Source of the DNA: Blastocatellia bacterium | GTDB lineage: Bacteria > Acidobacteriota > Blastocatellia > UBA7656 | Assembly (NCBI GenBank): GCA_044868105.1 | Contig: JBIOWC010000122.1 | Coordinates: 1-50,569 of the forward strand | Reading direction: 5' to 3' | DNA: 50,569 bases | Part shown: piece after piece, positions 1 through 50,569 of the stretch | How the letters are laid out: every line of letters starts with the position of its first letter | Numbering within the stretch: position 1 is the first letter of the stretch | Program-made: the position numbers and the translations under genes | The notes under the pieces: model-generated | What the model saw: the letters and a program-made list of their open reading frames with translations, nothing else | Database searches by the model: none | Told to the model about the DNA's origin: nothing

Positions 1-1710
1 CGCATAATAGAGACCTTTCTTTTCGAGCAGCGAATCATGGGTTCCGGACTCGGTGATGCGCCCCTTTTCTAAAACATAGATGGTATCGGCGTGTAAGATG
101 GTGCTGAGCCGGTGGGCAATTAAAATGACCATATGTTCTTTGCTGCCGGATACTCTGCGAACCGCTGTCGTAATCTCCTGTTCGGTGATTGAATCGAGCG
201 CCGACGTGGCTTCGTCAAAGATGAAGAGGCGCGGCCGGCGCAACAGGGCGCGGGCAATCGACAGGCGCTGGCGTTCGCCGCCCGATACGCGCAACCCGCT
301 CTCGCCCAAACGGGTGTCCAGTCCTTTACCGGAACGCTCCAGCAAGGGCATCGCCGAAGCTTTTTGCAGCGCGTCGAGCATCTCTTCGTCGGTGGCGTCC
401 GGCTTAACAAATAAGAGATTCTGGCGAATCGTTCCGGAAAAGAGTTGCGGGTCTTGCGTGACAAAACCGATTTGCCGGCGAACCGGATTGTAACGCAGTT
501 CATTGACCGGAATGCCATCAATATAGATGGTGCCGCTGATGGGCGTGTAAAGGCCAACCAGCAATTTAACAAGCGTCGATTTTCCCGACCCGGAAGGCCC
601 GACAAAAGCCAGCGTATCGCCCAGCCGGGCTTTGAAGGAGATATGATCAATGGCATTTTCGGTGGCCGAGCGATGTCTGAAAACCACATCTGCAAATCGC
701 AAATCTTCGAGTTCACCAATCTCAACCGGCTCTTCCGGCCGTTTTTCAATCGGCTTTTTCATCAGTTCGTCAAACATCTGCATCGAGGCTTCGGCCTCGC
801 GGTAATTCAAAATAATTCTGCCGAGGTCCTGTAATGGAACAAAGATGGTGTTGAGGATGAACTGCATCGAGATGAGTTCTCCGGCGGTAAGCGTCTTGTG
901 AAAGATGAGCCACAACAGGATGAAGAGAATTGAATGCTTGAGCGAATTGATCAGCGTGCCTTGCAGAAATGACAGCGTGCGAACCCGCTTCACCTTCTCC
1001 ATTTCGAGTTCATAAATATTTCGCGTGTAGGCTTGCAGGCGGCGGATTTCCGGATAGGTCAATCCCAGGCTCTTAACCAGTTCAATGTTGCGCAAGGATT
1101 CGGTGATCGAGCCGGACATCTTGGCCGTCTCGCGAACAATCATCCGCTGCACGGCTTTCATCTTCTGACTGAGCAGCCCGGTTAAGCCGCCCAGCACCAG
1201 CACGCCAACCACAAAGACCGGAATCAGCAGCCAGTGTTTGGTGATGCCGTACCACAATAAAAATGCGATACCGATAAGCGATGAGAAGAGAATATTGACA
1301 AAGGCATTGATGAAACGTTCGGTGTCGGTGCGCACCTTTTGCAACATCGCCACGGTTTCGCCGCTGCTGCGATCTTCAAACTCCTGAAAAGAGAGCCGCA
1401 AGGTTTGCCGCAAGCCCTCACTAAAGACCTGCAGGCCGAATCTTTGTACGACCAGCGTGAGGACATAATCTTGAAACGAGGCGGCGAGCCGCGCGGCCAG
1501 GGCAACGGCGGCCGCCACTACAAGCCACCACAAGGCGCCGCGCACCAGTACGGCGTCCGGTTGGTGGTTCGGGTTGAGCGCGTACTGATCAATGATTCTT
1601 CCGAAAATCAGCGGATCAATTAAGGTCAGGGTTTGCGCCAGACCAGCCAGCAAGAGAGATAAGGCAACCCACCAGCGCAGTGGTCGCATGTATTGCCACA
1701 GAATGTGCAT
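1..1710 (-). CDS. ABC exporter, fused transmembrane + ATP-binding protein (MsbA/ABCB type); C-terminal end runs off the window
   Basis: Absent from the ORF track because there is no in-window stop. My minus-strand translation from the ATG at 1710-1708 is unbroken (MHILWQYMRPLRWW...). It shows a TM exporter domain, Walker A GPSGSGKST, signature VSGGERQR, Walker B LFIFDEATSALD and IAHRLSTI. Track ORFs 80-493, 120-749 and 445-834 are off-frame shadows. Confidence 0.9.
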   Translation of the reverse strand, partial: MHILWQYMRPLRWWVALSLLLAGLAQTLTLIDPLIFGRIIDQYALNPNHQPDAVLVRGALWWLVVAAAVALAARLAASFQDYVLTLVVQRFGLQVFSEGLRQTLRLSFQEFEDRSSGETVAMLQKVRTDTERFINAFVNILFSSLIGIAFLLWYGITKHWLLIPVFVVGVLVLGGLTGLLSQKMKAVQRMIVRETAKMSGSITESLRNIELVKSLGLTYPEIRRLQAYTRNIYELEMEKVKRVRTLSFLQGTLINSLKHSILFILLWLIFHKTLTAGELISMQFILNTIFVPLQDLGRIILNYREAEASMQMFDELMKKPIEKRPEEPVEIGELEDLRFADVVFRHRSATENAIDHISFKARLGDTLAFVGPSGSGKSTLVKLLVGLYTPISGTIYIDGIPVNELRYNPVRRQIGFVTQDPQLFSGTIRQNLLFVKPDATDEEMLDALQKASAMPLLERSGKGLDTRLGESGLRVSGGERQRLSIARALLRRPRLFIFDEATSALDSITEQEITTAVRRVSGSKEHMVILIAHRLSTILHADTIYVLEKGRITESGTHDSLLEKKGLYYA

Positions 1711-1892
1711 ATTCACCTGCTCTCACTCATTCATTATTTACAGGACACCCATCTTTAATCATAGCCGATGAAATGGCGGCACGACATTTAACGAAACGGC
1801 TTGTGGGGTCTCCGCCTTGGTCAAGGTTCTCGGCAATTGCTAAAATGCCAGACCCAACGAGAGAGATTCAGCCGCTTATGGAGGATAGATTA

Positions 1893-3530
1893 ATGCGCTC
1901 TTTCTTTATCATTACTCAACGTCAATGGGTCGCCTGCTGGTTGGCTATGTTGATGGCTTCGCAGGCCGTGGCACAAACGGCAAGCGGTCTTTTAGATTCC
2001 GAACGACAACTGGCAAAGCAGGTGGCGTTAAAAGAGATAAAAGATAGCACGGCGATTTTATCGGCCGACGCCATGGAAGGACGCGGCGTGATGCAACGCG
2101 GCGGCGCTCAGGCGGCGCGCTGGATTGCTGACCAGATGAAGTCATATGGGATGAAGCCGCTTGGCGAAAATGGTGCTTATTTGCAGGCCGTTCCGCTCAC
2201 TGAAAAATCGTTAGGTGAAGAGACCGCGTTTAAGTTGGATGGCGCCACGCTAGCGCTCGGGCAGGAGTGGGCGCCGCTGGCGTTCAATCTGAAAGACAGC
2301 CAGTACAGCGGTGATTTAGTCTTTGCCGGACACGCCATCGTCTCGGACGCCTGGAAACGCAATGATCTAAAAGACGCCGATTTCAAAGACAAAATTGTGG
2401 TGGTGATTCAAGGGCGTTTAGTCAACACTTCGCAGGAAGCGTGGGACAAAGCCAATGGCGCGGCGCTCGCCGTCTCGACGGTCTTTAAGAACCAGGCCAG
2501 GGGCCTGATTTATGTGGCCAACGGTTTGGAGAGACGCCCGCTCGACCAGATGGTTGATTTCAACACCCGCAGACAGATTGTCGTTACTGAAGGCGGGCCG
2601 CCGCCGCCGCCGATTCTCTACCTCAGCGCCGCGGCTGCCGAAAAACTCTTTGCAAAGTCGGGCGTCGCCTATAAAGAAGCACTGGCGCAAGCCGAGCGCG
2701 ATGATTTCAAACCGCTCGACCTGAAGATGCGGGCTGAGATTAAGACCCAGGTGAAGACGACCAAAGGCACGGCAAGCAACGTCATCGGCTACTTTGAAGG
2801 GTCTGATCCGACATTGAAAAACGAGGCGGTCTTCTTTACGGCGCACTACGATGCCTTTGGCCTGCTCAACGGCAAGATCTACAACGGGGCGGCTGACAAT
2901 GCCCTGGGCACCGCCGAGATGTTGGCCGTGGCCAAGGCGTTTTCGAAAATGAAGGTGAAGCCGAAGCGGTCGCTGGTCTTTCTCGCGGTGACGGCTGAAG
3001 AGAGCGGGCTGCTGGGTTCCAAACACTGGGTTGCCAATCCGACCTGGGACCTGCAAAAAATCGCCGGCGTGATGAATCTCGATGGGGTCGGCACGGAAAC
3101 CTTCGGGCCGGTCAAAAACATTGTCGGGTTTGGCGCCGAGCATTCTACGCTCGGCGCGCTGCTGGCCGATGTGGCGAAAGCTTATGGCATCAGCCTGATG
3201 CCTGACCCGCTTCCCGAAGAGGGCATCTTCAAACGCTCCGATCATTATCCGTTCGTGGTCAGAGGCATTCCCGCTTTGATGTTGATGGGGGCGCCGGAAG
3301 GCACCAAAGAAGCCTTGGTCAAACGCATCTTTGGCTGGATGATGGTCGCTTATCATCAACCGGCGGATGACATCGAGAAAACCTGGTACTGGGACGGGGC
3401 AAAGACCGTCGCCGACTTGATGGCGATTGTGGGACTGCGCCTTGCCGAGCAGCCGGAGATGCCTTCGTGGTTAAGCAGTTCGCCATACGCCAATCTCAAA
3501 CGCGGCGATAAGTTGCCGGCGGGCAATTAA
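1893..3530 (+). CDS. Secreted M28-family metallopeptidase with PA domain
   Basis: The ATG at 1893 follows GGAGGA (1880-1885) and opens a signal-peptide-like MRSFFIITQRQWVACWLAMLMASQAVAQ. M28 hallmarks are present: FFTAHYDAFG, GAADNALGTAEMLAVAKAF, FLAVTAEESGLLGSKHW and SDHYPFVVRGIPAL. The track ORF start at 1680 is an unlikely N-terminal extension. Confidence 0.85.
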   Translation: MRSFFIITQRQWVACWLAMLMASQAVAQTASGLLDSERQLAKQVALKEIKDSTAILSADAMEGRGVMQRGGAQAARWIADQMKSYGMKPLGENGAYLQAVPLTEKSLGEETAFKLDGATLALGQEWAPLAFNLKDSQYSGDLVFAGHAIVSDAWKRNDLKDADFKDKIVVVIQGRLVNTSQEAWDKANGAALAVSTVFKNQARGLIYVANGLERRPLDQMVDFNTRRQIVVTEGGPPPPPILYLSAAAAEKLFAKSGVAYKEALAQAERDDFKPLDLKMRAEIKTQVKTTKGTASNVIGYFEGSDPTLKNEAVFFTAHYDAFGLLNGKIYNGAADNALGTAEMLAVAKAFSKMKVKPKRSLVFLAVTAEESGLLGSKHWVANPTWDLQKIAGVMNLDGVGTETFGPVKNIVGFGAEHSTLGALLADVAKAYGISLMPDPLPEEGIFKRSDHYPFVVRGIPALMLMGAPEGTKEALVKRIFGWMMVAYHQPADDIEKTWYWDGAKTVADLMAIVGLRLAEQPEMPSWLSSSPYANLKRGDKLPAGN

Positions 3531-3566
3531 CCCGCTGATGGGCTGCCGGATGAATTGCAGTTCGAT

Positions 3567-3613
3567 GGTTGAGGCCGAAAAGTTAACTTGAAAAGTTAAC
3601 TTTCGCCTCAACC
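3567..3613. terminator. Long near-perfect hairpin between convergent genes (candidate bidirectional terminator)
   Basis: ggttgaggccgaaaagttaac / gttaactttcgcctcaacc inverted repeat. It lies between the M28 stop (3530) and the stop of the minus-strand CRTAC1 gene (3664). Confidence 0.5.
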
Positions 3614-3663
3614 TGAAGAATCGGGAAACGGGTGGTGATTAACGAAAGCCTTGTTCTTGAGGC

Positions 3664-5478
3664 TCAGGGGCTCGTGAATTGAATAGCGTTAGCTGAAACG
3701 ACGCCCTTGCCTTCTTCAATAACAACTTCCTGATTTGCGGCAACATCGGTCACCGTCTGTTTGTTGCCGTTTGGCCAGGTAATTTCGAGGCTCGGCACTT
3801 TGTCGGCCTTGCCGAGTCCAAAGGTCACTGGCAACTCGCTTTGCGACGCATAACTGGACCCGGTCCGCACCATACCGATAAGCTTGGACTGATCGGCCAG
3901 CGTCGCGGTGATCAGCGCGCCGATGCCGTTGCGGTTCGACGCCGTGCCGGTGAGCTTAATGCGCAACAGATTATTCTGATTGCCGCCGTTATTGCGCAGC
4001 AGTTGCGCCGGCCCGTTATTGACCGTGATGAGCAAGTCGAGGTCACCATCGTGATCATAGTCGCCGTAAGCCGCGCCGCGCGCGACAACCGCCTGTTGCA
4101 AAGCCTGGCCGAGCTTGGTGCCCATGGATTGGAAGTTCTTCTTGCCGAGATTACGAAAGAGATGCGGCGGTTCGGCATACTTGATTTTGGGCTGGACCAC
4201 ACTGATGTCATCAGCGACGTGGCCGTTGGCGGCGAAGATGTCGAGCCAGCCATCGAGATCATAATCAAAGAAGAAACAGGCAAACGTGAGGGTCAACAAC
4301 GATTCCTGTCCGATGGTTGAATTCGGCGCGTCGTCAACAAAAAGCCCGGTGCCCTCGTTGTGATAAAGCGCAATCATTTCATTTGAGAAATTGCCGATGA
4401 CCAGACTCTGTTTGCCCGAATGGTCATAATCGCCGGCATCGGTTCCCATGCCGGCGCGCGCTTTGCCCATATCATTAAAAGCGACGCCCGCTCCGGTGCC
4501 TTCATCCGTAAAAGTGCCGTTGCCGCGATTGTGGTACAGCTTGTTGGGTTGCGTGTCGTTGGCGACAAACAGGTCTATCCAACCGTCGTTATCATAATCG
4601 AGCAAGGCCACGCCCAGCGCTTTGCCTGACGGGTCGAGAAGCCCGGCGCGCTCGGTGACATTGTCAAACGTCCCATCGCCTTTGTTGTGATAGAGCGTCG
4701 AACTCTGCCCTTTGTAAGCTTCCGGCGTACAATAAGATTTATTTTTACCATCCTGAGAACAGTTGATGTCTTTCTCGACGGCCCATTCGACGTAGTTGCA
4801 AACAAAGAGGTCGAGTCGTCCGTCGCGGTCATAATCAAACCACGCGGCGCTTGCCGAGAATCCCGTATCGCCGACGCCGGCCTTAGTCGTCACATCCGTA
4901 AAACGACCGCCGCCCTGATTGCGGAAGAGATGATTGGCGCCCAGACAGGTGATGTAGATATCAACCAGGCCATCATTATCATAATCGGCGATGGCGCAGC
5001 CGATGCCATATAACTCCACCGCCAGCCCGGCCTCTTTCGTCACATCGGTGAAGGTGCCGTTCTGGTTGTTATGATAGAGCGCCGAATAACTCTTCGCGCC
5101 TTTGCGCTCGGGCCAGTTCATCGAGTTGATGAGCAGAATGTCCTGCCAGCCGTCGTTGTCGTAATCTAAAAAAGCGCCGCCCGAGCCGACGGTTTCCGGC
5201 ATATATTTCTTTCCGAAAGCGCCGCTGTTGTGCTTGAAGTGCAGACCGGCTTGCGTTGTCACATTAACGAATTCAATCGGCCCCGAATATCGCGGCGCTT
5301 GTGACGGCGGCGGCGCTTCGGTCTGCGCGGCATCCGGTTGAACAGAAGGCGACCCGGAATTGGCTTTCTGATTGGTTGTGCCTGAGGCTTTATCATCAGC
5401 CGGCGGAGTGACACATCCGCTGAGCGGCAAGATGAGCAAGAGAGAAAGCACCCAGCATAGCAAAACTTTTCGCATCAA
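3664..5478 (-). CDS. CRTAC1-family lipoprotein (FG-GAP/VCBS repeats + ASPIC/UnbV C-terminal domain)
   Basis: Lipobox LILPLSGC near the N-terminus. Repeated Dx(D/N)xDGxxD(I/L) calcium-type FG-GAP motifs are present (DYDNDGWQDILL, DYDNDGLVDIYI, DYDRDGRLDLFV, DYDNDGWIDLFV, DYDLDGWLDIF, DYDHDGDLDLLI). UnbV-like tail: NRNGIGALITA...ITWPNG. Confidence 0.85.
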   Translation of the reverse strand: MMRKVLLCWVLSLLLILPLSGCVTPPADDKASGTTNQKANSGSPSVQPDAAQTEAPPPSQAPRYSGPIEFVNVTTQAGLHFKHNSGAFGKKYMPETVGSGGAFLDYDNDGWQDILLINSMNWPERKGAKSYSALYHNNQNGTFTDVTKEAGLAVELYGIGCAIADYDNDGLVDIYITCLGANHLFRNQGGGRFTDVTTKAGVGDTGFSASAAWFDYDRDGRLDLFVCNYVEWAVEKDINCSQDGKNKSYCTPEAYKGQSSTLYHNKGDGTFDNVTERAGLLDPSGKALGVALLDYDNDGWIDLFVANDTQPNKLYHNRGNGTFTDEGTGAGVAFNDMGKARAGMGTDAGDYDHSGKQSLVIGNFSNEMIALYHNEGTGLFVDDAPNSTIGQESLLTLTFACFFFDYDLDGWLDIFAANGHVADDISVVQPKIKYAEPPHLFRNLGKKNFQSMGTKLGQALQQAVVARGAAYGDYDHDGDLDLLITVNNGPAQLLRNNGGNQNNLLRIKLTGTASNRNGIGALITATLADQSKLIGMVRTGSSYASQSELPVTFGLGKADKVPSLEITWPNGNKQTVTDVAANQEVVIEEGKGVVSANAIQFTSP

Positions 5479-5636
5479 GTTTACCTCTACGTTCGTGAGC
5501 TGAAATTGAACTCAAAATAAATCATCCAGGTTCGCCAACTGGCGGTTCAGGTTAAGCAGGTCGCGCCCTGGCTGGCTTGCAACAACCGGTGAAGCCCTAT
5601 GGCCCTGAAGCGTGACGCTCAGGCGAGCGCTTCGAT

Positions 5637-6674
5637 TTATTGATTCGGCACGACAGTCTCGCCCACTTCGATGTTTGCGGGTTTGATATCGGCCGGAATG
5701 AATTGCCGGTCTATCAGGTCCTTCATGGAAATCGGTTTTTCGAGAATGCCGGCCTTAAGCGCCATATCGTGGATTTGCTGCAAGTCCTCATCGGTGGGCG
5801 TCAGCATTCGATAACTCACGCGGTCGGGTGGTTGGGTCAGCACATAGCGCACGACCTTCTCGTCCTGTCGAAAATATGGCGAAGCCACTTTGGCAGCCTC
5901 CAGGCGATGGGTTTCGGCCCATTCACCGCTCTCGGCGATGCCGCGAACCAGATCGCGCACGATCTCCGGGTGCTCCTGGATTAACTTCTCATGAACGACG
6001 AGCACACAGGAGATAAAATGCGGCCAGATGTCTTTGGCGTAATAGAGGACGCGCCCGGTTCCGTCGAGTTCGGCTTTTGCGCAATGCGGCTCGCCAACGA
6101 AATAGGCATCAATGGCTTTCACCGCTAAGGCTCCCGGCATATCGGGCGGCGGCATTTCAACGAACTTGATTTCATCCGGTTTGACGCCCTGGTCTTCCAT
6201 CAATTTATGAATCACCAGATATTGATTGCTGTACTTGCTCGGAATCGCAAAGATCTTGCCTCTTAAATCGCGCAGGTCTTTGGCCGGAAGGTCTTTGCGT
6301 ACGATCACCGTCGAGCCGTCGCGATGGCCGAGGTAACAGATCTTCACCGGCACGCCCTGTTCGCGGAGTTTCATCGCCAGCGGAGCAATCATAAAGGTCG
6401 CCTCCAGACGCCCGCCTTTAATTGATTCGACGATGGTGGGAAAATCGGTGAAGCGTTGCGACTCGAACCGAGTCGAAGTGCTGGTCCTGGACGCGTAGTC
6501 CGTGACCGGGCACGTCAAATGTCAGGTCACCGGCAAGAATCCGACGGCGAGTTCCTGGCGCATGGCTCCCGCTTCAGCGCCGCCGCGTTTCCAGGGTTTA
6601 AAGCGCAGCACGCCTAGGATGCCGATCACCACAAGGACCGCAATCACCCAGCGGGTTAGCGAAGATTTCATCAT
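5637..6674 (-). pseudogene. NitT/TauT-family (NMT1/SsuA-like) ABC substrate-binding protein interrupted by one in-frame TGA (6524-6522)
   Basis: The ATG at 6674 has a good RBS (AAGGAG, 8 nt upstream). It opens the signal anchor MMKSSLTRWVIAVLVVIGILGVL...ELAVGFLPVT, then TGA, then the same frame continues as HLTCPVTDYASRTS... (track ORF 5637-6518). The break falls inside the first conserved beta-strand of the binding fold. Confidence 0.7.
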
Positions 6675-6734
6675 AATCCGTAGCTCCTTTGTCCGTCGTC
6701 AACGGACGCTTAATCATCAAGGTTCATTTAATCG

Positions 6735-7490
6735 TTAAGCCTCATTTTGCAGGCTGAGGCGCGCCTTTTGCACGTCACCTTCCATCCCCAGTTCGGCGAG
6801 GATGCGGTGCACGGCTTCAATCACCTGCGGATGGGTCAGGTCGCGCGGGCGCGGCAAGGTCAGTTCGAGTTCGCAAGTGATGCGAGCCGGACGTTCCGAA
6901 AGCACCACGACGCGGTCGGCAAGTTGCGCGGCTTCTTCAATATCGTGGGTCACGAGCACGACCGTACGCGGGCGTTCGCGCAGCATGCGCACCAGTTCGC
7001 GCCGCATCCGCAGGCGCGTCAGGTAATCGAGCGCCGAGAACGGTTCATCCAGTAGCAGCAGATCGCTTTCGCCGGCCAGCGCCCGCGCCAGTTCGACGCG
7101 CTGACGCATGCCGCCCGACAGTTGATGCGGGTAATGGTCTTCAAATCCCTGCAGCCCAATCAGGCTGACCATCTCTCGCAGTTGCGCCTGACGTTCTCCT
7201 TCGTCATTGAGATGACGAAAACCGAGGGCGATATTTTCAACCACCGTCTTCCAGGGAAAGAGGCCATCCTGTTGATAGACCATGCGCACACGCTCGGCGC
7301 GCCTTACGGTTCCCGATGACGGGTTATCAAAACCTGAGCAGAGATTCAGCAGCGTCGTCTTACCGCAACCGGAAGGACCAACAACCGCGAGGAATTCTCC
7401 ACGGGCAATATCGAGAGAGAGGTTGCTGAAAACTTCTACATCACCAAAAGCGCGGCTCACGCCCTCAAGGCGCAAAGGTTTATCGTTCAT
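6735..7490 (-). CDS. ABC transporter ATP-binding protein (NitT/TauT family)
   Basis: Walker A GPSGCGKTT, signature LSGGMRQR, Walker B LLLLDEPFSALD and H-loop VTHD. The ATG at 7490 (MNDKPLRLEG) is preferred over the GTG at 7505. It overlaps the permease stop. Confidence 0.9.
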   Translation of the reverse strand: MNDKPLRLEGVSRAFGDVEVFSNLSLDIARGEFLAVVGPSGCGKTTLLNLCSGFDNPSSGTVRRAERVRMVYQQDGLFPWKTVVENIALGFRHLNDEGERQAQLREMVSLIGLQGFEDHYPHQLSGGMRQRVELARALAGESDLLLLDEPFSALDYLTRLRMRRELVRMLRERPRTVVLVTHDIEEAAQLADRVVVLSERPARITCELELTLPRPRDLTHPQVIEAVHRILAELGMEGDVQKARLSLQNEA

Positions 7491-8271
7491 ATCCCCACCG
7501 AACACTTGGGATCTTCATCAATTGCACGAGCAGCCGATCAATCGCCACGCCGATCAAGCCAATCACAATCATTCCGACGACCAGCAAATCCATCCTCAGG
7601 CCGTTGCGCGAATCCCAGATGGCAAAGCCCAATCCGTCGCGACCGGCAATCATCTCGGCGGCGACAACCACGACCCACGCCAGTCCCGCAGTCACCCGCA
7701 AGGCCGTGATGACCTGCGGAGCGATCGCCGGCAAGGTCACCTGCGTGAACAGTTCGGCGTTGCTGAAATGGTAATCCTGAGCCACGCGAAAATAGACCGT
7801 TGGAATGCTGGCGACGGCGGCTGTCGTCGCAATGACAATGGGAAAGAATGACGCCATGAAGATCAGGAAGATGGCCGGAATATCGCCGATGCCAAACCAC
7901 AGAATGGCAAATGGGATCCAGGCCAGCGGTGAGAGATTGCGAAAGAAATTGATCGCCGGCAAAAACGCCGCCCGCGTGCGACTGTGATGTCCAAGGAGCA
8001 AACCAATCGGCAAACCGAGCGCCACGGCCAGCGCAAAACCCGCGCCCACACGAAAGAGTGAGGCGATCAGATCGTTCAGCAGGCGGCCGCTGGTGATCTC
8101 CTGACCAAACCCGCGCCCCACGGCCAGCGGCGACGGGAAAGCCGATTCAGGGAAGATATGAAACGCTGACAAAGCCGCCCACAAACAGAGGCCGGCAACC
8201 GTAACGCCAATGGGCAAGACAATCGCTTTGTGCTTGAGATGAGTTTCCATCATAAAATAAGGAATATCCAT
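7480..8271 (-). CDS. ABC transporter permease (NitT/TauT family, BPD_transp_1 type)
   Basis: Six-TM profile, with an EAA-like loop region AAEMIAGRDGLGFAIWDSR. The start is uncertain (ATG 8271 or 8253; the track uses TTG 8292). It is first in a permease-ATPase-binding protein operon. Confidence 0.85.
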   Translation of the reverse strand: MDIPYFMMETHLKHKAIVLPIGVTVAGLCLWAALSAFHIFPESAFPSPLAVGRGFGQEITSGRLLNDLIASLFRVGAGFALAVALGLPIGLLLGHHSRTRAAFLPAINFFRNLSPLAWIPFAILWFGIGDIPAIFLIFMASFFPIVIATTAAVASIPTVYFRVAQDYHFSNAELFTQVTLPAIAPQVITALRVTAGLAWVVVVAAEMIAGRDGLGFAIWDSRNGLRMDLLVVGMIVIGLIGVAIDRLLVQLMKIPSVRWGYER

Positions 8272-8562
8272 TCGAGCATGTTGCTCAGTCAAGAACCGAG
8301 GTTTAGTTGTTGCTCATTAGCAAGTAAGAAACCGATAACGTGAAAATTAAGATAGCAATATCTGCTCTTGCAGTCCAACGATTCTCAGCCTCTCCGTTGC
8401 GGCCAATGGCTTTCTCGCCTGGCGGTCGAACTGCGGCTAAGCGCCTTTGACGCGGTAGCGTCTCCTTTACAAATCGTTCTCCCATCGTGTTATATTCTGG
8501 AGTCACTGTATAGCCCGACAAATACTATTCATCCACTAGCGAGGCCAAGCGTTCCTACACCC

Positions 8563-11500
8563 ATGTTGAATCGAATTTCGCCAACTTGCTCGTTCCTTTT
8601 ACTGGTTACAATTTTGCTCGCCGCCCTTTCCGCAGCTTGTAATAAAGGCGAAAAGCTCCCGGATAAATCTTCCGCAGAGTACCAAGAGGCGGTCAGAGAT
8701 TTTTACGTTGGCCTGGCCGCTTTGCAGGCGGGCGCCGATGCCCGCGCCGAAGAACGCTTGACCGAGGTGTCTCGTCTGGCGCCGGGTGAACCGGCGGCGT
8801 GGGCCAATCTGGGTCTGCTTGCTTTGCGCCAAAAAGAGTTCGATTCGGCAGCTCAGAAACTGGAAAGGGCGCATCAACTGGCGCCCGAAAACGGACAGAT
8901 CATCGCCTTGCAGGGAGCCCTCGAAAGCAGTCGCGGCAAATCTGCTGAGGCGATTACCTACCTGCGCAAGGCCATCAAACTCGACTCGCAAAACCTGCAG
9001 GCGGCCTATTCGCTGGCTCAGGAGGTCGAACGTCTCGGCGGCCAAGAGAGCGAAGCCGAAGCTCAAAGTCTGTTCGAAAAGATTCTTGAGACCCAGCCGG
9101 ATAATTTGGCGGTGTTGCTTGAAGTGACGCGCCTGGCGGCAAAACGCGGCGACGCCGAGACGTTGCGCCAGAGCGTCGCGCGCCTGGCGGCAAACGCAGC
9201 CTCATGGCCGGCCGAAGTCAAAGAGCCGCTCAGTGCTTTGCAAACCGCGGCCGAAGGGTCTGATCTGCGCCCTGTCGGAACGCGCGTTGCTTTCCTTCGC
9301 AACGTACTCTTACGGATTCCCGAATATCGCAACAGCTTAGCGGTCGTGAAACTCCCGACCGGTGAAATCGGGCTGCCGTTCCTGCGCCTGCTCAAGCTTC
9401 CATCGCCCAGCCCGTTGCCGGCGCCCGCTGATGAGGCGCTCACCTTTGAGGCGACGCCCGAACCGGCAATCGTCGCCGCCGGTTGGAGTTGGGCTGGACA
9501 CCTCTTTTTAGATGGAGAGACGGCGCCGATTCAGCTTGTCGCAAATGCCGGTCAAGTGCAGCCGGCCGGCAGCCCGGCGCTTACTTTTCCAGCCGGCAAC
9601 GCCGCCACGCCGCCGACGGCAAATGCGGTAGTGGCGCTGGACTTCAACTACGATTTCAAGACCGATCTGGTGCTTGCGGGCGCCGGCGGTGTGCGGGTTT
9701 TCAAACAGGAAAATGCCCGCTTCACCGAGGTCACCTCGGCGACGACTTTGCCGGCTTCAGTAACCGGCGGAAATTTTTCAAGCGCCTGGGCGGCGGACAT
9801 TGAAATGGACGGTGACCTCGATATCGTCCTTGCTCCGGTTGACGGCGCGCCGCTTGTGCTCAGGAATAACGGCGATGGCACCTTCAAAGAGGTGCAACCC
9901 TTTGCAGGGGTCTTTGGGCTTCGCGGTTTTGCCTGGGCCGACCTGGATGCGGATGGCGACCCCGACGCCACACTTTTAGATGGCCGAGGCGCGCTTCACT
10001 TTTTTGCCAACGAGCGCGGCAGCAGCTTTCGCGAACGTCCCGCGCCACCGGGCGTGAATTTGATTGCGGCCATCAATGTCACGGATGGTGATGGCGATGG
10101 GCTATTCGAGCTGCTGGCGCTCCAAACAAATGGCAGCGTGTTGCGCATCTCGGATAAAAACGAAGGTCGGGATTGGCAGACCACAGAAGTCATCAGCAGT
10201 TCAGAAAGCGCTGAATCAGTTGCTGTGGGCGCTGCACAACTGCTCATTGCCGATATGGATAATAACGGCGGCCTGGATATCGTCGTCGCCGGCCCGGCGA
10301 GCGCCACAATCTGGTTAGGTGACGCGCAGGGCAAATTCAACCGCCTCGCCGCTTCAATCGCTGCGCGCATCTTTTCGACCGCAGATTTTACCGGCGACGG
10401 CCGCCTCGATCTGGTCGGTTTATCGGCTGATGGCAAAGCCCTGCGGTTGGTCAATCGCGGCACGAAAAATTATCACTGGCAGACGGTTCGGCCACGCGCC
10501 GCCACCGCCACCGGCGACCAGCGCATCAATTCGTTCGGCATTGGCGGTGAGATGGAAATTCGTTCCGGCCTGCTCTTCCAGAAACAGTTGATTAAAGAGC
10601 CGGTCGTGCATTTCGGTTTGGGTGAACAGACGGAAAGCGATGTGGCGAGAATCGTCTGGCCGAACGGCGCGGTGCAGGCTGAATTTGAATTGAAAGCCGA
10701 TCAATCGGTTCTCGCCGAACAGCGTTTGAAAGGCTCGTGCCCGTCGCTCTTTGCCTGGGATGGCACTGGGCTGCGCTTTGTCAAAGATTGCGCGCCGTGG
10801 AGTCCGGCCATCGGCCTGCGCATCAATTTGCAGCAAACCGCCAGTATTTCGCAGATCGAAGAGTGGATGAAGATACGCGGCGATCAACTGGTCGCTAAAG
10901 ATGGCTTCTATGATCTGCGGGTGACCGCCGAGTTATGGGAAACCTATTACCTCGATCATTACTCGCTGATGGTGGTTGATCACCCGGCCGGTACAGACAT
11001 CTTTGCCGATGAGCGCACCGCAACGCCGCCGCCAGCGCTGGCCATCTATACCATGGCGACGCCGCGCCCGTTTGCCCGCGCTCAGGATGACAACGGTCAG
11101 GATGTGACGGAGATTGTTCGGGCGCTCGATAGCCGCTATCTGGATAACTTCGGACGCGGTCAGTATCAAGGCGCGACTCGCGACCATTATGTTGAACTGG
11201 AGCTGGACGATGCGGCGCCGCAAAGCGGCGCGCTCTGGCTGATTGCTCATGGCTGGCTGCACCCGACGGATGCGTCGGTCAATATCGCGCTCAGTCAAAA
11301 CCGCCAACCGCCGCCGCACGGCCTGGTTCTTGAAGTCGCCGACGGCAAAGGTGGTTGGGTGACGGCGCGTGACGCCATTGGCTTTCCGGCCGGCAAAAAC
11401 AAGACGATTTTAGTTGACCTCAACAATGTCTTCCGCCCCGGTGCGCCTCGACGTTTCCGCCTGCGCACGAATATGGAAATCTATTGGGACAAGCTCGAAT

Positions 11501-12033
11501 GGAGCACCGGCTTACCGTCAACCGAGATGAAGACCGAGCGCCTCGGGGCGGCGAGTGCAGAGCTTCGCTATCGGGGTTTTTCTGTTATGAGTCAAGCCAA
11601 CAAATCATCGCCGGAACTGCCGGACTATAACCACATCGCGACGACCACCCAAAAGTGGCGCGACCTTATCGGGTATTACACGCGCTACGGCGACATCGGA
11701 GCGCTATTGGCAAACGTCGACGACCGCATCGTGATTATGAATGCCGGTGATGAGATAGTGCTTCGCTTTGCCGCGCCGCCACCGCCTGCCGAAGGTTGGG
11801 TGCGCGATTTCGTGATGATTGGCAATGGCTGGATTAAAGATGGCGATTATAACTCGGTCTTTTCCAAGACGGTGCTTCCCTTGCCGGCGCGCGATTTGAC
11901 TGAATATACTAGTCTTCCAGAGCGCCTGGAGGATGATCCGGTCTATCGCCGCCACGCGCAAGATTGGCAGGAGTACCACACGCGTTATGTCACTCCCGAA
12001 GGTTTCCAGAACACCTTGAAGGTTAAACGATGA
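8563..12033 (+). CDS. Large lipoprotein: N-terminal TPR repeats + FG-GAP/VCBS repeats + ASPIC/UnbV-like segment + ~450-aa C-terminal domain of unknown function
   Basis: The ATG at 8563 gives MLNRISPTCSFLLLVTILLAALSAAC (lipobox). TPR-like helices follow (AWANLGLLALRQKEF..., LRKAIKLDSQN). FG-GAP motifs: DFNYDFKTDLVLAG, DIEMDGDLDIVLA, ADLDADGDPD, ADMDNNGGLDIVVAG, DFTGDGRLDLVG. UnbV-like INSFGIGGEMEIRSG...IVWPNG. The track start at 8368 is an unlikely extension. Confidence 0.85.
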   Translation: MLNRISPTCSFLLLVTILLAALSAACNKGEKLPDKSSAEYQEAVRDFYVGLAALQAGADARAEERLTEVSRLAPGEPAAWANLGLLALRQKEFDSAAQKLERAHQLAPENGQIIALQGALESSRGKSAEAITYLRKAIKLDSQNLQAAYSLAQEVERLGGQESEAEAQSLFEKILETQPDNLAVLLEVTRLAAKRGDAETLRQSVARLAANAASWPAEVKEPLSALQTAAEGSDLRPVGTRVAFLRNVLLRIPEYRNSLAVVKLPTGEIGLPFLRLLKLPSPSPLPAPADEALTFEATPEPAIVAAGWSWAGHLFLDGETAPIQLVANAGQVQPAGSPALTFPAGNAATPPTANAVVALDFNYDFKTDLVLAGAGGVRVFKQENARFTEVTSATTLPASVTGGNFSSAWAADIEMDGDLDIVLAPVDGAPLVLRNNGDGTFKEVQPFAGVFGLRGFAWADLDADGDPDATLLDGRGALHFFANERGSSFRERPAPPGVNLIAAINVTDGDGDGLFELLALQTNGSVLRISDKNEGRDWQTTEVISSSESAESVAVGAAQLLIADMDNNGGLDIVVAGPASATIWLGDAQGKFNRLAASIAARIFSTADFTGDGRLDLVGLSADGKALRLVNRGTKNYHWQTVRPRAATATGDQRINSFGIGGEMEIRSGLLFQKQLIKEPVVHFGLGEQTESDVARIVWPNGAVQAEFELKADQSVLAEQRLKGSCPSLFAWDGTGLRFVKDCAPWSPAIGLRINLQQTASISQIEEWMKIRGDQLVAKDGFYDLRVTAELWETYYLDHYSLMVVDHPAGTDIFADERTATPPPALAIYTMATPRPFARAQDDNGQDVTEIVRALDSRYLDNFGRGQYQGATRDHYVELELDDAAPQSGALWLIAHGWLHPTDASVNIALSQNRQPPPHGLVLEVADGKGGWVTARDAIGFPAGKNKTILVDLNNVFRPGAPRRFRLRTNMEIYWDKLEWSTGLPSTEMKTERLGAASAELRYRGFSVMSQANKSSPELPDYNHIATTTQKWRDLIGYYTRYGDIGALLANVDDRIVIMNAGDEIVLRFAAPPPPAEGWVRDFVMIGNGWIKDGDYNSVFSKTVLPLPARDLTEYTSLPERLEDDPVYRRHAQDWQEYHTRYVTPEGFQNTLKVKR

Positions 12034-12104
12034 AGTATGAACGATGAACAGTAGCGAATCTCTATTCTATTTATTGTTCGTCCTTCATCGTTCATCGTTT
12101 AACC
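12021..12104. repeat. Inverted repeat (14-bp perfect outer arms built from cgatgaa units) spanning the stop codon and the intergenic gap
   Basis: ggttaaacgatgaa (12021-12034) pairs with ttcatcgtttaacc (12091-12104). Inner gaacgatgaac / ttcatcgttc gives alternative pairings. Confidence 0.5.
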
Positions 12105-12123
12105 AGCTGATGGTTGTACAAAA

Positions 12124-13920
12124 ATGAATAAGCGCATTCCAAAAATAGTATTAACGATTATCTTCATTGCCCTCCTGGCGACGCCGCTTCTCGTCAGGAA
12201 ATTTTCTGAGCGCAATCGCGCTGCAAAATCCGGGACGGATACGTCGGCGGCTATCGGGCGCTACGGATTTCACCTGGAAGAGGTCGCCAAAGCTTCCGGT
12301 ATAAACTTTACCCACCAGGCGCCGAAACTCGATGCCAAACTCGACCACATCATGCCGCAGGTGGCTTCGGTGGGCGCGGCCGTATCGGTCGTCGATTTTG
12401 ACCGCGATGGCTGGCAGGACCTCTACATTACCAACAGCGGCGAAGGCAGCCTCAACAGCCTCTATCGCAATTTGGGGGATGGCACCTTTAAGGATGTCGC
12501 GTCCGAGTTAGGTGTTGCCGACCTCAATCAAAAAGAGAGCGGGGTTTCGATGGGCGCGGTCTGGGGCGATTACGACAATGACGGGTTTGAAGACCTCTTC
12601 GTTTATAAATGGGGGCGTCCCGAACTCTTCCATAATGACGCGGGGCGCGGCTTTACACGGGTCACCGAAAAAGCTGGATTGCCGGCCTGGGTGAATGCCG
12701 GTACGGCCATCTGGTTTGATTATGACCGCGACAGCCGGATAGACCTCTTTGTCGGCGGCTATTACGCAGAAGATGTCAATCTCTGGAATCTCACCACCAC
12801 CCGGATGATGCCCGAAAGTTTTGAGTACGCGCAAAACGGCGGGCGCAAATATCTCTTTCACAATCTCGGCGGCGGCGCCTTTGAAGAGGTCAGCGCGCAA
12901 CTCGGCATCAGCAGCCGGCGCTGGGCCTTTGCCGCTGCGGCCGCAGACCTGCGCGGCACCGGCTACCCCGATCTTTTTGTCGCCAATGACTACGGGGTTG
13001 CCGAGTTGTTCCTGAACGACGGCGGCAAACATTTCCGCGAAGCGGGCAAAGCGACCGGGGTTGGCTTTGCGCCCAAGAGCGGCATGAATGCGACGGTCGG
13101 CGACATTCTCAATAACGGAAAATTCGCCATCTATGTCTCGAACATTTCCGAAGAGGGGGTGTTGATACAGGGCAATAATCTCTGGGTGCCGAGCGAAGGC
13201 AGCGGCGGCGATAACCTCAAGTACGAAAATCTGGCGCGCGCTTTTGGCGTTGAACTCGGCGGCTGGAGTTTCGGGGCGCAGTTTGGCGACCTCAACAATG
13301 ACGGCAACCTCGACCTCTATCTCACCAACGGATATGTCTCCGATAACAAAGGCACCAGCTACTGGTACGATTTCTCTAAGGTCGCTGGCGGCAACACCTC
13401 GATTATCTCGGACGCCAAGAACTGGCCGCCGATGCAAGGGCGCAGCCTCTCGGGCTATCAACAAAAGTGTGTGTGGATTAACGACGGCGCCGGTAAATTC
13501 ACCGATGTTGCGCAAGCCGTCGGCGCGACCGACACCCAGGATGGCCGCTCGGTCGCCCTCGTCGATTTATGGAATCGAGGCGTGCTCGACGTTGTTGTAG
13601 CCAATCAGCGAGGTCCGCTGCTGGTCTATAAAAATACCGCCGCGCCGGAAAACCACTGGATCGCTTTCGAGCTTGAAGGCGTGGACAGTAACCGCAGCGC
13701 CATCGGGGCTCAGGTGCGCGTCTTCTGGAACGGCGTCGAGCAGGTGCAGGAAGTTTCCGGCGGTACAGGATTCTGCGCCCAGAATCAACGTCGCCTGCAT
13801 TTCGGCCTCGGTAAGGTATCGGACGTTGAGAAGGTTGTCATCCGCTGGCCTTCAGGTAAAATACAAACGATTGTCGCGCCAGAGATTGGCAAAATTCACA
13901 AAATAAAAGAGACCGTATGA
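12124..13920 (+). CDS. CRTAC1-family protein (FG-GAP/VCBS repeats + ASPIC/UnbV domain), N-terminal membrane anchor
   Basis: TM anchor IVLTIIFIALLATPLLV. FG-GAP motifs: DFDRDGWQDLYITN, DYDNDGFEDLFV, DYDRDSRIDLFVGG, DLNNDGNLDLYLTNG. UnbV tail: NRSAIGAQVRVFWNG...VVIRWPSG. Confidence 0.9.
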   Translation: MNKRIPKIVLTIIFIALLATPLLVRKFSERNRAAKSGTDTSAAIGRYGFHLEEVAKASGINFTHQAPKLDAKLDHIMPQVASVGAAVSVVDFDRDGWQDLYITNSGEGSLNSLYRNLGDGTFKDVASELGVADLNQKESGVSMGAVWGDYDNDGFEDLFVYKWGRPELFHNDAGRGFTRVTEKAGLPAWVNAGTAIWFDYDRDSRIDLFVGGYYAEDVNLWNLTTTRMMPESFEYAQNGGRKYLFHNLGGGAFEEVSAQLGISSRRWAFAAAAADLRGTGYPDLFVANDYGVAELFLNDGGKHFREAGKATGVGFAPKSGMNATVGDILNNGKFAIYVSNISEEGVLIQGNNLWVPSEGSGGDNLKYENLARAFGVELGGWSFGAQFGDLNNDGNLDLYLTNGYVSDNKGTSYWYDFSKVAGGNTSIISDAKNWPPMQGRSLSGYQQKCVWINDGAGKFTDVAQAVGATDTQDGRSVALVDLWNRGVLDVVVANQRGPLLVYKNTAAPENHWIAFELEGVDSNRSAIGAQVRVFWNGVEQVQEVSGGTGFCAQNQRRLHFGLGKVSDVEKVVIRWPSGKIQTIVAPEIGKIHKIKETV

Positions 13921-14807
13921 AGCAACCATCAGCATCATCGCTTCCTTCTCCCGCCCGGCCAGCCGTTCCCGAAGCGGCGACCCGGCGTGGTTTCCAATAT
14001 GACGGCCGGTTTACCGCGCCGATCCTGATTACCTTCATCCTTGTCGCCGGTCAACTCACCTTCGGATTCTTAGAGAGTTATACCAAGACGGCGCTCGCGA
14101 TTGCGACCAGCATCCTCATAGAGATTATTCTCGGGCGGCTGTTCACAGGTAAGTGGCCACATCTGGCGAGCGCTTACATTACCGGAATCAGCGTTGGCAT
14201 CCTCGTGCGCTCACCGGCACTCTGGCCCTATGCGCTGTGCGCTGCCATCAGCATCATGTCCAAATATGTCATCCGTGTGAAAGGTCGCCATATCTGGAAC
14301 CCGTCAAATCTCGGCATCTGCGCGATGCTTTTTCTAGCGCCCTTTGCCGTCGCCAGCCTGAGCGTTCAATGGGGTAATTACCTCTGGCCGATGCTGATTA
14401 TCTGGACGCTCGGTTCAATCATCATCTGGCGCCTCAAACGTTTTCACATCTGCGCCACTTATGTGCTCGCCTTCCTCGCCTTCTCTTTGTTGCGAAGCTG
14501 GATCACCGGTCATTCATTTCAGGCCGAGGTTGCGCCCATCACCGGACCGATGTATCAGCTATTTGTCTTCTTTATGATTACCGACCCGAAGACCACCGTG
14601 CATTCAAAATGGGGACAGTGTGTGGCGGCCTTTTGTGTCGCGCTGGTCGAGATGATTCTGCGCCTTGCTGAAATTGTCCACGCGCCTTATTACTCGCTCT
14701 TTCTCGTAGGGCCGGCGGCCAACCTGATTGAAATATGGTGGGCTTCACGCAAAAGTGCGACAACGGCTGAACCAACCTCTACGACCGAGCTTGCGGCTGT
14801 CGAGTAG
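13917..14807 (+). CDS. Polytopic membrane protein, UnbU-like / RnfD-NqrB superfamily
   Basis: An ATGA start/stop overlap with the upstream CRTAC1 gene suggests translational coupling. It has about 8 TM segments. HIWNPSN and FFMITDPKTT resemble the RnfD/NqrB and enediyne-cluster UnbU motifs, recalled from memory. Confidence 0.75.
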   Translation: MKQPSASSLPSPARPAVPEAATRRGFQYDGRFTAPILITFILVAGQLTFGFLESYTKTALAIATSILIEIILGRLFTGKWPHLASAYITGISVGILVRSPALWPYALCAAISIMSKYVIRVKGRHIWNPSNLGICAMLFLAPFAVASLSVQWGNYLWPMLIIWTLGSIIIWRLKRFHICATYVLAFLAFSLLRSWITGHSFQAEVAPITGPMYQLFVFFMITDPKTTVHSKWGQCVAAFCVALVEMILRLAEIVHAPYYSLFLVGPAANLIEIWWASRKSATTAEPTSTTELAAVE

Positions 14808-14955
14808 CGCAGTCGGGTTATTGACAGAGCGTCCTTGCCGTCAACTAACAATCAACCAACATGCAACTCGCTTGAGCGGGGTTAATTTGCTACTATGCAT
14901 GGCTTGCCGGAAACCGCCCTCTGTGGCGCTACTTAATCTATAAAGGGAGATTATC

Positions 14956-15303
14956 ATGTCCAACGACGATGTACTTGCCAATCAGCAAACTATCTTGAGC
15001 AATCAAAAAGAGATTCTCGCCAACCAGGAACAGATCAGAGCCAATCAGGATAAGCTTGATGAGATTGTAAAAAATCAAGCGGCGATACTCGCCAATCAGG
15101 AACAGATCAAGACCAATCAGGACAAACTCGACAAGGTGCTTGCCAACCAGGAACGCATAGAGGCCAATCAGGAAAAGATTCTCGCCAATCAAGAACAAGA
15201 TCCTTGCCAAGTAAGGAAGGATAGCGACGACTGCCAATCAGAGACTCGCAGCCTTTGCAGGTCAACGCCACCGCCAATGAATGTTGGCCGGCAGATTTGC
15301 TGA
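14956..15303 (+). CDS. Small heptad-repeat (ANQ) coiled-coil-like protein with Cys-rich tail
   Basis: RBS AGGGAG (14944-14949). Ten xxANQxx(I/L) units follow a 7-7-7-7-10-7-7-10-7-7 pattern. The 24-aa super-repeat ILANQEQI(R/K)xNQDKLDxxxxNQxx occurs twice. There is no signal peptide. The tail DPCQVRKDSDDCQSETRSLCRSTPPPMNVGRQIC may result from a 1-nt frameshift (see findings). Confidence 0.6.
   Translation: MSNDDVLANQQTILSNQKEILANQEQIRANQDKLDEIVKNQAAILANQEQIKTNQDKLDKVLANQERIEANQEKILANQEQDPCQVRKDSDDCQSETRSLCRSTPPPMNVGRQIC
14971..15198 (+). repeat. Tandem 21/30-nt coding repeats (gccaatcag core)
   Basis: The cores gccaatcag, gccaaccag, agcaatcaa and accaatcag recur every 21 or 30 nt. The antisense track ORF 14938-15237 is the mirror image of this periodicity. 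Confidence 0.9.
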
Positions 15304-15503
15304 GCGAGACGTTATGGTGCGGACGGCGATTTCGCACTTTCAATGTGGTAGGTGATTTCAACCGAGAAGCGTTGGCGATGGACGGCGATTGAACTTACCG
15401 GCACAGCGAATCATCCGGGTGTTGGAGCGGGTGGCCTCGTGGCGAGACTACCCGCAGAGACTGCGTCTCGAAACGTGCCGGAAATGATTTCCCTGGCTTT
15501 GGT

Positions 15504-16553
15504 TCATTTCGCCATCATGACCGTTTTGGGGTCAATCGTGATCTGTTTCAAACGTGCGGCAATCTCTGGCGGGATGGCCTCTTGATAGCGCCCACCCAGA
15601 TGTTTTGCCAGAAACCTTTCCGCCGCCACCATCATCGCCATCGCGTTGAGCGGACGCCGAAAACCGTGTCCCTCGTCGTTAGCCAGAAGATATTCAATCG
15701 GAAACCCGCGGTCGCGCAGCGCAATAACGATTTGGGTTTTTTCGCCGGTCGAAATTTTTACTTTATATAAATCGTGCCAACCCGGTTCGCGGTCGTTCAG
15801 ACCGATGTAAATAAAATCCGGTTCGGCTTTGGGAACGGCATATATTTCAGTCTTCACCTTTTCGGCATTGGTCAAATTTTTGGTAATGGGTCAGGGTGAA
15901 ATTAGGGGAATGAAAATATTTATCGGTAAAAGAACAGCGGTCTGTTGTCAGGGACAAGGTCATCTTCTGCTGGGGCGGAAAAGACGGATGGCGCTTTATC
16001 CGCCCCAGCAGATGGCGCTTTATCCGCCTTTTCCGCCTAATCAGAAGATAACTTTTTACTTGTCCAGAGATCACTGTTTACTGGTCGTTGGGCGGGACTT
16101 TCCTTTTTTAGCGCCAATCGCTGGCCAACCTCTTTCATCCTGACCCACTACTAAATTTTTTGCTGCGGGAATTCCTTCGACCGCCTCAGCCGGGTTTACT
16201 GCATAGAGGTTGAAATTTTCGTCGCCGGCCTGGTCTTTGACGAACAGAATTTTATTGTCCCAACTCCAAAAATATTCACTGATCGGACGCTTTGCTTCAC
16301 CGGTTAAGGGTTTCGCCTTATCGAAAGGCTCATGAGCCGCTTTCACCCAAATATTGCGAACGCCTTTTATAGGTTTCATGAAAGCGAGGTATTTGCCGTC
16401 CGGAGAAATTTGTGCTCCGGAAATTTCGGGAGTGCTGAAAAATAATTCACGATCAACGAGCGCGGGCTGTTGCGCCTCAATTTTTATATTAAAAGTTTTA
16501 AACGAAAGAACCAGAGCTGTAAAAACCAGAAATCTTTTAAGCATATGTTTCAT
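15504..16553 (-). pseudogene. Decayed S9-family (prolyl oligopeptidase/DPP-type) serine peptidase
   Basis: ORF 16071-16553 holds the signal peptide and first propeller blades (ISPDGKYLAFMKPIKGVRNIWV...DENFNLYAVNP). ORF 15504-15875 joins a later propeller piece (DFIYIGLNDREPGWHDLYKVKISTGEKT) directly to the extreme C-terminus (EYLLANDEGHGFRRPLN...). The catalytic Ser and Asp regions are missing, and about 260 bp of unrelated sequence separates the two pieces. Confidence 0.7.
15962..16049. repeat. 88-bp nested palindromic element with an internal 18-bp direct repeat
   Basis: Outer arms atcttctg (15962-15969) / cagaagat (16042-16049). A 12-bp stem is formed by ctgctggggcgg (15967-15978) / ccgccccagcag (16000-16011). 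A competing stem is ggcggaaaag / cttttccgcc. gatggcgctttatccgcc occurs twice (15988-16005 and 16012-16029). Confidence 0.6.
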
Positions 16554-16680
16554 TTCCTTATCGGTGATAATGAGCTAACGGGTAATGATCTAGGTCACTG
16601 AAAAGACCGTGAACAGGTTTGCGATGAATGGGGATAGAAAAGCGGCGAAGTAACGGCAAGATCAGGCAAAGTGGATTTAT
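16554..16680 (-). repeat. Copy A, gene-proximal segment of a duplicated upstream module
   Basis: About 80% identical by eye to 25364-25513. Shared blocks are gagctaa..taatgatcta..gtgaacaggtttgcga(t/c)gaatgggg(a/g)tagaaaagcggcg..taacggcaa..ggatttat. In both copies it abuts the start codon of a secreted hydrolase gene. Confidence 0.7.
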
Positions 16681-16692
16681 GCGTTCATCACG

Positions 16693-17520
16693 CTATCGCG
16701 CTTCGTCCAGTAGTCGTTGAAGCTCAGGGCGATAACCGCGGCTTGCTTTCAGGCGTTCGCCACTGGTCAAAGTGACGATGTATTCGCCTTTAATAAGGGG
16801 CCGGATGTCTTTGATGCGCTCGATATTCACGATGGTCGAACGGTGAATTCTGAGGAATTTTCGGGGATCCAATTTGGCTTGAAAGGTTCCCATGGTTTCG
16901 CGAATCAAATGGGTACCGCTCGCGCTGTGCAGACTCAAATAATCACCCGCGCCTTCGACCCAATCAATCTCTTCGATCTTCAGAAAATAAATGCCCCCGC
17001 TTGATTTTATGACCACTCGATCAAGCGGCTCTTGTTGAGCCGCCCTTTCCGATTTTCGGTTATCCGCTGGCGCCGGCGATTCAGCGGTTTTTACTTTCAT
17101 GTCCTGCAGCACGGCGAACAAACTCTCGCTCATTTCGCCGATTTTTTGTTGCCGGACGAAGGTTTTGGCTCTTTGCAAAGCGCTGTTGAAGCGGTCGTGA
17201 TCGAAAGGCTTGAGCAGATAGTCGAGCGCGTGCGCCTCGAATGCGCGAAGGGCGTATTTATCATATGCGGTCACGAAAACGGTCACCGGCATGCGCTTTG
17301 CCCCGACCTCTTCGATAACCTGAAAGCCGTCCATTTCCGGCATCTGGATGTCAAGAAAAACAATGTCCGGAAGCTGCTCGCGGATTGCGGTCACCGCCTC
17401 TTTGCCGTTGCGACACTCGCCAATCACTTCCATTTCGGGGTCACCGCCCAGCATCACAACGAGCGCCTCGCGGGCCAGTGATTCATCGTCAACGACAAGG
17501 GCGCGGATTTTTCGATTCAC
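16693..17520 (-). CDS. LytR/AlgR-family response regulator (REC + LytTR DNA-binding domain)
   Basis: REC motifs VVDDE and DIVFLDIQMPEMDG. LytTR tail: IYFLKIEEIDWVEGAGDYLSLHSASGTHLIRETMGTFQAKL...FLRIHRSTIVNIERI. The GTG start forms a GTGA overlap with the kinase stop. Confidence 0.9.
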   Translation of the reverse strand: MNRKIRALVVDDESLAREALVVMLGGDPEMEVIGECRNGKEAVTAIREQLPDIVFLDIQMPEMDGFQVIEEVGAKRMPVTVFVTAYDKYALRAFEAHALDYLLKPFDHDRFNSALQRAKTFVRQQKIGEMSESLFAVLQDMKVKTAESPAPADNRKSERAAQQEPLDRVVIKSSGGIYFLKIEEIDWVEGAGDYLSLHSASGTHLIRETMGTFQAKLDPRKFLRIHRSTIVNIERIKDIRPLIKGEYIVTLTSGERLKASRGYRPELQRLLDEAR

Positions 17521-18626
17521 TGCCGCTCTCCTTTTGAAAGTTCTTTAACGGGGAGAAACGGGATAACAATTTGTGCGATGGTCCATTGGTTTTCCCGCCG
17601 GCTCAGGCTGAAATGATAATCTTCACCATAGAGCTCCGCGAGGCGCTCGCGGGTGTTTTTTAATCCCAAACCGGCAGCGCCGTTTTGCCCGGAAATTTTC
17701 TTCAAGTCTTTGCCGTCATCGCGTACTTCCATCAGCACCTGACCGTTTTGCAAGTGAGCCGCAATCTGTATACGGCTCGTGCCCGAATGAGAATCCACCC
17801 CGTGGCGCATGGCGTTTTCGACGAGCGGCTGCAAGATTAAATTCGGCACCTGAGCTTCGAGGGCGTGCGGATCAATCTCCCACTCAACGGCAAGCCGGTC
17901 ATGGAAGCGGATGCGCTCGATCTCCAGATAACGCCGCGTAAATTCAATCTCGTCTTCGAGCGTCAAAACCTGGGTCTCTATCTTATCAAGGGTTAATCGC
18001 AACAGTTCGCTGAGACGGTTAATCATTTTGACCGCATCCCGGTTTTCATTCTTGAGAACCAGAGCCGTAATCGAGTGTAGCGTATTGAATAAAAAGTGCG
18101 GGTGCAGTTGCATCTTCAGCGCCTGAAGTCGGGCATTGGATAGCTGGGCGTCAAGCTTTGAAGCTTTTACCATTTCGTTTTGATACTGCCGGTTGTATAA
18201 GAAAACCAAATTCGAGGAGAGAATGAACCAGTAAATTACTATGTTTGGCATGAGGATGGATAGCCAATCAGGATGACCCGGTCGGTAAATTCGCTCGATA
18301 TTATAATTGGTCAACTCTTTGAAAATGGGTAGAAAAAATAGCGGTAATCCCTGAACCAACATCGCCCAAACGATGCCCACTGATAAGTAGAGGAGCAACC
18401 GTTTAACTAGACGCGTACGTTCAAAAGAAAAACGCCGCGTCATTATGAGAATTATTGGTGTGTGAATTGCCCAAAACGCCCAGAACGGAGCAAGTTCGGT
18501 GATATCTTCGGTCACAAATTCCGGCTCATTTATTCTAAGATAGAGAGAAATTGCGCTCACCAGATAGACGGTCAAAGCGCCCATTACCAGAATAAGAAAC
18601 CATTGAAAAGTAGAAATTCGTCGCAT
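17517..18626 (-). CDS. LytS/YehU-type sensor histidine kinase (His_kinase + HATPase_c)
   Basis: It has about 5 N-terminal TM segments. The H-box region is LQLHPHFLFNTLHSI, the N-box is LILQPLVENAMRHG, and the G-box is GLGLKNTRERL. The ATG at 18626 is preferred over the track TTG at 18677. Confidence 0.85.
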   Translation of the reverse strand: MRRISTFQWFLILVMGALTVYLVSAISLYLRINEPEFVTEDITELAPFWAFWAIHTPIILIMTRRFSFERTRLVKRLLLYLSVGIVWAMLVQGLPLFFLPIFKELTNYNIERIYRPGHPDWLSILMPNIVIYWFILSSNLVFLYNRQYQNEMVKASKLDAQLSNARLQALKMQLHPHFLFNTLHSITALVLKNENRDAVKMINRLSELLRLTLDKIETQVLTLEDEIEFTRRYLEIERIRFHDRLAVEWEIDPHALEAQVPNLILQPLVENAMRHGVDSHSGTSRIQIAAHLQNGQVLMEVRDDGKDLKKISGQNGAAGLGLKNTRERLAELYGEDYHFSLSRRENQWTIAQIVIPFLPVKELSKGERQ

Positions 18627-18637
18627 TTTTAATCCAG

Positions 18638-18695
18638 TATAGGTCACTGACCGGAATTTTAATATTTGAAGTTTCAACCCATTTTCGAGTGGTGT
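18638..18695 (-). repeat. Copy A, distal segment of the duplicated upstream module
   Basis: tataggtcactgaccggaattttaatatttgaagtttcaacccattttcgag matches tataagccactgaccggaatttttagatttgcagtttcaaaccatttcgag at 25517-25570. Confidence 0.6.
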
Positions 18696-18735
18696 TTTCT
18701 TTTGTTGGGTTTATGTTTCATCAGAATATAATTTT

Positions 18736-18912
18736 TTAGCTACTTGGCAACTGGGTTAAATGTTCAGCGCGAGCTAGAGCAATCTGCGAAGATTTTTGCG
18801 GCTTTCGCCAACGCGTCTGCTGTTTGATCATTGGGCATTCAAGATGGTCAGCAATTTTCACATACAGGCTACCAGCGCCACATTCTTCTTCTTCCCGGCT
18901 TTGACGAGTCAT
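18736..18912 (-). CDS. Hypothetical 58-aa protein (below the ORF-track cutoff)
   Basis: The ATG at 18912 lies 8 nt after AAGGAG and 17 nt after the stop of the permease-M1 gene. Translation: MTRQSREEEECGAGSLYVKIADHLECPMIKQQTRWRKPQKSSQIALARAEHLTQLPSS. I recognise no homology. Confidence 0.25.
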   Translation of the reverse strand: MTRQSREEEECGAGSLYVKIADHLECPMIKQQTRWRKPQKSSQIALARAEHLTQLPSS

Positions 18913-18928
18913 TGATAAAACTCCTTAA

Positions 18929-21900
18929 TCACGGCCGATTCATCTCCTTGAGGTTGTCATCGGGAGTTACATCGATTAAGAGATTGCGCGGGTCTATCCC
19001 CGCCCGTGCCGGTTCCTTTGGCACCATCAACGTGATGCGCTGCTCGCCGGAGCGGACGCGATGCCTGTGCAGGTACAGCGGCTCGCCGGGTTTACCGCCC
19101 TCACCGGCCGCATAGACCCCGACTTCGACAAGGTCGTCCACGGGGATCTCCGTCTCGACGCCCGCTTCGTCGACCACCACCTTGCGCGCCCGCACGTCGA
19201 GCGTCACACGCCACTCGCCCGTCCCGACGCGCTCCGCTTCGACGCGCTCCGCCGCGAGCTCCCAGTAGGTGTTCGCTTCGAACAGGTCCACGAGCAGATA
19301 CTGAAGTTCGTCGGGCGTAACCGCTTGGAGTTCCCTGTAGAGGTCGAGCGTGGTTGGCAGCGGGGGTGTCCTCGTGCCGTGCCTCTCGAACAGGCGTCGC
19401 AATGCGGCAGTCATCCGCTCGGCCCCGACGTATTCGCGCACCGCGTACATCGCAAGCGGCCCCTTGCGGTAGTAAAGGAATCTGTCGTCTGCCCGCAGCA
19501 GCGGGACGCCGGCGCGCGCGCGCGGGCTCAGGTACGACGCCCGCATCGCGCCGAGGAGCCGGTCGAGGTGCTCGCGGCCCTGGGCCGATTCCACGACCTC
19601 CAGCGCTGAATACCAAGCCAGGCCCTCGACGAGCAGCGCCGCGCCTTCGACTGGCGCCGGCACGAGTTGGTGGCCCCACCACTGGTGCGCCACTTCGTGC
19701 GCGACCACCGCGAACGGCAGGTCGATGCCGCGCGGGTCGCCCTCCGGGTTGATGAAGGAGAACCCCTCCTGGTACCGGATGTTGATCGGGTGGGCGTACA
19801 GCGTGCGCCGGCCGCCGGGGTACTCCACGAACCGAATCTGGCGGTGCAGGTAGGGGCCGAGCCGCTTGGTCAGGTGTTCGAGCGACGCCTGGACGCCGCG
19901 GACCATGCGGTCCACGTTCTGTGCATGCCCGGGGTGATGGAAGATCTGAATCTCGACGTCGTTCCACCGCGCCTCGCGCACGGCGTAGGCGGCAGAGAAG
20001 AAGGCGAAATTATTCAAGATCGGCGTGTCGGTGGCGTAGTGGAAATAGCGGCGCCCGCCCTGCGCCCACGCCCGACGCAGCCCGCCGGGCGCCACGGCGA
20101 TCTGCCCCTCGTCCGTGCCCACGACGGCCTCGAACATGATCGGCTCCAGCCAAGCGACGTCATTGAGCGCCGCGGGGTCGTCCTGGGGCAGGACATCCGG
20201 GCGCGGGGGAAGCCCGTGCGCCCGCCGCTGCCCGGCGCCCCGGACCTCGCGGCCCCTCTGATAGCCGACGGCCGGGAGCCACTCGGCCCCGAAGAACGTG
20301 CCGTTGGGGACCACGGACGTGTCAATGTCCTGGTTCGGGAACCCCCGCGGGTCGAAGCGCACCTCGAACTCGAGCCTCAGCGAGTCGCCGGGCCGTAGGG
20401 GCGTCTCCAGAGAGTAGATTCGGTAGCCGAACTCCTCGTCCAACCGCTCGGGCCTCGCCGGCCGGTCAAATTCCAACCTTCGGGTTTCAACCCCCATGTT
20501 GGTCGCCACGTGGACCGAGTCGATCGTCGCTTTGGTCCGGTTCACGAGGTCATAGGTCCCGCGGATCTCCACCGCACGCCGCCCGGGATAGATCTCGACG
20601 TGGAGGCTCGTGGCGGTCGGCCGCGGCTGCGGGACGCCCGCGTACCGCCCGTAGCGCCGCTCGTACTCGGCGCTCCACTCTTCCCCGCTCGGGGCGGCGT
20701 GGCTCGCGTAGAGCACGCTCGTGTTGTAGTAGATCAAGCCTCCGAAGGTCAGGACGAGGGCGGCGGCCACGGCGGCGGTCGCGGCCGTCCGGCGCGTGAG
20801 GCGGCGGCCCGCCACGCGAAGCCGCGGCCCGAGGCCCCGTTCCGTGCCTCGCGGCCAGAGCAGCTTCGCCGCGACGGCGAGCAGCAGCGCCCACGCGGCC
20901 CAATAGAGCTTGAACAGGAGCCACGGCCCGATGAACGGCTCGAGGCCGCGCATATCCGAATACGTCCACCCCGGATCCGACCCGTAGACGAGCAGGCCGG
21001 GTTCGACCCCGAGCTGCGGGCCGAAGGCCACAAGCACATAGGCGATTACCGCGATCAGATGGCCGACGTACTTCTGGTCGACCAAGACCTGCACGACGAG
21101 GGCGAGCAGGGCGAACAGGAGATAGTCTGTGAACCGAATCCCGAAGAGGATCCGCGCGTACAGACCGACCTCGAACTCGTAATACCCCAGGCGCGCCTGA
21201 GCGAGCATCGCGGCGGCCGTCACGAGCGCCTGCGCCGCGACGAGCGCGAGGCCCAGCCCCGCGAACTTGCCCGCGAAAGAGACCCACACCGGCACGGGCG
21301 CCGCGCCGGCAATCTCGCCCAGGCCCACCTCGCGCTCGCGCCAGACTAGCTCGCCGGTGTAGTAGACGATCAGCAGCGGGACGATCAGCCACATGCCGTG
21401 CTCGGCGGACTGTTCCAGGATGTTTACGAACTCCCCGGTGGTGGGGATCTGAGGGAAGCCCTCGTCCTGGAACACCAAAGGGGCGATCAGGATCACGAAC
21501 CCGGCCAGGGCGATGAGGGCGGGCCCGCCCCAGCCCGTCATGATTACCTGGAACGACTCCCGCGCGACGGCAAGCGTCTGGCGCACACGGGTCGCCATTC
21601 CGAATGTTCGCCGGATGCGCGGGACGGCGGCCGGGGCGCTCTGCGCGGTCGAGGCATCGCGGGTGCCTGGTATCGGCTCCCCCTTCGTGGCATCGCCTGC
21701 CGTAGAGAGGCGCCCGCCGGGTCGCCTGCGAACGCCACGCCGGACGTCGCCCCCGACGTGCGCGAATCGAAAGCGGAGGTAAGTGAGCGCGAGCACGCCC
21801 AGGGCGACGCCGAGCCATGCGAGGCGGTTCGCGAGCACCGACGCCTGCGGCCCGACGACGAGCGCATTCTTTTCGCCCGGCGTCCAGACCTTCGACAGCT

Positions 21901-22555
21901 CGCCGATCAGGGTCATCCCCAGGGGGTCCGTCAGCTTCGCGAGGCCCCAGTGTCCCAGCACCTCGGCCACGAGCTGCCAGCTGACGACCGCCGCGAAGAA
22001 GACGAACGCACCCCCGAGGTAGCTCACGACAGCCCGTCGGCCGAGCACCGCCGCCGAAAACATGAGCGCCATGGCGGTGAAGGCATTCGGCAACGCGAGC
22101 AGGCAGTAGGCGCTCGCGTAGGCGGCCAGCCGAATGGGTCCGATGAGATCCGCGTGTTCACCCGGCAGGAGCGCGGCGGCCAGGAGGCCGGCCGGGATGG
22201 TGGCCATGAGCAGCGCGCCGAGGGTGAAGGCGGCGAGGAACCGCCCGCCGAGGTAGACGGCCTTGCCGACGGGCGCGGTGTAGAGGAGCGGGTGCATCCG
22301 CGTCTCCACGTCCCGCGCCGCCGCGCCGCCCGCGAACACCGACAGCGGCAGCAGCGACAGTAGGCACGCCACGAGGGTGACTTGCGCCACGGCGAACGGC
22401 GCGTTGAGGAAGTAGCTGCCCTCCCGTGCCTCGGCGACGAAGACGTCGCGCGCCATGAGAAACGAGACCCCCAGGAGGAGCACGAAGTAGAGCCAGGTTG
22501 AGACGCGGCGCAACTGATAACCGACCTCGAAGCGGAAGATCTCCCAGAATTTCAT
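18929..22555 (-). CDS. ABC-2-type permease (multi-TM) fused to an M1-family aminopeptidase domain
   Basis: The N-terminal ~600 aa are highly hydrophobic with many TM segments. The C-terminal half carries the gluzincin motif VAHEVAHQWWGH...LLVEGLAWYS. An ATGA overlap links it to the upstream ATPase. The DNA is markedly G+C-rich. Confidence 0.85.
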   Translation of the reverse strand: MKFWEIFRFEVGYQLRRVSTWLYFVLLLGVSFLMARDVFVAEAREGSYFLNAPFAVAQVTLVACLLSLLPLSVFAGGAAARDVETRMHPLLYTAPVGKAVYLGGRFLAAFTLGALLMATIPAGLLAAALLPGEHADLIGPIRLAAYASAYCLLALPNAFTAMALMFSAAVLGRRAVVSYLGGAFVFFAAVVSWQLVAEVLGHWGLAKLTDPLGMTLIGELSKVWTPGEKNALVVGPQASVLANRLAWLGVALGVLALTYLRFRFAHVGGDVRRGVRRRPGGRLSTAGDATKGEPIPGTRDASTAQSAPAAVPRIRRTFGMATRVRQTLAVARESFQVIMTGWGGPALIALAGFVILIAPLVFQDEGFPQIPTTGEFVNILEQSAEHGMWLIVPLLIVYYTGELVWREREVGLGEIAGAAPVPVWVSFAGKFAGLGLALVAAQALVTAAAMLAQARLGYYEFEVGLYARILFGIRFTDYLLFALLALVVQVLVDQKYVGHLIAVIAYVLVAFGPQLGVEPGLLVYGSDPGWTYSDMRGLEPFIGPWLLFKLYWAAWALLLAVAAKLLWPRGTERGLGPRLRVAGRRLTRRTAATAAVAAALVLTFGGLIYYNTSVLYASHAAPSGEEWSAEYERRYGRYAGVPQPRPTATSLHVEIYPGRRAVEIRGTYDLVNRTKATIDSVHVATNMGVETRRLEFDRPARPERLDEEFGYRIYSLETPLRPGDSLRLEFEVRFDPRGFPNQDIDTSVVPNGTFFGAEWLPAVGYQRGREVRGAGQRRAHGLPPRPDVLPQDDPAALNDVAWLEPIMFEAVVGTDEGQIAVAPGGLRRAWAQGGRRYFHYATDTPILNNFAFFSAAYAVREARWNDVEIQIFHHPGHAQNVDRMVRGVQASLEHLTKRLGPYLHRQIRFVEYPGGRRTLYAHPINIRYQEGFSFINPEGDPRGIDLPFAVVAHEVAHQWWGHQLVPAPVEGAALLVEGLAWYSALEVVESAQGREHLDRLLGAMRASYLSPRARAGVPLLRADDRFLYYRKGPLAMYAVREYVGAERMTAALRRLFERHGTRTPPLPTTLDLYRELQAVTPDELQYLLVDLFEANTYWELAAERVEAERVGTGEWRVTLDVRARKVVVDEAGVETEIPVDDLVEVGVYAAGEGGKPGEPLYLHRHRVRSGEQRITLMVPKEPARAGIDPRNLLIDVTPDDNLKEMNRP

Positions 22556-23451
22556 CGCGCCACCCCCAGGATGGGTTCTTCTGCTTGGCCCGCCATCGTG
22601 GTGAAATAGACATCTTCCAGATCAGCCTCCACGGGCTCGAACTCCGCGCCGGGCGGCGTGTCGCCGAAGACGCGCACGACCGTGCGCCCCGCAAAAAGCT
22701 TCGTCGAGATGACCCTGTGCTCCCGCTCCACCTCGGCGAGTTCGCCCTTGTCGATCACCCGCCGCCAGATCCGCCCCTGTAGAGCGGCAATAGCGCTCAG
22801 CGGCTCTGCTTCAAGGAGTATCTGGCCCTTGTCAATGATCGCCATACGGCTGCACAGCTCCGACACGTCCTCGACGATGTGCGTGGAGAGAATCACTACA
22901 GCGGTCTCTCCAAGGGCGCTGAGCAAGTTCAGGAAGCGGACGCGCTCGGCGGGGTCGAGACCGGCGGTGGGCTCATCGACAATGATCAGCTTGGGGTCGC
23001 CCAGCAGCGCAACCGCGATGCCGAACCGCTGGCGCATGCCCCCGGAGTAACCGCCGAGTTTCTTCTTGCGCACCTCATACAGGTTAGTCTGGTGCAGGAG
23101 CCTATCCACGATCTCGCTCCGCGCCCGCCGGTCGGTGATGCCCTTGAGTACCGCGAAGTGCTCCAGCAGCCGCTCCGCGCTCACCTTCGGGTAGACCCCG
23201 AACTCCTGCGGGAGGTAGCCGAGCGTCTCGCGCACCCTCTCCTTCTGCCGCAGCACGTCGAGGTCGCCGAGGCGGATCGATCCCGTGTCGGGCTCCTGGA
23301 GCGTGGCGATTGTGCGCATCAAGGTGGACTTGCCGGCGCCGTTCGGCCCGAGCAGTCCGTACATCCCATTGGGAATCGTCAGCGTCACGTCCTTCAGCGC
23401 CTGCACGCCGTTGGCATAGGTCTTGGATACGTCGCGAATCTGTAATTCCAT
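22552..23451 (-). CDS. ABC transporter ATP-binding protein (ABC-2/DrrA-like subfamily)
   Basis: Walker A GPNGAGKST, signature YSGGMRQR, Walker B LIIVDEPTAGLD and H-loop LSTH. The ATG at 23451 (MELQIRDVSK) is preferred over the TTG at 23460. No obvious Shine-Dalgarno sequence. Confidence 0.9.
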   Translation of the reverse strand: MELQIRDVSKTYANGVQALKDVTLTIPNGMYGLLGPNGAGKSTLMRTIATLQEPDTGSIRLGDLDVLRQKERVRETLGYLPQEFGVYPKVSAERLLEHFAVLKGITDRRARSEIVDRLLHQTNLYEVRKKKLGGYSGGMRQRFGIAVALLGDPKLIIVDEPTAGLDPAERVRFLNLLSALGETAVVILSTHIVEDVSELCSRMAIIDKGQILLEAEPLSAIAALQGRIWRRVIDKGELAEVEREHRVISTKLFAGRTVVRVFGDTPPGAEFEPVEADLEDVYFTTMAGQAEEPILGVAR

Positions 23452-23602
23452 AAAAATCAATTAATGTTTGAAAGGCACTTTGCAATATAAGGCGAATGAA
23501 TGCTCCATCTTGATTATTTGTTCGGGTGCTTTTATCAATGGGCAAACCTCATTAAATAGCCAGAGTTGATCGCGTCACAAACAGAGACGATTACGTTGTT
23601 CA

Positions 23603-25363
23603 CTAATTCAACCGCCGCTTAAACGTGACTCCTTTAACCTCTCGTTCATCAACGTCTGAATTGAACACGAATCCCGAGATCTTTCCTTTATCATCGCGAC
23701 TAAAAGAAAATTTAATTTGGCCACCCGCAATGGTAAAAAAATCGACGTACCAGGCGGTGAGCTGGGTTTCGAGATTTTCGCCGATCTGCACGGAGAGATT
23801 ATTGCCCTGGAGCGAAATTTTGTAATCCGCGTTAAGCTCTTCGCTGTAGTAAGTCCCGGCGTATTCGAACAGTTTTTCCGGCGAAGCGACCGGCGGTTTA
23901 ACGGGTACGAAAATGTCTGGCTTGCCGCTTTTTGTTAGTATCTTTATTTCAGAAATTGCGCCGGACTTGTTAAAGACGGGATCTAGTTCCGTTACGTCTG
24001 TGCCCGCAACCAGCAGTAGGCGGTTTTCGGAAATTGCTGTCACCGGTATCTCGTTTCTCAGGAGCCCGCTGTTAATTAATTTTCCGTCCTTAAGACTCAG
24101 CTTGAAGACCCTTCCGCTCTCCACGTGCGCGTAAGTGCCTGCGTAACGAAGCGCGTCCTTTTCAGACAAGGGAAGCGCCGGCGGCAAACTTTCCGTAACT
24201 GGTTTTGGGCTCGGCGCATCAGGTTTCAATTGTCCTTCCAGATAGATACCCGCGAGCTTCTCCACAATTACACTTGGAAAGATCGCCATGTTGTTGCACA
24301 AAGCGATTACCGTAAATTTTTGTTCGGGAAATGCGACGATCTGCGCCCGATAGCCTGCCATATTGCCGCTGTGCTTAATTACCGGCAGCCCCTTATATTC
24401 GTTCCGCCACAATCCGAATGCATAATCCAGTTTCTCGCCGCTGTTTAAAGTTCCCGGCGTCGTCAGCAGCGCGATCAACTCTTGGTTGCCGACCTTTGGC
24501 TTGTGAAAATTTTGATCCCACAAATACAGGTCTTCGACAGTCGTTAAAACGCCGCCGCCGCCGACGAGGTCGAACAGTGAAGAGCGGGCGCGGATACTTT
24601 TATCCGGACCGACCCGATAACCGCTCGCCCGGTTTTTGACAACCTCGAAGCGGTTATCGAAAAACAGAGTATTTTTCATGCCCAGAGGCTTGAAAATGTT
24701 TTCCTCGGCAAAGGCCCGCAAAGATTTCCCGCTCACCCGCCCGACGATGATGCCCAACAAATGATAATTGGAATTACTATATTGGTGTTTTGCGCCCGGT
24801 TTGAAACTGAGATTCTTTTGACGCGCCAGCATGTTTAATACGGCTTTATCATTCAGGGCGTTATCGACGTTGACCCCGCCGAAAAAGATTAGCGCCTGAT
24901 ATTCACGGATTCCGCTGGTATGATGAAGCAAATGCCGGATCGTGATCGTCTCGTCGTATTTCGGCATTTCGGGGACATACTTGCGAATGTCGTCGTCGAG
25001 TGACAATTTTCCCTGCTGCGCTAAAAGCGCGATGCAGAACGCCGTAAACGGTTTTGACGCTGAAGCAAGATTAAACAGGGTCGAAGGCGTGTTTGGAACG
25101 TCGTAATCGAGATTGGCCATTCCGAAGCCGCGTTTGTAAACCAGCCGGCCGTCTTTAACCACACCGATCGCACATCCTGGCATATCGTTTTTATCCCATT
25201 GAGAAAAAAATGCCTCCACTTTCTTTGCCAATTCGTCATCAGAAGGTTGAGGTTTAGCAGTCATATTCTGCTGTCCCAAAATGTCGGTGGCGGTGAAACC
25301 GACCATAAACAAAATCACGACGATAATTTTTCGCATAAATAAATCCTGATATCCTTTACGCAT
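23603..25363 (-). CDS. Secreted serine hydrolase (class C beta-lactamase/PBP-like fold) with ~200-aa C-terminal extension
   Basis: SxxK motif ASASKPF, YSN motif QYSNSNY, and a signal peptide IIVVILFMVGFTA. An alternative start is at 25336. Confidence 0.85.
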   Translation of the reverse strand: MRKGYQDLFMRKIIVVILFMVGFTATDILGQQNMTAKPQPSDDELAKKVEAFFSQWDKNDMPGCAIGVVKDGRLVYKRGFGMANLDYDVPNTPSTLFNLASASKPFTAFCIALLAQQGKLSLDDDIRKYVPEMPKYDETITIRHLLHHTSGIREYQALIFFGGVNVDNALNDKAVLNMLARQKNLSFKPGAKHQYSNSNYHLLGIIVGRVSGKSLRAFAEENIFKPLGMKNTLFFDNRFEVVKNRASGYRVGPDKSIRARSSLFDLVGGGGVLTTVEDLYLWDQNFHKPKVGNQELIALLTTPGTLNSGEKLDYAFGLWRNEYKGLPVIKHSGNMAGYRAQIVAFPEQKFTVIALCNNMAIFPSVIVEKLAGIYLEGQLKPDAPSPKPVTESLPPALPLSEKDALRYAGTYAHVESGRVFKLSLKDGKLINSGLLRNEIPVTAISENRLLLVAGTDVTELDPVFNKSGAISEIKILTKSGKPDIFVPVKPPVASPEKLFEYAGTYYSEELNADYKISLQGNNLSVQIGENLETQLTAWYVDFFTIAGGQIKFSFSRDDKGKISGFVFNSDVDEREVKGVTFKRRLN

Positions 25364-25575
25364 ATTTTTCTTTTCCTTACATAATCATCATTAGCTAGAA
25401 AGATGAGCTAAAAGTTAATGATCTATGACATTGAAAGGGCTGTGAACAGGTTTGCGACGAATGGGGGTAGAAAAGCGGCGGATTAACGGCAAAATGAGAC
25501 AAATTGGATTTATACCTTATAAGCCACTGACCGGAATTTTTAGATTTGCAGTTTCAAACCATTTCGAGCAGTTTT
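25364..25575 (-). repeat. Copy B of the duplicated upstream module (both segments contiguous)
   Basis: 25364-25513 matches 16554-16680, and 25517-25575 matches 18638-18695. Only about 3 nt separate the two segments here, where copy A contains the 2-kb kinase/regulator pair. Confidence 0.7.
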
Positions 25576-25844
25576 CGGTGGCGTTGCACAGGTAATTTTG
25601 CGGCGCAAAAGAGCGTTTGGCCCCGGCGTGAGAGGGCACAGCGCGACGACGGCGATTTTCAGCGTCGTCAATGCGGTTTTGTTGATTCTCACTACCTTTA
25701 CTGCGGCCTCCTAGGCTCCTGCAGCTTTTGCATGAGGTAGGTGGGATGGATTCTCAATACTTTCCTTTGCCCCGGGTGACAGCTAGGTTGGGTTTACCTT
25801 AACGGCTTGCATAGATTCATAATTCAGCCGCTCATTAAAGCGTT

Positions 25845-26534
25845 CTAATCATCTGCATAAGCGGTCAAGGCCTCTTCATCAGGGATCGTAATCGAGCGGC
25901 CGTCTACTTTGATGAGCCCGTTTTGTTGCAGGCGATTCAGGGCCCGCGAAATGACTTCGCGCACGGAACCGACTCGTGAAGCGATCTGTTGATGCGTGAG
26001 ACGCAAGGTAAGTTCAAGTTGTTCGTTCCTGCGGGTGCCGCGACTTTTGGCTTCGCTCAATAACCAGCGTGCCAGTCGCTGGTCTACCTCTCTCAGCGAC
26101 AGCGTTTCCACCAATTCCGCACATTTCCGCAATCGCCCCGCCATCAACTTTAACGCGGAAAGAGCAAGTTGCGGGTGCGCCAAACAGAGTTTGCGTACAT
26201 CGCCTTTATCAATAAACAAGACCACAGTCGGTTCTTCTGCAATTACCGTGGAGGGGTAAGACTTGTCGTCAAAAACCGGAAGCTCAGCGATCGTCGCGCC
26301 GGCGCGTTCGACGTGAATGACTTGTTCGCGCCCATCAAGGCCATCGCGAATGGCGCGCAACGAGCCGGAGACGATAACAAAAAGCCCGCGCGCTTCTTCC
26401 CCCTCAATGAACAGAACTTCATCGCGTGCCAGATGTCTTGCAATGGCGCGTTCAGCCAGCGCGCGAAGACCTGGCTCTGTCAGTTCACCAAAAAGAGCCG
26501 TGCGGCCAAGTGCTGCAATTTTGTCAGCCATCAT
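25845..26534 (-). CDS. Crp/Fnr-family transcription regulator (cNMP-binding-like domain + HTH), DNR/NnrR-like
   Basis: Effector-domain motifs LFIEGEEARGLFVIVSGSL and HTH QQIASRVGSVREVISRALNRL are present. It lacks the N-terminal Cys cluster of true FNR. It sits next to NO-stress and nitrate-respiration genes. Confidence 0.85.
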   Translation of the reverse strand: MMADKIAALGRTALFGELTEPGLRALAERAIARHLARDEVLFIEGEEARGLFVIVSGSLRAIRDGLDGREQVIHVERAGATIAELPVFDDKSYPSTVIAEEPTVVLFIDKGDVRKLCLAHPQLALSALKLMAGRLRKCAELVETLSLREVDQRLARWLLSEAKSRGTRRNEQLELTLRLTHQQIASRVGSVREVISRALNRLQQNGLIKVDGRSITIPDEEALTAYADD

Positions 26535-26623
26535 CAAGATATATGATTACGCTGACCTGGTCTTTCTTCAAGTGCGCTTAACGACCTGTTCACCCAGTAG
26601 AAAACAAACCCGGTTAAAAATAT

Positions 26624-26642
26624 TTCGATTTTCAAAAGCGAA
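26624..26642. promoter_or_regulatory. Imperfect 19-bp palindrome in the crp/ric divergent region
   Basis: TTCGaTTTTcAAAAgCGAA, with 8 of 9 arm positions complementary. It may be an operator, but no regulator can be assigned. Confidence 0.25.
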
Positions 26643-26659
26643 AACTTACCAATCTTGCC

Positions 26660-26675
26660 TGTGATTTAAGTCACT
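26660..26675. promoter_or_regulatory. CRP/FNR-family type box TGTGA-N6-TCACT
   Basis: tgtgatttaagtcact is centred about 70 bp upstream of the ric ATG and about 130 bp upstream of the divergent Crp/Fnr gene. The adjacent regulator has an R-E-x-x-S-R recognition helix. Confidence 0.45.
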
Positions 26676-26736
26676 GCCCTGAGCCAGGAACTCCGATAAG
26701 CTTGACGGGTAAAGGAAATTTAATATTGGAGAGATT

Positions 26737-27462
26737 ATGACTATTCATTCAACCGACACCATAGGCGATTTAGCGGTCGCCATACCGGGGGCAACAAGAG
26801 TATTTGAAAAACTTGGCATTGATTATTGTTGTGGTGGCAATCGCACACTCGATGAGGTGTGTCGTATTTCTAATCTTGAGATTGAGACCCTCGTGGGCTC
26901 GCTCACCCAGGCTGAACAATTTACTTCGGCTAACCCAGGGACCGAGGATTGGCAAAATGCTACGCTTGCATCCCTGATGACCTATATCGTAGATAAGCAT
27001 CATGACTTTACCAGAAAGGAGTTGGAACGATTAACCGCGTTGGTAAAGAAAGTCCATTTCGTCCATGGGCAAAATCATCCGGAATTGCTTAAAGTACAGA
27101 CCCTTTTTCAAACCCTGCTGGCAGACTTGAGCCCGCATATGCTCAAAGAAGAGCAGGTTCTTTTCCCTTACATCGAGCAACTTGAGAAGACGGTTTTGTA
27201 TCAAGAGGCCTATCAGCGACCATTCTTTGGCACGGTGCAGAATCCGGTGCGGATGATGATGTTTGAGCATGATGCGGTTGGTGACGTGCTCCGCGAAATG
27301 CGTGAAGTAACTCAGAACTACATGGTGCCGCCCGAAGGGTGTATCAGTTACAAAACGCTCTATCAGGCATTGCAGGATTTTGAATATGACCTGCATCAAC
27401 ACATCCATTTAGAGAACAATCTGCTATTCCCGCGCGCCATTGAATTTGAGAACAAATTATAA
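26737..27462 (+). CDS. ytfE: Iron-sulfur cluster repair di-iron protein (RIC; ScdA_N + hemerythrin-like domains)
   Basis: Collinear with E. coli YtfE as I recall it: DLAVAIPGATRVFEKLGIDYCCGG, IVDKHHDFTRKEL, HMLKEEQVLFPYI, MMFEHDAVGDVL and HIHLENNLLFPRA. RBS TTGGAGAG. Confidence 0.92.
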   Translation: MTIHSTDTIGDLAVAIPGATRVFEKLGIDYCCGGNRTLDEVCRISNLEIETLVGSLTQAEQFTSANPGTEDWQNATLASLMTYIVDKHHDFTRKELERLTALVKKVHFVHGQNHPELLKVQTLFQTLLADLSPHMLKEEQVLFPYIEQLEKTVLYQEAYQRPFFGTVQNPVRMMMFEHDAVGDVLREMREVTQNYMVPPEGCISYKTLYQALQDFEYDLHQHIHLENNLLFPRAIEFENKL

Positions 27463-27585
27463 TAGCTTGCGGCTGCCGGTTTAACTCTCGGGCAAAGTAA
27501 CTCCGAGCCTCGAGCCCGGCAAAACGCGGCGCGGCCGGCGGTTCGTTTACTTCGAGTTGACCTAGCGGTTTTAGCGAAACGCCTT

Positions 27586-27629
27586 GCCGCCTGGCAACGC
27601 GCACTTCAGGCGGCTTAGGGTGTTTTGTT
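27586..27629 (+). terminator. Hairpin + U-rich tract downstream of ric (terminator or leader element of mobB fusion)
   Basis: gccgcctg (27586-27593) pairs with caggcggc (27607-27614), followed by ttagggtgttttgtt. Confidence 0.5.
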
Positions 27630-27692
27630 AAGCGCCTTCCGCTTCGGTTGCCGGATGATAAGAAATAATGAGAGGTCTGCAAGTCTGAGTTG

Positions 27693-28706
27693 ATGATCAA
27701 TAGATTGCCAATCATCAATGTTATCGGGTACTCGAATAGCGGCAAGACCCGCTGCATCGTCGAGCTGGTTGCTATCTTAACGCGTCGCGGTTACAAGGTC
27801 GCCACCGCCAAGCATTGTCATGAAGGGTTCCAACTCGATCTTGAAGGGAAGGACTCCTGGAAACATAAACAGGCTGGCGCGGTCGCTACTTTTCTATCCG
27901 GCAACGGACAGATTGGCCTCATTCAAGATATGGGCGAATCCCTGCCGTTGCAATTTATCGCCGGGCGGTTTATCCGAACGGCGGATCTTTTACTGGCCGA
28001 AGGCTTCAGTTGGGAACCAACCCCTAAAATTCTTGTCGTTAAGGGAACGAAATTCGCGGCCGCAAAGCACGCTTCAAGCGACACCCTGTTTGCATTGGTT
28101 TGCGACGAACGACTGGATGCTTCGCTGCCACAGTTCAATTTTTCTCAGCTCGAACAACTGGCAACCCTGATCGAACAGCACTTTTTGACCGCTCTCCCAT
28201 CTATCTCATCGCAAGAACCCATAAATGCCAATGAGGTGCTGCCGGCGTCTCCCTCAAGTTTTCTCTCTTTACTGGCAACGCACGCTCATCTGGACGCTCT
28301 GTTCCTGCATCATCAAGAAGCCCTCCTGGCCTTGGATGTGGCATCCGCCCTGCAAACGCTAACGGAATATCAGCAATCGCTTTATGCGCATATGCGATAT
28401 GAGGAGGCATTGTTGCTGCCGGTCTATGAACGCGCCGGGCGCATTCAAGGCGGCGCAGTCGAATTTTTTACTGGCGAGCATAAGCGGATGCGCGAAATGC
28501 TTGAGCGCATCGAGGAAGCGCTTAACCATCTATGGAGAAGTCCTGCGGATTTGCGCCCTCACATCATCAAGCTGTTTGATAGGGAAGCCGTTTTCAAACA
28601 ACTGGTAGAGCATCACGATCAGCGCGAGCGCAATATCTTCTATCCCACGCTCGACAAGGTTACAAGCGAAGCGGAGCGTCGAACCTTACTCGAACATCAT
28701 CCGTAG
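27693..28706 (+). CDS. mobB: MobB (molybdopterin-guanine dinucleotide biosynthesis adapter) fused to a C-terminal hemerythrin-like (HHE) domain
   Basis: N-terminal ~170 aa: VIGYSNSGKTRCIVELVAILTRRGYKVATAKHCHEGFQLDLEGKDSWKHKQAGA...LLAEGF (P-loop MobB). C-terminal ~150 aa carry His/Glu-rich helices: LFLHHQEALL, FFTGEHKRMREMLERIEE and LVEHHDQRERNIFYPTLD. Confidence 0.8.
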   Translation: MINRLPIINVIGYSNSGKTRCIVELVAILTRRGYKVATAKHCHEGFQLDLEGKDSWKHKQAGAVATFLSGNGQIGLIQDMGESLPLQFIAGRFIRTADLLLAEGFSWEPTPKILVVKGTKFAAAKHASSDTLFALVCDERLDASLPQFNFSQLEQLATLIEQHFLTALPSISSQEPINANEVLPASPSSFLSLLATHAHLDALFLHHQEALLALDVASALQTLTEYQQSLYAHMRYEEALLLPVYERAGRIQGGAVEFFTGEHKRMREMLERIEEALNHLWRSPADLRPHIIKLFDREAVFKQLVEHHDQRERNIFYPTLDKVTSEAERRTLLEHHP

Positions 28707-28858
28707 CGCCCGGCCATCAGCAAGGGCAGAGGCGCTTTGTTGTGACTTTATGGGCTTGGTGAGATAGCTTCATTGATAAGGTGAGCGACTCGCTTATCGA
28801 AGACCGGTTCTCACCAGGGCACAAAGCACACACCATAAAACTAACCTGAGTTTGATCT

Positions 28859-28877
28859 AAAAAAGCCCCGAAGGGGC
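28859..28877 (-). terminator. Rho-independent terminator for the minus-strand nar-act-narK transcript
   Basis: On the minus strand this reads GCCCCTTCGGGGC followed by TTTTTT. It is the last of a series of hairpins downstream of the narK-domain stop (29095). Confidence 0.6.
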
Positions 28878-28930
28878 GCGGGTTCAATAGCCCTGTGCCA
28901 CGCGCCGGGTAGGTTTGGAGCAGTTCCTTT

Positions 28931-29043
28931 GGAGCCCTGAAGGGGCGAAGGCCGATTTCTTTCGCCCCTTCAGGGCTCCGAGGACCGCTTACCGGTTACT
29001 CCAGGGCGTTGCCCTGGGCTGTTGAATGTCGCCCCTTTGGGGC
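28931..29043. repeat. Cluster of GC-rich perfect hairpins (REP-like)
   Basis: A 19-bp perfect stem is formed by ggagccctgaaggggcgaa (28931-28949) / ttcgccccttcagggctcc (28961-28979). Further hairpins are ccagggc-gtt-gccctgg (29001-29017) and gcccc-ttt-ggggc (29031-29043). Confidence 0.8.
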
Positions 29044-29094
29044 TGATCTCCTCCTTCATTATCGTTAGGTCGAACTCACATTAAACCTTAAGCT

Positions 29095-31461
29095 TTAGGC
29101 CGCCGCCGCTTCATAGCGTTCGCCTTTGTGGCGCAGGAAGACGAAATAATTCATCGCTAAACACAGCAACGCGAAGCCTGAAAGAAAGACGAAGCCTAGG
29201 GCGTAAGAACCTGTCTGCCCGCGAATCAAGCCTAAAACCAGCGGCGGGAAAAAACCGCCGAGTCCGCCCGCCGCGCCCACCAACCCGGTGATTGTGCCGG
29301 TCTCTTTCGGGAAATATTCCGGCACCAATTTAAAGACCGCGCCGTTGCCCGCGCCTAACATTGCCGCGCATCCCAATGCCCCTGCGGTAAAGAGAATCAT
29401 ATTTGATGAAGTCAGTCCGAGCGCCAAAATCGCTATGCCTGCGAGAACAAAAAACAACACCTGCGCGCCGCCAAATTTATCTGCCAGTCCGCCGCCAAAC
29501 GGTCGCATAGCGGTTGCGACAATCACAAAGCCCGCGACCCGCGCTCCCGCATCTGTCATCGTCAATCCGAAAATATCTTTGAGCAACGTCGGCAAATAGA
29601 TGCTCAAAGCGACGAATCCGCCAAAGGTCAGGAAATAGAATAATGACAGGATCCAGGCAATCGGCTCGCGTTTTAGAATAGCGAAATATTCGCCGAGCTT
29701 TTTCGGCGGCGCTTTCACCGCAGCGTTGCGGGCAAAGATCAAAAACACCAGGCCGAATAAACCGGCCGCCGCGCCGAAAACCCAGAACGGCACTCGCCAG
29801 TTTCCGGTTGCCGCAACCAGAGCCGGCGCGCCGAACACCGCGATGGATTGCCCGATGTTACCCATGCCGTAAACCCCCAGCGCGATGCCTTGTTGATGTG
29901 CAGGAAACCATTTCGAGGTGAACGATACGCCTACCGAAAAGCTCATTCCGGCAAAGCCCAGCAAAAAACCCCAGCCTATCAACGCCGCGTAAGAGTTACT
30001 GAAACTGGCGCCGATTGCCGGAAGCAAACAAAAACATAAAAGCAAGCCGAACACTTTGCGCCCGCCATATTTGTCCGCCAGAATTCCCAAAGGCAAACGA
30101 CCGAGCGAGCCTAAGAGCACGGGCACGGCGATCAGCATAGAAGTTTGCACTGGCGTGAGGTTGTACAGTTCACGAAAGCGCGGAGCCAGCGACCCCAGTA
30201 ATCCCCACACCGCAAAGGTAACGGCGAAACCGAGGGTTGATAGCGCCAGCGCGCGATAGGCCTTCGCGTCCCAGGCAATATGGTCTTCGGGCGTTTCATA
30301 AGCCTGCAGCGCCAGGCTCTCCGACAAATAGGGGTCGTGTTTTGGCAACACCGCGGCTTTCTGCAAACCTTTAACAAACGCCCAGATAAAGAGCGCCGCA
30401 AAGCCTAGGCCTAGCGCGAGGTCAATGAAACCTGGCACCGCCGAAAGCCCCAGCGCCGGATAAATCATCACGTACAAATCCAGCCCATGACCGACCAGGA
30501 CAATCGCGCAAGCCCACAGCAGCAAGGTCTCGCTGCGTTTGGCGCGGCGCGAAATCAACAAGGCAAAAGGAATCAGCCAGTTTAAAAACAGATTGAGCAG
30601 AAAGAAAAATTTCCAGCCGCCGGTTTGCGTGCGGCGGATGTAATAGACCGCCTCTTCGGGAATGTTGGCGTAATAAATCAACAGATATTGCGACAGCCAG
30701 ATGTAGGCCCAGAAGGTCGAAAAACCAAAAACCAGTTTGCCAAGGTTGTGCAGATGGTCTTCGTTGAGTTGCGGCAACACGCCGCGCCGGCGCAACACGA
30801 TAGCCAGCACGGCGATTGCCGCGATGCCGCTCAAAAACAATCCTGAAAAGCAATAAAAGGCATAAATCGTGCTGTAGAACTCGGCTTCCAAAGACATCAG
30901 CCAATCGAAACTTGCGAGTGAAAAAGTCACCGCGAAAACCGCCAGAAAAATCGCTGACAGTTTTTTGCTCCGCATCGTGCGCCGTGGCGAATCGTCTTCA
31001 TCTTGCTTGTGCGATTCTCTGACCATCAGCCAGGCGAATAAAACCCACAACGCCAGGATGACAACCATGCGCCCAAAGAAAAACGGCGTATTCAAAAACG
31101 CCAGTTTCATCTTCATCCCGGCGCTGGCCTCCGCCAGCGAAAGATGCGTCCATTCGTAGAGCCGGTATCTGCCCAAGAAGATGGCCAGCATAGCGATGGC
31201 GCCAAACGGCAGATAATTCATCATCGCTTCCGGTATGCGGCGAATGACCGCGCTCCAGCCGGCGTTCGATACGTGATAGATGCTCAAAAAAACCATCGCG
31301 CCAAGCGCCAGCGTCAAAAAATAAAACCCGTTGAGCAACACCGCTGCCCACGCTCGCGTGCTTGCGAAGATGAATCCGACAAGCAAGCCAAGCGCGCCAA
31401 CCATGAATGACGTCGTCAAAATTTTCTGCTCGCGTTCGGTGATCAATGCCTGGTTTGCCAT
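29095..31461 (-). CDS. actF-narK: Fusion protein: alternative complex III subunit ActF (NrfD-like polytopic membrane domain) + NarK-type MFS nitrate/nitrite transporter
   Basis: One uninterrupted frame. The ATG at 31461 (MANQALITEREQ) lies 20 nt after the actE stop, with GGAG 9 nt upstream. Residues to about 400 form multi-TM ActF, ending ...LPKHDPYLSESL. From about residue 420 the sequence is MFS: GILADKYGGRKV, GVYGMGNIGQS and GAGNGAVFKLVPEYFP. Confidence 0.8.
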   Translation of the reverse strand: MANQALITEREQKILTTSFMVGALGLLVGFIFASTRAWAAVLLNGFYFLTLALGAMVFLSIYHVSNAGWSAVIRRIPEAMMNYLPFGAIAMLAIFLGRYRLYEWTHLSLAEASAGMKMKLAFLNTPFFFGRMVVILALWVLFAWLMVRESHKQDEDDSPRRTMRSKKLSAIFLAVFAVTFSLASFDWLMSLEAEFYSTIYAFYCFSGLFLSGIAAIAVLAIVLRRRGVLPQLNEDHLHNLGKLVFGFSTFWAYIWLSQYLLIYYANIPEEAVYYIRRTQTGGWKFFFLLNLFLNWLIPFALLISRRAKRSETLLLWACAIVLVGHGLDLYVMIYPALGLSAVPGFIDLALGLGFAALFIWAFVKGLQKAAVLPKHDPYLSESLALQAYETPEDHIAWDAKAYRALALSTLGFAVTFAVWGLLGSLAPRFRELYNLTPVQTSMLIAVPVLLGSLGRLPLGILADKYGGRKVFGLLLCFCLLPAIGASFSNSYAALIGWGFLLGFAGMSFSVGVSFTSKWFPAHQQGIALGVYGMGNIGQSIAVFGAPALVAATGNWRVPFWVFGAAAGLFGLVFLIFARNAAVKAPPKKLGEYFAILKREPIAWILSLFYFLTFGGFVALSIYLPTLLKDIFGLTMTDAGARVAGFVIVATAMRPFGGGLADKFGGAQVLFFVLAGIAILALGLTSSNMILFTAGALGCAAMLGAGNGAVFKLVPEYFPKETGTITGLVGAAGGLGGFFPPLVLGLIRGQTGSYALGFVFLSGFALLCLAMNYFVFLRHKGERYEAAAA

Positions 31462-31481
31462 AATCTGAGTGCTCCAAACTT

Positions 31482-32042
31482 TTATCTGCCTTGCAAATTG
31501 CGGATGTACAGAATCACTTTCCAACGGTCATTAACCGAAACCTGTGCAGCATGCGCCGGCATATCTTTGCGCCCCAGGGTGATGACATGAAACATACTGC
31601 CGTCCGGCAAATTTCTTGAGGTTTCGGTTTTGTACGAAGGCGGATTCGGATACTTGGGAATCATCGCGCCATCGCCGCCACCCGTTGCCCCGTGACACGC
31701 CGCGCAATAATTGGAAAAGATGTACTGCCCGCGCGCTAAATTTTCCGGCGTCGTGGCAAACGGATTTTTCAACTCGCGTCCGGCTCTCGCCGCTTCCTCT
31801 TCGCTCACGCCGTAATGGAAAGGCCGATGCCCTCTCGGGATGGTTCCTTCGACCGGCAGTTGTTCGGTCATCTGATTCGGCAACACCGGATTCGAGGTTT
31901 GCGAAAGGTAGGCCGGCGAGTATTGCATCTGCGTCGTCCACTCGCGATTTCGCACCGTCGCGTCCCAACCGAGCAGATAAACGCCGCCGCAAACCATCAC
32001 CGGCAACAGGATGACTGATAACCATTCGAGCGTTTTTTTCAT
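31482..32042 (-). CDS. actE: ACIII monohaem cytochrome c subunit ActE
   Basis: N-terminal TM anchor, a single CAACH haem motif, and position after actD. ATGA-type overlap with actD. Confidence 0.8.
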   Translation of the reverse strand: MKKTLEWLSVILLPVMVCGGVYLLGWDATVRNREWTTQMQYSPAYLSQTSNPVLPNQMTEQLPVEGTIPRGHRPFHYGVSEEEAARAGRELKNPFATTPENLARGQYIFSNYCAACHGATGGGDGAMIPKYPNPPSYKTETSRNLPDGSMFHVITLGRKDMPAHAAQVSVNDRWKVILYIRNLQGR

Positions 32043-32581
32043 ACGAATTGATCTCCTTCGATGACGCGAATCGCCCCGTGTTTATTGACTATTTTCAACG
32101 CCCGCCGGGCATCGAAAGCGGCATCAGCCTGTTTCAAAACCAGCACGAAGCGGTCATCGGTCACGCGGTCAAAGGTCAATTTTTTGCTGAACAACCACAA
32201 ACGATTGCGGACCAGCAACACGCCGATGGCAATCAATCCTGAAAACAAGACCATCAATTCGAAGGTCACAGGGATAAACAGCGGAAACGAATTGAACGGT
32301 TTGCCGCCGACGTTCAAAGGCCAATCGTAAGCCGAAGTCCACACCTGCAAACCCAACCCAAACGTTAAGCCTACGGCTCCGGCGATGAAGGCAATCCAGG
32401 TCAGCTTCGAGCGTTTCAACCCGACGGCCTGATCCAGGCCATGAACCGGAAACGGGGTGAACGCATCGTGAATCTCAAATCCCGATTCGCGCGCCTCAAT
32501 CGCCGCGGCTTTCAGATCATCTTCGCGTTTGAAATAGACAGCGACGTAGCGGACATTGGTTGAATCTTTAACGGCGAGCAT
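32039..32581 (-). CDS. actD: ACIII membrane subunit ActD (DUF3341-like)
   Basis: VAVYFKREDDLKAAAIEARESGFEIHDAFTPFPVHGLD followed by two TM segments. It overlaps actC by 14 nt. Confidence 0.8.
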   Translation of the reverse strand: MLAVKDSTNVRYVAVYFKREDDLKAAAIEARESGFEIHDAFTPFPVHGLDQAVGLKRSKLTWIAFIAGAVGLTFGLGLQVWTSAYDWPLNVGGKPFNSFPLFIPVTFELMVLFSGLIAIGVLLVRNRLWLFSKKLTFDRVTDDRFVLVLKQADAAFDARRALKIVNKHGAIRVIEGDQFV

Positions 32582-33974
32582 AATGCACCACCCCCTTGAT
32601 TTCGTTCATCGAGATAACCGGAAAGAGTCGCAAAAAGAGCAGGAAGAAAGTGAAGAACATGCCGAAACTTCCCAGCATAATCGTCACTTCGGTAATCGTC
32701 GGCGTATAACTCGCCCAGCTTGACGGCAGAAAATCGCGGTGCAACGAGGTGACGATAATCACGAAGCGCTCGAACCACATCCCTACGTTAATGAGAATCG
32801 AAAGCGTGAAAATTGCCGGTATGGTTGTGCGGATGCGTTTCGACCAGAAAAGTTGCGGCACGATGGCGTTGCAGGTCACCATCGTCCAATAGGCCCAGGC
32901 AAAGGGCCCCATCACCCGATTGATGATGACGAATGATTCATTGGGATTGCCGCTGTAAAAACCGATGAAGACTTCCGTGAGATAAGCGATAGACACAATC
33001 GAGCCGGTCAACAGCGTGACTTTGCACATATTCTCAAGGTGCTGCACGGTGATGTAATTTTCCAGATGAAGTAATTTTCTGACCGCAATCATTAAGGTCA
33101 TCACCATGGCGAATCCCGAAAAGACCGCGCCCGCGACGAAGTATGGCGGAAAGATGGTCGAATGCCAGCCCGGTATCACAGAGGTTGCGAAATCGAAACT
33201 GACGATGCTGTGCACCGAAAGCACCAGCGGTGTTGCCAAGGCCGCCAGCACCAGATAAACCGTTTCGTAACGCGACCAGGTGCGGTTCGAGCCATTCCAT
33301 CCGAGGCTCATCACTTGGTAAATGGCGCGTCGGAATTTCGACACCGTGCGGTCTCGCGCGGTCGCCAAATCGGGAATCAACCCCAGATACCAGAAGACCG
33401 CAGAGATGGTGAAATAAGTCGAAATCGCAAAGAAATCCCACACCAGAGGCGAACGAAAGTTGACCCACAAAGAGCCCCGTTGATTCGGATAGGGTAGGAT
33501 CCAGTAAAACAGCCACGGACGCCCCATATGAATCACCGGAAAAATCCCCGCGCACATCACGGCAAACAAGGTCATCGCTTCTGCCGAACGATTCACAGAA
33601 GTGCGCCATTTCTGATTGAACAAAAAGAGAATCGCCGAAATGAACGTTCCGGCATGCCCGATGCCAATCCAAAACACAAAGTTGGTGATGTCGAAAGCCC
33701 AGCCGACGGTTTTGTTCAATCCCCAGGTGCCGATGCCGGTGTTTACGGTGTGCGCGGTGGCGATAATGCCGGCGCACATCACAACGAAAGCCGAGAGGAA
33801 AGCGATCCACCAGCCGACGCCGGGTTTTTTATCAAGCAGGCTACAGATGTCTTCGGTGACTTCGCCGTAACTTTTGTCGCCTTCGATTAAAGGCTTGCGT
33901 AGCGCCGAAACGACTTCGTGCGAAGCCTCGTGCGGGCGCTCTTCGTGAGTGATTTTTTCAAACGCAACAGCCAT
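32568..33974 (-). CDS. actC: ACIII quinol-interacting membrane subunit ActC (NrfD/PsrC family)
   Basis: 468 aa, about 10 TM segments, NrfD-like. It starts 2 nt after the actB stop. Confidence 0.88.
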   Translation of the reverse strand: MAVAFEKITHEERPHEASHEVVSALRKPLIEGDKSYGEVTEDICSLLDKKPGVGWWIAFLSAFVVMCAGIIATAHTVNTGIGTWGLNKTVGWAFDITNFVFWIGIGHAGTFISAILFLFNQKWRTSVNRSAEAMTLFAVMCAGIFPVIHMGRPWLFYWILPYPNQRGSLWVNFRSPLVWDFFAISTYFTISAVFWYLGLIPDLATARDRTVSKFRRAIYQVMSLGWNGSNRTWSRYETVYLVLAALATPLVLSVHSIVSFDFATSVIPGWHSTIFPPYFVAGAVFSGFAMVMTLMIAVRKLLHLENYITVQHLENMCKVTLLTGSIVSIAYLTEVFIGFYSGNPNESFVIINRVMGPFAWAYWTMVTCNAIVPQLFWSKRIRTTIPAIFTLSILINVGMWFERFVIIVTSLHRDFLPSSWASYTPTITEVTIMLGSFGMFFTFFLLFLRLFPVISMNEIKGVVHYARR

Positions 33975-33976
33975 AG

Positions 33977-36900
33977 TTATGCCTTCTCCTCTTCGACATT
34001 TCGCACCTTTGCCAGATAACTGATTGCCGGTCGCAGGTTCAATTCTTCAAGCAAGATGAAATCGCGCCGGTCGTGTTTGAGCCGGTTCGCGCGGCTTTCC
34101 AGATTGACTAAATCGCCAAAGGTAATCGCCTGCGCGGGACAACTCTGCTGGCAAGCGGTTTGAATCTCGCCGTCTTTGATGTCGCGGGTTTCATTGCGCG
34201 CCTGAATTTTCGCTTCTTCGATGCGCTGAATACAGAAGGTGCATTTTTCCATCACCCCGCGAGTGCGAACCGTCACATCCGGATTGAGCGCGAGGTTGGC
34301 AATCGGGTCCGGATGTTGATACTCGAACCAGTTAAAGCGGCGCACCTTATAGGCACAGTTGTTGGCACAATAGCGCGTCCCGACGCAGCGATTGTAAACC
34401 TGCATGTTCAACCCTTCGCTGCTATGCACAGTCGCCAGCACCGGGCAGACGCTTTCGCACGAGGCGTTTTCACATTGCGAACACATCACCGGCTGATAAA
34501 TCACCTGCTCCTGGTTTTCATCCGCTTCATAGTAACGATCAATTCTCAGCCAGTGCATTTCACGTTGCCGCCATACTTCGTCTTTGCCGACAACCGGAAC
34601 ATTGTTTTCCGCCTGACAACTCAACATACAAGCCGAACAACCGGTGCAGGCGTTAAGGTCAACCACCATGGCCCACTTGTGTTCAGGGTACGCATGGTCT
34701 TGCCAGATGCTCTTAGAAGGTGCGGTATCGCCTTCGGTTTCGCGGTGACCGCTGACGATTTCAGCGAGCGATAATTCTTTGATAAGCGGCCTGCCATCTA
34801 GCGTATCGTGGCGCTGGGTCAATGCCAGTTCAACTTTAGCGAGCGTCTTTTCAAGGGTGATGTCGGAGCTTTGATACTGAAAAGTGCCGTTGTCGAAAGC
34901 CACCAAAGGATAAGCGTTCACGCCGATATGATTGCCAACTTTACCGGCTCGGGTTCTGCCGTAACCGACGGCGATGGCGACACAGTCGTCGTGTTGTTGC
35001 GCTTGAATGTAAACCGGAAGCTCGATTGCCGTATCGCCTTTGCTGATGCGAACCACGCGACCATTTTCGAGTTGCAACTTCGCGGCGAGCGCCGCCGAGA
35101 CGCAGGCGTAATTATCCCAGGTCACTTTGGTAATCGGGTCGGGCAACTCTTGCAGCCAGGGGTTGTTGGCCTGCGAGCCATCGCGCAACGCGAGCTTTTC
35201 GTAAAGCACAAGATGCAGTTTTCCCGCACCTTCATCGGCGCGCTGCGCCAAACGCTGGATAGCCGCGTGCAAATCATCTGTAACCAAAACGCCAGGTTCT
35301 GCCGGCGGTTTCGCTGTCGCTGCAGTCGTGATTTGCAACGAAGGTTTCGCTGCGGCAGCCGTTGCCGCCGACGTTGTTGAGGTTTTTGCCCTGGCGGTCA
35401 TCGCGGCGGGTGTTATGGAAGGTTTCGCTTCAATAACGAACACCCCATCGTGCAGCGCCTTATCCCAAAACTCGTCGAAACTTGTGTATTGGCTCTGTTG
35501 CGAAAAAATTTTCTCTTGCCAGCGCGCTCTTAGCACATCGTAGAATTTGCGCTCATCATTGCTCCAACGCAGCAAACTCTCTTGCCAGGCCCGCGTTTGA
35601 AACAGCGGCGCAATCGTCGGCTGGCTCAAACTGAGCGTGCCCGTCGCCGGCTCCGCATCATCCCACGATTCAAGCTGATGATGGCGCGGGCAGACGTAAT
35701 CAACCAGCGCAGAGGTTTCATCAAGGTAAGCGTTGAGCGAGACTTTCAAGCCGACTTTCGCCAGCCCGTTTCTGAATTCGCGGCTGTTGTAAAAATTATA
35801 AGCCGGATTCGCATCCACAATAATCAGAGCCGCGACTTCACCGGCGTTCATCTCGCGCACCAGTTCTTTTACATCGCTATCATTTTCAACGCGCTGGTCG
35901 GCGGCGCTCGGGACCTCAAGCGTCTTGCCATAATTGCCCAGCGTTTGATTGATGAAATTGATTAACTGCTGCGCATCCGTATCATTGGCTCCGCTGATGA
36001 CCAGCGATTCGCCGCGATGCTGCCATAAGGCTTCAGCGCTTTGCTCTATGGCGCGTCGAACTTTCGGCGACAGGTGTTCGCCGTTGATCGAAGTGAAATC
36101 ATTTTGCTTCGCGGCACTGGCTTTCGCGGCAATCAATTTTGCCAGCAGCAATAAAGCGAACATCTCTTCGGCCGGCGAAACCTTCACGCGCGTATCGGCG
36201 TTGCTGCCCGTGAGCGACAGGCGCGATTCAAACTGAAGGTGACGCGAAAACTCGGGCTTCTCGTTTTGCAGATTGCGTGCCTCCGCATAAGCGCGAGTGA
36301 ATTGCATCGGCGACAGCCAGGTGCCTAAAAAATCGGCGCCGAAACTCACAATCATTTTTGCTTTATCAAAATGAAAAACCGGCCGCGCCGCAACCCGGTG
36401 AGTTTTCAAATGCGCCGCGCCAATCGCCGCATTCGACACGGCGTTATAGACGAGGTGTTTGCCATTGGCGAATTGGTTAAGGAACGTATCAATGGTGTCG
36501 CGTGAAGTCGGGCTTGCGGTCGGTGAACCGAGCACCCGAACTTTGCCGCCCGATTGTTTAATCGTGGTCAACTGCCATTTAATTTGCTGATCAACATCTT
36601 CCCAGCTTGCCGCTTGCGATTTGATCAAAGGCTGACGCAGGCGTTCGCCATCATAAAGCCCGAACACCAGACTGTGAGCCACCGCGCACAGCCCGCCTTT
36701 GCTTAAAGGATGTTCGGCGTTGCCTTCGAGTTTGATCGGGCGACCGTCGCGCACTTTGACGAGCGTACCGCAAGCCGCATTACAGCCCCCGCAGGTGGAG
36801 GCGTACCAGTTGGCAACTCCCGGCGTCAGTTCTACGGGTTGCTTCAGATAAGGAATGATTTTCTGTTCAGGAGCGCGGCAACCGCTCAAGGCCGCCGCGG

Positions 36901-37030
36901 CAATCGAAAAGCCGACCAATTCGATAAACGTGCGGCGCGGCATCACTGCCCGTGGTCCATCGGTTGCCGCACAGGATTCTTCATCTGCGTCTTGCCGTTT
37001 GATGATTTGCCAAAGTTTCTCTACGGTCAT
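33977..37030 (-). CDS. actB: ACIII subunit ActB (Tat-signal, molybdopterin-oxidoreductase-like domain fused to 4Fe-4S ferredoxin domain)
   Basis: The ATG at 37030 (MTVEKLW) has AGAGGG upstream. Tat-like PRRTFIELVGFSIAAAAL. The C-terminal part has multiple Cys clusters (CTGCSACMLSCQAENN, CSQCENASCESVCP, CVGTRYCANNCAYKVRRF, CTFC...). The track start at 37090 would include an intergenic hairpin. Confidence 0.88.
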   Translation of the reverse strand: MTVEKLWQIIKRQDADEESCAATDGPRAVMPRRTFIELVGFSIAAAALSGCRAPEQKIIPYLKQPVELTPGVANWYASTCGGCNAACGTLVKVRDGRPIKLEGNAEHPLSKGGLCAVAHSLVFGLYDGERLRQPLIKSQAASWEDVDQQIKWQLTTIKQSGGKVRVLGSPTASPTSRDTIDTFLNQFANGKHLVYNAVSNAAIGAAHLKTHRVAARPVFHFDKAKMIVSFGADFLGTWLSPMQFTRAYAEARNLQNEKPEFSRHLQFESRLSLTGSNADTRVKVSPAEEMFALLLLAKLIAAKASAAKQNDFTSINGEHLSPKVRRAIEQSAEALWQHRGESLVISGANDTDAQQLINFINQTLGNYGKTLEVPSAADQRVENDSDVKELVREMNAGEVAALIIVDANPAYNFYNSREFRNGLAKVGLKVSLNAYLDETSALVDYVCPRHHQLESWDDAEPATGTLSLSQPTIAPLFQTRAWQESLLRWSNDERKFYDVLRARWQEKIFSQQSQYTSFDEFWDKALHDGVFVIEAKPSITPAAMTARAKTSTTSAATAAAAKPSLQITTAATAKPPAEPGVLVTDDLHAAIQRLAQRADEGAGKLHLVLYEKLALRDGSQANNPWLQELPDPITKVTWDNYACVSAALAAKLQLENGRVVRISKGDTAIELPVYIQAQQHDDCVAIAVGYGRTRAGKVGNHIGVNAYPLVAFDNGTFQYQSSDITLEKTLAKVELALTQRHDTLDGRPLIKELSLAEIVSGHRETEGDTAPSKSIWQDHAYPEHKWAMVVDLNACTGCSACMLSCQAENNVPVVGKDEVWRQREMHWLRIDRYYEADENQEQVIYQPVMCSQCENASCESVCPVLATVHSSEGLNMQVYNRCVGTRYCANNCAYKVRRFNWFEYQHPDPIANLALNPDVTVRTRGVMEKCTFCIQRIEEAKIQARNETRDIKDGEIQTACQQSCPAQAITFGDLVNLESRANRLKHDRRDFILLEELNLRPAISYLAKVRNVEEEKA

Positions 37031-37052
37031 AAGACCCTCTTTCGAGTGATAA

Positions 37053-37129
37053 GTGATGAGTGATGCGTTTTCAGAAGTGATCTTGCGCATCCACTTGCTT
37101 CACGTTTCTTCCTACTCATCACTCATCAC
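37053..37129. repeat. 13-bp perfect inverted repeat (gtgatga units) between actA and actB
   Basis: gtgatgagtgatg (37053-37065) pairs with catcactcatcac (37117-37129), with a 51-nt loop. Confidence 0.6.
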
Positions 37130-37133
37130 TTTT

Positions 37134-37721
37134 TCAATGATGACAAACCGAACAATCGGTTGAAGCCATCAATTTTTTCGTGGTCGCTTCTTTCGTGACC
37201 ACCGGTCGGCCCGCATCGTCCAACGTCACTTCGCGGTGAGTGCGATGACAGGCGACGCAATTGCCCATCAACAGTGGGTCGGCTTGTGAAACCCGGTCCA
37301 TGGTTTCTACTGCGCCGTGACATTGCTGGCATTGCAAACCTGCGACGACGTGACGGCTGTGATTGAATACTGCGTGGTCCGGTAAATCGTTGACCTTCAC
37401 CCATTCGATGGGTTTGTTCTCTTCCAGGGCGTGGGCAATCTTTTGAATTTCGGGCGAGTCTTTTAAAATCCGCTTGTGACAATTCATACAGGTTGACGCG
37501 GCGGGAATGCCTGCAACCTTCGATTTATCGGCGCCCGTGTGACAGTACAAACAGGCGATCTGGTTATCGCCGGCGTGCAGCTTATGGGAAAAGTTTATTG
37601 GCTGCACCGGCTCATAGCCTTGCTGATTGCCGAGCGAACTGAAGGTCGAGCCTTGCCACAAAACGATGGCGCCGATGATCGTAACCAACAACGAGATTAT
37701 TTTTGCGGTTCTCAAACTCAT
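37134..37721 (-). CDS. actA: ACIII pentahaem cytochrome c subunit ActA
   Basis: TM anchor plus five CxxCH motifs (CLYCH, CMNCH, CQQCH, CVACH, CSVCH). It starts 4 nt after the narI stop, and its GAGGTGA RBS overlaps that stop. Confidence 0.88.
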   Translation of the reverse strand: MSLRTAKIISLLVTIIGAIVLWQGSTFSSLGNQQGYEPVQPINFSHKLHAGDNQIACLYCHTGADKSKVAGIPAASTCMNCHKRILKDSPEIQKIAHALEENKPIEWVKVNDLPDHAVFNHSRHVVAGLQCQQCHGAVETMDRVSQADPLLMGNCVACHRTHREVTLDDAGRPVVTKEATTKKLMASTDCSVCHH

Positions 37722-37725
37722 CTTC

Positions 37726-38499
37726 TCACCTCGTAATTGCCGGACGATTAGTCGCCGCAGGTTCAGCGCTCAATGGCGCAGCGACCTCCATTGGTCGCGG
37801 TTTCGGGCGCAACGCATATCCGCGAAGCTTTTGGCGATTCCAATTCCACATCACCAGTTGATACGGCCGCCACAAATAAGGAATCGGCACAACCAACATA
37901 TGAACCAGACGCGAAAACGGAAAGACGGCAACTAACAACCAGGCGTTCAAGACGTGAAGTTTGATGGCCAAAGGCAACGGCGCGATCATTGCCAAATCAG
38001 GTTGCAGCGTAAACAACGAACGCAGATAAGGCGCTAAGGATGTCGCATACCACGAAGACCCCCAGCGATAGAAAATCGCAATAAAGATGCCGAGCCCGAC
38101 CTGGGTCAGCAACAGCAACAACACAACGATGTCCATCTTGGAAGTGACGGCGCGAATGCGCGCCGAGGTATGGCGGCGGATGATTAAATTCACCAGCCCC
38201 GCAAGCGACATCAAACCGAACAAAAGCGCGGTGCTTTCGAGCAGGTACAAACGCGCCGGTACGCCGTTAAACCACAAGACCTGTCGCGGAAACAGTAGGC
38301 CAATTAAATGCCCCAAAAAGAGGGCGAGGATGCCGATGTGCCACGACACCGAGCCGTAAAAGAGTTCGCCGCTTTCCAAAAATTGCGAGGACAGGCTGGA
38401 ATAGGTGAAAGGCTTTTTGAAATAGCGCTGCACCGTCACCACGGTTGCCAGAATGACTACCGCGTACGGAATGATAATGAAAAAAAGATTATCGTACAT
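37726..38499 (-). CDS. narI: Respiratory nitrate reductase gamma subunit (dihaem b, membrane)
   Basis: Five TM segments. N-terminus MYDNLFFIIIPYAVVIL...FYGSVSWHIGILALFLGHLIG carries the conserved His ligands. It has a ~35-aa C-terminal extension. Confidence 0.9.
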   Translation of the reverse strand: MYDNLFFIIIPYAVVILATVVTVQRYFKKPFTYSSLSSQFLESGELFYGSVSWHIGILALFLGHLIGLLFPRQVLWFNGVPARLYLLESTALLFGLMSLAGLVNLIIRRHTSARIRAVTSKMDIVVLLLLLTQVGLGIFIAIFYRWGSSWYATSLAPYLRSLFTLQPDLAMIAPLPLAIKLHVLNAWLLVAVFPFSRLVHMLVVPIPYLWRPYQLVMWNWNRQKLRGYALRPKPRPMEVAAPLSAEPAATNRPAITR

Positions 38500-38523
38500 A
38501 AACCCGTCCTCTCATTGAGCAAA

Positions 38524-39111
38524 TCAAAATGGATGCGCTTGCAAGACCGGCAAGGCGATAGCCCCACGCCCCGTCGTGGTTTCTACAGGTGCGCTCGCCG
38601 GCGGCGCTTCTTCTTTCAAGGTCGCGCCGATGGCGACCAGCAAACTGCCGTAAAGGTTCCCGGCTTTCTGCAAAGCCGCGGTCATTAAATCAAGCGCCGG
38701 AATCAGACATTCGGCGATTAAATCGCTGCGAAGTTCTGCATCTTCGAGTTTCACCAGCAGGCGCAACAGCACCGGCAAGTAATCGGGCAACTGGTGCGCT
38801 TGCCCTAAAGTAAACGGCGCTTCGGTTTCGCGCAGGTTCGCCAGAAAAACCCCGCGTTTATAATTTTCACCAAACAGGTGGTAGCCGATTTCCAGATTGC
38901 ATACGGGGTTCAAATCAAAGGTCTGCGTGTAGCGTTCCTGCAAGGTCGCCAGCGGCAAGCCTTCAACAGCCTGTAAAAATTCCAGCAGCAGCCCGGCGCA
39001 CGGCGTGGGCGAACTATTCATTGACCATTTGCAGTCAGCGACTCGCGCCTCCCAGTCAGCTGTTGGATAGTCGAGCAAATCGGCATAAATTTCATAAAGC
39101 TGATTCATCAA
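38524..39111 (-). CDS. narJ: Nitrate reductase molybdenum cofactor assembly chaperone
   Basis: YTQTFDLNPVCNLEIGYHLFGENYKRGVFLANL, and its position between narH and narI. Confidence 0.88.
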   Translation of the reverse strand: MMNQLYEIYADLLDYPTADWEARVADCKWSMNSSPTPCAGLLLEFLQAVEGLPLATLQERYTQTFDLNPVCNLEIGYHLFGENYKRGVFLANLRETEAPFTLGQAHQLPDYLPVLLRLLVKLEDAELRSDLIAECLIPALDLMTAALQKAGNLYGSLLVAIGATLKEEAPPASAPVETTTGRGAIALPVLQAHPF

Positions 39112-39138
39112 ATCCTCCCCATTTTTTGCGGCTCTGCT

Positions 39139-40632
<1,494 letters not shown>

Positions 40633-40643
40633 GTTAGTCCTCC

Positions 40644-40761
40644 GTCCTTAGTCCTTGAGTTTGTCATTCTTCATTCTCTATTTCCTCCCCAGTCATTTGC
40701 CTCTCACCATCCCTGCCATCCTGAAACCGGCTCCTGTAGCCAATTTCAAGGAACTAAGGAC
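40644..40761. repeat. Inverted repeat (aggacta units) in the 154-nt narG-narH spacer
   Basis: gtccttagtccttg (40644-40657) pairs with caaggaactaaggac (40747-40761). There is one bulge and a ~89-nt loop. Confidence 0.5.
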
Positions 40762-40786
40762 TAGAGGCCAAGGACCAGGGACTTCA

Positions 40787-44421
<3,635 letters not shown>

Positions 44422-44425
<4 letters not shown>

Positions 44426-45294
44426 TGTTTGTTCCTCCGCACCAGTTCTTCGCGCACCCCGCGAAGGCGGTTTTTCCAGATGCGATTGAGCGCCACAAAG
44501 GACAACACCAGCGCCAGAAAACCAACGGCCGGAAACCATAAATTGAGCGGCGCGGTTGCCGGTTGGGTTTGCGCCGCCGGATAGGCGAACTTGGCGTTTT
44601 GAAAATAAGCGAAGAGTTTGACAATCTCTTCATCGGTCAAAGGTTTGGTGCCGAAGACGCTTTTCATTGTCGGGAAATTCGGGTTCTGTAAAATCGAAAT
44701 CAACTCCGGGTCTTTGTACTTGGTGTTGACGGCCGTCAAATTGGGACCCAGTGTGCCTCCGCCGAACCGGCCTATATCGTTGACGCTGTGACAGGCGATG
44801 CAGGAAGTGCCGCCGTTTTGGAGCCCGGTTTTGCCGGCGAAGGTTTCACGCCCCGCGTCAATATCACCGGCTTCGATGGGGCGGCTCAATTTCGCGCCGG
44901 CCGGGATAAAGGTTTCGCCTTTCTTGGTAAGCGATTCAATCAACGAAAGGACGCCGTCAATCTGTTCGGGCGTAAGCGGCTGGTCAGGCATCACTTCGGG
45001 AGCGAATTTCTTAAAGAGCGCGTTGGCATCCGGGTCGCCTTTGCGATTCATTGCGGCGGGCGATTGAATGAACTGGTGCAGCCATTCTTTCGAGCGTCGC
45101 TCCATCACGCCTTTCAAATCCGGTCCTTTTTTGTCGCCGCCGTTGATGTTGTGGCAACTGTAACAGCTCTTCTCGAAAGTCACGGCGCCGGCTGGCGTCG
45201 TTTGCGCCAATGTGGGTTCCGATACGGCAGCGAGCCATAGAAAAACGCCAATCAAGGCGGTCAATATTTTGCATTTGATTTTTCTGTCTAGCAT
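44422..45294 (-). CDS. narC: Membrane-anchored dihaem cytochrome c, NarC-like (first structural gene of the nar operon)
   Basis: The ATG at 45294 gives the signal peptide [25 protein letters not shown]. Two haem motifs are present, CYSCH and CIACH. C-terminal [22 protein letters not shown]. This architecture and position match Thermus thermophilus narC as I recall it. Confidence 0.75.
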
Positions 45295-45308
45295 AAACCG
45301 ACTCCGAA

Positions 45309-45788
45309 TTATTCTTCGTTGCGCTGTGCCAGCAAGCCGCGACCTGAGCGCTGACTTGCAGCGCTTTTCAGGGCGTTCAATTCGCTGCTTGAAGTTGCCA
45401 ACTCGGCGATCGTCTTGTGTTGCAATAGCTCGACAAAAGCTTTGCGCCACTGCTGCCAGTCTTCGTGCAGTGCGCAAGAGTCTGGCGCGTGACACATTCC
45501 GCAACCGAGTATGCACTCGTCGAGATAGGGGTCTGGCTCAAGGACCTGGAAGACTTCCCACAAGGTGATGTTTTGCGGCAAACGCGCCAGTTCATAACCG
45601 CCATGTAATCCTTTGACCGAGCGTAGCAGGCGATGACGCCGCAGTTCGCCGAGCACTTTGCGCAAATAGACTGGAGGAATCCGTTCTTGTTCGGCGATCT
45701 CTTGCGAACCGCAAAGCCCTGAATCCGGCTGACTCGCCAGATAAGCAAGGGCGCGAATTCCATAAGCGGTAGTCTTGGATAAAATCAT
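45309..45788 (-). CDS. Rrf2-family transcription regulator (NsrR/IscR-like, Cys-containing)
   Basis: The ATG at 45788 opens MILSKTTAYGIRALAYLA (Rrf2 wHTH). A Cys cluster CILGCGMCHAPDSC is present. It ends 12 nt before the narC-like start. Confidence 0.85.
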   Translation of the reverse strand: MILSKTTAYGIRALAYLASQPDSGLCGSQEIAEQERIPPVYLRKVLGELRRHRLLRSVKGLHGGYELARLPQNITLWEVFQVLEPDPYLDECILGCGMCHAPDSCALHEDWQQWRKAFVELLQHKTIAELATSSSELNALKSAASQRSGRGLLAQRNEE

Positions 45789-45860
45789 TGCGGATACCTT
45801 TACAAACGGACCTCTTTGTCCTCTATCATCACTTTTCGGCAGATACGGAACAATAATCAC

Positions 45861-45884
45861 GGTTCATCATTTTCGTGATGAACC
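45861..45884. promoter_or_regulatory. Perfect 9-6-9 palindrome about 75 bp upstream of the Rrf2 start
   Basis: GGTTCATCA-ttttcg-TGATGAACC. An overlapping TCACG-N12-CGTGA alternative exists. Confidence 0.4.
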
Positions 45885-45977
45885 TGTTAAAGTCGGGCGA
45901 CGGGCGAGAACCTATCTCAGCGAAATGAATGAGCTAGAGCGAATGGCTCATCGGATTGCTGAAAGGTGGAGGGGCAA

Positions 45978-46322
45978 GGCTCGTAGGGGAAAACCAGCAG
46001 GCTCAGGGTGTCCCAAAGACTGCGGCAACCGTCAGGGTCGTAGGAATACCATCAGGCTCACGCTCAGGGTTTAGCTTCCCCGCTGATCGGGCGGAGGCGG
46101 CCGGTGAACGCGGATTTTTAAGGCTCGGTTATCCACATAGATCGTAAGAGTCAAGCATTCGCGTTGATGGTGAGGGTCAAGCATCTGCGTTGATCGGCTC
46201 CTTCAGCATGATCAGCGGGGAAGCCCCAAGGTGAACATCCGACTCGTGGATTTTCCCTGAGCCCGCTCACCCATACGACCTCCTCTCGCTGATTTTCCCT
46301 GAGCCCGCTCATCCTTACTTCC
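45978..46322. repeat. ~350-bp composite palindrome: two ~30-bp units, a 13-bp inverted repeat enclosing a 19-bp tandem repeat, then two inverted units
   Basis: Left units ...cgtagg..ag(c/g)aggctcaggg lie at 45978-46008 and 46035-46069. The 13-bp inverted repeat is ttccccgctgatc (46076-46088) / gatcagcggggaa (46210-46222). The tandem repeat gtcaagcatNNgcgttgat lies at 46150-46168 and 46176-46194. Right units gattttccctgagcccgctca.cc lie at 46249-46280 and 46291-46322, in the opposite orientation. Confidence 0.7.
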
Positions 46323-46640
46323 GCCGCTCGCTGAGGTTGCCTGCGACCTCACGGCAGCTTCAAAAAGCACTTCGCCGAAGCGCACCACCAGGGTTCTTGC
46401 TGACCACAGTAAAGCCAATCGCCATTCGCCACAGGCGTTGCAGGCAGAAGACAAGCTGTAAAATTCAGTGGTAAGAAATTGGTAGGGAGGTTGAAGACGC
46501 GTCAATCTCTGCCGAAAGCCGCTGTGCACTCCTGACAGAGATTAATTCAAAACCACGGCGCTCTGCTTTTGAGGGTCGGTGTTGAGCAATGGGTTAAGCC
46601 AGAGTAGGGATTACCACTTGCGTTCTCCCGCAAACGGTAT

Positions 46641-47366
46641 TCAGATCAAGCCAGCATGCTCGGCGCGACGGATAGCTTCCAGACGAGTGTGCGCGTTGAG
46701 CTTGCGTAGGATATGTTGAATGTGGTTATTGACGGTCGTTCGACTGATGAACAGTTGACTGGCAATGGTTGCTGTGGTCGAGCCTTTGGCGAGCAAACGC
46801 AACACTTCAATTTCACGTACGGAAAGCTCCGTATCGTGCGCCGGGGAGCGCGTCGAAGAGATGAGGGTGGTGACCTGTTCGGCCGGCAAGTGGGTTCCGG
46901 TCACGACGAAATCGCGCACCAGCAATTCAAGACGCTTGCGCATGTCAATCGGACGGATGATGTGGATCGCATAAGGCCAGGCAGAGGTCGCTTCACCGGC
47001 AATCAACACGGATATATTGCACCATTGCCGAGCTTCTCCAATCTTGACCTGCAAATCGAAATTGCCAACCGGATGATGCCGGCGAACCGATTGCTTAATC
47101 GTGCAGTCAGGCGAACATACGGGGCCGCATTCATCAATGCCTTGCAGGATCTGGCCGCAGGCCTTGCCTAGGGCTTCTTTAGCCGGCAATTTGAACAGCT
47201 CTTCGGCGGCCCGGTTCCAGGCAACAATCAAGCCTTCGCCATCCACCGCAAACGCAGAATCCGAGGTGCTTTCAACCAATTTTTTGATCTCTCGCAGTCG
47301 CATCTTTTCAATCGGATTATAAAATTGATGTGCCCGGATTATTGCTCCAATAGCCTCAAAAAGCAA
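46641..47366 (-). CDS. PAS-domain + LuxR/FixJ-type HTH one-component regulator with a CX9CX3CX3C motif
   Basis: C-terminal [45 protein letters not shown]-terminal PAS-like [22 protein letters not shown], then [19 protein letters not shown]. The track start is TTG 47366; an alternative ATG is at 47303. Confidence 0.8.
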
Positions 47367-47426
47367 TCATAAAGCACCTTCGCCAACAGGATTTCTTCTC
47401 CAAGGCTGTGGATTAAGGAGGGCCTA

Positions 47427-47882
47427 ATGAGCAACCATCGAGCCCAGTCAAGACCATCGTGCAGACGAGAAATATGGCATCATACGCTGGCCTGGATCGG
47501 GCTTTGTTTTGCGCTCACCATTCACCTGGTGGATGAAGTGGCGGGAATATTTTTGTCCGTTTATGACCCCGACACGCGGGTCTGGTGCGATCGCCTGCCG
47601 TTTCTACAACAGCCAAATTTTACTTTCGAGGTCTGGTTGACCGGAATTGTCATGATAATCATCATCCTGTTCAGTCTCACTTTCTTTGCCTTCCTCGGCC
47701 TGAGTTGGATGCGCGTGCTCTCTTTTCCAGTGGCGATTTTAATGGTCGTTAATGGCCTTGGCCATCTGGCTGGAACGCTCACCAGAGGTCAGGCGATACC
47801 GGGCATTTATTCCGTGCCCCTCCTGCTGGCCGCCGCTTTCTATCTGCTTTTGTGTACCCACAAGCTTGAACAGAAGTTCTGA
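47427..47882 (+). CDS. Hypothetical 4-TM membrane protein (possibly HXXEE-domain-like)
   Basis: A strong RBS AAGGAGG lies 5 nt upstream. Four hydrophobic segments are present, with HLVDE in the first helix. Confidence 0.6.
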   Translation: MSNHRAQSRPSCRREIWHHTLAWIGLCFALTIHLVDEVAGIFLSVYDPDTRVWCDRLPFLQQPNFTFEVWLTGIVMIIIILFSLTFFAFLGLSWMRVLSFPVAILMVVNGLGHLAGTLTRGQAIPGIYSVPLLLAAAFYLLLCTHKLEQKF

Positions 47883-48340
47883 CCTTCAAGATAGGCAAGA
47901 GCCAACCTGGTTGTAAACCTCCCGAAATTAGTCCCCACTTTGAGTAGTGACTTTCGAGTGTTTGATTAACAGATATTCCCCAGGCGTCAGCTTCCCAATA
48001 TCGCTTACGGGAAAGGCGTGAATTTTCTTGGTCTGCGATATTTGCTGTGAAAAAAATAGAGCTAAAACCGGCAGAGATTTTGAAAAATCAATTATCAAAG
48101 AACCCCGCCGATTACCGCTTTATTGTTGATCTGCAATGGATATCTCGCTTCTTTCTCCCAACCAAATTCGCCCAACTGGGTAAATAGAGGCAGTGGCCTG
48201 AGATTTCACCCAATTGCTTGAGGATCCTTACTCACCATTACCGAGACTTCACTCTTCCAATTGCAGAATTCAGGCGTTTGATTTCCGGCACGTCTATTGC
48301 CCTCGATTAGTGGGGCAAACTGGTCCGTTTGGAGGTAGCT

Positions 48341-48502
48341 ATGAAAAATTTTAGACTTGGTACCAACTTTACCATCTTCCTACTCTTCTTTGGGGTTGCC
48401 ACGCTTGAGGCCTTGCAAACCAGGAATTGGCTAAAAGCTCTCTTCTGGTTAGCCATTGGAATCGTCTTCCTGGCGGCAGATAATTTAAAGCGGCATGCCT
48501 GA
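48341..48502 (+). CDS. Hypothetical 53-aa two-TM protein (below the ORF-track cutoff)
   Basis: GGAGG lies 6 nt upstream of the ATG. Translation: MKNFRLGTNFTIFLLFFGVATLEALQTRNWLKALFWLAIGIVFLAADNLKRHA. Confidence 0.45.
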   Translation: MKNFRLGTNFTIFLLFFGVATLEALQTRNWLKALFWLAIGIVFLAADNLKRHA

Positions 48503-48776
48503 GCTTTCAGAAAACCATAGTGGCTTTGGTCGCGGCTCTTGCTGTGAGATTCAGCGCCGCAAAACAGGTTGGGAAACTCGCCTCTTGTAGAGATCCGGAT
48601 TTGGTTGTACCTCCTGCGATTTTCTCAAGGCACTCACCCGGCGCGCCGTTCCGCAAACCCCTGCCACACGCTAAAGACCTGCCATCCTGTGTCGAGCCCG
48701 GTTCGCCTAACGGCGCGACGCGCGGCCGGCATTTCGGGAGCCTCCTCTCAGCTTGTTAAAACAACAAGGCGTTTTA

Positions 48777-50569
48777 TCATTCCTCCAATTTAATTAGACT
48801 CGATTGAGCGAAAGTTGATTTTTGTCTGGCAAATATTTTGGTCATCTCAACGATGATGATAGGCGCGAGGATCGAGCCAGCTGCAATTATCCAATCTGTC
48901 AATGTTAAATTTGTCGTATCAAGCACTCGCGCCAGTGGGGTGAAGAAAATCGCCAGCAGTTGCAAAGCCAGTACGGCGGCCGCAGCCAGCCAAACAAACG
49001 GGTTGCGAAACAGACCTTCAATTGCCGAGCGGGTGCGCGAGCGGCAGTTGAAGAAGTGCCCGAGTTGCGCGCCGATCAGGGTCATCAAGGCGATCGTGCG
49101 GGCGTGCGCCCCTTCTCCATACGACTGTAATGCCCACCAGTAAGCCGCCAGACTGATTGCCGCAAGCATCGCCCCTTGCCAGGCGATAAGCAGGAGAAAG
49201 CGACGTGACAGGAGCGCCGACTGCGGCGAGCGCGGCGGGTATTGCATGATCTCCGGCGTCGCCGGTTCGACGGCGAGCGCAAAGGCCGGAAAGACGTCCG
49301 TGACCAGATTCATCCAGAGGATCTGCAGGGGCAGCAGGGGCAACGGCCAGCCAATAGCCACGGCAATGAAGATCATGATGACTTCGCCGAGGTTATCGGA
49401 AAACATCATGTGAATGAACTTGATGAGGTTGGCATAAATCGTGCGCCCCCCTTCAATCGCCATAACGATGGTCGCAAAGTTGTCGTCCGTGAGCACAATG
49501 GCGGCGGCTTCTTTAGCGACTTCGGTGCCGCGCTCGCCCATTGCCACACCGATGTCGGCGCGTTTCAGGGCCGGCGCATCATTGACCCCGTCGCCGGTGA
49601 CCGCAACAATCTCGCCGGCCTGCTTAAGAGCTTCGACAATACGTAGCTTATCTTCAGGAGAGATGCGTGCGAAGACGTTTGCCTCGCGCGCCAGTTCGGC
49701 GAGGCGTTTTGCGTCGGTGTCTTGAAGGTCGCGGGCGTGCAGGGCTTGTGGCTCAGCCCCGCCGCTCAATTTGAGTTCTCGGGCGATGGCGCGAGCCGTA
49801 TTGAGTTGATCGCCGGTGAGCATGACGACACGGATACCGGCCTGTCGTGCTTGCTCCAACGCTTGCGGAACTTCCGCGCGGGGCGGGTCAATCATGCCGA
49901 TAAAACCGAGGAAGGTATAGCCTTCAAAAACTTCTTGACCAGGCCGGGTAAGCAGTGACTGGCGGGCTTCCAGCGCTTCACCATTTGGTAAGCGCTTCTC
50001 AGCAAAAGCGAGTACGCGCAAGGCCTGGTCAGCCATTCGTTCGTTGGCAAAGGTGAACTCATCCCGAATTTCCGCACTGAGTAAGTGGGTGTCTGATGCG
50101 CTCTTCGCATACGCGGAACAGGCAGCCAAGACGACTGCGGGCGCCCCCTTGAGCCCTAAAAAGAAATTGCCCTCGTCGTCTTGATGAAGGGTAATCATTC
50201 TTTTTGTGAAGGCATCAAAGGGGATCTCGGCGATTTTCCGGTTCACAGTCCTGGCGGTCGGAACATCAATGCCTATTTGCTGCGCGGCGACCAGGAGAGC
50301 CGTTTCCGTAGGATCACCAACGGTATGCAACTCCCCGTCATCTTGCACAGCGGCGGCGGCCTCGTTACAGAGGACGGCGACCTGCAAGAGCTTCGAGCGG
50401 AGGTCTTCGTGCGCCGGTGGTAGTTGAAAATCGTCGGGGTTCACTACTGTTCCATCAGGCAAAAAGTATTGGCGCACGGTGAGGCGGTTCTCGGTTAGGG
50501 TTCCGGTTTTATCCGTGCATATGACCGTCGTGCCACCCAAGGTTTCTACAGCCGATAAACGTCGCCCGA
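48777..50569 (-). CDS. P-type cation-transporting ATPase (type II-like), N-terminal part outside the window
   Basis: The frame stays open to the window edge (...RRLSAVETLGGTTVICTDKTGTLT). Motifs: MLTGDQLNTARAIA and VTGDGVNDAPALKRADIGVAMG, plus C-terminal TM helices. Confidence 0.9.
   Translation of the reverse strand, partial: GRRLSAVETLGGTTVICTDKTGTLTENRLTVRQYFLPDGTVVNPDDFQLPPAHEDLRSKLLQVAVLCNEAAAAVQDDGELHTVGDPTETALLVAAQQIGIDVPTARTVNRKIAEIPFDAFTKRMITLHQDDEGNFFLGLKGAPAVVLAACSAYAKSASDTHLLSAEIRDEFTFANERMADQALRVLAFAEKRLPNGEALEARQSLLTRPGQEVFEGYTFLGFIGMIDPPRAEVPQALEQARQAGIRVVMLTGDQLNTARAIARELKLSGGAEPQALHARDLQDTDAKRLAELAREANVFARISPEDKLRIVEALKQAGEIVAVTGDGVNDAPALKRADIGVAMGERGTEVAKEAAAIVLTDDNFATIVMAIEGGRTIYANLIKFIHMMFSDNLGEVIMIFIAVAIGWPLPLLPLQILWMNLVTDVFPAFALAVEPATPEIMQYPPRSPQSALLSRRFLLLIAWQGAMLAAISLAAYWWALQSYGEGAHARTIALMTLIGAQLGHFFNCRSRTRSAIEGLFRNPFVWLAAAAVLALQLLAIFFTPLARVLDTTNLTLTDWIIAAGSILAPIIIVEMTKIFARQKSTFAQSSLIKLEE

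Follow-up and report, generated by a model that had tools for sequence, protein, structure and literature searches.

[quoted passage not shown] We confirmed that this ActF::NarK fusion is real and conserved. It also appears to be undescribed: a full-text literature search, with most subscription journals outside its coverage, returned neither an ActF-NarK or NarI-NarK fusion nor a nar-act operon. The fusion suggests a transporter seated directly on the respiratory machinery.

A first-pass annotation of the window had reported a single open frame of about 788 codons, and this is indeed what we find. The minus-strand ORF spans 29095..31524 and, counted from the ATG at 31461, comprises 788 uninterrupted codons; homologous proteins begin at the same methionine. 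By rough arithmetic, a frame of this length would stay open by chance with a probability of (61/64)^788, or ~1e-16. All strings quoted earlier for the protein (LPKHDPYLSESL, ALQAYETPEDHIAWDAK, GILADKYGGRKV and GAGNGAVFKLVPEYFP) are present in its translation. The gene and its immediate surroundings are organized as follows:

31472..31475, minus strand: GGAG Shine-Dalgarno-like motif, 10 nt 5' of the ATG at 31461 and just past the actE stop, read from the sequence
29095..31461, minus strand: actF::narK fusion CDS, 788 codons plus stop, based on the ORF list, domain matches and full-length conserved homologues
30313..31461, minus strand: ActF domain, residues 1-383, with 10 TM helices and a DPYLSESL motif at its end
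30256..30312, minus strand: linker, residues 384-402 (~19), hydrophilic, predicted to be flexible and cytoplasmic
29095..30255, minus strand: NarK-type MFS domain, residues 403-788, with 12 TM helices
28865..28877, minus strand: terminator-like GC hairpin GCCCCTTCGGGGC with a T-run, 3' of the fusion gene

ActF is the least understood of the large ACIII subunits; it has no cofactor or quinol site, and only a putative proton path. Judged by its sequence, the N-terminal half of the fusion (residues 1-383) is a bona fide and complete ActF, as had been proposed from its position after actE. We identified it by sequence and fold searches against the PDB, while in scans with Pfam and NCBIfam no model matches it and the NrfD model finds only ActC. 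It can be aligned over its full length with ActF chains of known structure, most closely with that of Rhodothermus marinus (6f0k_F; phmmer E 6.3e-58, query residues 25-385 on chain residues 50-416 of 417), followed by 6btm_F (3.4e-57), 6lod_F (1.5e-38) and 8k9e_F (2.6e-33). Likewise, the ActF half of an AF2 model of the fusion protein superimposes on ActF chains with Foldseek TM-scores of 0.84-0.90. Of the 14 residues listed for the putative proton path of R. marinus ActF (PMC5928083), 12 are identical, the two changes being S80 to Ala and S238 to Leu. A hydropathy scan finds ten hydrophobic segments within residues 1-363, as expected of the ten-helix NrfD/PsrC-like fold, and the half lies directly 3' of actE in an actABCDEF cluster whose order is the same in all related loci. 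As the operon has no other actF, it presumably assembles into ACIII, next to ActC.

The C-terminal half was described earlier as a complete 12-TM NarK domain, and this holds. It matches PF07690 (1.9e-45) and the NCBIfam model TIGR00886 NarK (E 2.5e-66); its score lies below the curated cutoff of the latter (224.3 vs 311.7 bits), yet this is by far the best-scoring family. In the PDB, NarK and NarU are its best matches in both sequence (residues ~391-788 on 4u4t, 4iu8 and 4jr9, E 1e-18 to 3e-20) and fold (Foldseek TM 0.75-0.83), and twelve hydrophobic segments lie within residues 404-776 in the hydropathy scan. In an alignment to 4u4t/4iu8, R455 and R653 of the fusion correspond to R89 (TM2) and R305 (TM8) of E. 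coli NarK, the substrate-binding arginines, while GMGNIGQS and GAAGGLGGFFPP correspond to the Gly-rich nitrate signatures of TM5 and TM11. The aromatic pocket positions F49, F147, Y263 and F267 (E. coli numbering) are kept as well, and the two arginines and most of the pocket residues are invariant in 74 aligned fusion proteins.

By sequence comparison, this half is nearer to the NarK1 type than to the antiporter type of E. coli NarK and NarK2. Against the NarK1-like genes that come 'first' in tandem narK pairs, it reaches 155-186 bits at 36% identity, compared with 81-107 bits (25-29% identity) for the 'second' genes and for E. coli NarK itself. Consequently, while its assignment as a NarK-type domain stands, the import of nitrate and export of nitrite that the first-pass annotation ascribed to it is not established. 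It is the putative nitrate transporter of the operon, which may work as a symporter or as an antiporter. The name given to its homologues at NCBI is 'NarK/NasA family nitrate transporter'.

The two halves are joined by a short hydrophilic linker, which had been placed at roughly 30260-30320 and maps to 30256-30312. In the AF2 model (pLDDT 83.4, pTM 0.64), both domains are well predicted, whereas the linker is a coil at residues 385-398 with pLDDT <50 at 388-394; the relative orientation of the halves carries no confidence at this pTM. The linker measures 18-20 residues in 59 of 59 parsed homologues and varies in sequence, with a near-invariant Trp as its only conserved position. In the window it contains the tryptic peptide HDPYLSESLALQAYETPEDHIAWDAK. 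As regards topology, ActF has 10 transmembrane helices, lies at the periphery of ACIII and has both termini in the cytoplasm (PMC5928083). The 10+12 hydrophobic segments of the fusion protein and its K/R-rich loops, which share the side of the linker, fit this arrangement and are thus compatible with the ActF C-terminus and the NarK N-terminus lying on the same membrane side.

The fusion gene is the last of an operon with the order cytC-narG-narH-narJ-narI-actA-actB-actC-actD-actE-actF::narK, in line with the earlier claim that it shares an operon with NarGHJI; all the genes upstream are on the same strand:

31482..32042, minus strand: actE, monoheme cytochrome c (Pfam Cytochrome_CBB3/Cytochrom_C; one CxxCH)
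32039..32581, minus strand: actD (PF11821 ActD, 8.7e-54)
32568..33974, minus strand: actC, NrfD/PsrC-like quinol-binding subunit (PF03916 NrfD, 7.8e-26)
33977..37090, minus strand: actB, with molybdopterin-like and 4Fe-4S domains and a Tat-like RRTF motif (domain scans and reading of the sequence)
37134..37721, minus strand: actA, pentaheme cytochrome c (Pfam cytochrome c7/c3; five CxxCH)
37726..38499, minus strand: narI (PF02665 1.8e-63; TIGR00351 above cutoff)
38524..39111, minus strand: narJ (TIGR00684 above cutoff)
39139..40632, minus strand: narH (TIGR01660 9.1e-196)
40787..44539, minus strand: narG of the cytoplasmic type (Pfam Molybdopterin/Molydop_binding; N-terminus without Tat signal)
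44422..45294, minus strand: diheme cytochrome c, first gene of the operon (Pfam Cytochrom_C; two CxxCH; signal peptide)

As NarG lacks a Tat signal, its substrate nitrate must be imported. The longest ORF of narG probably begins too early, by ~37 codons; homologous NarG proteins have 1212-1223 residues in loci L081, L084 and L085. The diheme cytochrome, whose hydrophobic N-terminus is counted from an internal Met, also precedes narG in L085 and L086. In the window and in the 10-kb flanks of two long contigs, nirK, nirS and nrfA were not found.

Outside the window, we found the fusion in frame in more than 120 protein clusters with 60-94% identity (NCBI, JGI, ENA and Logan assemblies) and, in one frame, in 28 species-representative genomes. 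One fusion protein is identical on 11 contigs from separate assemblies. The carriers are Acidobacteria from soil and groundwater, nearly all labelled Blastocatellia, Pyrinomonadaceae or Chloracidobacterium, and the ActF-NarK architecture forms only one 50%-identity cluster among 1.84 billion representatives. Four fusion-bearing MAGs are labelled 'Clostridia' (two), 'Heliobacteriaceae' or 'Acidimicrobiia'; we treated these labels as unreliable, as their loci share synteny and 60-68% identity with those of Blastocatellia. Both halves evolve under strong purifying selection (dN/dS 0.04-0.23 in either), which is relaxed in the linker, and narH-J-I-actA-E is found directly upstream wherever the sequence flanking a fusion gene is long enough to show it. 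In L024, 5.5 kb separate actE from actF::narK. We considered whether this insert hides relevant genes and rejected this, its contents being a transposase and unrelated cargo.

Among the close relatives, the sister lineages L032-L036 have the order narGHJI-actABCDEF with a free-ending ActF and no fusion, a few MAGs (L029-L031) carry a frameshift, stop or deletion in the linker or the NarK part, and L061 has a separate, different narK. Given that these relatives manage without it, selection for the fusion as such may be weak.

ActF is not the only partner of this transporter type. The same subfamily of short NarK proteins is also fused to the C-terminus of NarI in ~30 clusters from Terriglobales/'Ca. 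Angelobacter', in an operon cytC-narGHJ-narI::narK. The NarK part of these proteins is 52% identical to that of our fusion, it is likewise joined by its cytoplasmic N-terminus, and the partner is again the membrane subunit that comes last in an operon starting with cytC-narGHJ. In contrast, this partner, NarI, belongs to the nitrate reductase itself as its haem-b subunit, and the operon has no ACIII. As the NarI::NarK sequences branch as a clade of their own in the NarK tree, this fusion event was independent of that with ActF. The same subfamily is also found fused to a SLAC1/TehA-like channel. Together, the NarI and SLAC1/TehA fusions support the view that NarK is physically tethered to membrane complexes of nitrate respiration.

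Several known systems resemble the fusion or its operon. The Thermus thermophilus operon narCGHJIKT also starts with a periplasmic dihaem cytochrome c and ends with narK-type transporter genes, while it is not known to contain ACIII genes and encodes its transporters as separate proteins. With the ACIII of R. marinus and Flavobacterium johnsoniae (6F0K, 6BTM), the operon shares the actA-F order, a pentaheme ActA, a monoheme ActE and the presence of ActB-D. However, ActF of these organisms stops at the DPYL..SLAL motif, whereas the fusion protein runs on into a 12-TM transporter. Moreover, ACIII clusters usually adjoin haem-copper oxidase genes (PMC5928083), whereas the act cluster here sits inside a narGHJI operon. 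The E. coli NarK and NarU exchangers (4U4T, 4JR9, 4IU8) have the same 12-TM MFS fold, R89/R305, pocket and both signatures as the NarK half, but are only 26-29% identical to it; the domain of the fusion is short (~390 residues) and lacks the loop insertions of E. coli. As far as the account of Goddard et al. (2008) cited in PMC4689864 goes, the fused NarK1-NarK2 of Paracoccus and Methylophaga also combines NarK with a further polytopic domain beside narGHJI; this is a fusion of two transporters with 24 TM helices, however, whereas the partner here is the subunit of a redox-driven respiratory complex. Lastly, NarK2 of P. aeruginosa has been reported in a denitrification supercomplex (PMC5658584). 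This is a physical association of a NarK-type transporter with N-oxide reductase complexes such as the fusion implies, although it is non-covalent, was found by pull-down and involves NorC instead of ACIII (PMC5658584).

Taken as a whole, we consider it probable, at roughly 0.62, that the gene encodes a bifunctional 22-helix protein of ~85 kDa, the ActF of a nitrate-dedicated ACIII with a tethered nitrate transporter. The N-terminal half would be the ActF of an ACIII reserved for a cytoplasm-facing NarGHI and transcribed together with it, and the C-terminal half would be the nitrate transporter of the operon. The C-terminus of ActF would lie on the cytoplasmic side, at the edge of ACIII, from where the flexible linker of ~19 residues would lead to TM1 of NarK, which also starts on that side. 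Because the linker would join these two ends, NarK would be produced in a 1:1 ratio with ACIII and stay attached to its rim. Imported nitrate would then be consumed by NarGHI, while ACIII would pass electrons from quinol to periplasmic c-type cytochromes, which could feed downstream N-oxide reductases. The benefit is likely that nitrate supply, and probably also nitrite removal, is co-synthesized, co-inserted and co-localized with the quinol-oxidizing complexes of the operon. Here we infer both that the polypeptide stays uncleaved and that the fusion brings a selective advantage. Points that speak against this reading are the relatives without the fusion, the sub-cutoff NarK score, the distance of the NarK half from the E. 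coli antiporter type, and the lack of nitrite reductase genes in the window and the flanks covered.

It is possible, though unlikely, that the fusion is an evolutionary accident with uncoupled halves, in which the stop codon upstream of an operon-final narK was lost and the product was tolerated thanks to the cytoplasmic termini at the junction. Short NarK proteins are joined to NarI or ActF, whichever ends the operon, which fits an opportunistic loss of stop codons, and both the nearly unconstrained, predictedly disordered linker sequence and the unfused and decayed states among close relatives point the same way. However, the fusion has lasted across at least 28 species representatives, down to 60% identity and with a linker fixed at 18-20 residues, and one NarK subfamily has been joined to membrane proteins linked to nitrate respiration independently at least three times, which is above neutral expectation. 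Furthermore, even an accidental tether would impose 1:1 stoichiometry and proximity.

A more far-reaching and decidedly doubtful possibility is that NarK is a structural subunit of a nitrate respirasome. ActF::NarK and NarI::NarK would then be Rosetta-stone fusions that report a NarK-NarGHI-ACIII assembly, which would also exist in non-covalent form in the many phyla with nar-act superclusters. The NarK1-like domain would act as a nitrate/H+ symporter fed by protons through the putative channel of ActF, which would thereby gain a function, and the SLAC1/TehA-like channel that neighbours the short-NarK subfamily, or is fused with it, would be the exit for nitrite.

We regard it as improbable that the product is a precursor, cleaved in the linker after membrane insertion into separate ActF and NarK, with the fusion serving translational coupling or stoichiometry only. 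The exposed, hydrophilic and poorly conserved linker, of low confidence in the AF2 model, is in keeping with this. On the other hand, a comparison of the homologues reveals no recognizable conserved cleavage motif, only the near-invariant Trp being kept; nor does the sequence from the end of ActF to NarK TM1 contain an in-frame ATG, GTG or TTG from which a separate NarK could start. To our knowledge, such cleavage has no precedent in ACIII or NarK. Finally, a sequencing, assembly or gene-calling artefact joining separate actF and narK genes is hardly conceivable: while the window is a single assembly and the linker of one related MAG (L030) carries an indel of 1 nt, a missed stop or frameshift at the junction is excluded by its in-frame recurrence in all of the above clusters, species representatives and contigs, and by in-frame purifying selection on both of its sides.

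A bifunctional ActF::NarK protein bears on the question of a physical coupling between nitrate transporters and respiratory complexes. By Rosetta-stone logic it predicts a contact between ACIII and NarK and, with the NarI::NarK family, also one between Nar and NarK, and as a conserved, natural covalent fusion it could be used as it stands in cryo-EM and transport assays. Beyond the fusion itself, ACIII genes are embedded in narGHJI operons in several phyla and therefore point to ACIII serving anaerobic nitrate respiration or denitrification as a 'complex III' of its own, and not aerobic chains alone. Annotation pipelines overlook the ActF half because it escapes the Pfam and NCBIfam models, so that such proteins are labelled plain MFS transporters and the ACIII of their genomes looks incomplete. 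In databases, the fusion protein is accordingly named only 'MFS/NarK', and the NarI::NarK proteins appear as 'respiratory nitrate reductase subunit gamma' or 'NNP family transporter'.

The gene actF::narK is the last of a tightly packed operon on the (-) strand and lies in a frame that the ORF list of the window shows to be open from 31524 to 29095. From the ATG at 31461, which has a GGAG 10 nt on its 5' side and the actE stop codon immediately before it, and whose start Met is common to homologues, the frame comprises 788 codons. The first-pass annotation had claimed that it encodes ActF, a membrane subunit of alternative complex III (ACIII), and the nitrate/nitrite transporter NarK as one polypeptide; its coordinates, its size and every peptide string that it quoted were recovered. 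Between the end of ActF and the first transmembrane helix of NarK, the sequence offers no start codon in frame (ATG, GTG or TTG), so separate translation of a NarK with its first helix is impossible. The operon and its 3' surroundings are as follows.

Features of the actF::narK operon in the window
44422-45294 (-): operon gene 1, a dihaem cytochrome c with a signal peptide, directly 5' of narG and overlapping the longest narG ORF
(-): narG, without Tat signal, the N-terminus being typical of cytoplasmic NarG
(-): narH, narJ and narI, after narG
(-): actA, with five CxxCH motifs
(-): actB, actC and actD, after actA
(-): actE, with one CxxCH motif
29095-31461 (-): actF::narK
28865-28877: GC hairpin and T-run, 3' of actF::narK
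27690-28706 (+): MobB with a C-terminal hemerythrin in a single ORF, convergent with actF::narK

The nar-act stretch spans 31482-44539, and narH-narJ-narI-actA-E stands directly 5' wherever a fused locus has sufficient upstream sequence. Since NarG lies on the cytoplasmic side, a nitrate importer is required, and the fused NarK is the sole candidate in the window. The dihaem cytochrome c, which is reminiscent of Thermus NarC, also precedes narG in the Terriglobales NarI::NarK operons described below. The operon is flanked by genes for Rrf2, PAS-LuxR and Crp/Fnr regulators, a ScdA/hemerythrin protein and the MobB-hemerythrin protein, which fit an N-oxide regulon. MobB is a domain of molybdopterin-guanine dinucleotide synthesis, and homologues of the MobB-hemerythrin protein occur 3' of actF or actF::narK in the related loci L021, L032 and L033. 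Elsewhere, the window encodes an NMT1/SsuA-like substrate-binding protein with an ABC ATPase and a permease, of the nitrate/sulfonate/bicarbonate family (5637-8292, (-)), and, clustered in its left part, three large FG-GAP/ASPIC-UnbV repeat proteins (3664-5478, (-); 8368-12033 and 12124-13920, both (+)), one of them with TPR repeats.

The N-terminal half is a complete ActF, as had been proposed. Pfam and NCBIfam profile scans gave no match in the first 390 residues of the fusion protein; in a PDB sequence search, residues 25-385 match solved ACIII ActF chains (6f0k_F, E 6.3e-58; 6btm_F, 3.4e-57; also 6lod_F and 8k9e_F). The alignment stops one residue short of the end of the R. marinus chain (416 of 417), so the ActF part is complete and ends where a free ActF ends. 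With 74 fusion homologues as input, AlphaFold2 gave a model (mean pLDDT 83.4) whose N-terminal half fits ActF chains at TM-scores of 0.84-0.90. For R. marinus ACIII, the cryo-EM paper names 14 ActF residues as lining or coupling putative proton half-channels (PMC5928083); 12 of these 14 are identical in the fusion.

The C-terminal half likewise proved to be a NarK-type MFS domain. Pfam assigns MFS_1 alone to the fusion protein (residues 410-710), and among NCBIfam models the one for NarK (TIGR00886) scores best (E 2.5e-66), its 224 bits falling short of the 311.7-bit cutoff. In the PDB search, the sequence beyond about residue 391 matches E. coli NarK and NarU, and the modelled C-terminal half scores best against these two among all MFS structures (TM-score 0.75-0.83). 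The residues at R89 and R305 of E. coli NarK, its substrate-binding arginines, are kept in the alignment, as are F49, F147, Y263, F267 and both glycine-rich nitrate-signature motifs. Across 74 fusion proteins there is no variation at either arginine, at the F49, F147 and Y263 equivalents or in much of both motifs, and the F267 equivalent is kept in at least 90%.

Tandem narK pairs of other phyla served as the reference for typing this domain. By position and length, their first genes correspond to the NarK1 type and their second genes to NarK2; the second genes resemble E. coli NarK (35-37% identity, 240-279 bits). The fused NarK scores higher against the first genes (36%, 155-186 bits) than against the second genes or E. 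coli NarK (25-29%, 81-107 bits), and it is therefore a distinct subfamily closer to NarK1. PMC4689864, drawing on Moir & Wood 2001 and Goddard et al. 2008, treats NarK1 as a nitrate/H+ symporter and NarK2 as a nitrate/nitrite antiporter and notes that NarK1-NarK2 fusions are known.

The two halves are also topologically compatible, as the check proposed in the first-pass annotation required. By a Kyte-Doolittle scan the protein has 22 hydrophobic segments (10 + 12), and the alternation of K/R-rich loops places the linker on the positive, cytoplasmic side, where the motif-A loops and the central loop of the MFS domain are also predicted. MFS proteins begin in the cytoplasm. In R. marinus ACIII, ActF has 10 TMH with both termini on the cytoplasmic side and sits at the periphery of the complex, with its TMH1 and TMH10 peripheral (PMC5928083). 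Together, the loop pattern, the cytoplasmic MFS start and these peripheral positions allow both domains to share one chain and leave room for NarK at the ACIII rim. Residues 385-398 are modelled as coil, with pLDDT below 50 at 388-394.

The fusion is real. In a search of 5.8 billion proteins, clustered at the 90% level, more than 120 clusters match it at about 788 aa, about 100% query coverage and 60-94% identity. They are drawn from NCBI, JGI, ENA and Logan assemblies and, where named, labelled Acidobacteriota, Blastocatellia or Pyrinomonadaceae; public names ('MFS transporter' or 'NarK/NasA family') refer to the MFS half alone. One fusion protein (P0038) is identical on 11 contigs from separate assemblies. 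Both halves have low dN/dS values by Nei-Gojobori (ActF 0.05-0.23, NarK 0.04-0.17). A scan of 185,579 species representatives found the fusion in 28 genomes (L001-L028), and in all 28 the ActF and NarK matches share frame and ORF (tblastn with ORF check), so the arrangement that the first-pass annotation proposed to seek in related genomes is indeed present there. In L024, about 5.5 kb (4430-10000) with a DDE transposase and unrelated cargo (hemerythrin, methyltransferase, HlyIII, thioesterase) separate actE from actF::narK; this stretch is either an inserted mobile element or a chimera of the assembly. Among 1.84 billion 50%-identity representatives scanned exhaustively with HMMER, exactly one cluster has the two-domain architecture, all other strong matches being ActF proteins of about 390 aa or NarK proteins of about 400 aa; ActF::NarK is therefore one monophyletic family.

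Related NarK domains have other partners. P0134 (644 aa), a long NarK relative, is a NarI::NarK fusion and belongs to a family of about 30 clusters (including P0270-P0298; about 644 aa) in which the gamma subunit of nitrate reductase is fused with the same short-NarK subfamily, in Terriglobales ('Candidatus Angelobacter sp.' where named). The fused gene (10001-11935 in L085/L086) closes cytC-narG-narH-narJ-narI::narK operons without ACIII. Further members (P0307, P0340, P0343; about 800 aa) carry an N-terminal SLAC1/TehA-like anion-channel domain (PF03595). In eight fused loci (L011, L013, L014, L016, L018, L019, L020, L023) the gene immediately 3' of actF::narK is a free SLAC1-like one, and a SLAC1/TehA-like domain is encoded at 12451-13566 in L081-L083; the window itself has none. 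Such a channel could possibly serve as a nitrite or anion exit route. A neighbour-joining tree built from NarK domains unites the 24 ActF::NarK sequences sampled in one clade adjoining the free NarKs P0121, P0133 and P0136; NarI::NarK is a separate clade within free Terriglobales NarKs, and the SLAC1 fusions are placed elsewhere. The Acidobacteriota short-NarK subfamily has therefore become joined on three or more occasions to membrane proteins whose genes accompany those of nitrate respiration. Some further relatives of the NarK half are extended at the C-terminus: an unannotated multi-helix membrane domain in P0123 (752 aa, with a CxxC...CxxC tail) and P0162 (656 aa), and a Pyridox_ox_2 (PNPOx-like) domain in P0171 (546 aa).

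The best-supported reading is that one protein serves as the ActF subunit of a nar-dedicated ACIII and as the nitrate transporter of the operon. A flexible cytoplasmic linker would tether NarK at the periphery of ACIII, and this tether would enforce 1:1 synthesis and co-localise substrate supply with the quinol-oxidising complexes. An intact polypeptide, docking of NarK on ActF, the direction and coupling of transport and a selective benefit are all inferred. The main rival is a tolerated loss of a stop codon at the operon end with no functional coupling. It would account for NarK being joined to whichever protein closes the operon, for an unconstrained linker sequence (dN/dS 0.15 to >1 by Nei-Gojobori) and for relatives with unfused or decayed forms: L029 has a stop codon inside the linker (~2100-2134) and no NarK, L030 a 1-nt deletion in the linker (~3230-3270), L031 a stop and a large internal NarK deletion (6634-7000), and L061 (11167-12549) an ActF with a linker-like tail, followed in an overlapping frame by a separate, different narK (34% identity). 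However, deeply diverged homologues still carry the fusion, with the linker fixed at 18-20 residues in each of the 59 parsable sequences, and independent fusions recur.

PMC9270275, citing Refojo et al. 2012, gives ACIII as an accepted replacement for bc1 that delivers electrons to c-type cytochromes, also in denitrifiers, and a NarK-type transporter has been reported within a denitrification supercomplex (PMC5658584). The literature searched, which leaves out most subscription journals and in which absence is not proof, makes no mention of an ActF-NarK fusion, a NarI-NarK fusion or a nar-act operon. ActF and NarK are both well-known families; what appears to be new is an ACIII with a transporter-fused subunit. 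ActF::NarK offers a natural construct for testing the coupling of a transporter to a respiratory complex and the role of ActF.

The nar-act supercluster is also found outside the fusion clade. The actABCDEF genes lie directly 3' of narGHJI in L033-L035, L041, L052, L054-L056, L059, L060, L062, L064, L068, L075, L078 and L079, from Acidobacteriota (Blastocatellales, Holophagaceae), Planctomycetota, 'Ca. Polarisedimenticola' and unclassified MAGs. Among these, the Blastocatellales/Aridibacter MAGs L033-L035 have a free-ending ActF, and L078 and L079 are Holophagaceae. In Planctomycetota and other MAGs, narK stands between narI and actA (L041, L056, L059, L060, L064, L068, L075) or 3' of actF (L054); L052 has a free narK between narI and actA with 61% identity to the fused NarK half. 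In the Myxococcota loci L038, L040, L042-L050 and L053, a gene for a NarI-like cytochrome b (~3050-3690) lies directly 5' of actA, and its product shares 30-40% identity with the NarI of the window; the flanks retrieved for these loci contain no match to narG or narH.

Follow-up and report, generated by a model that had tools for sequence, protein, structure and literature searches.

Why should a complete alternative complex III (ACIII) be encoded among nitrate reductase genes? In reviews and structure papers the genes that come next to act clusters are those of oxidases (PMC5928083), and a survey has ActB acting 'exclusively in aerobic respiration' (PMC10100899). In 2023, nar genes upstream of the same six-gene cluster were described 13 times in Planctomycetota and KSB1 MAGs, where ACIII was not recognised (PMC10732223). 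The window analysed here, a stretch of 50,569 nt in full, comes from an uncultured soil or groundwater acidobacterium and carries such a combination on its minus strand, to which all coordinates below refer.

Organisation of the gene string

The region 29095-45788 consists of 12 co-directional ORFs that encode 13 modules: Rrf2, NarC, NarGHJI, ActABCDE and a single ActF::NarK fusion. The first-pass annotation had counted thirteen genes, which is right for the modules but takes the fusion as two genes. Its gene names and positions were borne out by Pfam, NCBIfam and structure-chain matches, all parts are intact, and, as it had stated, the region has no opposite-strand ORF with homology support. 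The tight packing it described can be read directly at the junctions. The narI stop (TGA 37728-37726) is followed after 4 nt by the actA ATG at 37721, and the actA ribosome-binding site, GAGGTGA, covers that stop; actB and actC are 2 nt apart, while actC/actD and actD/actE overlap by 14 and 4 nt, respectively. The GTGA overlap claimed for narC and narG holds if narG starts at GTG 44425, the likely start, which is in frame and just before the onset of homology; the longest narG ORF overlaps narC by 118 nt.

The first gene encodes an Rrf2-family regulator (45309..45788; TIGR00738 113 bits, cut-off 73) that scores under the NCBIfam cut-offs of the NsrR, IscR and RirA equivalogs. Its cysteine cluster (C92, C96, C99 and C105, plus H108) suggests an Fe-S sensor of the NsrR/IscR-like kind. 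A perfect palindrome, GGTTCATCA-N6-TGATGAACC (45861..45884), lies 73 nt upstream of the Rrf2 ATG in the promoter region, with 0.18 matches expected by chance, and is a candidate operator; in the relative L001 it is conserved only in the right half-site, together with flanking promoter-like sequence. A promoter scan returned 8 sites, no more than the 10.3 expected, and a promoter within narI is conceivable. A CRP/FNR regulator, YtfE/RIC and a MobB-hemerythrin protein are encoded near the operon. With the putative Fe-S Rrf2 protein they would make up an NO/anaerobiosis context, which we count in favour of the explanation preferred below. Behind the last gene, a strong intrinsic terminator (GCCCCTTCGGGGC with a T6 tract after it, 28865..28877) closes the string.

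NarC (44422..45294) is a dihaem cytochrome c of 290 aa (PF00034/PF13442) with a signal peptide, two CXXCH motifs and a C-terminal transmembrane (TM) anchor; its real start is the ATG at 45294, 14 nt past the Rrf2 stop, where homology to L001 begins. All four nitrate reductase proteins exceed their NCBIfam equivalog cut-offs: the catalytic subunit NarG (40787..44425, longest ORF to 44539; TIGR01580 1536 bits, cut-off 1084), the Fe-S subunit NarH (39139..40632; TIGR01660 651 bits, cut-off 524), the chaperone NarJ (38524..39111; TIGR00684 71.5 bits, cut-off 59) and the dihaem b membrane subunit NarI (37726..38499; TIGR00351 119.7 bits, cut-off 105.6). The NarG N-terminus has no Tat signal, as judged from its sequence and the 11-residue motif, and the enzyme is therefore cytoplasmic.

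Each Act subunit likewise matches chains of solved ACIII. ActA (37134..37721) is a pentahaem cytochrome c with five CXXCH motifs and an N-terminal TM helix (6btm_A, E 1.6e-39). ActB (33977..37030, with a longer option to 37090) matches 6lod_B (E 3.6e-185) and 6f0k_B (E 4.4e-180). ActC (32568..33974; 6btm_C, E 1.2e-186) is the NrfD-type quinol-oxidising membrane subunit and keeps the His/Asp/Asp of the quinol site; the Rhodothermus marinus residues named in PMC5928083 (H139, D169, D253 and S245) are all conserved. ActD (32039..32581; PF11821, 182 bits) is followed by ActE (31482..32042), a monohaem cytochrome c with one CXXCH and an N-terminal anchor (6btm_E, E 4.9e-26).

Two long structured spacers, absent from the earlier annotation, interrupt the packing. 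The narG-narH spacer (40633..40786) measures 154 nt, compared with only 14-46 nt in the relatives L006 and L009, and contains a long-range inverted repeat of heptamer-like repeats (dG -52 kcal/mol, z -2.8). In the actA-actB spacer of ~100 nt, a stable hairpin (37045..37130) with arms (AGTGATG)x2 has a dG of -36.6 kcal/mol and a z of -5.0. It encloses the ATG at 37090, and from homology and the hairpin we infer that actB starts at ATG 37030. The two spacers could uncouple the expression levels of the operon segments.

Distribution and inheritance of the arrangement

Six other acidobacterial lineages (L001, L006, L009, L012, L013 and L014) have an identical gene order with a narI-actA gap of 4-7 nt, and their fusion proteins are 63 to 86% identical to that of the window. 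The arrangement is far beyond chance: this order recurs in six other lineages. An unfused narC-narGHJI-actA..F-narK string is found in L035, where narI and actA overlap by 4 nt, and nar lies immediately upstream of act in a Pirellulales MAG (L005) and in L045, L050 and L053 (unfused; metagenome contigs). The first-pass annotation regarded an ACIII inside a nar operon as unusual. That is true only against characterised ACIII; the synteny is not rare, being preserved all through a large uncultured clade of Acidobacteriota. The annotation had also allowed that novelty would suffer if the synteny proved both common and already characterised; the same order is present in those six lineages, with unfused versions elsewhere. 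In a neighbour-joining tree of ActB and ActC, the nar-linked ACIII form one clade (bootstrap 1.00). The whole nar-act arrangement is inherited as a unit across a large clade.

A related pattern, new here, is seen without NarGH. In L024, L069, L095 and L096, act operons lacking NarGH begin with a gene for a cytochrome c::NarI-like fusion of ~555 aa, which is separated from actA by 3 nt in L095; this fusion occurs in >120 clusters, most of them named Kofleriaceae. The same pattern occurs in 8 more short contigs (L017, L019, L020, L025, L027, L028, L062 and L077).

The FS0 site of ActB and the ActF::NarK fusion

ActB has a Tat-like RR motif, a lipobox Cys71 and four Fe-S cluster motifs in its B2 domain. 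Its molybdopterin-like B1 domain carries a complete FS0 [4Fe-4S] motif (C100-x2-C103-x3-C107-x27-C135); all four cysteines, missing from the four solved ActB chains, are retained, which is a new observation. Could the Act-like complex then be, instead of a plain quinol:cytochrome c oxidoreductase, a periplasmic reductase with a catalytic or redox-active B1, acting for instance on nitrite exported by the fused NarK, essentially as proposed for the Planctomycetota clusters (PMC10732223)? The full CX2CX3CX27C motif is kept by every nar-linked ActB, whereas the solved chains without it are cofactor-less, and the FeS2-4 wire points towards B1 in a role that is an acknowledged open question (PMC5928083). 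A MobB gene also adjoins the operon, but MobB is accounted for by NarG. Moreover, FS0 also occurs in nar-free ACIII loci (L094 and L026), the profiles PF00384 (molybdopterin) and PF01568 (dinucleotide-binding) match FS0-type ActB as weakly as FS0-less ActB, no cysteine between ActB residues 135 and 467 offers a possible Mo ligand, and each of the six subunits has its close homologues in true ACIII. We consider such a reductase quite unlikely.

The last gene (29095..31461) encodes the ActF::NarK fusion. The ActF domain (residues 1-385, 30307..31461) is full length, aligning to 6f0k_F (E 6e-58) through residue 416 of 417 with Tyr284 conserved. A linker of ~13 residues joins it to an NNP-family MFS domain (residues ~391-788, 29095..30291; PF07690) with the NS1 motif GxxxDxxGxR. 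This NarK domain scores 224 bits with TIGR00886, under the cut-off of 312, and matches NarU/NarK structures at E ~1e-18. An AF2 model of the fusion protein has 10 TM helices in ActF and 12 in NarK. As modelled the fusion is topologically sound, given that ActF has both termini in the cytoplasm and a peripheral position in the complex (PMC5928083). It comprises >120 protein clusters at 90% identity that form one clade, and one 50%-identity cluster among 1.84 billion representatives; we found nothing on it in the literature. Contact between Nar and ACIII in a supercomplex, raised in the first-pass annotation, is speculative. The idea gains one real support because ActF is covalently fused to NarK and the fusion is kept in >120 clusters, a point of which the annotation made too little use.

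The fusion also bears on whether nar and act are neighbours and nothing more, act being the cell's general complex III, used aerobically as well and served by its own promoter inside narI. ACIII elsewhere serves as complex III in aerobic respiration or photosynthesis (PMC5928083, PMC10100899), and the structured spacers would suit such independence. However, narI and actA stay 4-7 nt apart, or overlap, even in lineages with just ~53-90% identity in NarI, the act genes sit between narI and narK, ActF and NarK are joined covalently, and the nar-linked ACIII are a separate clade. Mere co-location is thus very unlikely in our estimate.

A proposed route for electrons

Taken together, and weighed as one explanation, we think it on balance probable that Rrf2-narC-narGHJI-actABCDE-actF::narK is a single nitrate-respiration operon of ~17 kb, in an uncultured acidobacterium related to Blastocatellia, and that its products form an anaerobic module in which NarGHI reduces nitrate and ACIII provides a proton-pumping quinol-to-cytochrome c branch. 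When oxygen is absent, or NO or nitrite present, the Rrf2 regulator would leave the promoter, and the FNR/CRP-type regulator encoded nearby would probably take part. The NarK domain would bring nitrate in and nitrite out; its fusion to ActF would place this exchange at the ACIII rim and fix the ratio of complex to transporter at 1:1. Cytoplasm-facing NarGHI would reduce nitrate with menaquinol oxidised at NarI. In parallel, ACIII would oxidise menaquinol at ActC and pump protons, its electrons passing from FeS1 through the haems of ActA and through ActE before reaching periplasmic cytochromes c, among them membrane-anchored NarC. These cytochromes may feed periplasmic reductases, encoded outside the window, that would act on nitrite once exported and on what is formed from it. 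A branch serving downstream N-oxide reduction, as first suggested, is plausible: in L009 an HAO-family multihaem cytochrome, a possible acceptor in that relative, is encoded 10 nt after the fusion gene. However, no nir, nor, nos or nrf genes lie within the 50-kb window. Genes for a Rieske/cytochrome b complex also lie nearby in L009, and ACIII is therefore not the sole possible quinol-to-cytochrome c route.

The same parts could be wired in series, with ACIII oxidising most of the quinol that drives nitrate reduction and electrons running from ActC through the ActA/ActE haems, NarC and the NarI b haems to NarH and NarG, or with the NarC/NarI pair exchanging electrons with ACIII both ways. ACIII proton pumping would then add to the charge separation of NarI and raise the H+/e- ratio of nitrate respiration. 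NarC has the membrane anchor for this, NarC/NarI-type proteins accompany ACIII even without NarGH, as the fusions heading act operons indicate, and the quinol-site Lys86 of Escherichia coli NarI, essential there, is Arg here (alignment to 3egw_C/1q16_C). Yet in the same alignment NarI retains all four haem-ligating His, and the Arg that stands in for Lys86 is likewise basic, so that NarI could well have preserved an intact quinol site. The NarI b haems are lower in potential than c haems, by established E. coli values, which makes the step uphill, and the NarC of Thermus is regarded as taking electrons from Nar, not as supplying it. We rate series coupling as unlikely.

Finally, the module might run in reverse, with a NarGHI-like enzyme that faces the cytoplasm and oxidises nitrite like the oxidoreductase of Nitrobacter, NarC delivering electrons to an oxidase, and ACIII working backwards, in reverse electron transport from cytochrome c to quinone. 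Nitrobacter-type nxr clusters have an upstream cytochrome c gene together with narJ, narI, narK and a TDT/SLAC1-type transporter. The gene content here resembles theirs, a TDT-family gene is directly downstream in L006, and the direction in which NarG works cannot be read from sequence alone. The surroundings, with the putative Fe-S Rrf2, CRP/FNR, YtfE/RIC, hemerythrins and YwiC, speak instead of anaerobiosis and NO stress, neither the window nor the fetched relatives hold an oxidase or carbon-fixation gene, and the lineage is named Acidobacteriota/Blastocatellia in the sources, a group known as heterotrophs. We find this direction highly improbable. In the parallel-branch reading that we prefer, the operon is likened to narC-narGHJI-narK of Thermus, with the difference that an ACIII is inserted here: a complete ACIII would have been recruited into a Thermus-like nitrate respiration operon.

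Gene order, junctions and surroundings of the operon

The operon consists of 12 consecutive minus-strand ORFs running from position 45788 down to 29095, and no opposite-strand gene with homology support was found across 29095-45788. The first-pass annotation had counted thirteen co-directional genes; the shared direction holds, but the count drops to twelve, the last ORF being a fusion (ActF::NarK) of the alternative complex III (ACIII) subunit ActF with the nitrate/nitrite transporter NarK. The string opens with the gene of an Rrf2-family regulator (ATG 45788, minus strand), followed 14 nt past its stop by narC (ATG 45294, minus strand), which lies directly upstream of narG and encodes a dihaem class-I cytochrome c with a signal peptide and a C-terminal helix as membrane anchor. 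Judged from the sequence, the most likely narG start is GTG 44425, whose GTGA is shared with the narC stop, in keeping with the overlap proposed earlier; the homology to NarG sets in just downstream of this codon. The gap of 4 nt between narI (stop 37728-37726) and actA (ATG 37721), with the GAGGTGA ribosome-binding site of actA lying over the narI stop, can be read directly in the sequence as had been described, and so can the 2-nt gap between actB and actC and the overlaps of actC with actD (14 nt) and of actD with actE (4 nt).

Two structured spacers are absent from the earlier account, one of 154 nt between narG and narH (40633-40786, minus strand) and one of about 100 nt between actA and actB. 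The latter contains a hairpin at 37045-37130 (minus strand; dG -36.6 kcal/mol, z -5.0), and because this hairpin swallows ATG 37090, the likely start of ActB moves to ATG 37030. Both spacers are made of short heptamer-like direct repeats that form long hairpins, (AGTGATG)x2 in the actA-actB spacer and AGTCCTT/AGTTCCTT in the narG-narH spacer, and the corresponding spacers in the related loci L006 and L009 measure only 6-46 nt. They look like repeat elements inserted in this lineage, with a possible role in stabilizing or processing the mRNA. A strong intrinsic terminator (28877-28865) ends the operon, and the sequence 73 nt ahead of the Rrf2 gene contains a perfect palindrome. A sigma-70 consensus scan of 28600-46700 gave 8 sites against 10.3 expected, which is uninformative on an internal promoter either way, and the FNR/DNR box (TTGAT-N4-ATCAA, up to one mismatch) had zero matches in the whole window. 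The sole Rfam match in the window is an Acido-Lenti-1 RNA (RF01687; 39.2 bits, gathering score 37) at 29000-29044 on the plus strand, opposite to the operon. It is located past the actF::narK stop but before the terminator, and a long perfect hairpin (about 28931-28979) flanks it; six related loci lack this RNA, which therefore lies outside the conserved unit.

NarG (TIGR01580, 1536 bits against an equivalog cut-off of 1084) is without an export signal, and NarH (651 bits against 524), NarJ (71.5 against 59) and NarI (119.7 against 105.6) likewise exceed their NCBIfam equivalog cut-offs. NarI keeps the four haem b ligands (E. coli H56, H66, H187 and H205), and the quinol-site Lys86 aligns with Arg. 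The Rrf2 protein passed only the superfamily model (TIGR00738, 113 bits against 73); it stayed below the NsrR equivalog cut-off (59 bits against 182), and cluster-ligand-like Cys/His residues make it a putative Fe-S-type regulator. The layout recalls the narCGHJIK(T) operon of Thermus thermophilus, which in the work of Zafra, Cava and Berenguer reportedly has the gene of a membrane-anchored dihaem NarC directly upstream of narG, a cytoplasm-facing NarGHJI and NarK at the 3' end; these authors are said to have proposed NarC as the link between Nar and the cytochrome c pool for the later denitrification steps. Both operons have narC before narG, a cytoplasm-facing NarGHJI and NarK at the 3' end, the two NarC proteins being likened by layout and by haem and anchor features, whereas the window has in addition six act genes between narI and narK and the leading Rrf2 gene.

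Beyond the terminator, a CRP/FNR-family regulator gene (minus strand) is divergent from a gene for the di-iron Fe-S repair protein YtfE/RIC (TIGR03652, 247 bits) at 25845-27462, a typical NO-stress pair. Between these and the operon, a gene for MobB (molybdopterin-guanine dinucleotide synthesis) fused to a C-terminal hemerythrin/RIC-like domain (27690-28706, plus strand) converges on the operon; in the related locus L013 its position is taken by separate hemerythrin and MobB genes, and relatives repeatedly have genes for hemerythrin, MobB, YwiC, HPP and TDT next to the operon. An NXR-like reverse mode of NarGHI has to be weighed against this setting. The NO/anaerobic gene context favours nitrate reduction over nitrite oxidation, and we regard the reverse mode as highly improbable. 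Farther out, proteins with FG-GAP/ASPIC-UnbV (and TPR) domains are encoded at 3664-5478, 8368-12033 and 12124-13920 and also at 17635-22370 of L013, which suggests that synteny in this lineage reaches beyond the operon. The G+C content rises to 0.70 at 20001-22000, against about 0.50-0.58 elsewhere, inside an ORF of 1208 aa (18929-22555, minus strand) with only weak Peptidase_M1 and ABC-2 membrane matches.

ACIII subunits and the FS0 motif of ActB

When the act products were compared with all PDB chains by phmmer, each found the corresponding ACIII chain as its best solved-structure match: 6btm_A for ActA (E 1.6e-39), 6lod_B for ActB (E 3.6e-185), 6btm_C for ActC (E 1.2e-186), 6btm_E for ActE (E 4.9e-26) and 6f0k_F, an ActF chain, for the N-terminal half of the last ORF (E 6e-58); the C-terminal half of that ORF matched NarU/NarK (4iu8, 4u4t and 4jr9, E about 1e-18). 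ActD was recognized by PF11821 (182 bits against a cut-off of 25.7). On these matches the assignment to ACIII can be considered unambiguous. The window shares with the solved complexes (Rhodothermus marinus, Flavobacterium johnsoniae, Roseiflexus and the 8k9e entry; 6F0K, 6BTM, 6LOD and 8K9E) six subunits in the order ActA-ActF, encoded in one direction, a five-haem ActA, a one-haem ActE, a Tat- and lipobox-bearing ActB and four Fe-S motifs in the B2 (four-cluster) domain of ActB; it differs from them in the fusion of ActF to NarK and in cysteines kept in the B1 domain. No actG or actH was seen. The CXXCH counts (five in ActA, one in ActE and two in NarC) agree with the canonical complex. ActA has one N-terminal TM helix, and ActC, an NrfD-type membrane protein, and ActF have 10 TM helices each. 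ActB combines the molybdopterin-like B1 domain with B2, in which the Cys motifs are present, carries an RRTF (Tat) motif besides its lipobox, and matches solved ActB chains with E 1e-172 to 1e-185. In alignments, His139, Asp169 and Asp253 of the R. marinus quinol pocket are all kept in ActC, as are the coupling residues Ser245(C) and Tyr284(F), these residues having been named in the R. marinus structure paper (PMC5928083).

The menaquinone reductase QrcABCD of sulfate reducers is likewise built from a multihaem cytochrome, a molybdopterin-like subunit that lacks a cofactor, a protein with four clusters and an NrfD subunit, and partial NCBIfam Qrc matches were obtained; but QrcA (76 of 180 bits), QrcB (169 of 440) and QrcC (219 of 400) all stay far below their cut-offs, the window has ActD, ActE and ActF, and its best matches are true ACIII chains. 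A Qrc complex was rejected on these cut-offs.

The B1 domain of ActB contains a complete additional four-Cys [4Fe-4S] motif, FS0 (C100-x2-C103-x3-C107-x27-C135), at whose positions all four solved ActB chains (6F0K, 6BTM, 6LOD and 8K9E) have residues other than Cys. Among the collected loci, FS0 is found in every nar-linked ActB and also in L069, L071, L024, L094, L026, L080 and L087, and it is absent from 29 loci, mostly within a large separate clade. The molybdopterin profiles PF00384 and PF01568 match ActB with FS0 just as weakly as ActB without it, so a retained Mo cofactor in B1 is unsupported, and we predict for the ActB of the window a fifth Fe-S cluster and no Mo cofactor. These profile scores also bear on a catalytic B1 domain, a reading that the extra cluster motif might invite and that we consider quite unlikely. 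The role of the clusters FeS2-4 has been called 'elusive', with the suggestion that the wire they form may serve an external partner (PMC5928083); FS0 would extend this wire.

The ActF::NarK fusion and the clade of nar-linked ACIII

The fusion ORF has 809 codons and a product of about 788 aa. Homology to ActF reaches residue 416/417 of R. marinus ActF, and homology to NarK begins about six residues later. In the AF2 model (pLDDT 82), 10 + 12 TM helices, the 12 belonging to the NarK domain, are joined by a short low-confidence linker (residues 386-398). The NarK domain matches PF07690 (155 bits) and, below the cut-off of 312, TIGR00886 (224 bits), and its GILADKYGGR fits the NS1 nitrate signature G-x3-D-x2-G-x-R. 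Because both termini of ActF are cytoplasmic and ActF is peripheral in ACIII (PMC5928083), the NarK domain can dock without clash. Full-length fusions of about 788 aa make up more than 120 clusters (90% identity), which are 60-94% identical and, where the sources name them, come from Acidobacteriota, Blastocatellia or Pyrinomonadaceae MAGs; their source annotation is 'MFS transporter' only. When 1.84 billion representatives (50% identity) were searched exhaustively with phmmer, only one cluster proved to cover both halves, the remaining matches being stand-alone ActF (up to 50% identity) or stand-alone NarK (up to 63%), and the fusion is therefore one lineage-specific event.

The order narGHJI-actABCDE-actF::narK is kept in six independent loci of the fusion clade (L001, L006, L009, L012, L013 and L014), L001 retaining the Rrf2 and narC genes too. 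The adjacency of narI and actA, surveyed as the first-pass annotation had suggested, extends to all six, with gaps of 4-7 nt, and to L035, where the two genes overlap by 4 nt. L035 reads narC-narGHJI-actABC-actDE-actF-narK, with narK unfused, and looks like the pre-fusion state. Its actD and actE form one ORF (15230-16360, 376 aa), as do those of the ACIII operon in L096 (16554-17645, 363 aa). We further scanned metagenomes with an ActA alignment and classified by tblastn the best-scoring 80 of at least 592 matches, so that the counts describe a biased sample and not prevalence. In this set, true narGH(J)(I) lies directly upstream of actA in four loci (L035, L045, L050 and L053); 12 have a NarI match on contigs that end too soon upstream for narGH to be checked, among which L015, L034, L043 and L063 probably carry a true NarI; two are NarI-like with no narGH, 14 have only a NarC-like cytochrome c upstream of actA, 37 have nothing related there, and 11 were too short to class. 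A genome-contig scan with ActB, made with narrow peptide patterns and not a frequency survey, confirmed only five loci, none of them from a cultured isolate.

In a neighbour-joining tree of ActC plus ActB (46 taxa, 1361 columns), all nar-linked ACIII form one clade with a bootstrap of 1.00, which L004 and L067, whose upstream DNA is missing, also join. The linkage therefore arose once and was then inherited or transferred as a block, and convergent assembly of nar and act in two phyla is rejected on this monophyly, as seen by neighbour-joining with 46 taxa only. A mere neighbourhood of nar and act might be entertained; beside the single clade and the short narI-actA junctions, we judge it very improbable.

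Characterized ACIII clusters are described as having caa3 or cbb3 oxidase genes downstream, and an ACIII-caa3 supercomplex is on record (PMC5928083), whereas the act genes of the window lie between narI and narK. The structural and evolutionary literature treats ACIII as a replacement of complex III in aerobic and photosynthetic electron transport, and the rise of oxygen has even been dated by it in a survey; a survey of MopB proteins describes ActB as cofactor-less and confined to aerobic respiration (PMC10100899), a planctomycete description inferred an aerobic role from oxidase linkage (PMC6995999), and a passage of a further paper cites the suggestion that ACIII is a donor for N2O reduction (PMC9270275). 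The closest precedent for the nar-act linkage is Suarez et al. 2023, who found nar upstream of a six-gene 'NrfD-like complex' cluster 13 times in Planctomycetota/KSB1 MAGs (PMC10732223). Two of its genes code for cytochromes, one pentahaem and the other a monohaem cytochrome c, and the others for a 4Fe4S-molybdopterin fusion, ActD, NrfD and another subunit resembling NrfD; the authors did not name it ACIII and proposed a new nitrite reductase (PMC10732223). Our Pirellulales MAG locus L005 (narGHJI-narK-actA..F) is laid out in this way too, with an ACIII that belongs to the clade of the window; clusters of this type differ from the window in phylum and in an unfused narK, which in L005, L045 and L050 lies between narI and actA. 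Many subscription papers aside, the literature yielded nothing on a fusion of ActF with NarK, on the acidobacterial clade, on an ActB with FS0 or on cytochrome c::NarI-ACIII operons, and only unrelated matter on ACIII in Blastocatellia. The arrangement, which had been called unusual, is so only beside characterized ACIII: it is conserved and common among uncultured lineages and had in part been noticed already, but it is itself uncharacterized.

NarC/NarI-type modules and possible operation

A NarC/NarI-type module accompanies ACIII even without NarGH. Directly upstream of actA, the Kofleriaceae (Myxococcota) loci L024 (8093-9958) and L069 (8049-9935) have a single ORF of about 620 aa in which a cytochrome c is fused to a cytochrome b of the NarI family, neither NarG nor NarH being encoded within 10 kb, and such a gene also heads the ACIII operons of L095 (10001-11632, 3 nt from actA) and L096 (10001-11629). 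These four operons resemble that of the window in their FS0-type ACIII and in the NarC-like and NarI-family proteins before actA, but are without NarG, NarH, NarJ and NarK, have the two cytochromes in one protein, and encode a large Big_5-domain protein (about 940-990 aa) after actF. The cytochrome c::NarI-like family comprises more than 120 clusters, mostly named Kofleriaceae, with members of about 545-620 aa that databases mislabel 'nitrate reductase gamma subunit' or 'respiratory nitrate reductase subunit gamma'. A NarC-like gene just upstream of actA also occurs in L002 from the genome scan, besides the 14 best-scoring metagenome loci, and ActA of Flavobacterium has an additional haem domain at its N terminus (6btm_A, residues 55-153) that resembles the first domain of the window NarC (residues 35-135; E 3.5e-07), so that a class-I cytochrome c in front of ActA seems to be a common accessory of ACIII. 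A coupling in series through NarC and NarI could be read from this recurrent module; we see it as an outside chance.

From the gene content we infer that the operon is a nitrate-respiration unit under anoxia or NO control. NarK would supply nitrate to NarGHI and export nitrite, and ACIII would form a proton-pumping branch from menaquinol to cytochrome c, with ActE passing electrons to NarC or other cytochromes and the branch serving the periplasmic reduction of nitrite and later intermediates. Such a quinol-to-cytochrome c branch for denitrification had been put forward before and is plausible. It is supported by L009 (Blastocatellia MAG GCA_035575515), where an HAO/HDH-family multihaem cytochrome (PF13447, 105 bits) is encoded 10 nt after the fusion gene; against it stand the lack of nir, nor, nos and nrf genes within the window and a Rieske/cytochrome b in L009. 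In the latter, the HAO-family gene is followed by a sigma-54 two-component system and then by a cluster of cytochrome c, Rieske/cytochrome b and multihaem cytochrome (12371-13711 and 17665-21042 of L009).

A bolder possibility, to which we assign a low probability, is that ACIII with nar linkage and FS0 makes up a subtype of its own and forms a physical 'nitrate respirasome', with NarK covalently docked on ActF and direct electron exchange between ACIII and NarGHI. Membrane-anchored NarC would then bridge the haems of ActA/ActE to NarI, the FeS2-4 wire plus FS0 would be a real second electron path, and the exchange would proceed in series or as a branch. If this were true, the proton yield of nitrate respiration would exceed that of the classical NarGHI redox loop, and in the cytochrome c::NarI-ACIII operons of Kofleriaceae one would see this coupling device again, minus its reductase head.

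Altogether, the data point to an ACIII adapted to nitrate respiration, in an arrangement that is conserved and experimentally uncharacterized. The 'MFS transporter' and 'nitrate reductase gamma subunit' labels conceal ACIII and mislead predictions of nitrogen cycling from metagenomes. An ActB with FS0 could account for the second, 'elusive' Fe-S wire in ACIII, the natural tether of ActF::NarK lends itself to studying the joint assembly of transporters and respiratory complexes, and the recurring association of NarC/NarI with ACIII suggests an undescribed mode of coupling. The nar-linked clade points to a dedicated anaerobic role of ACIII in the abundant uncultured Acidobacteria of soil and groundwater, and in Planctomycetota.
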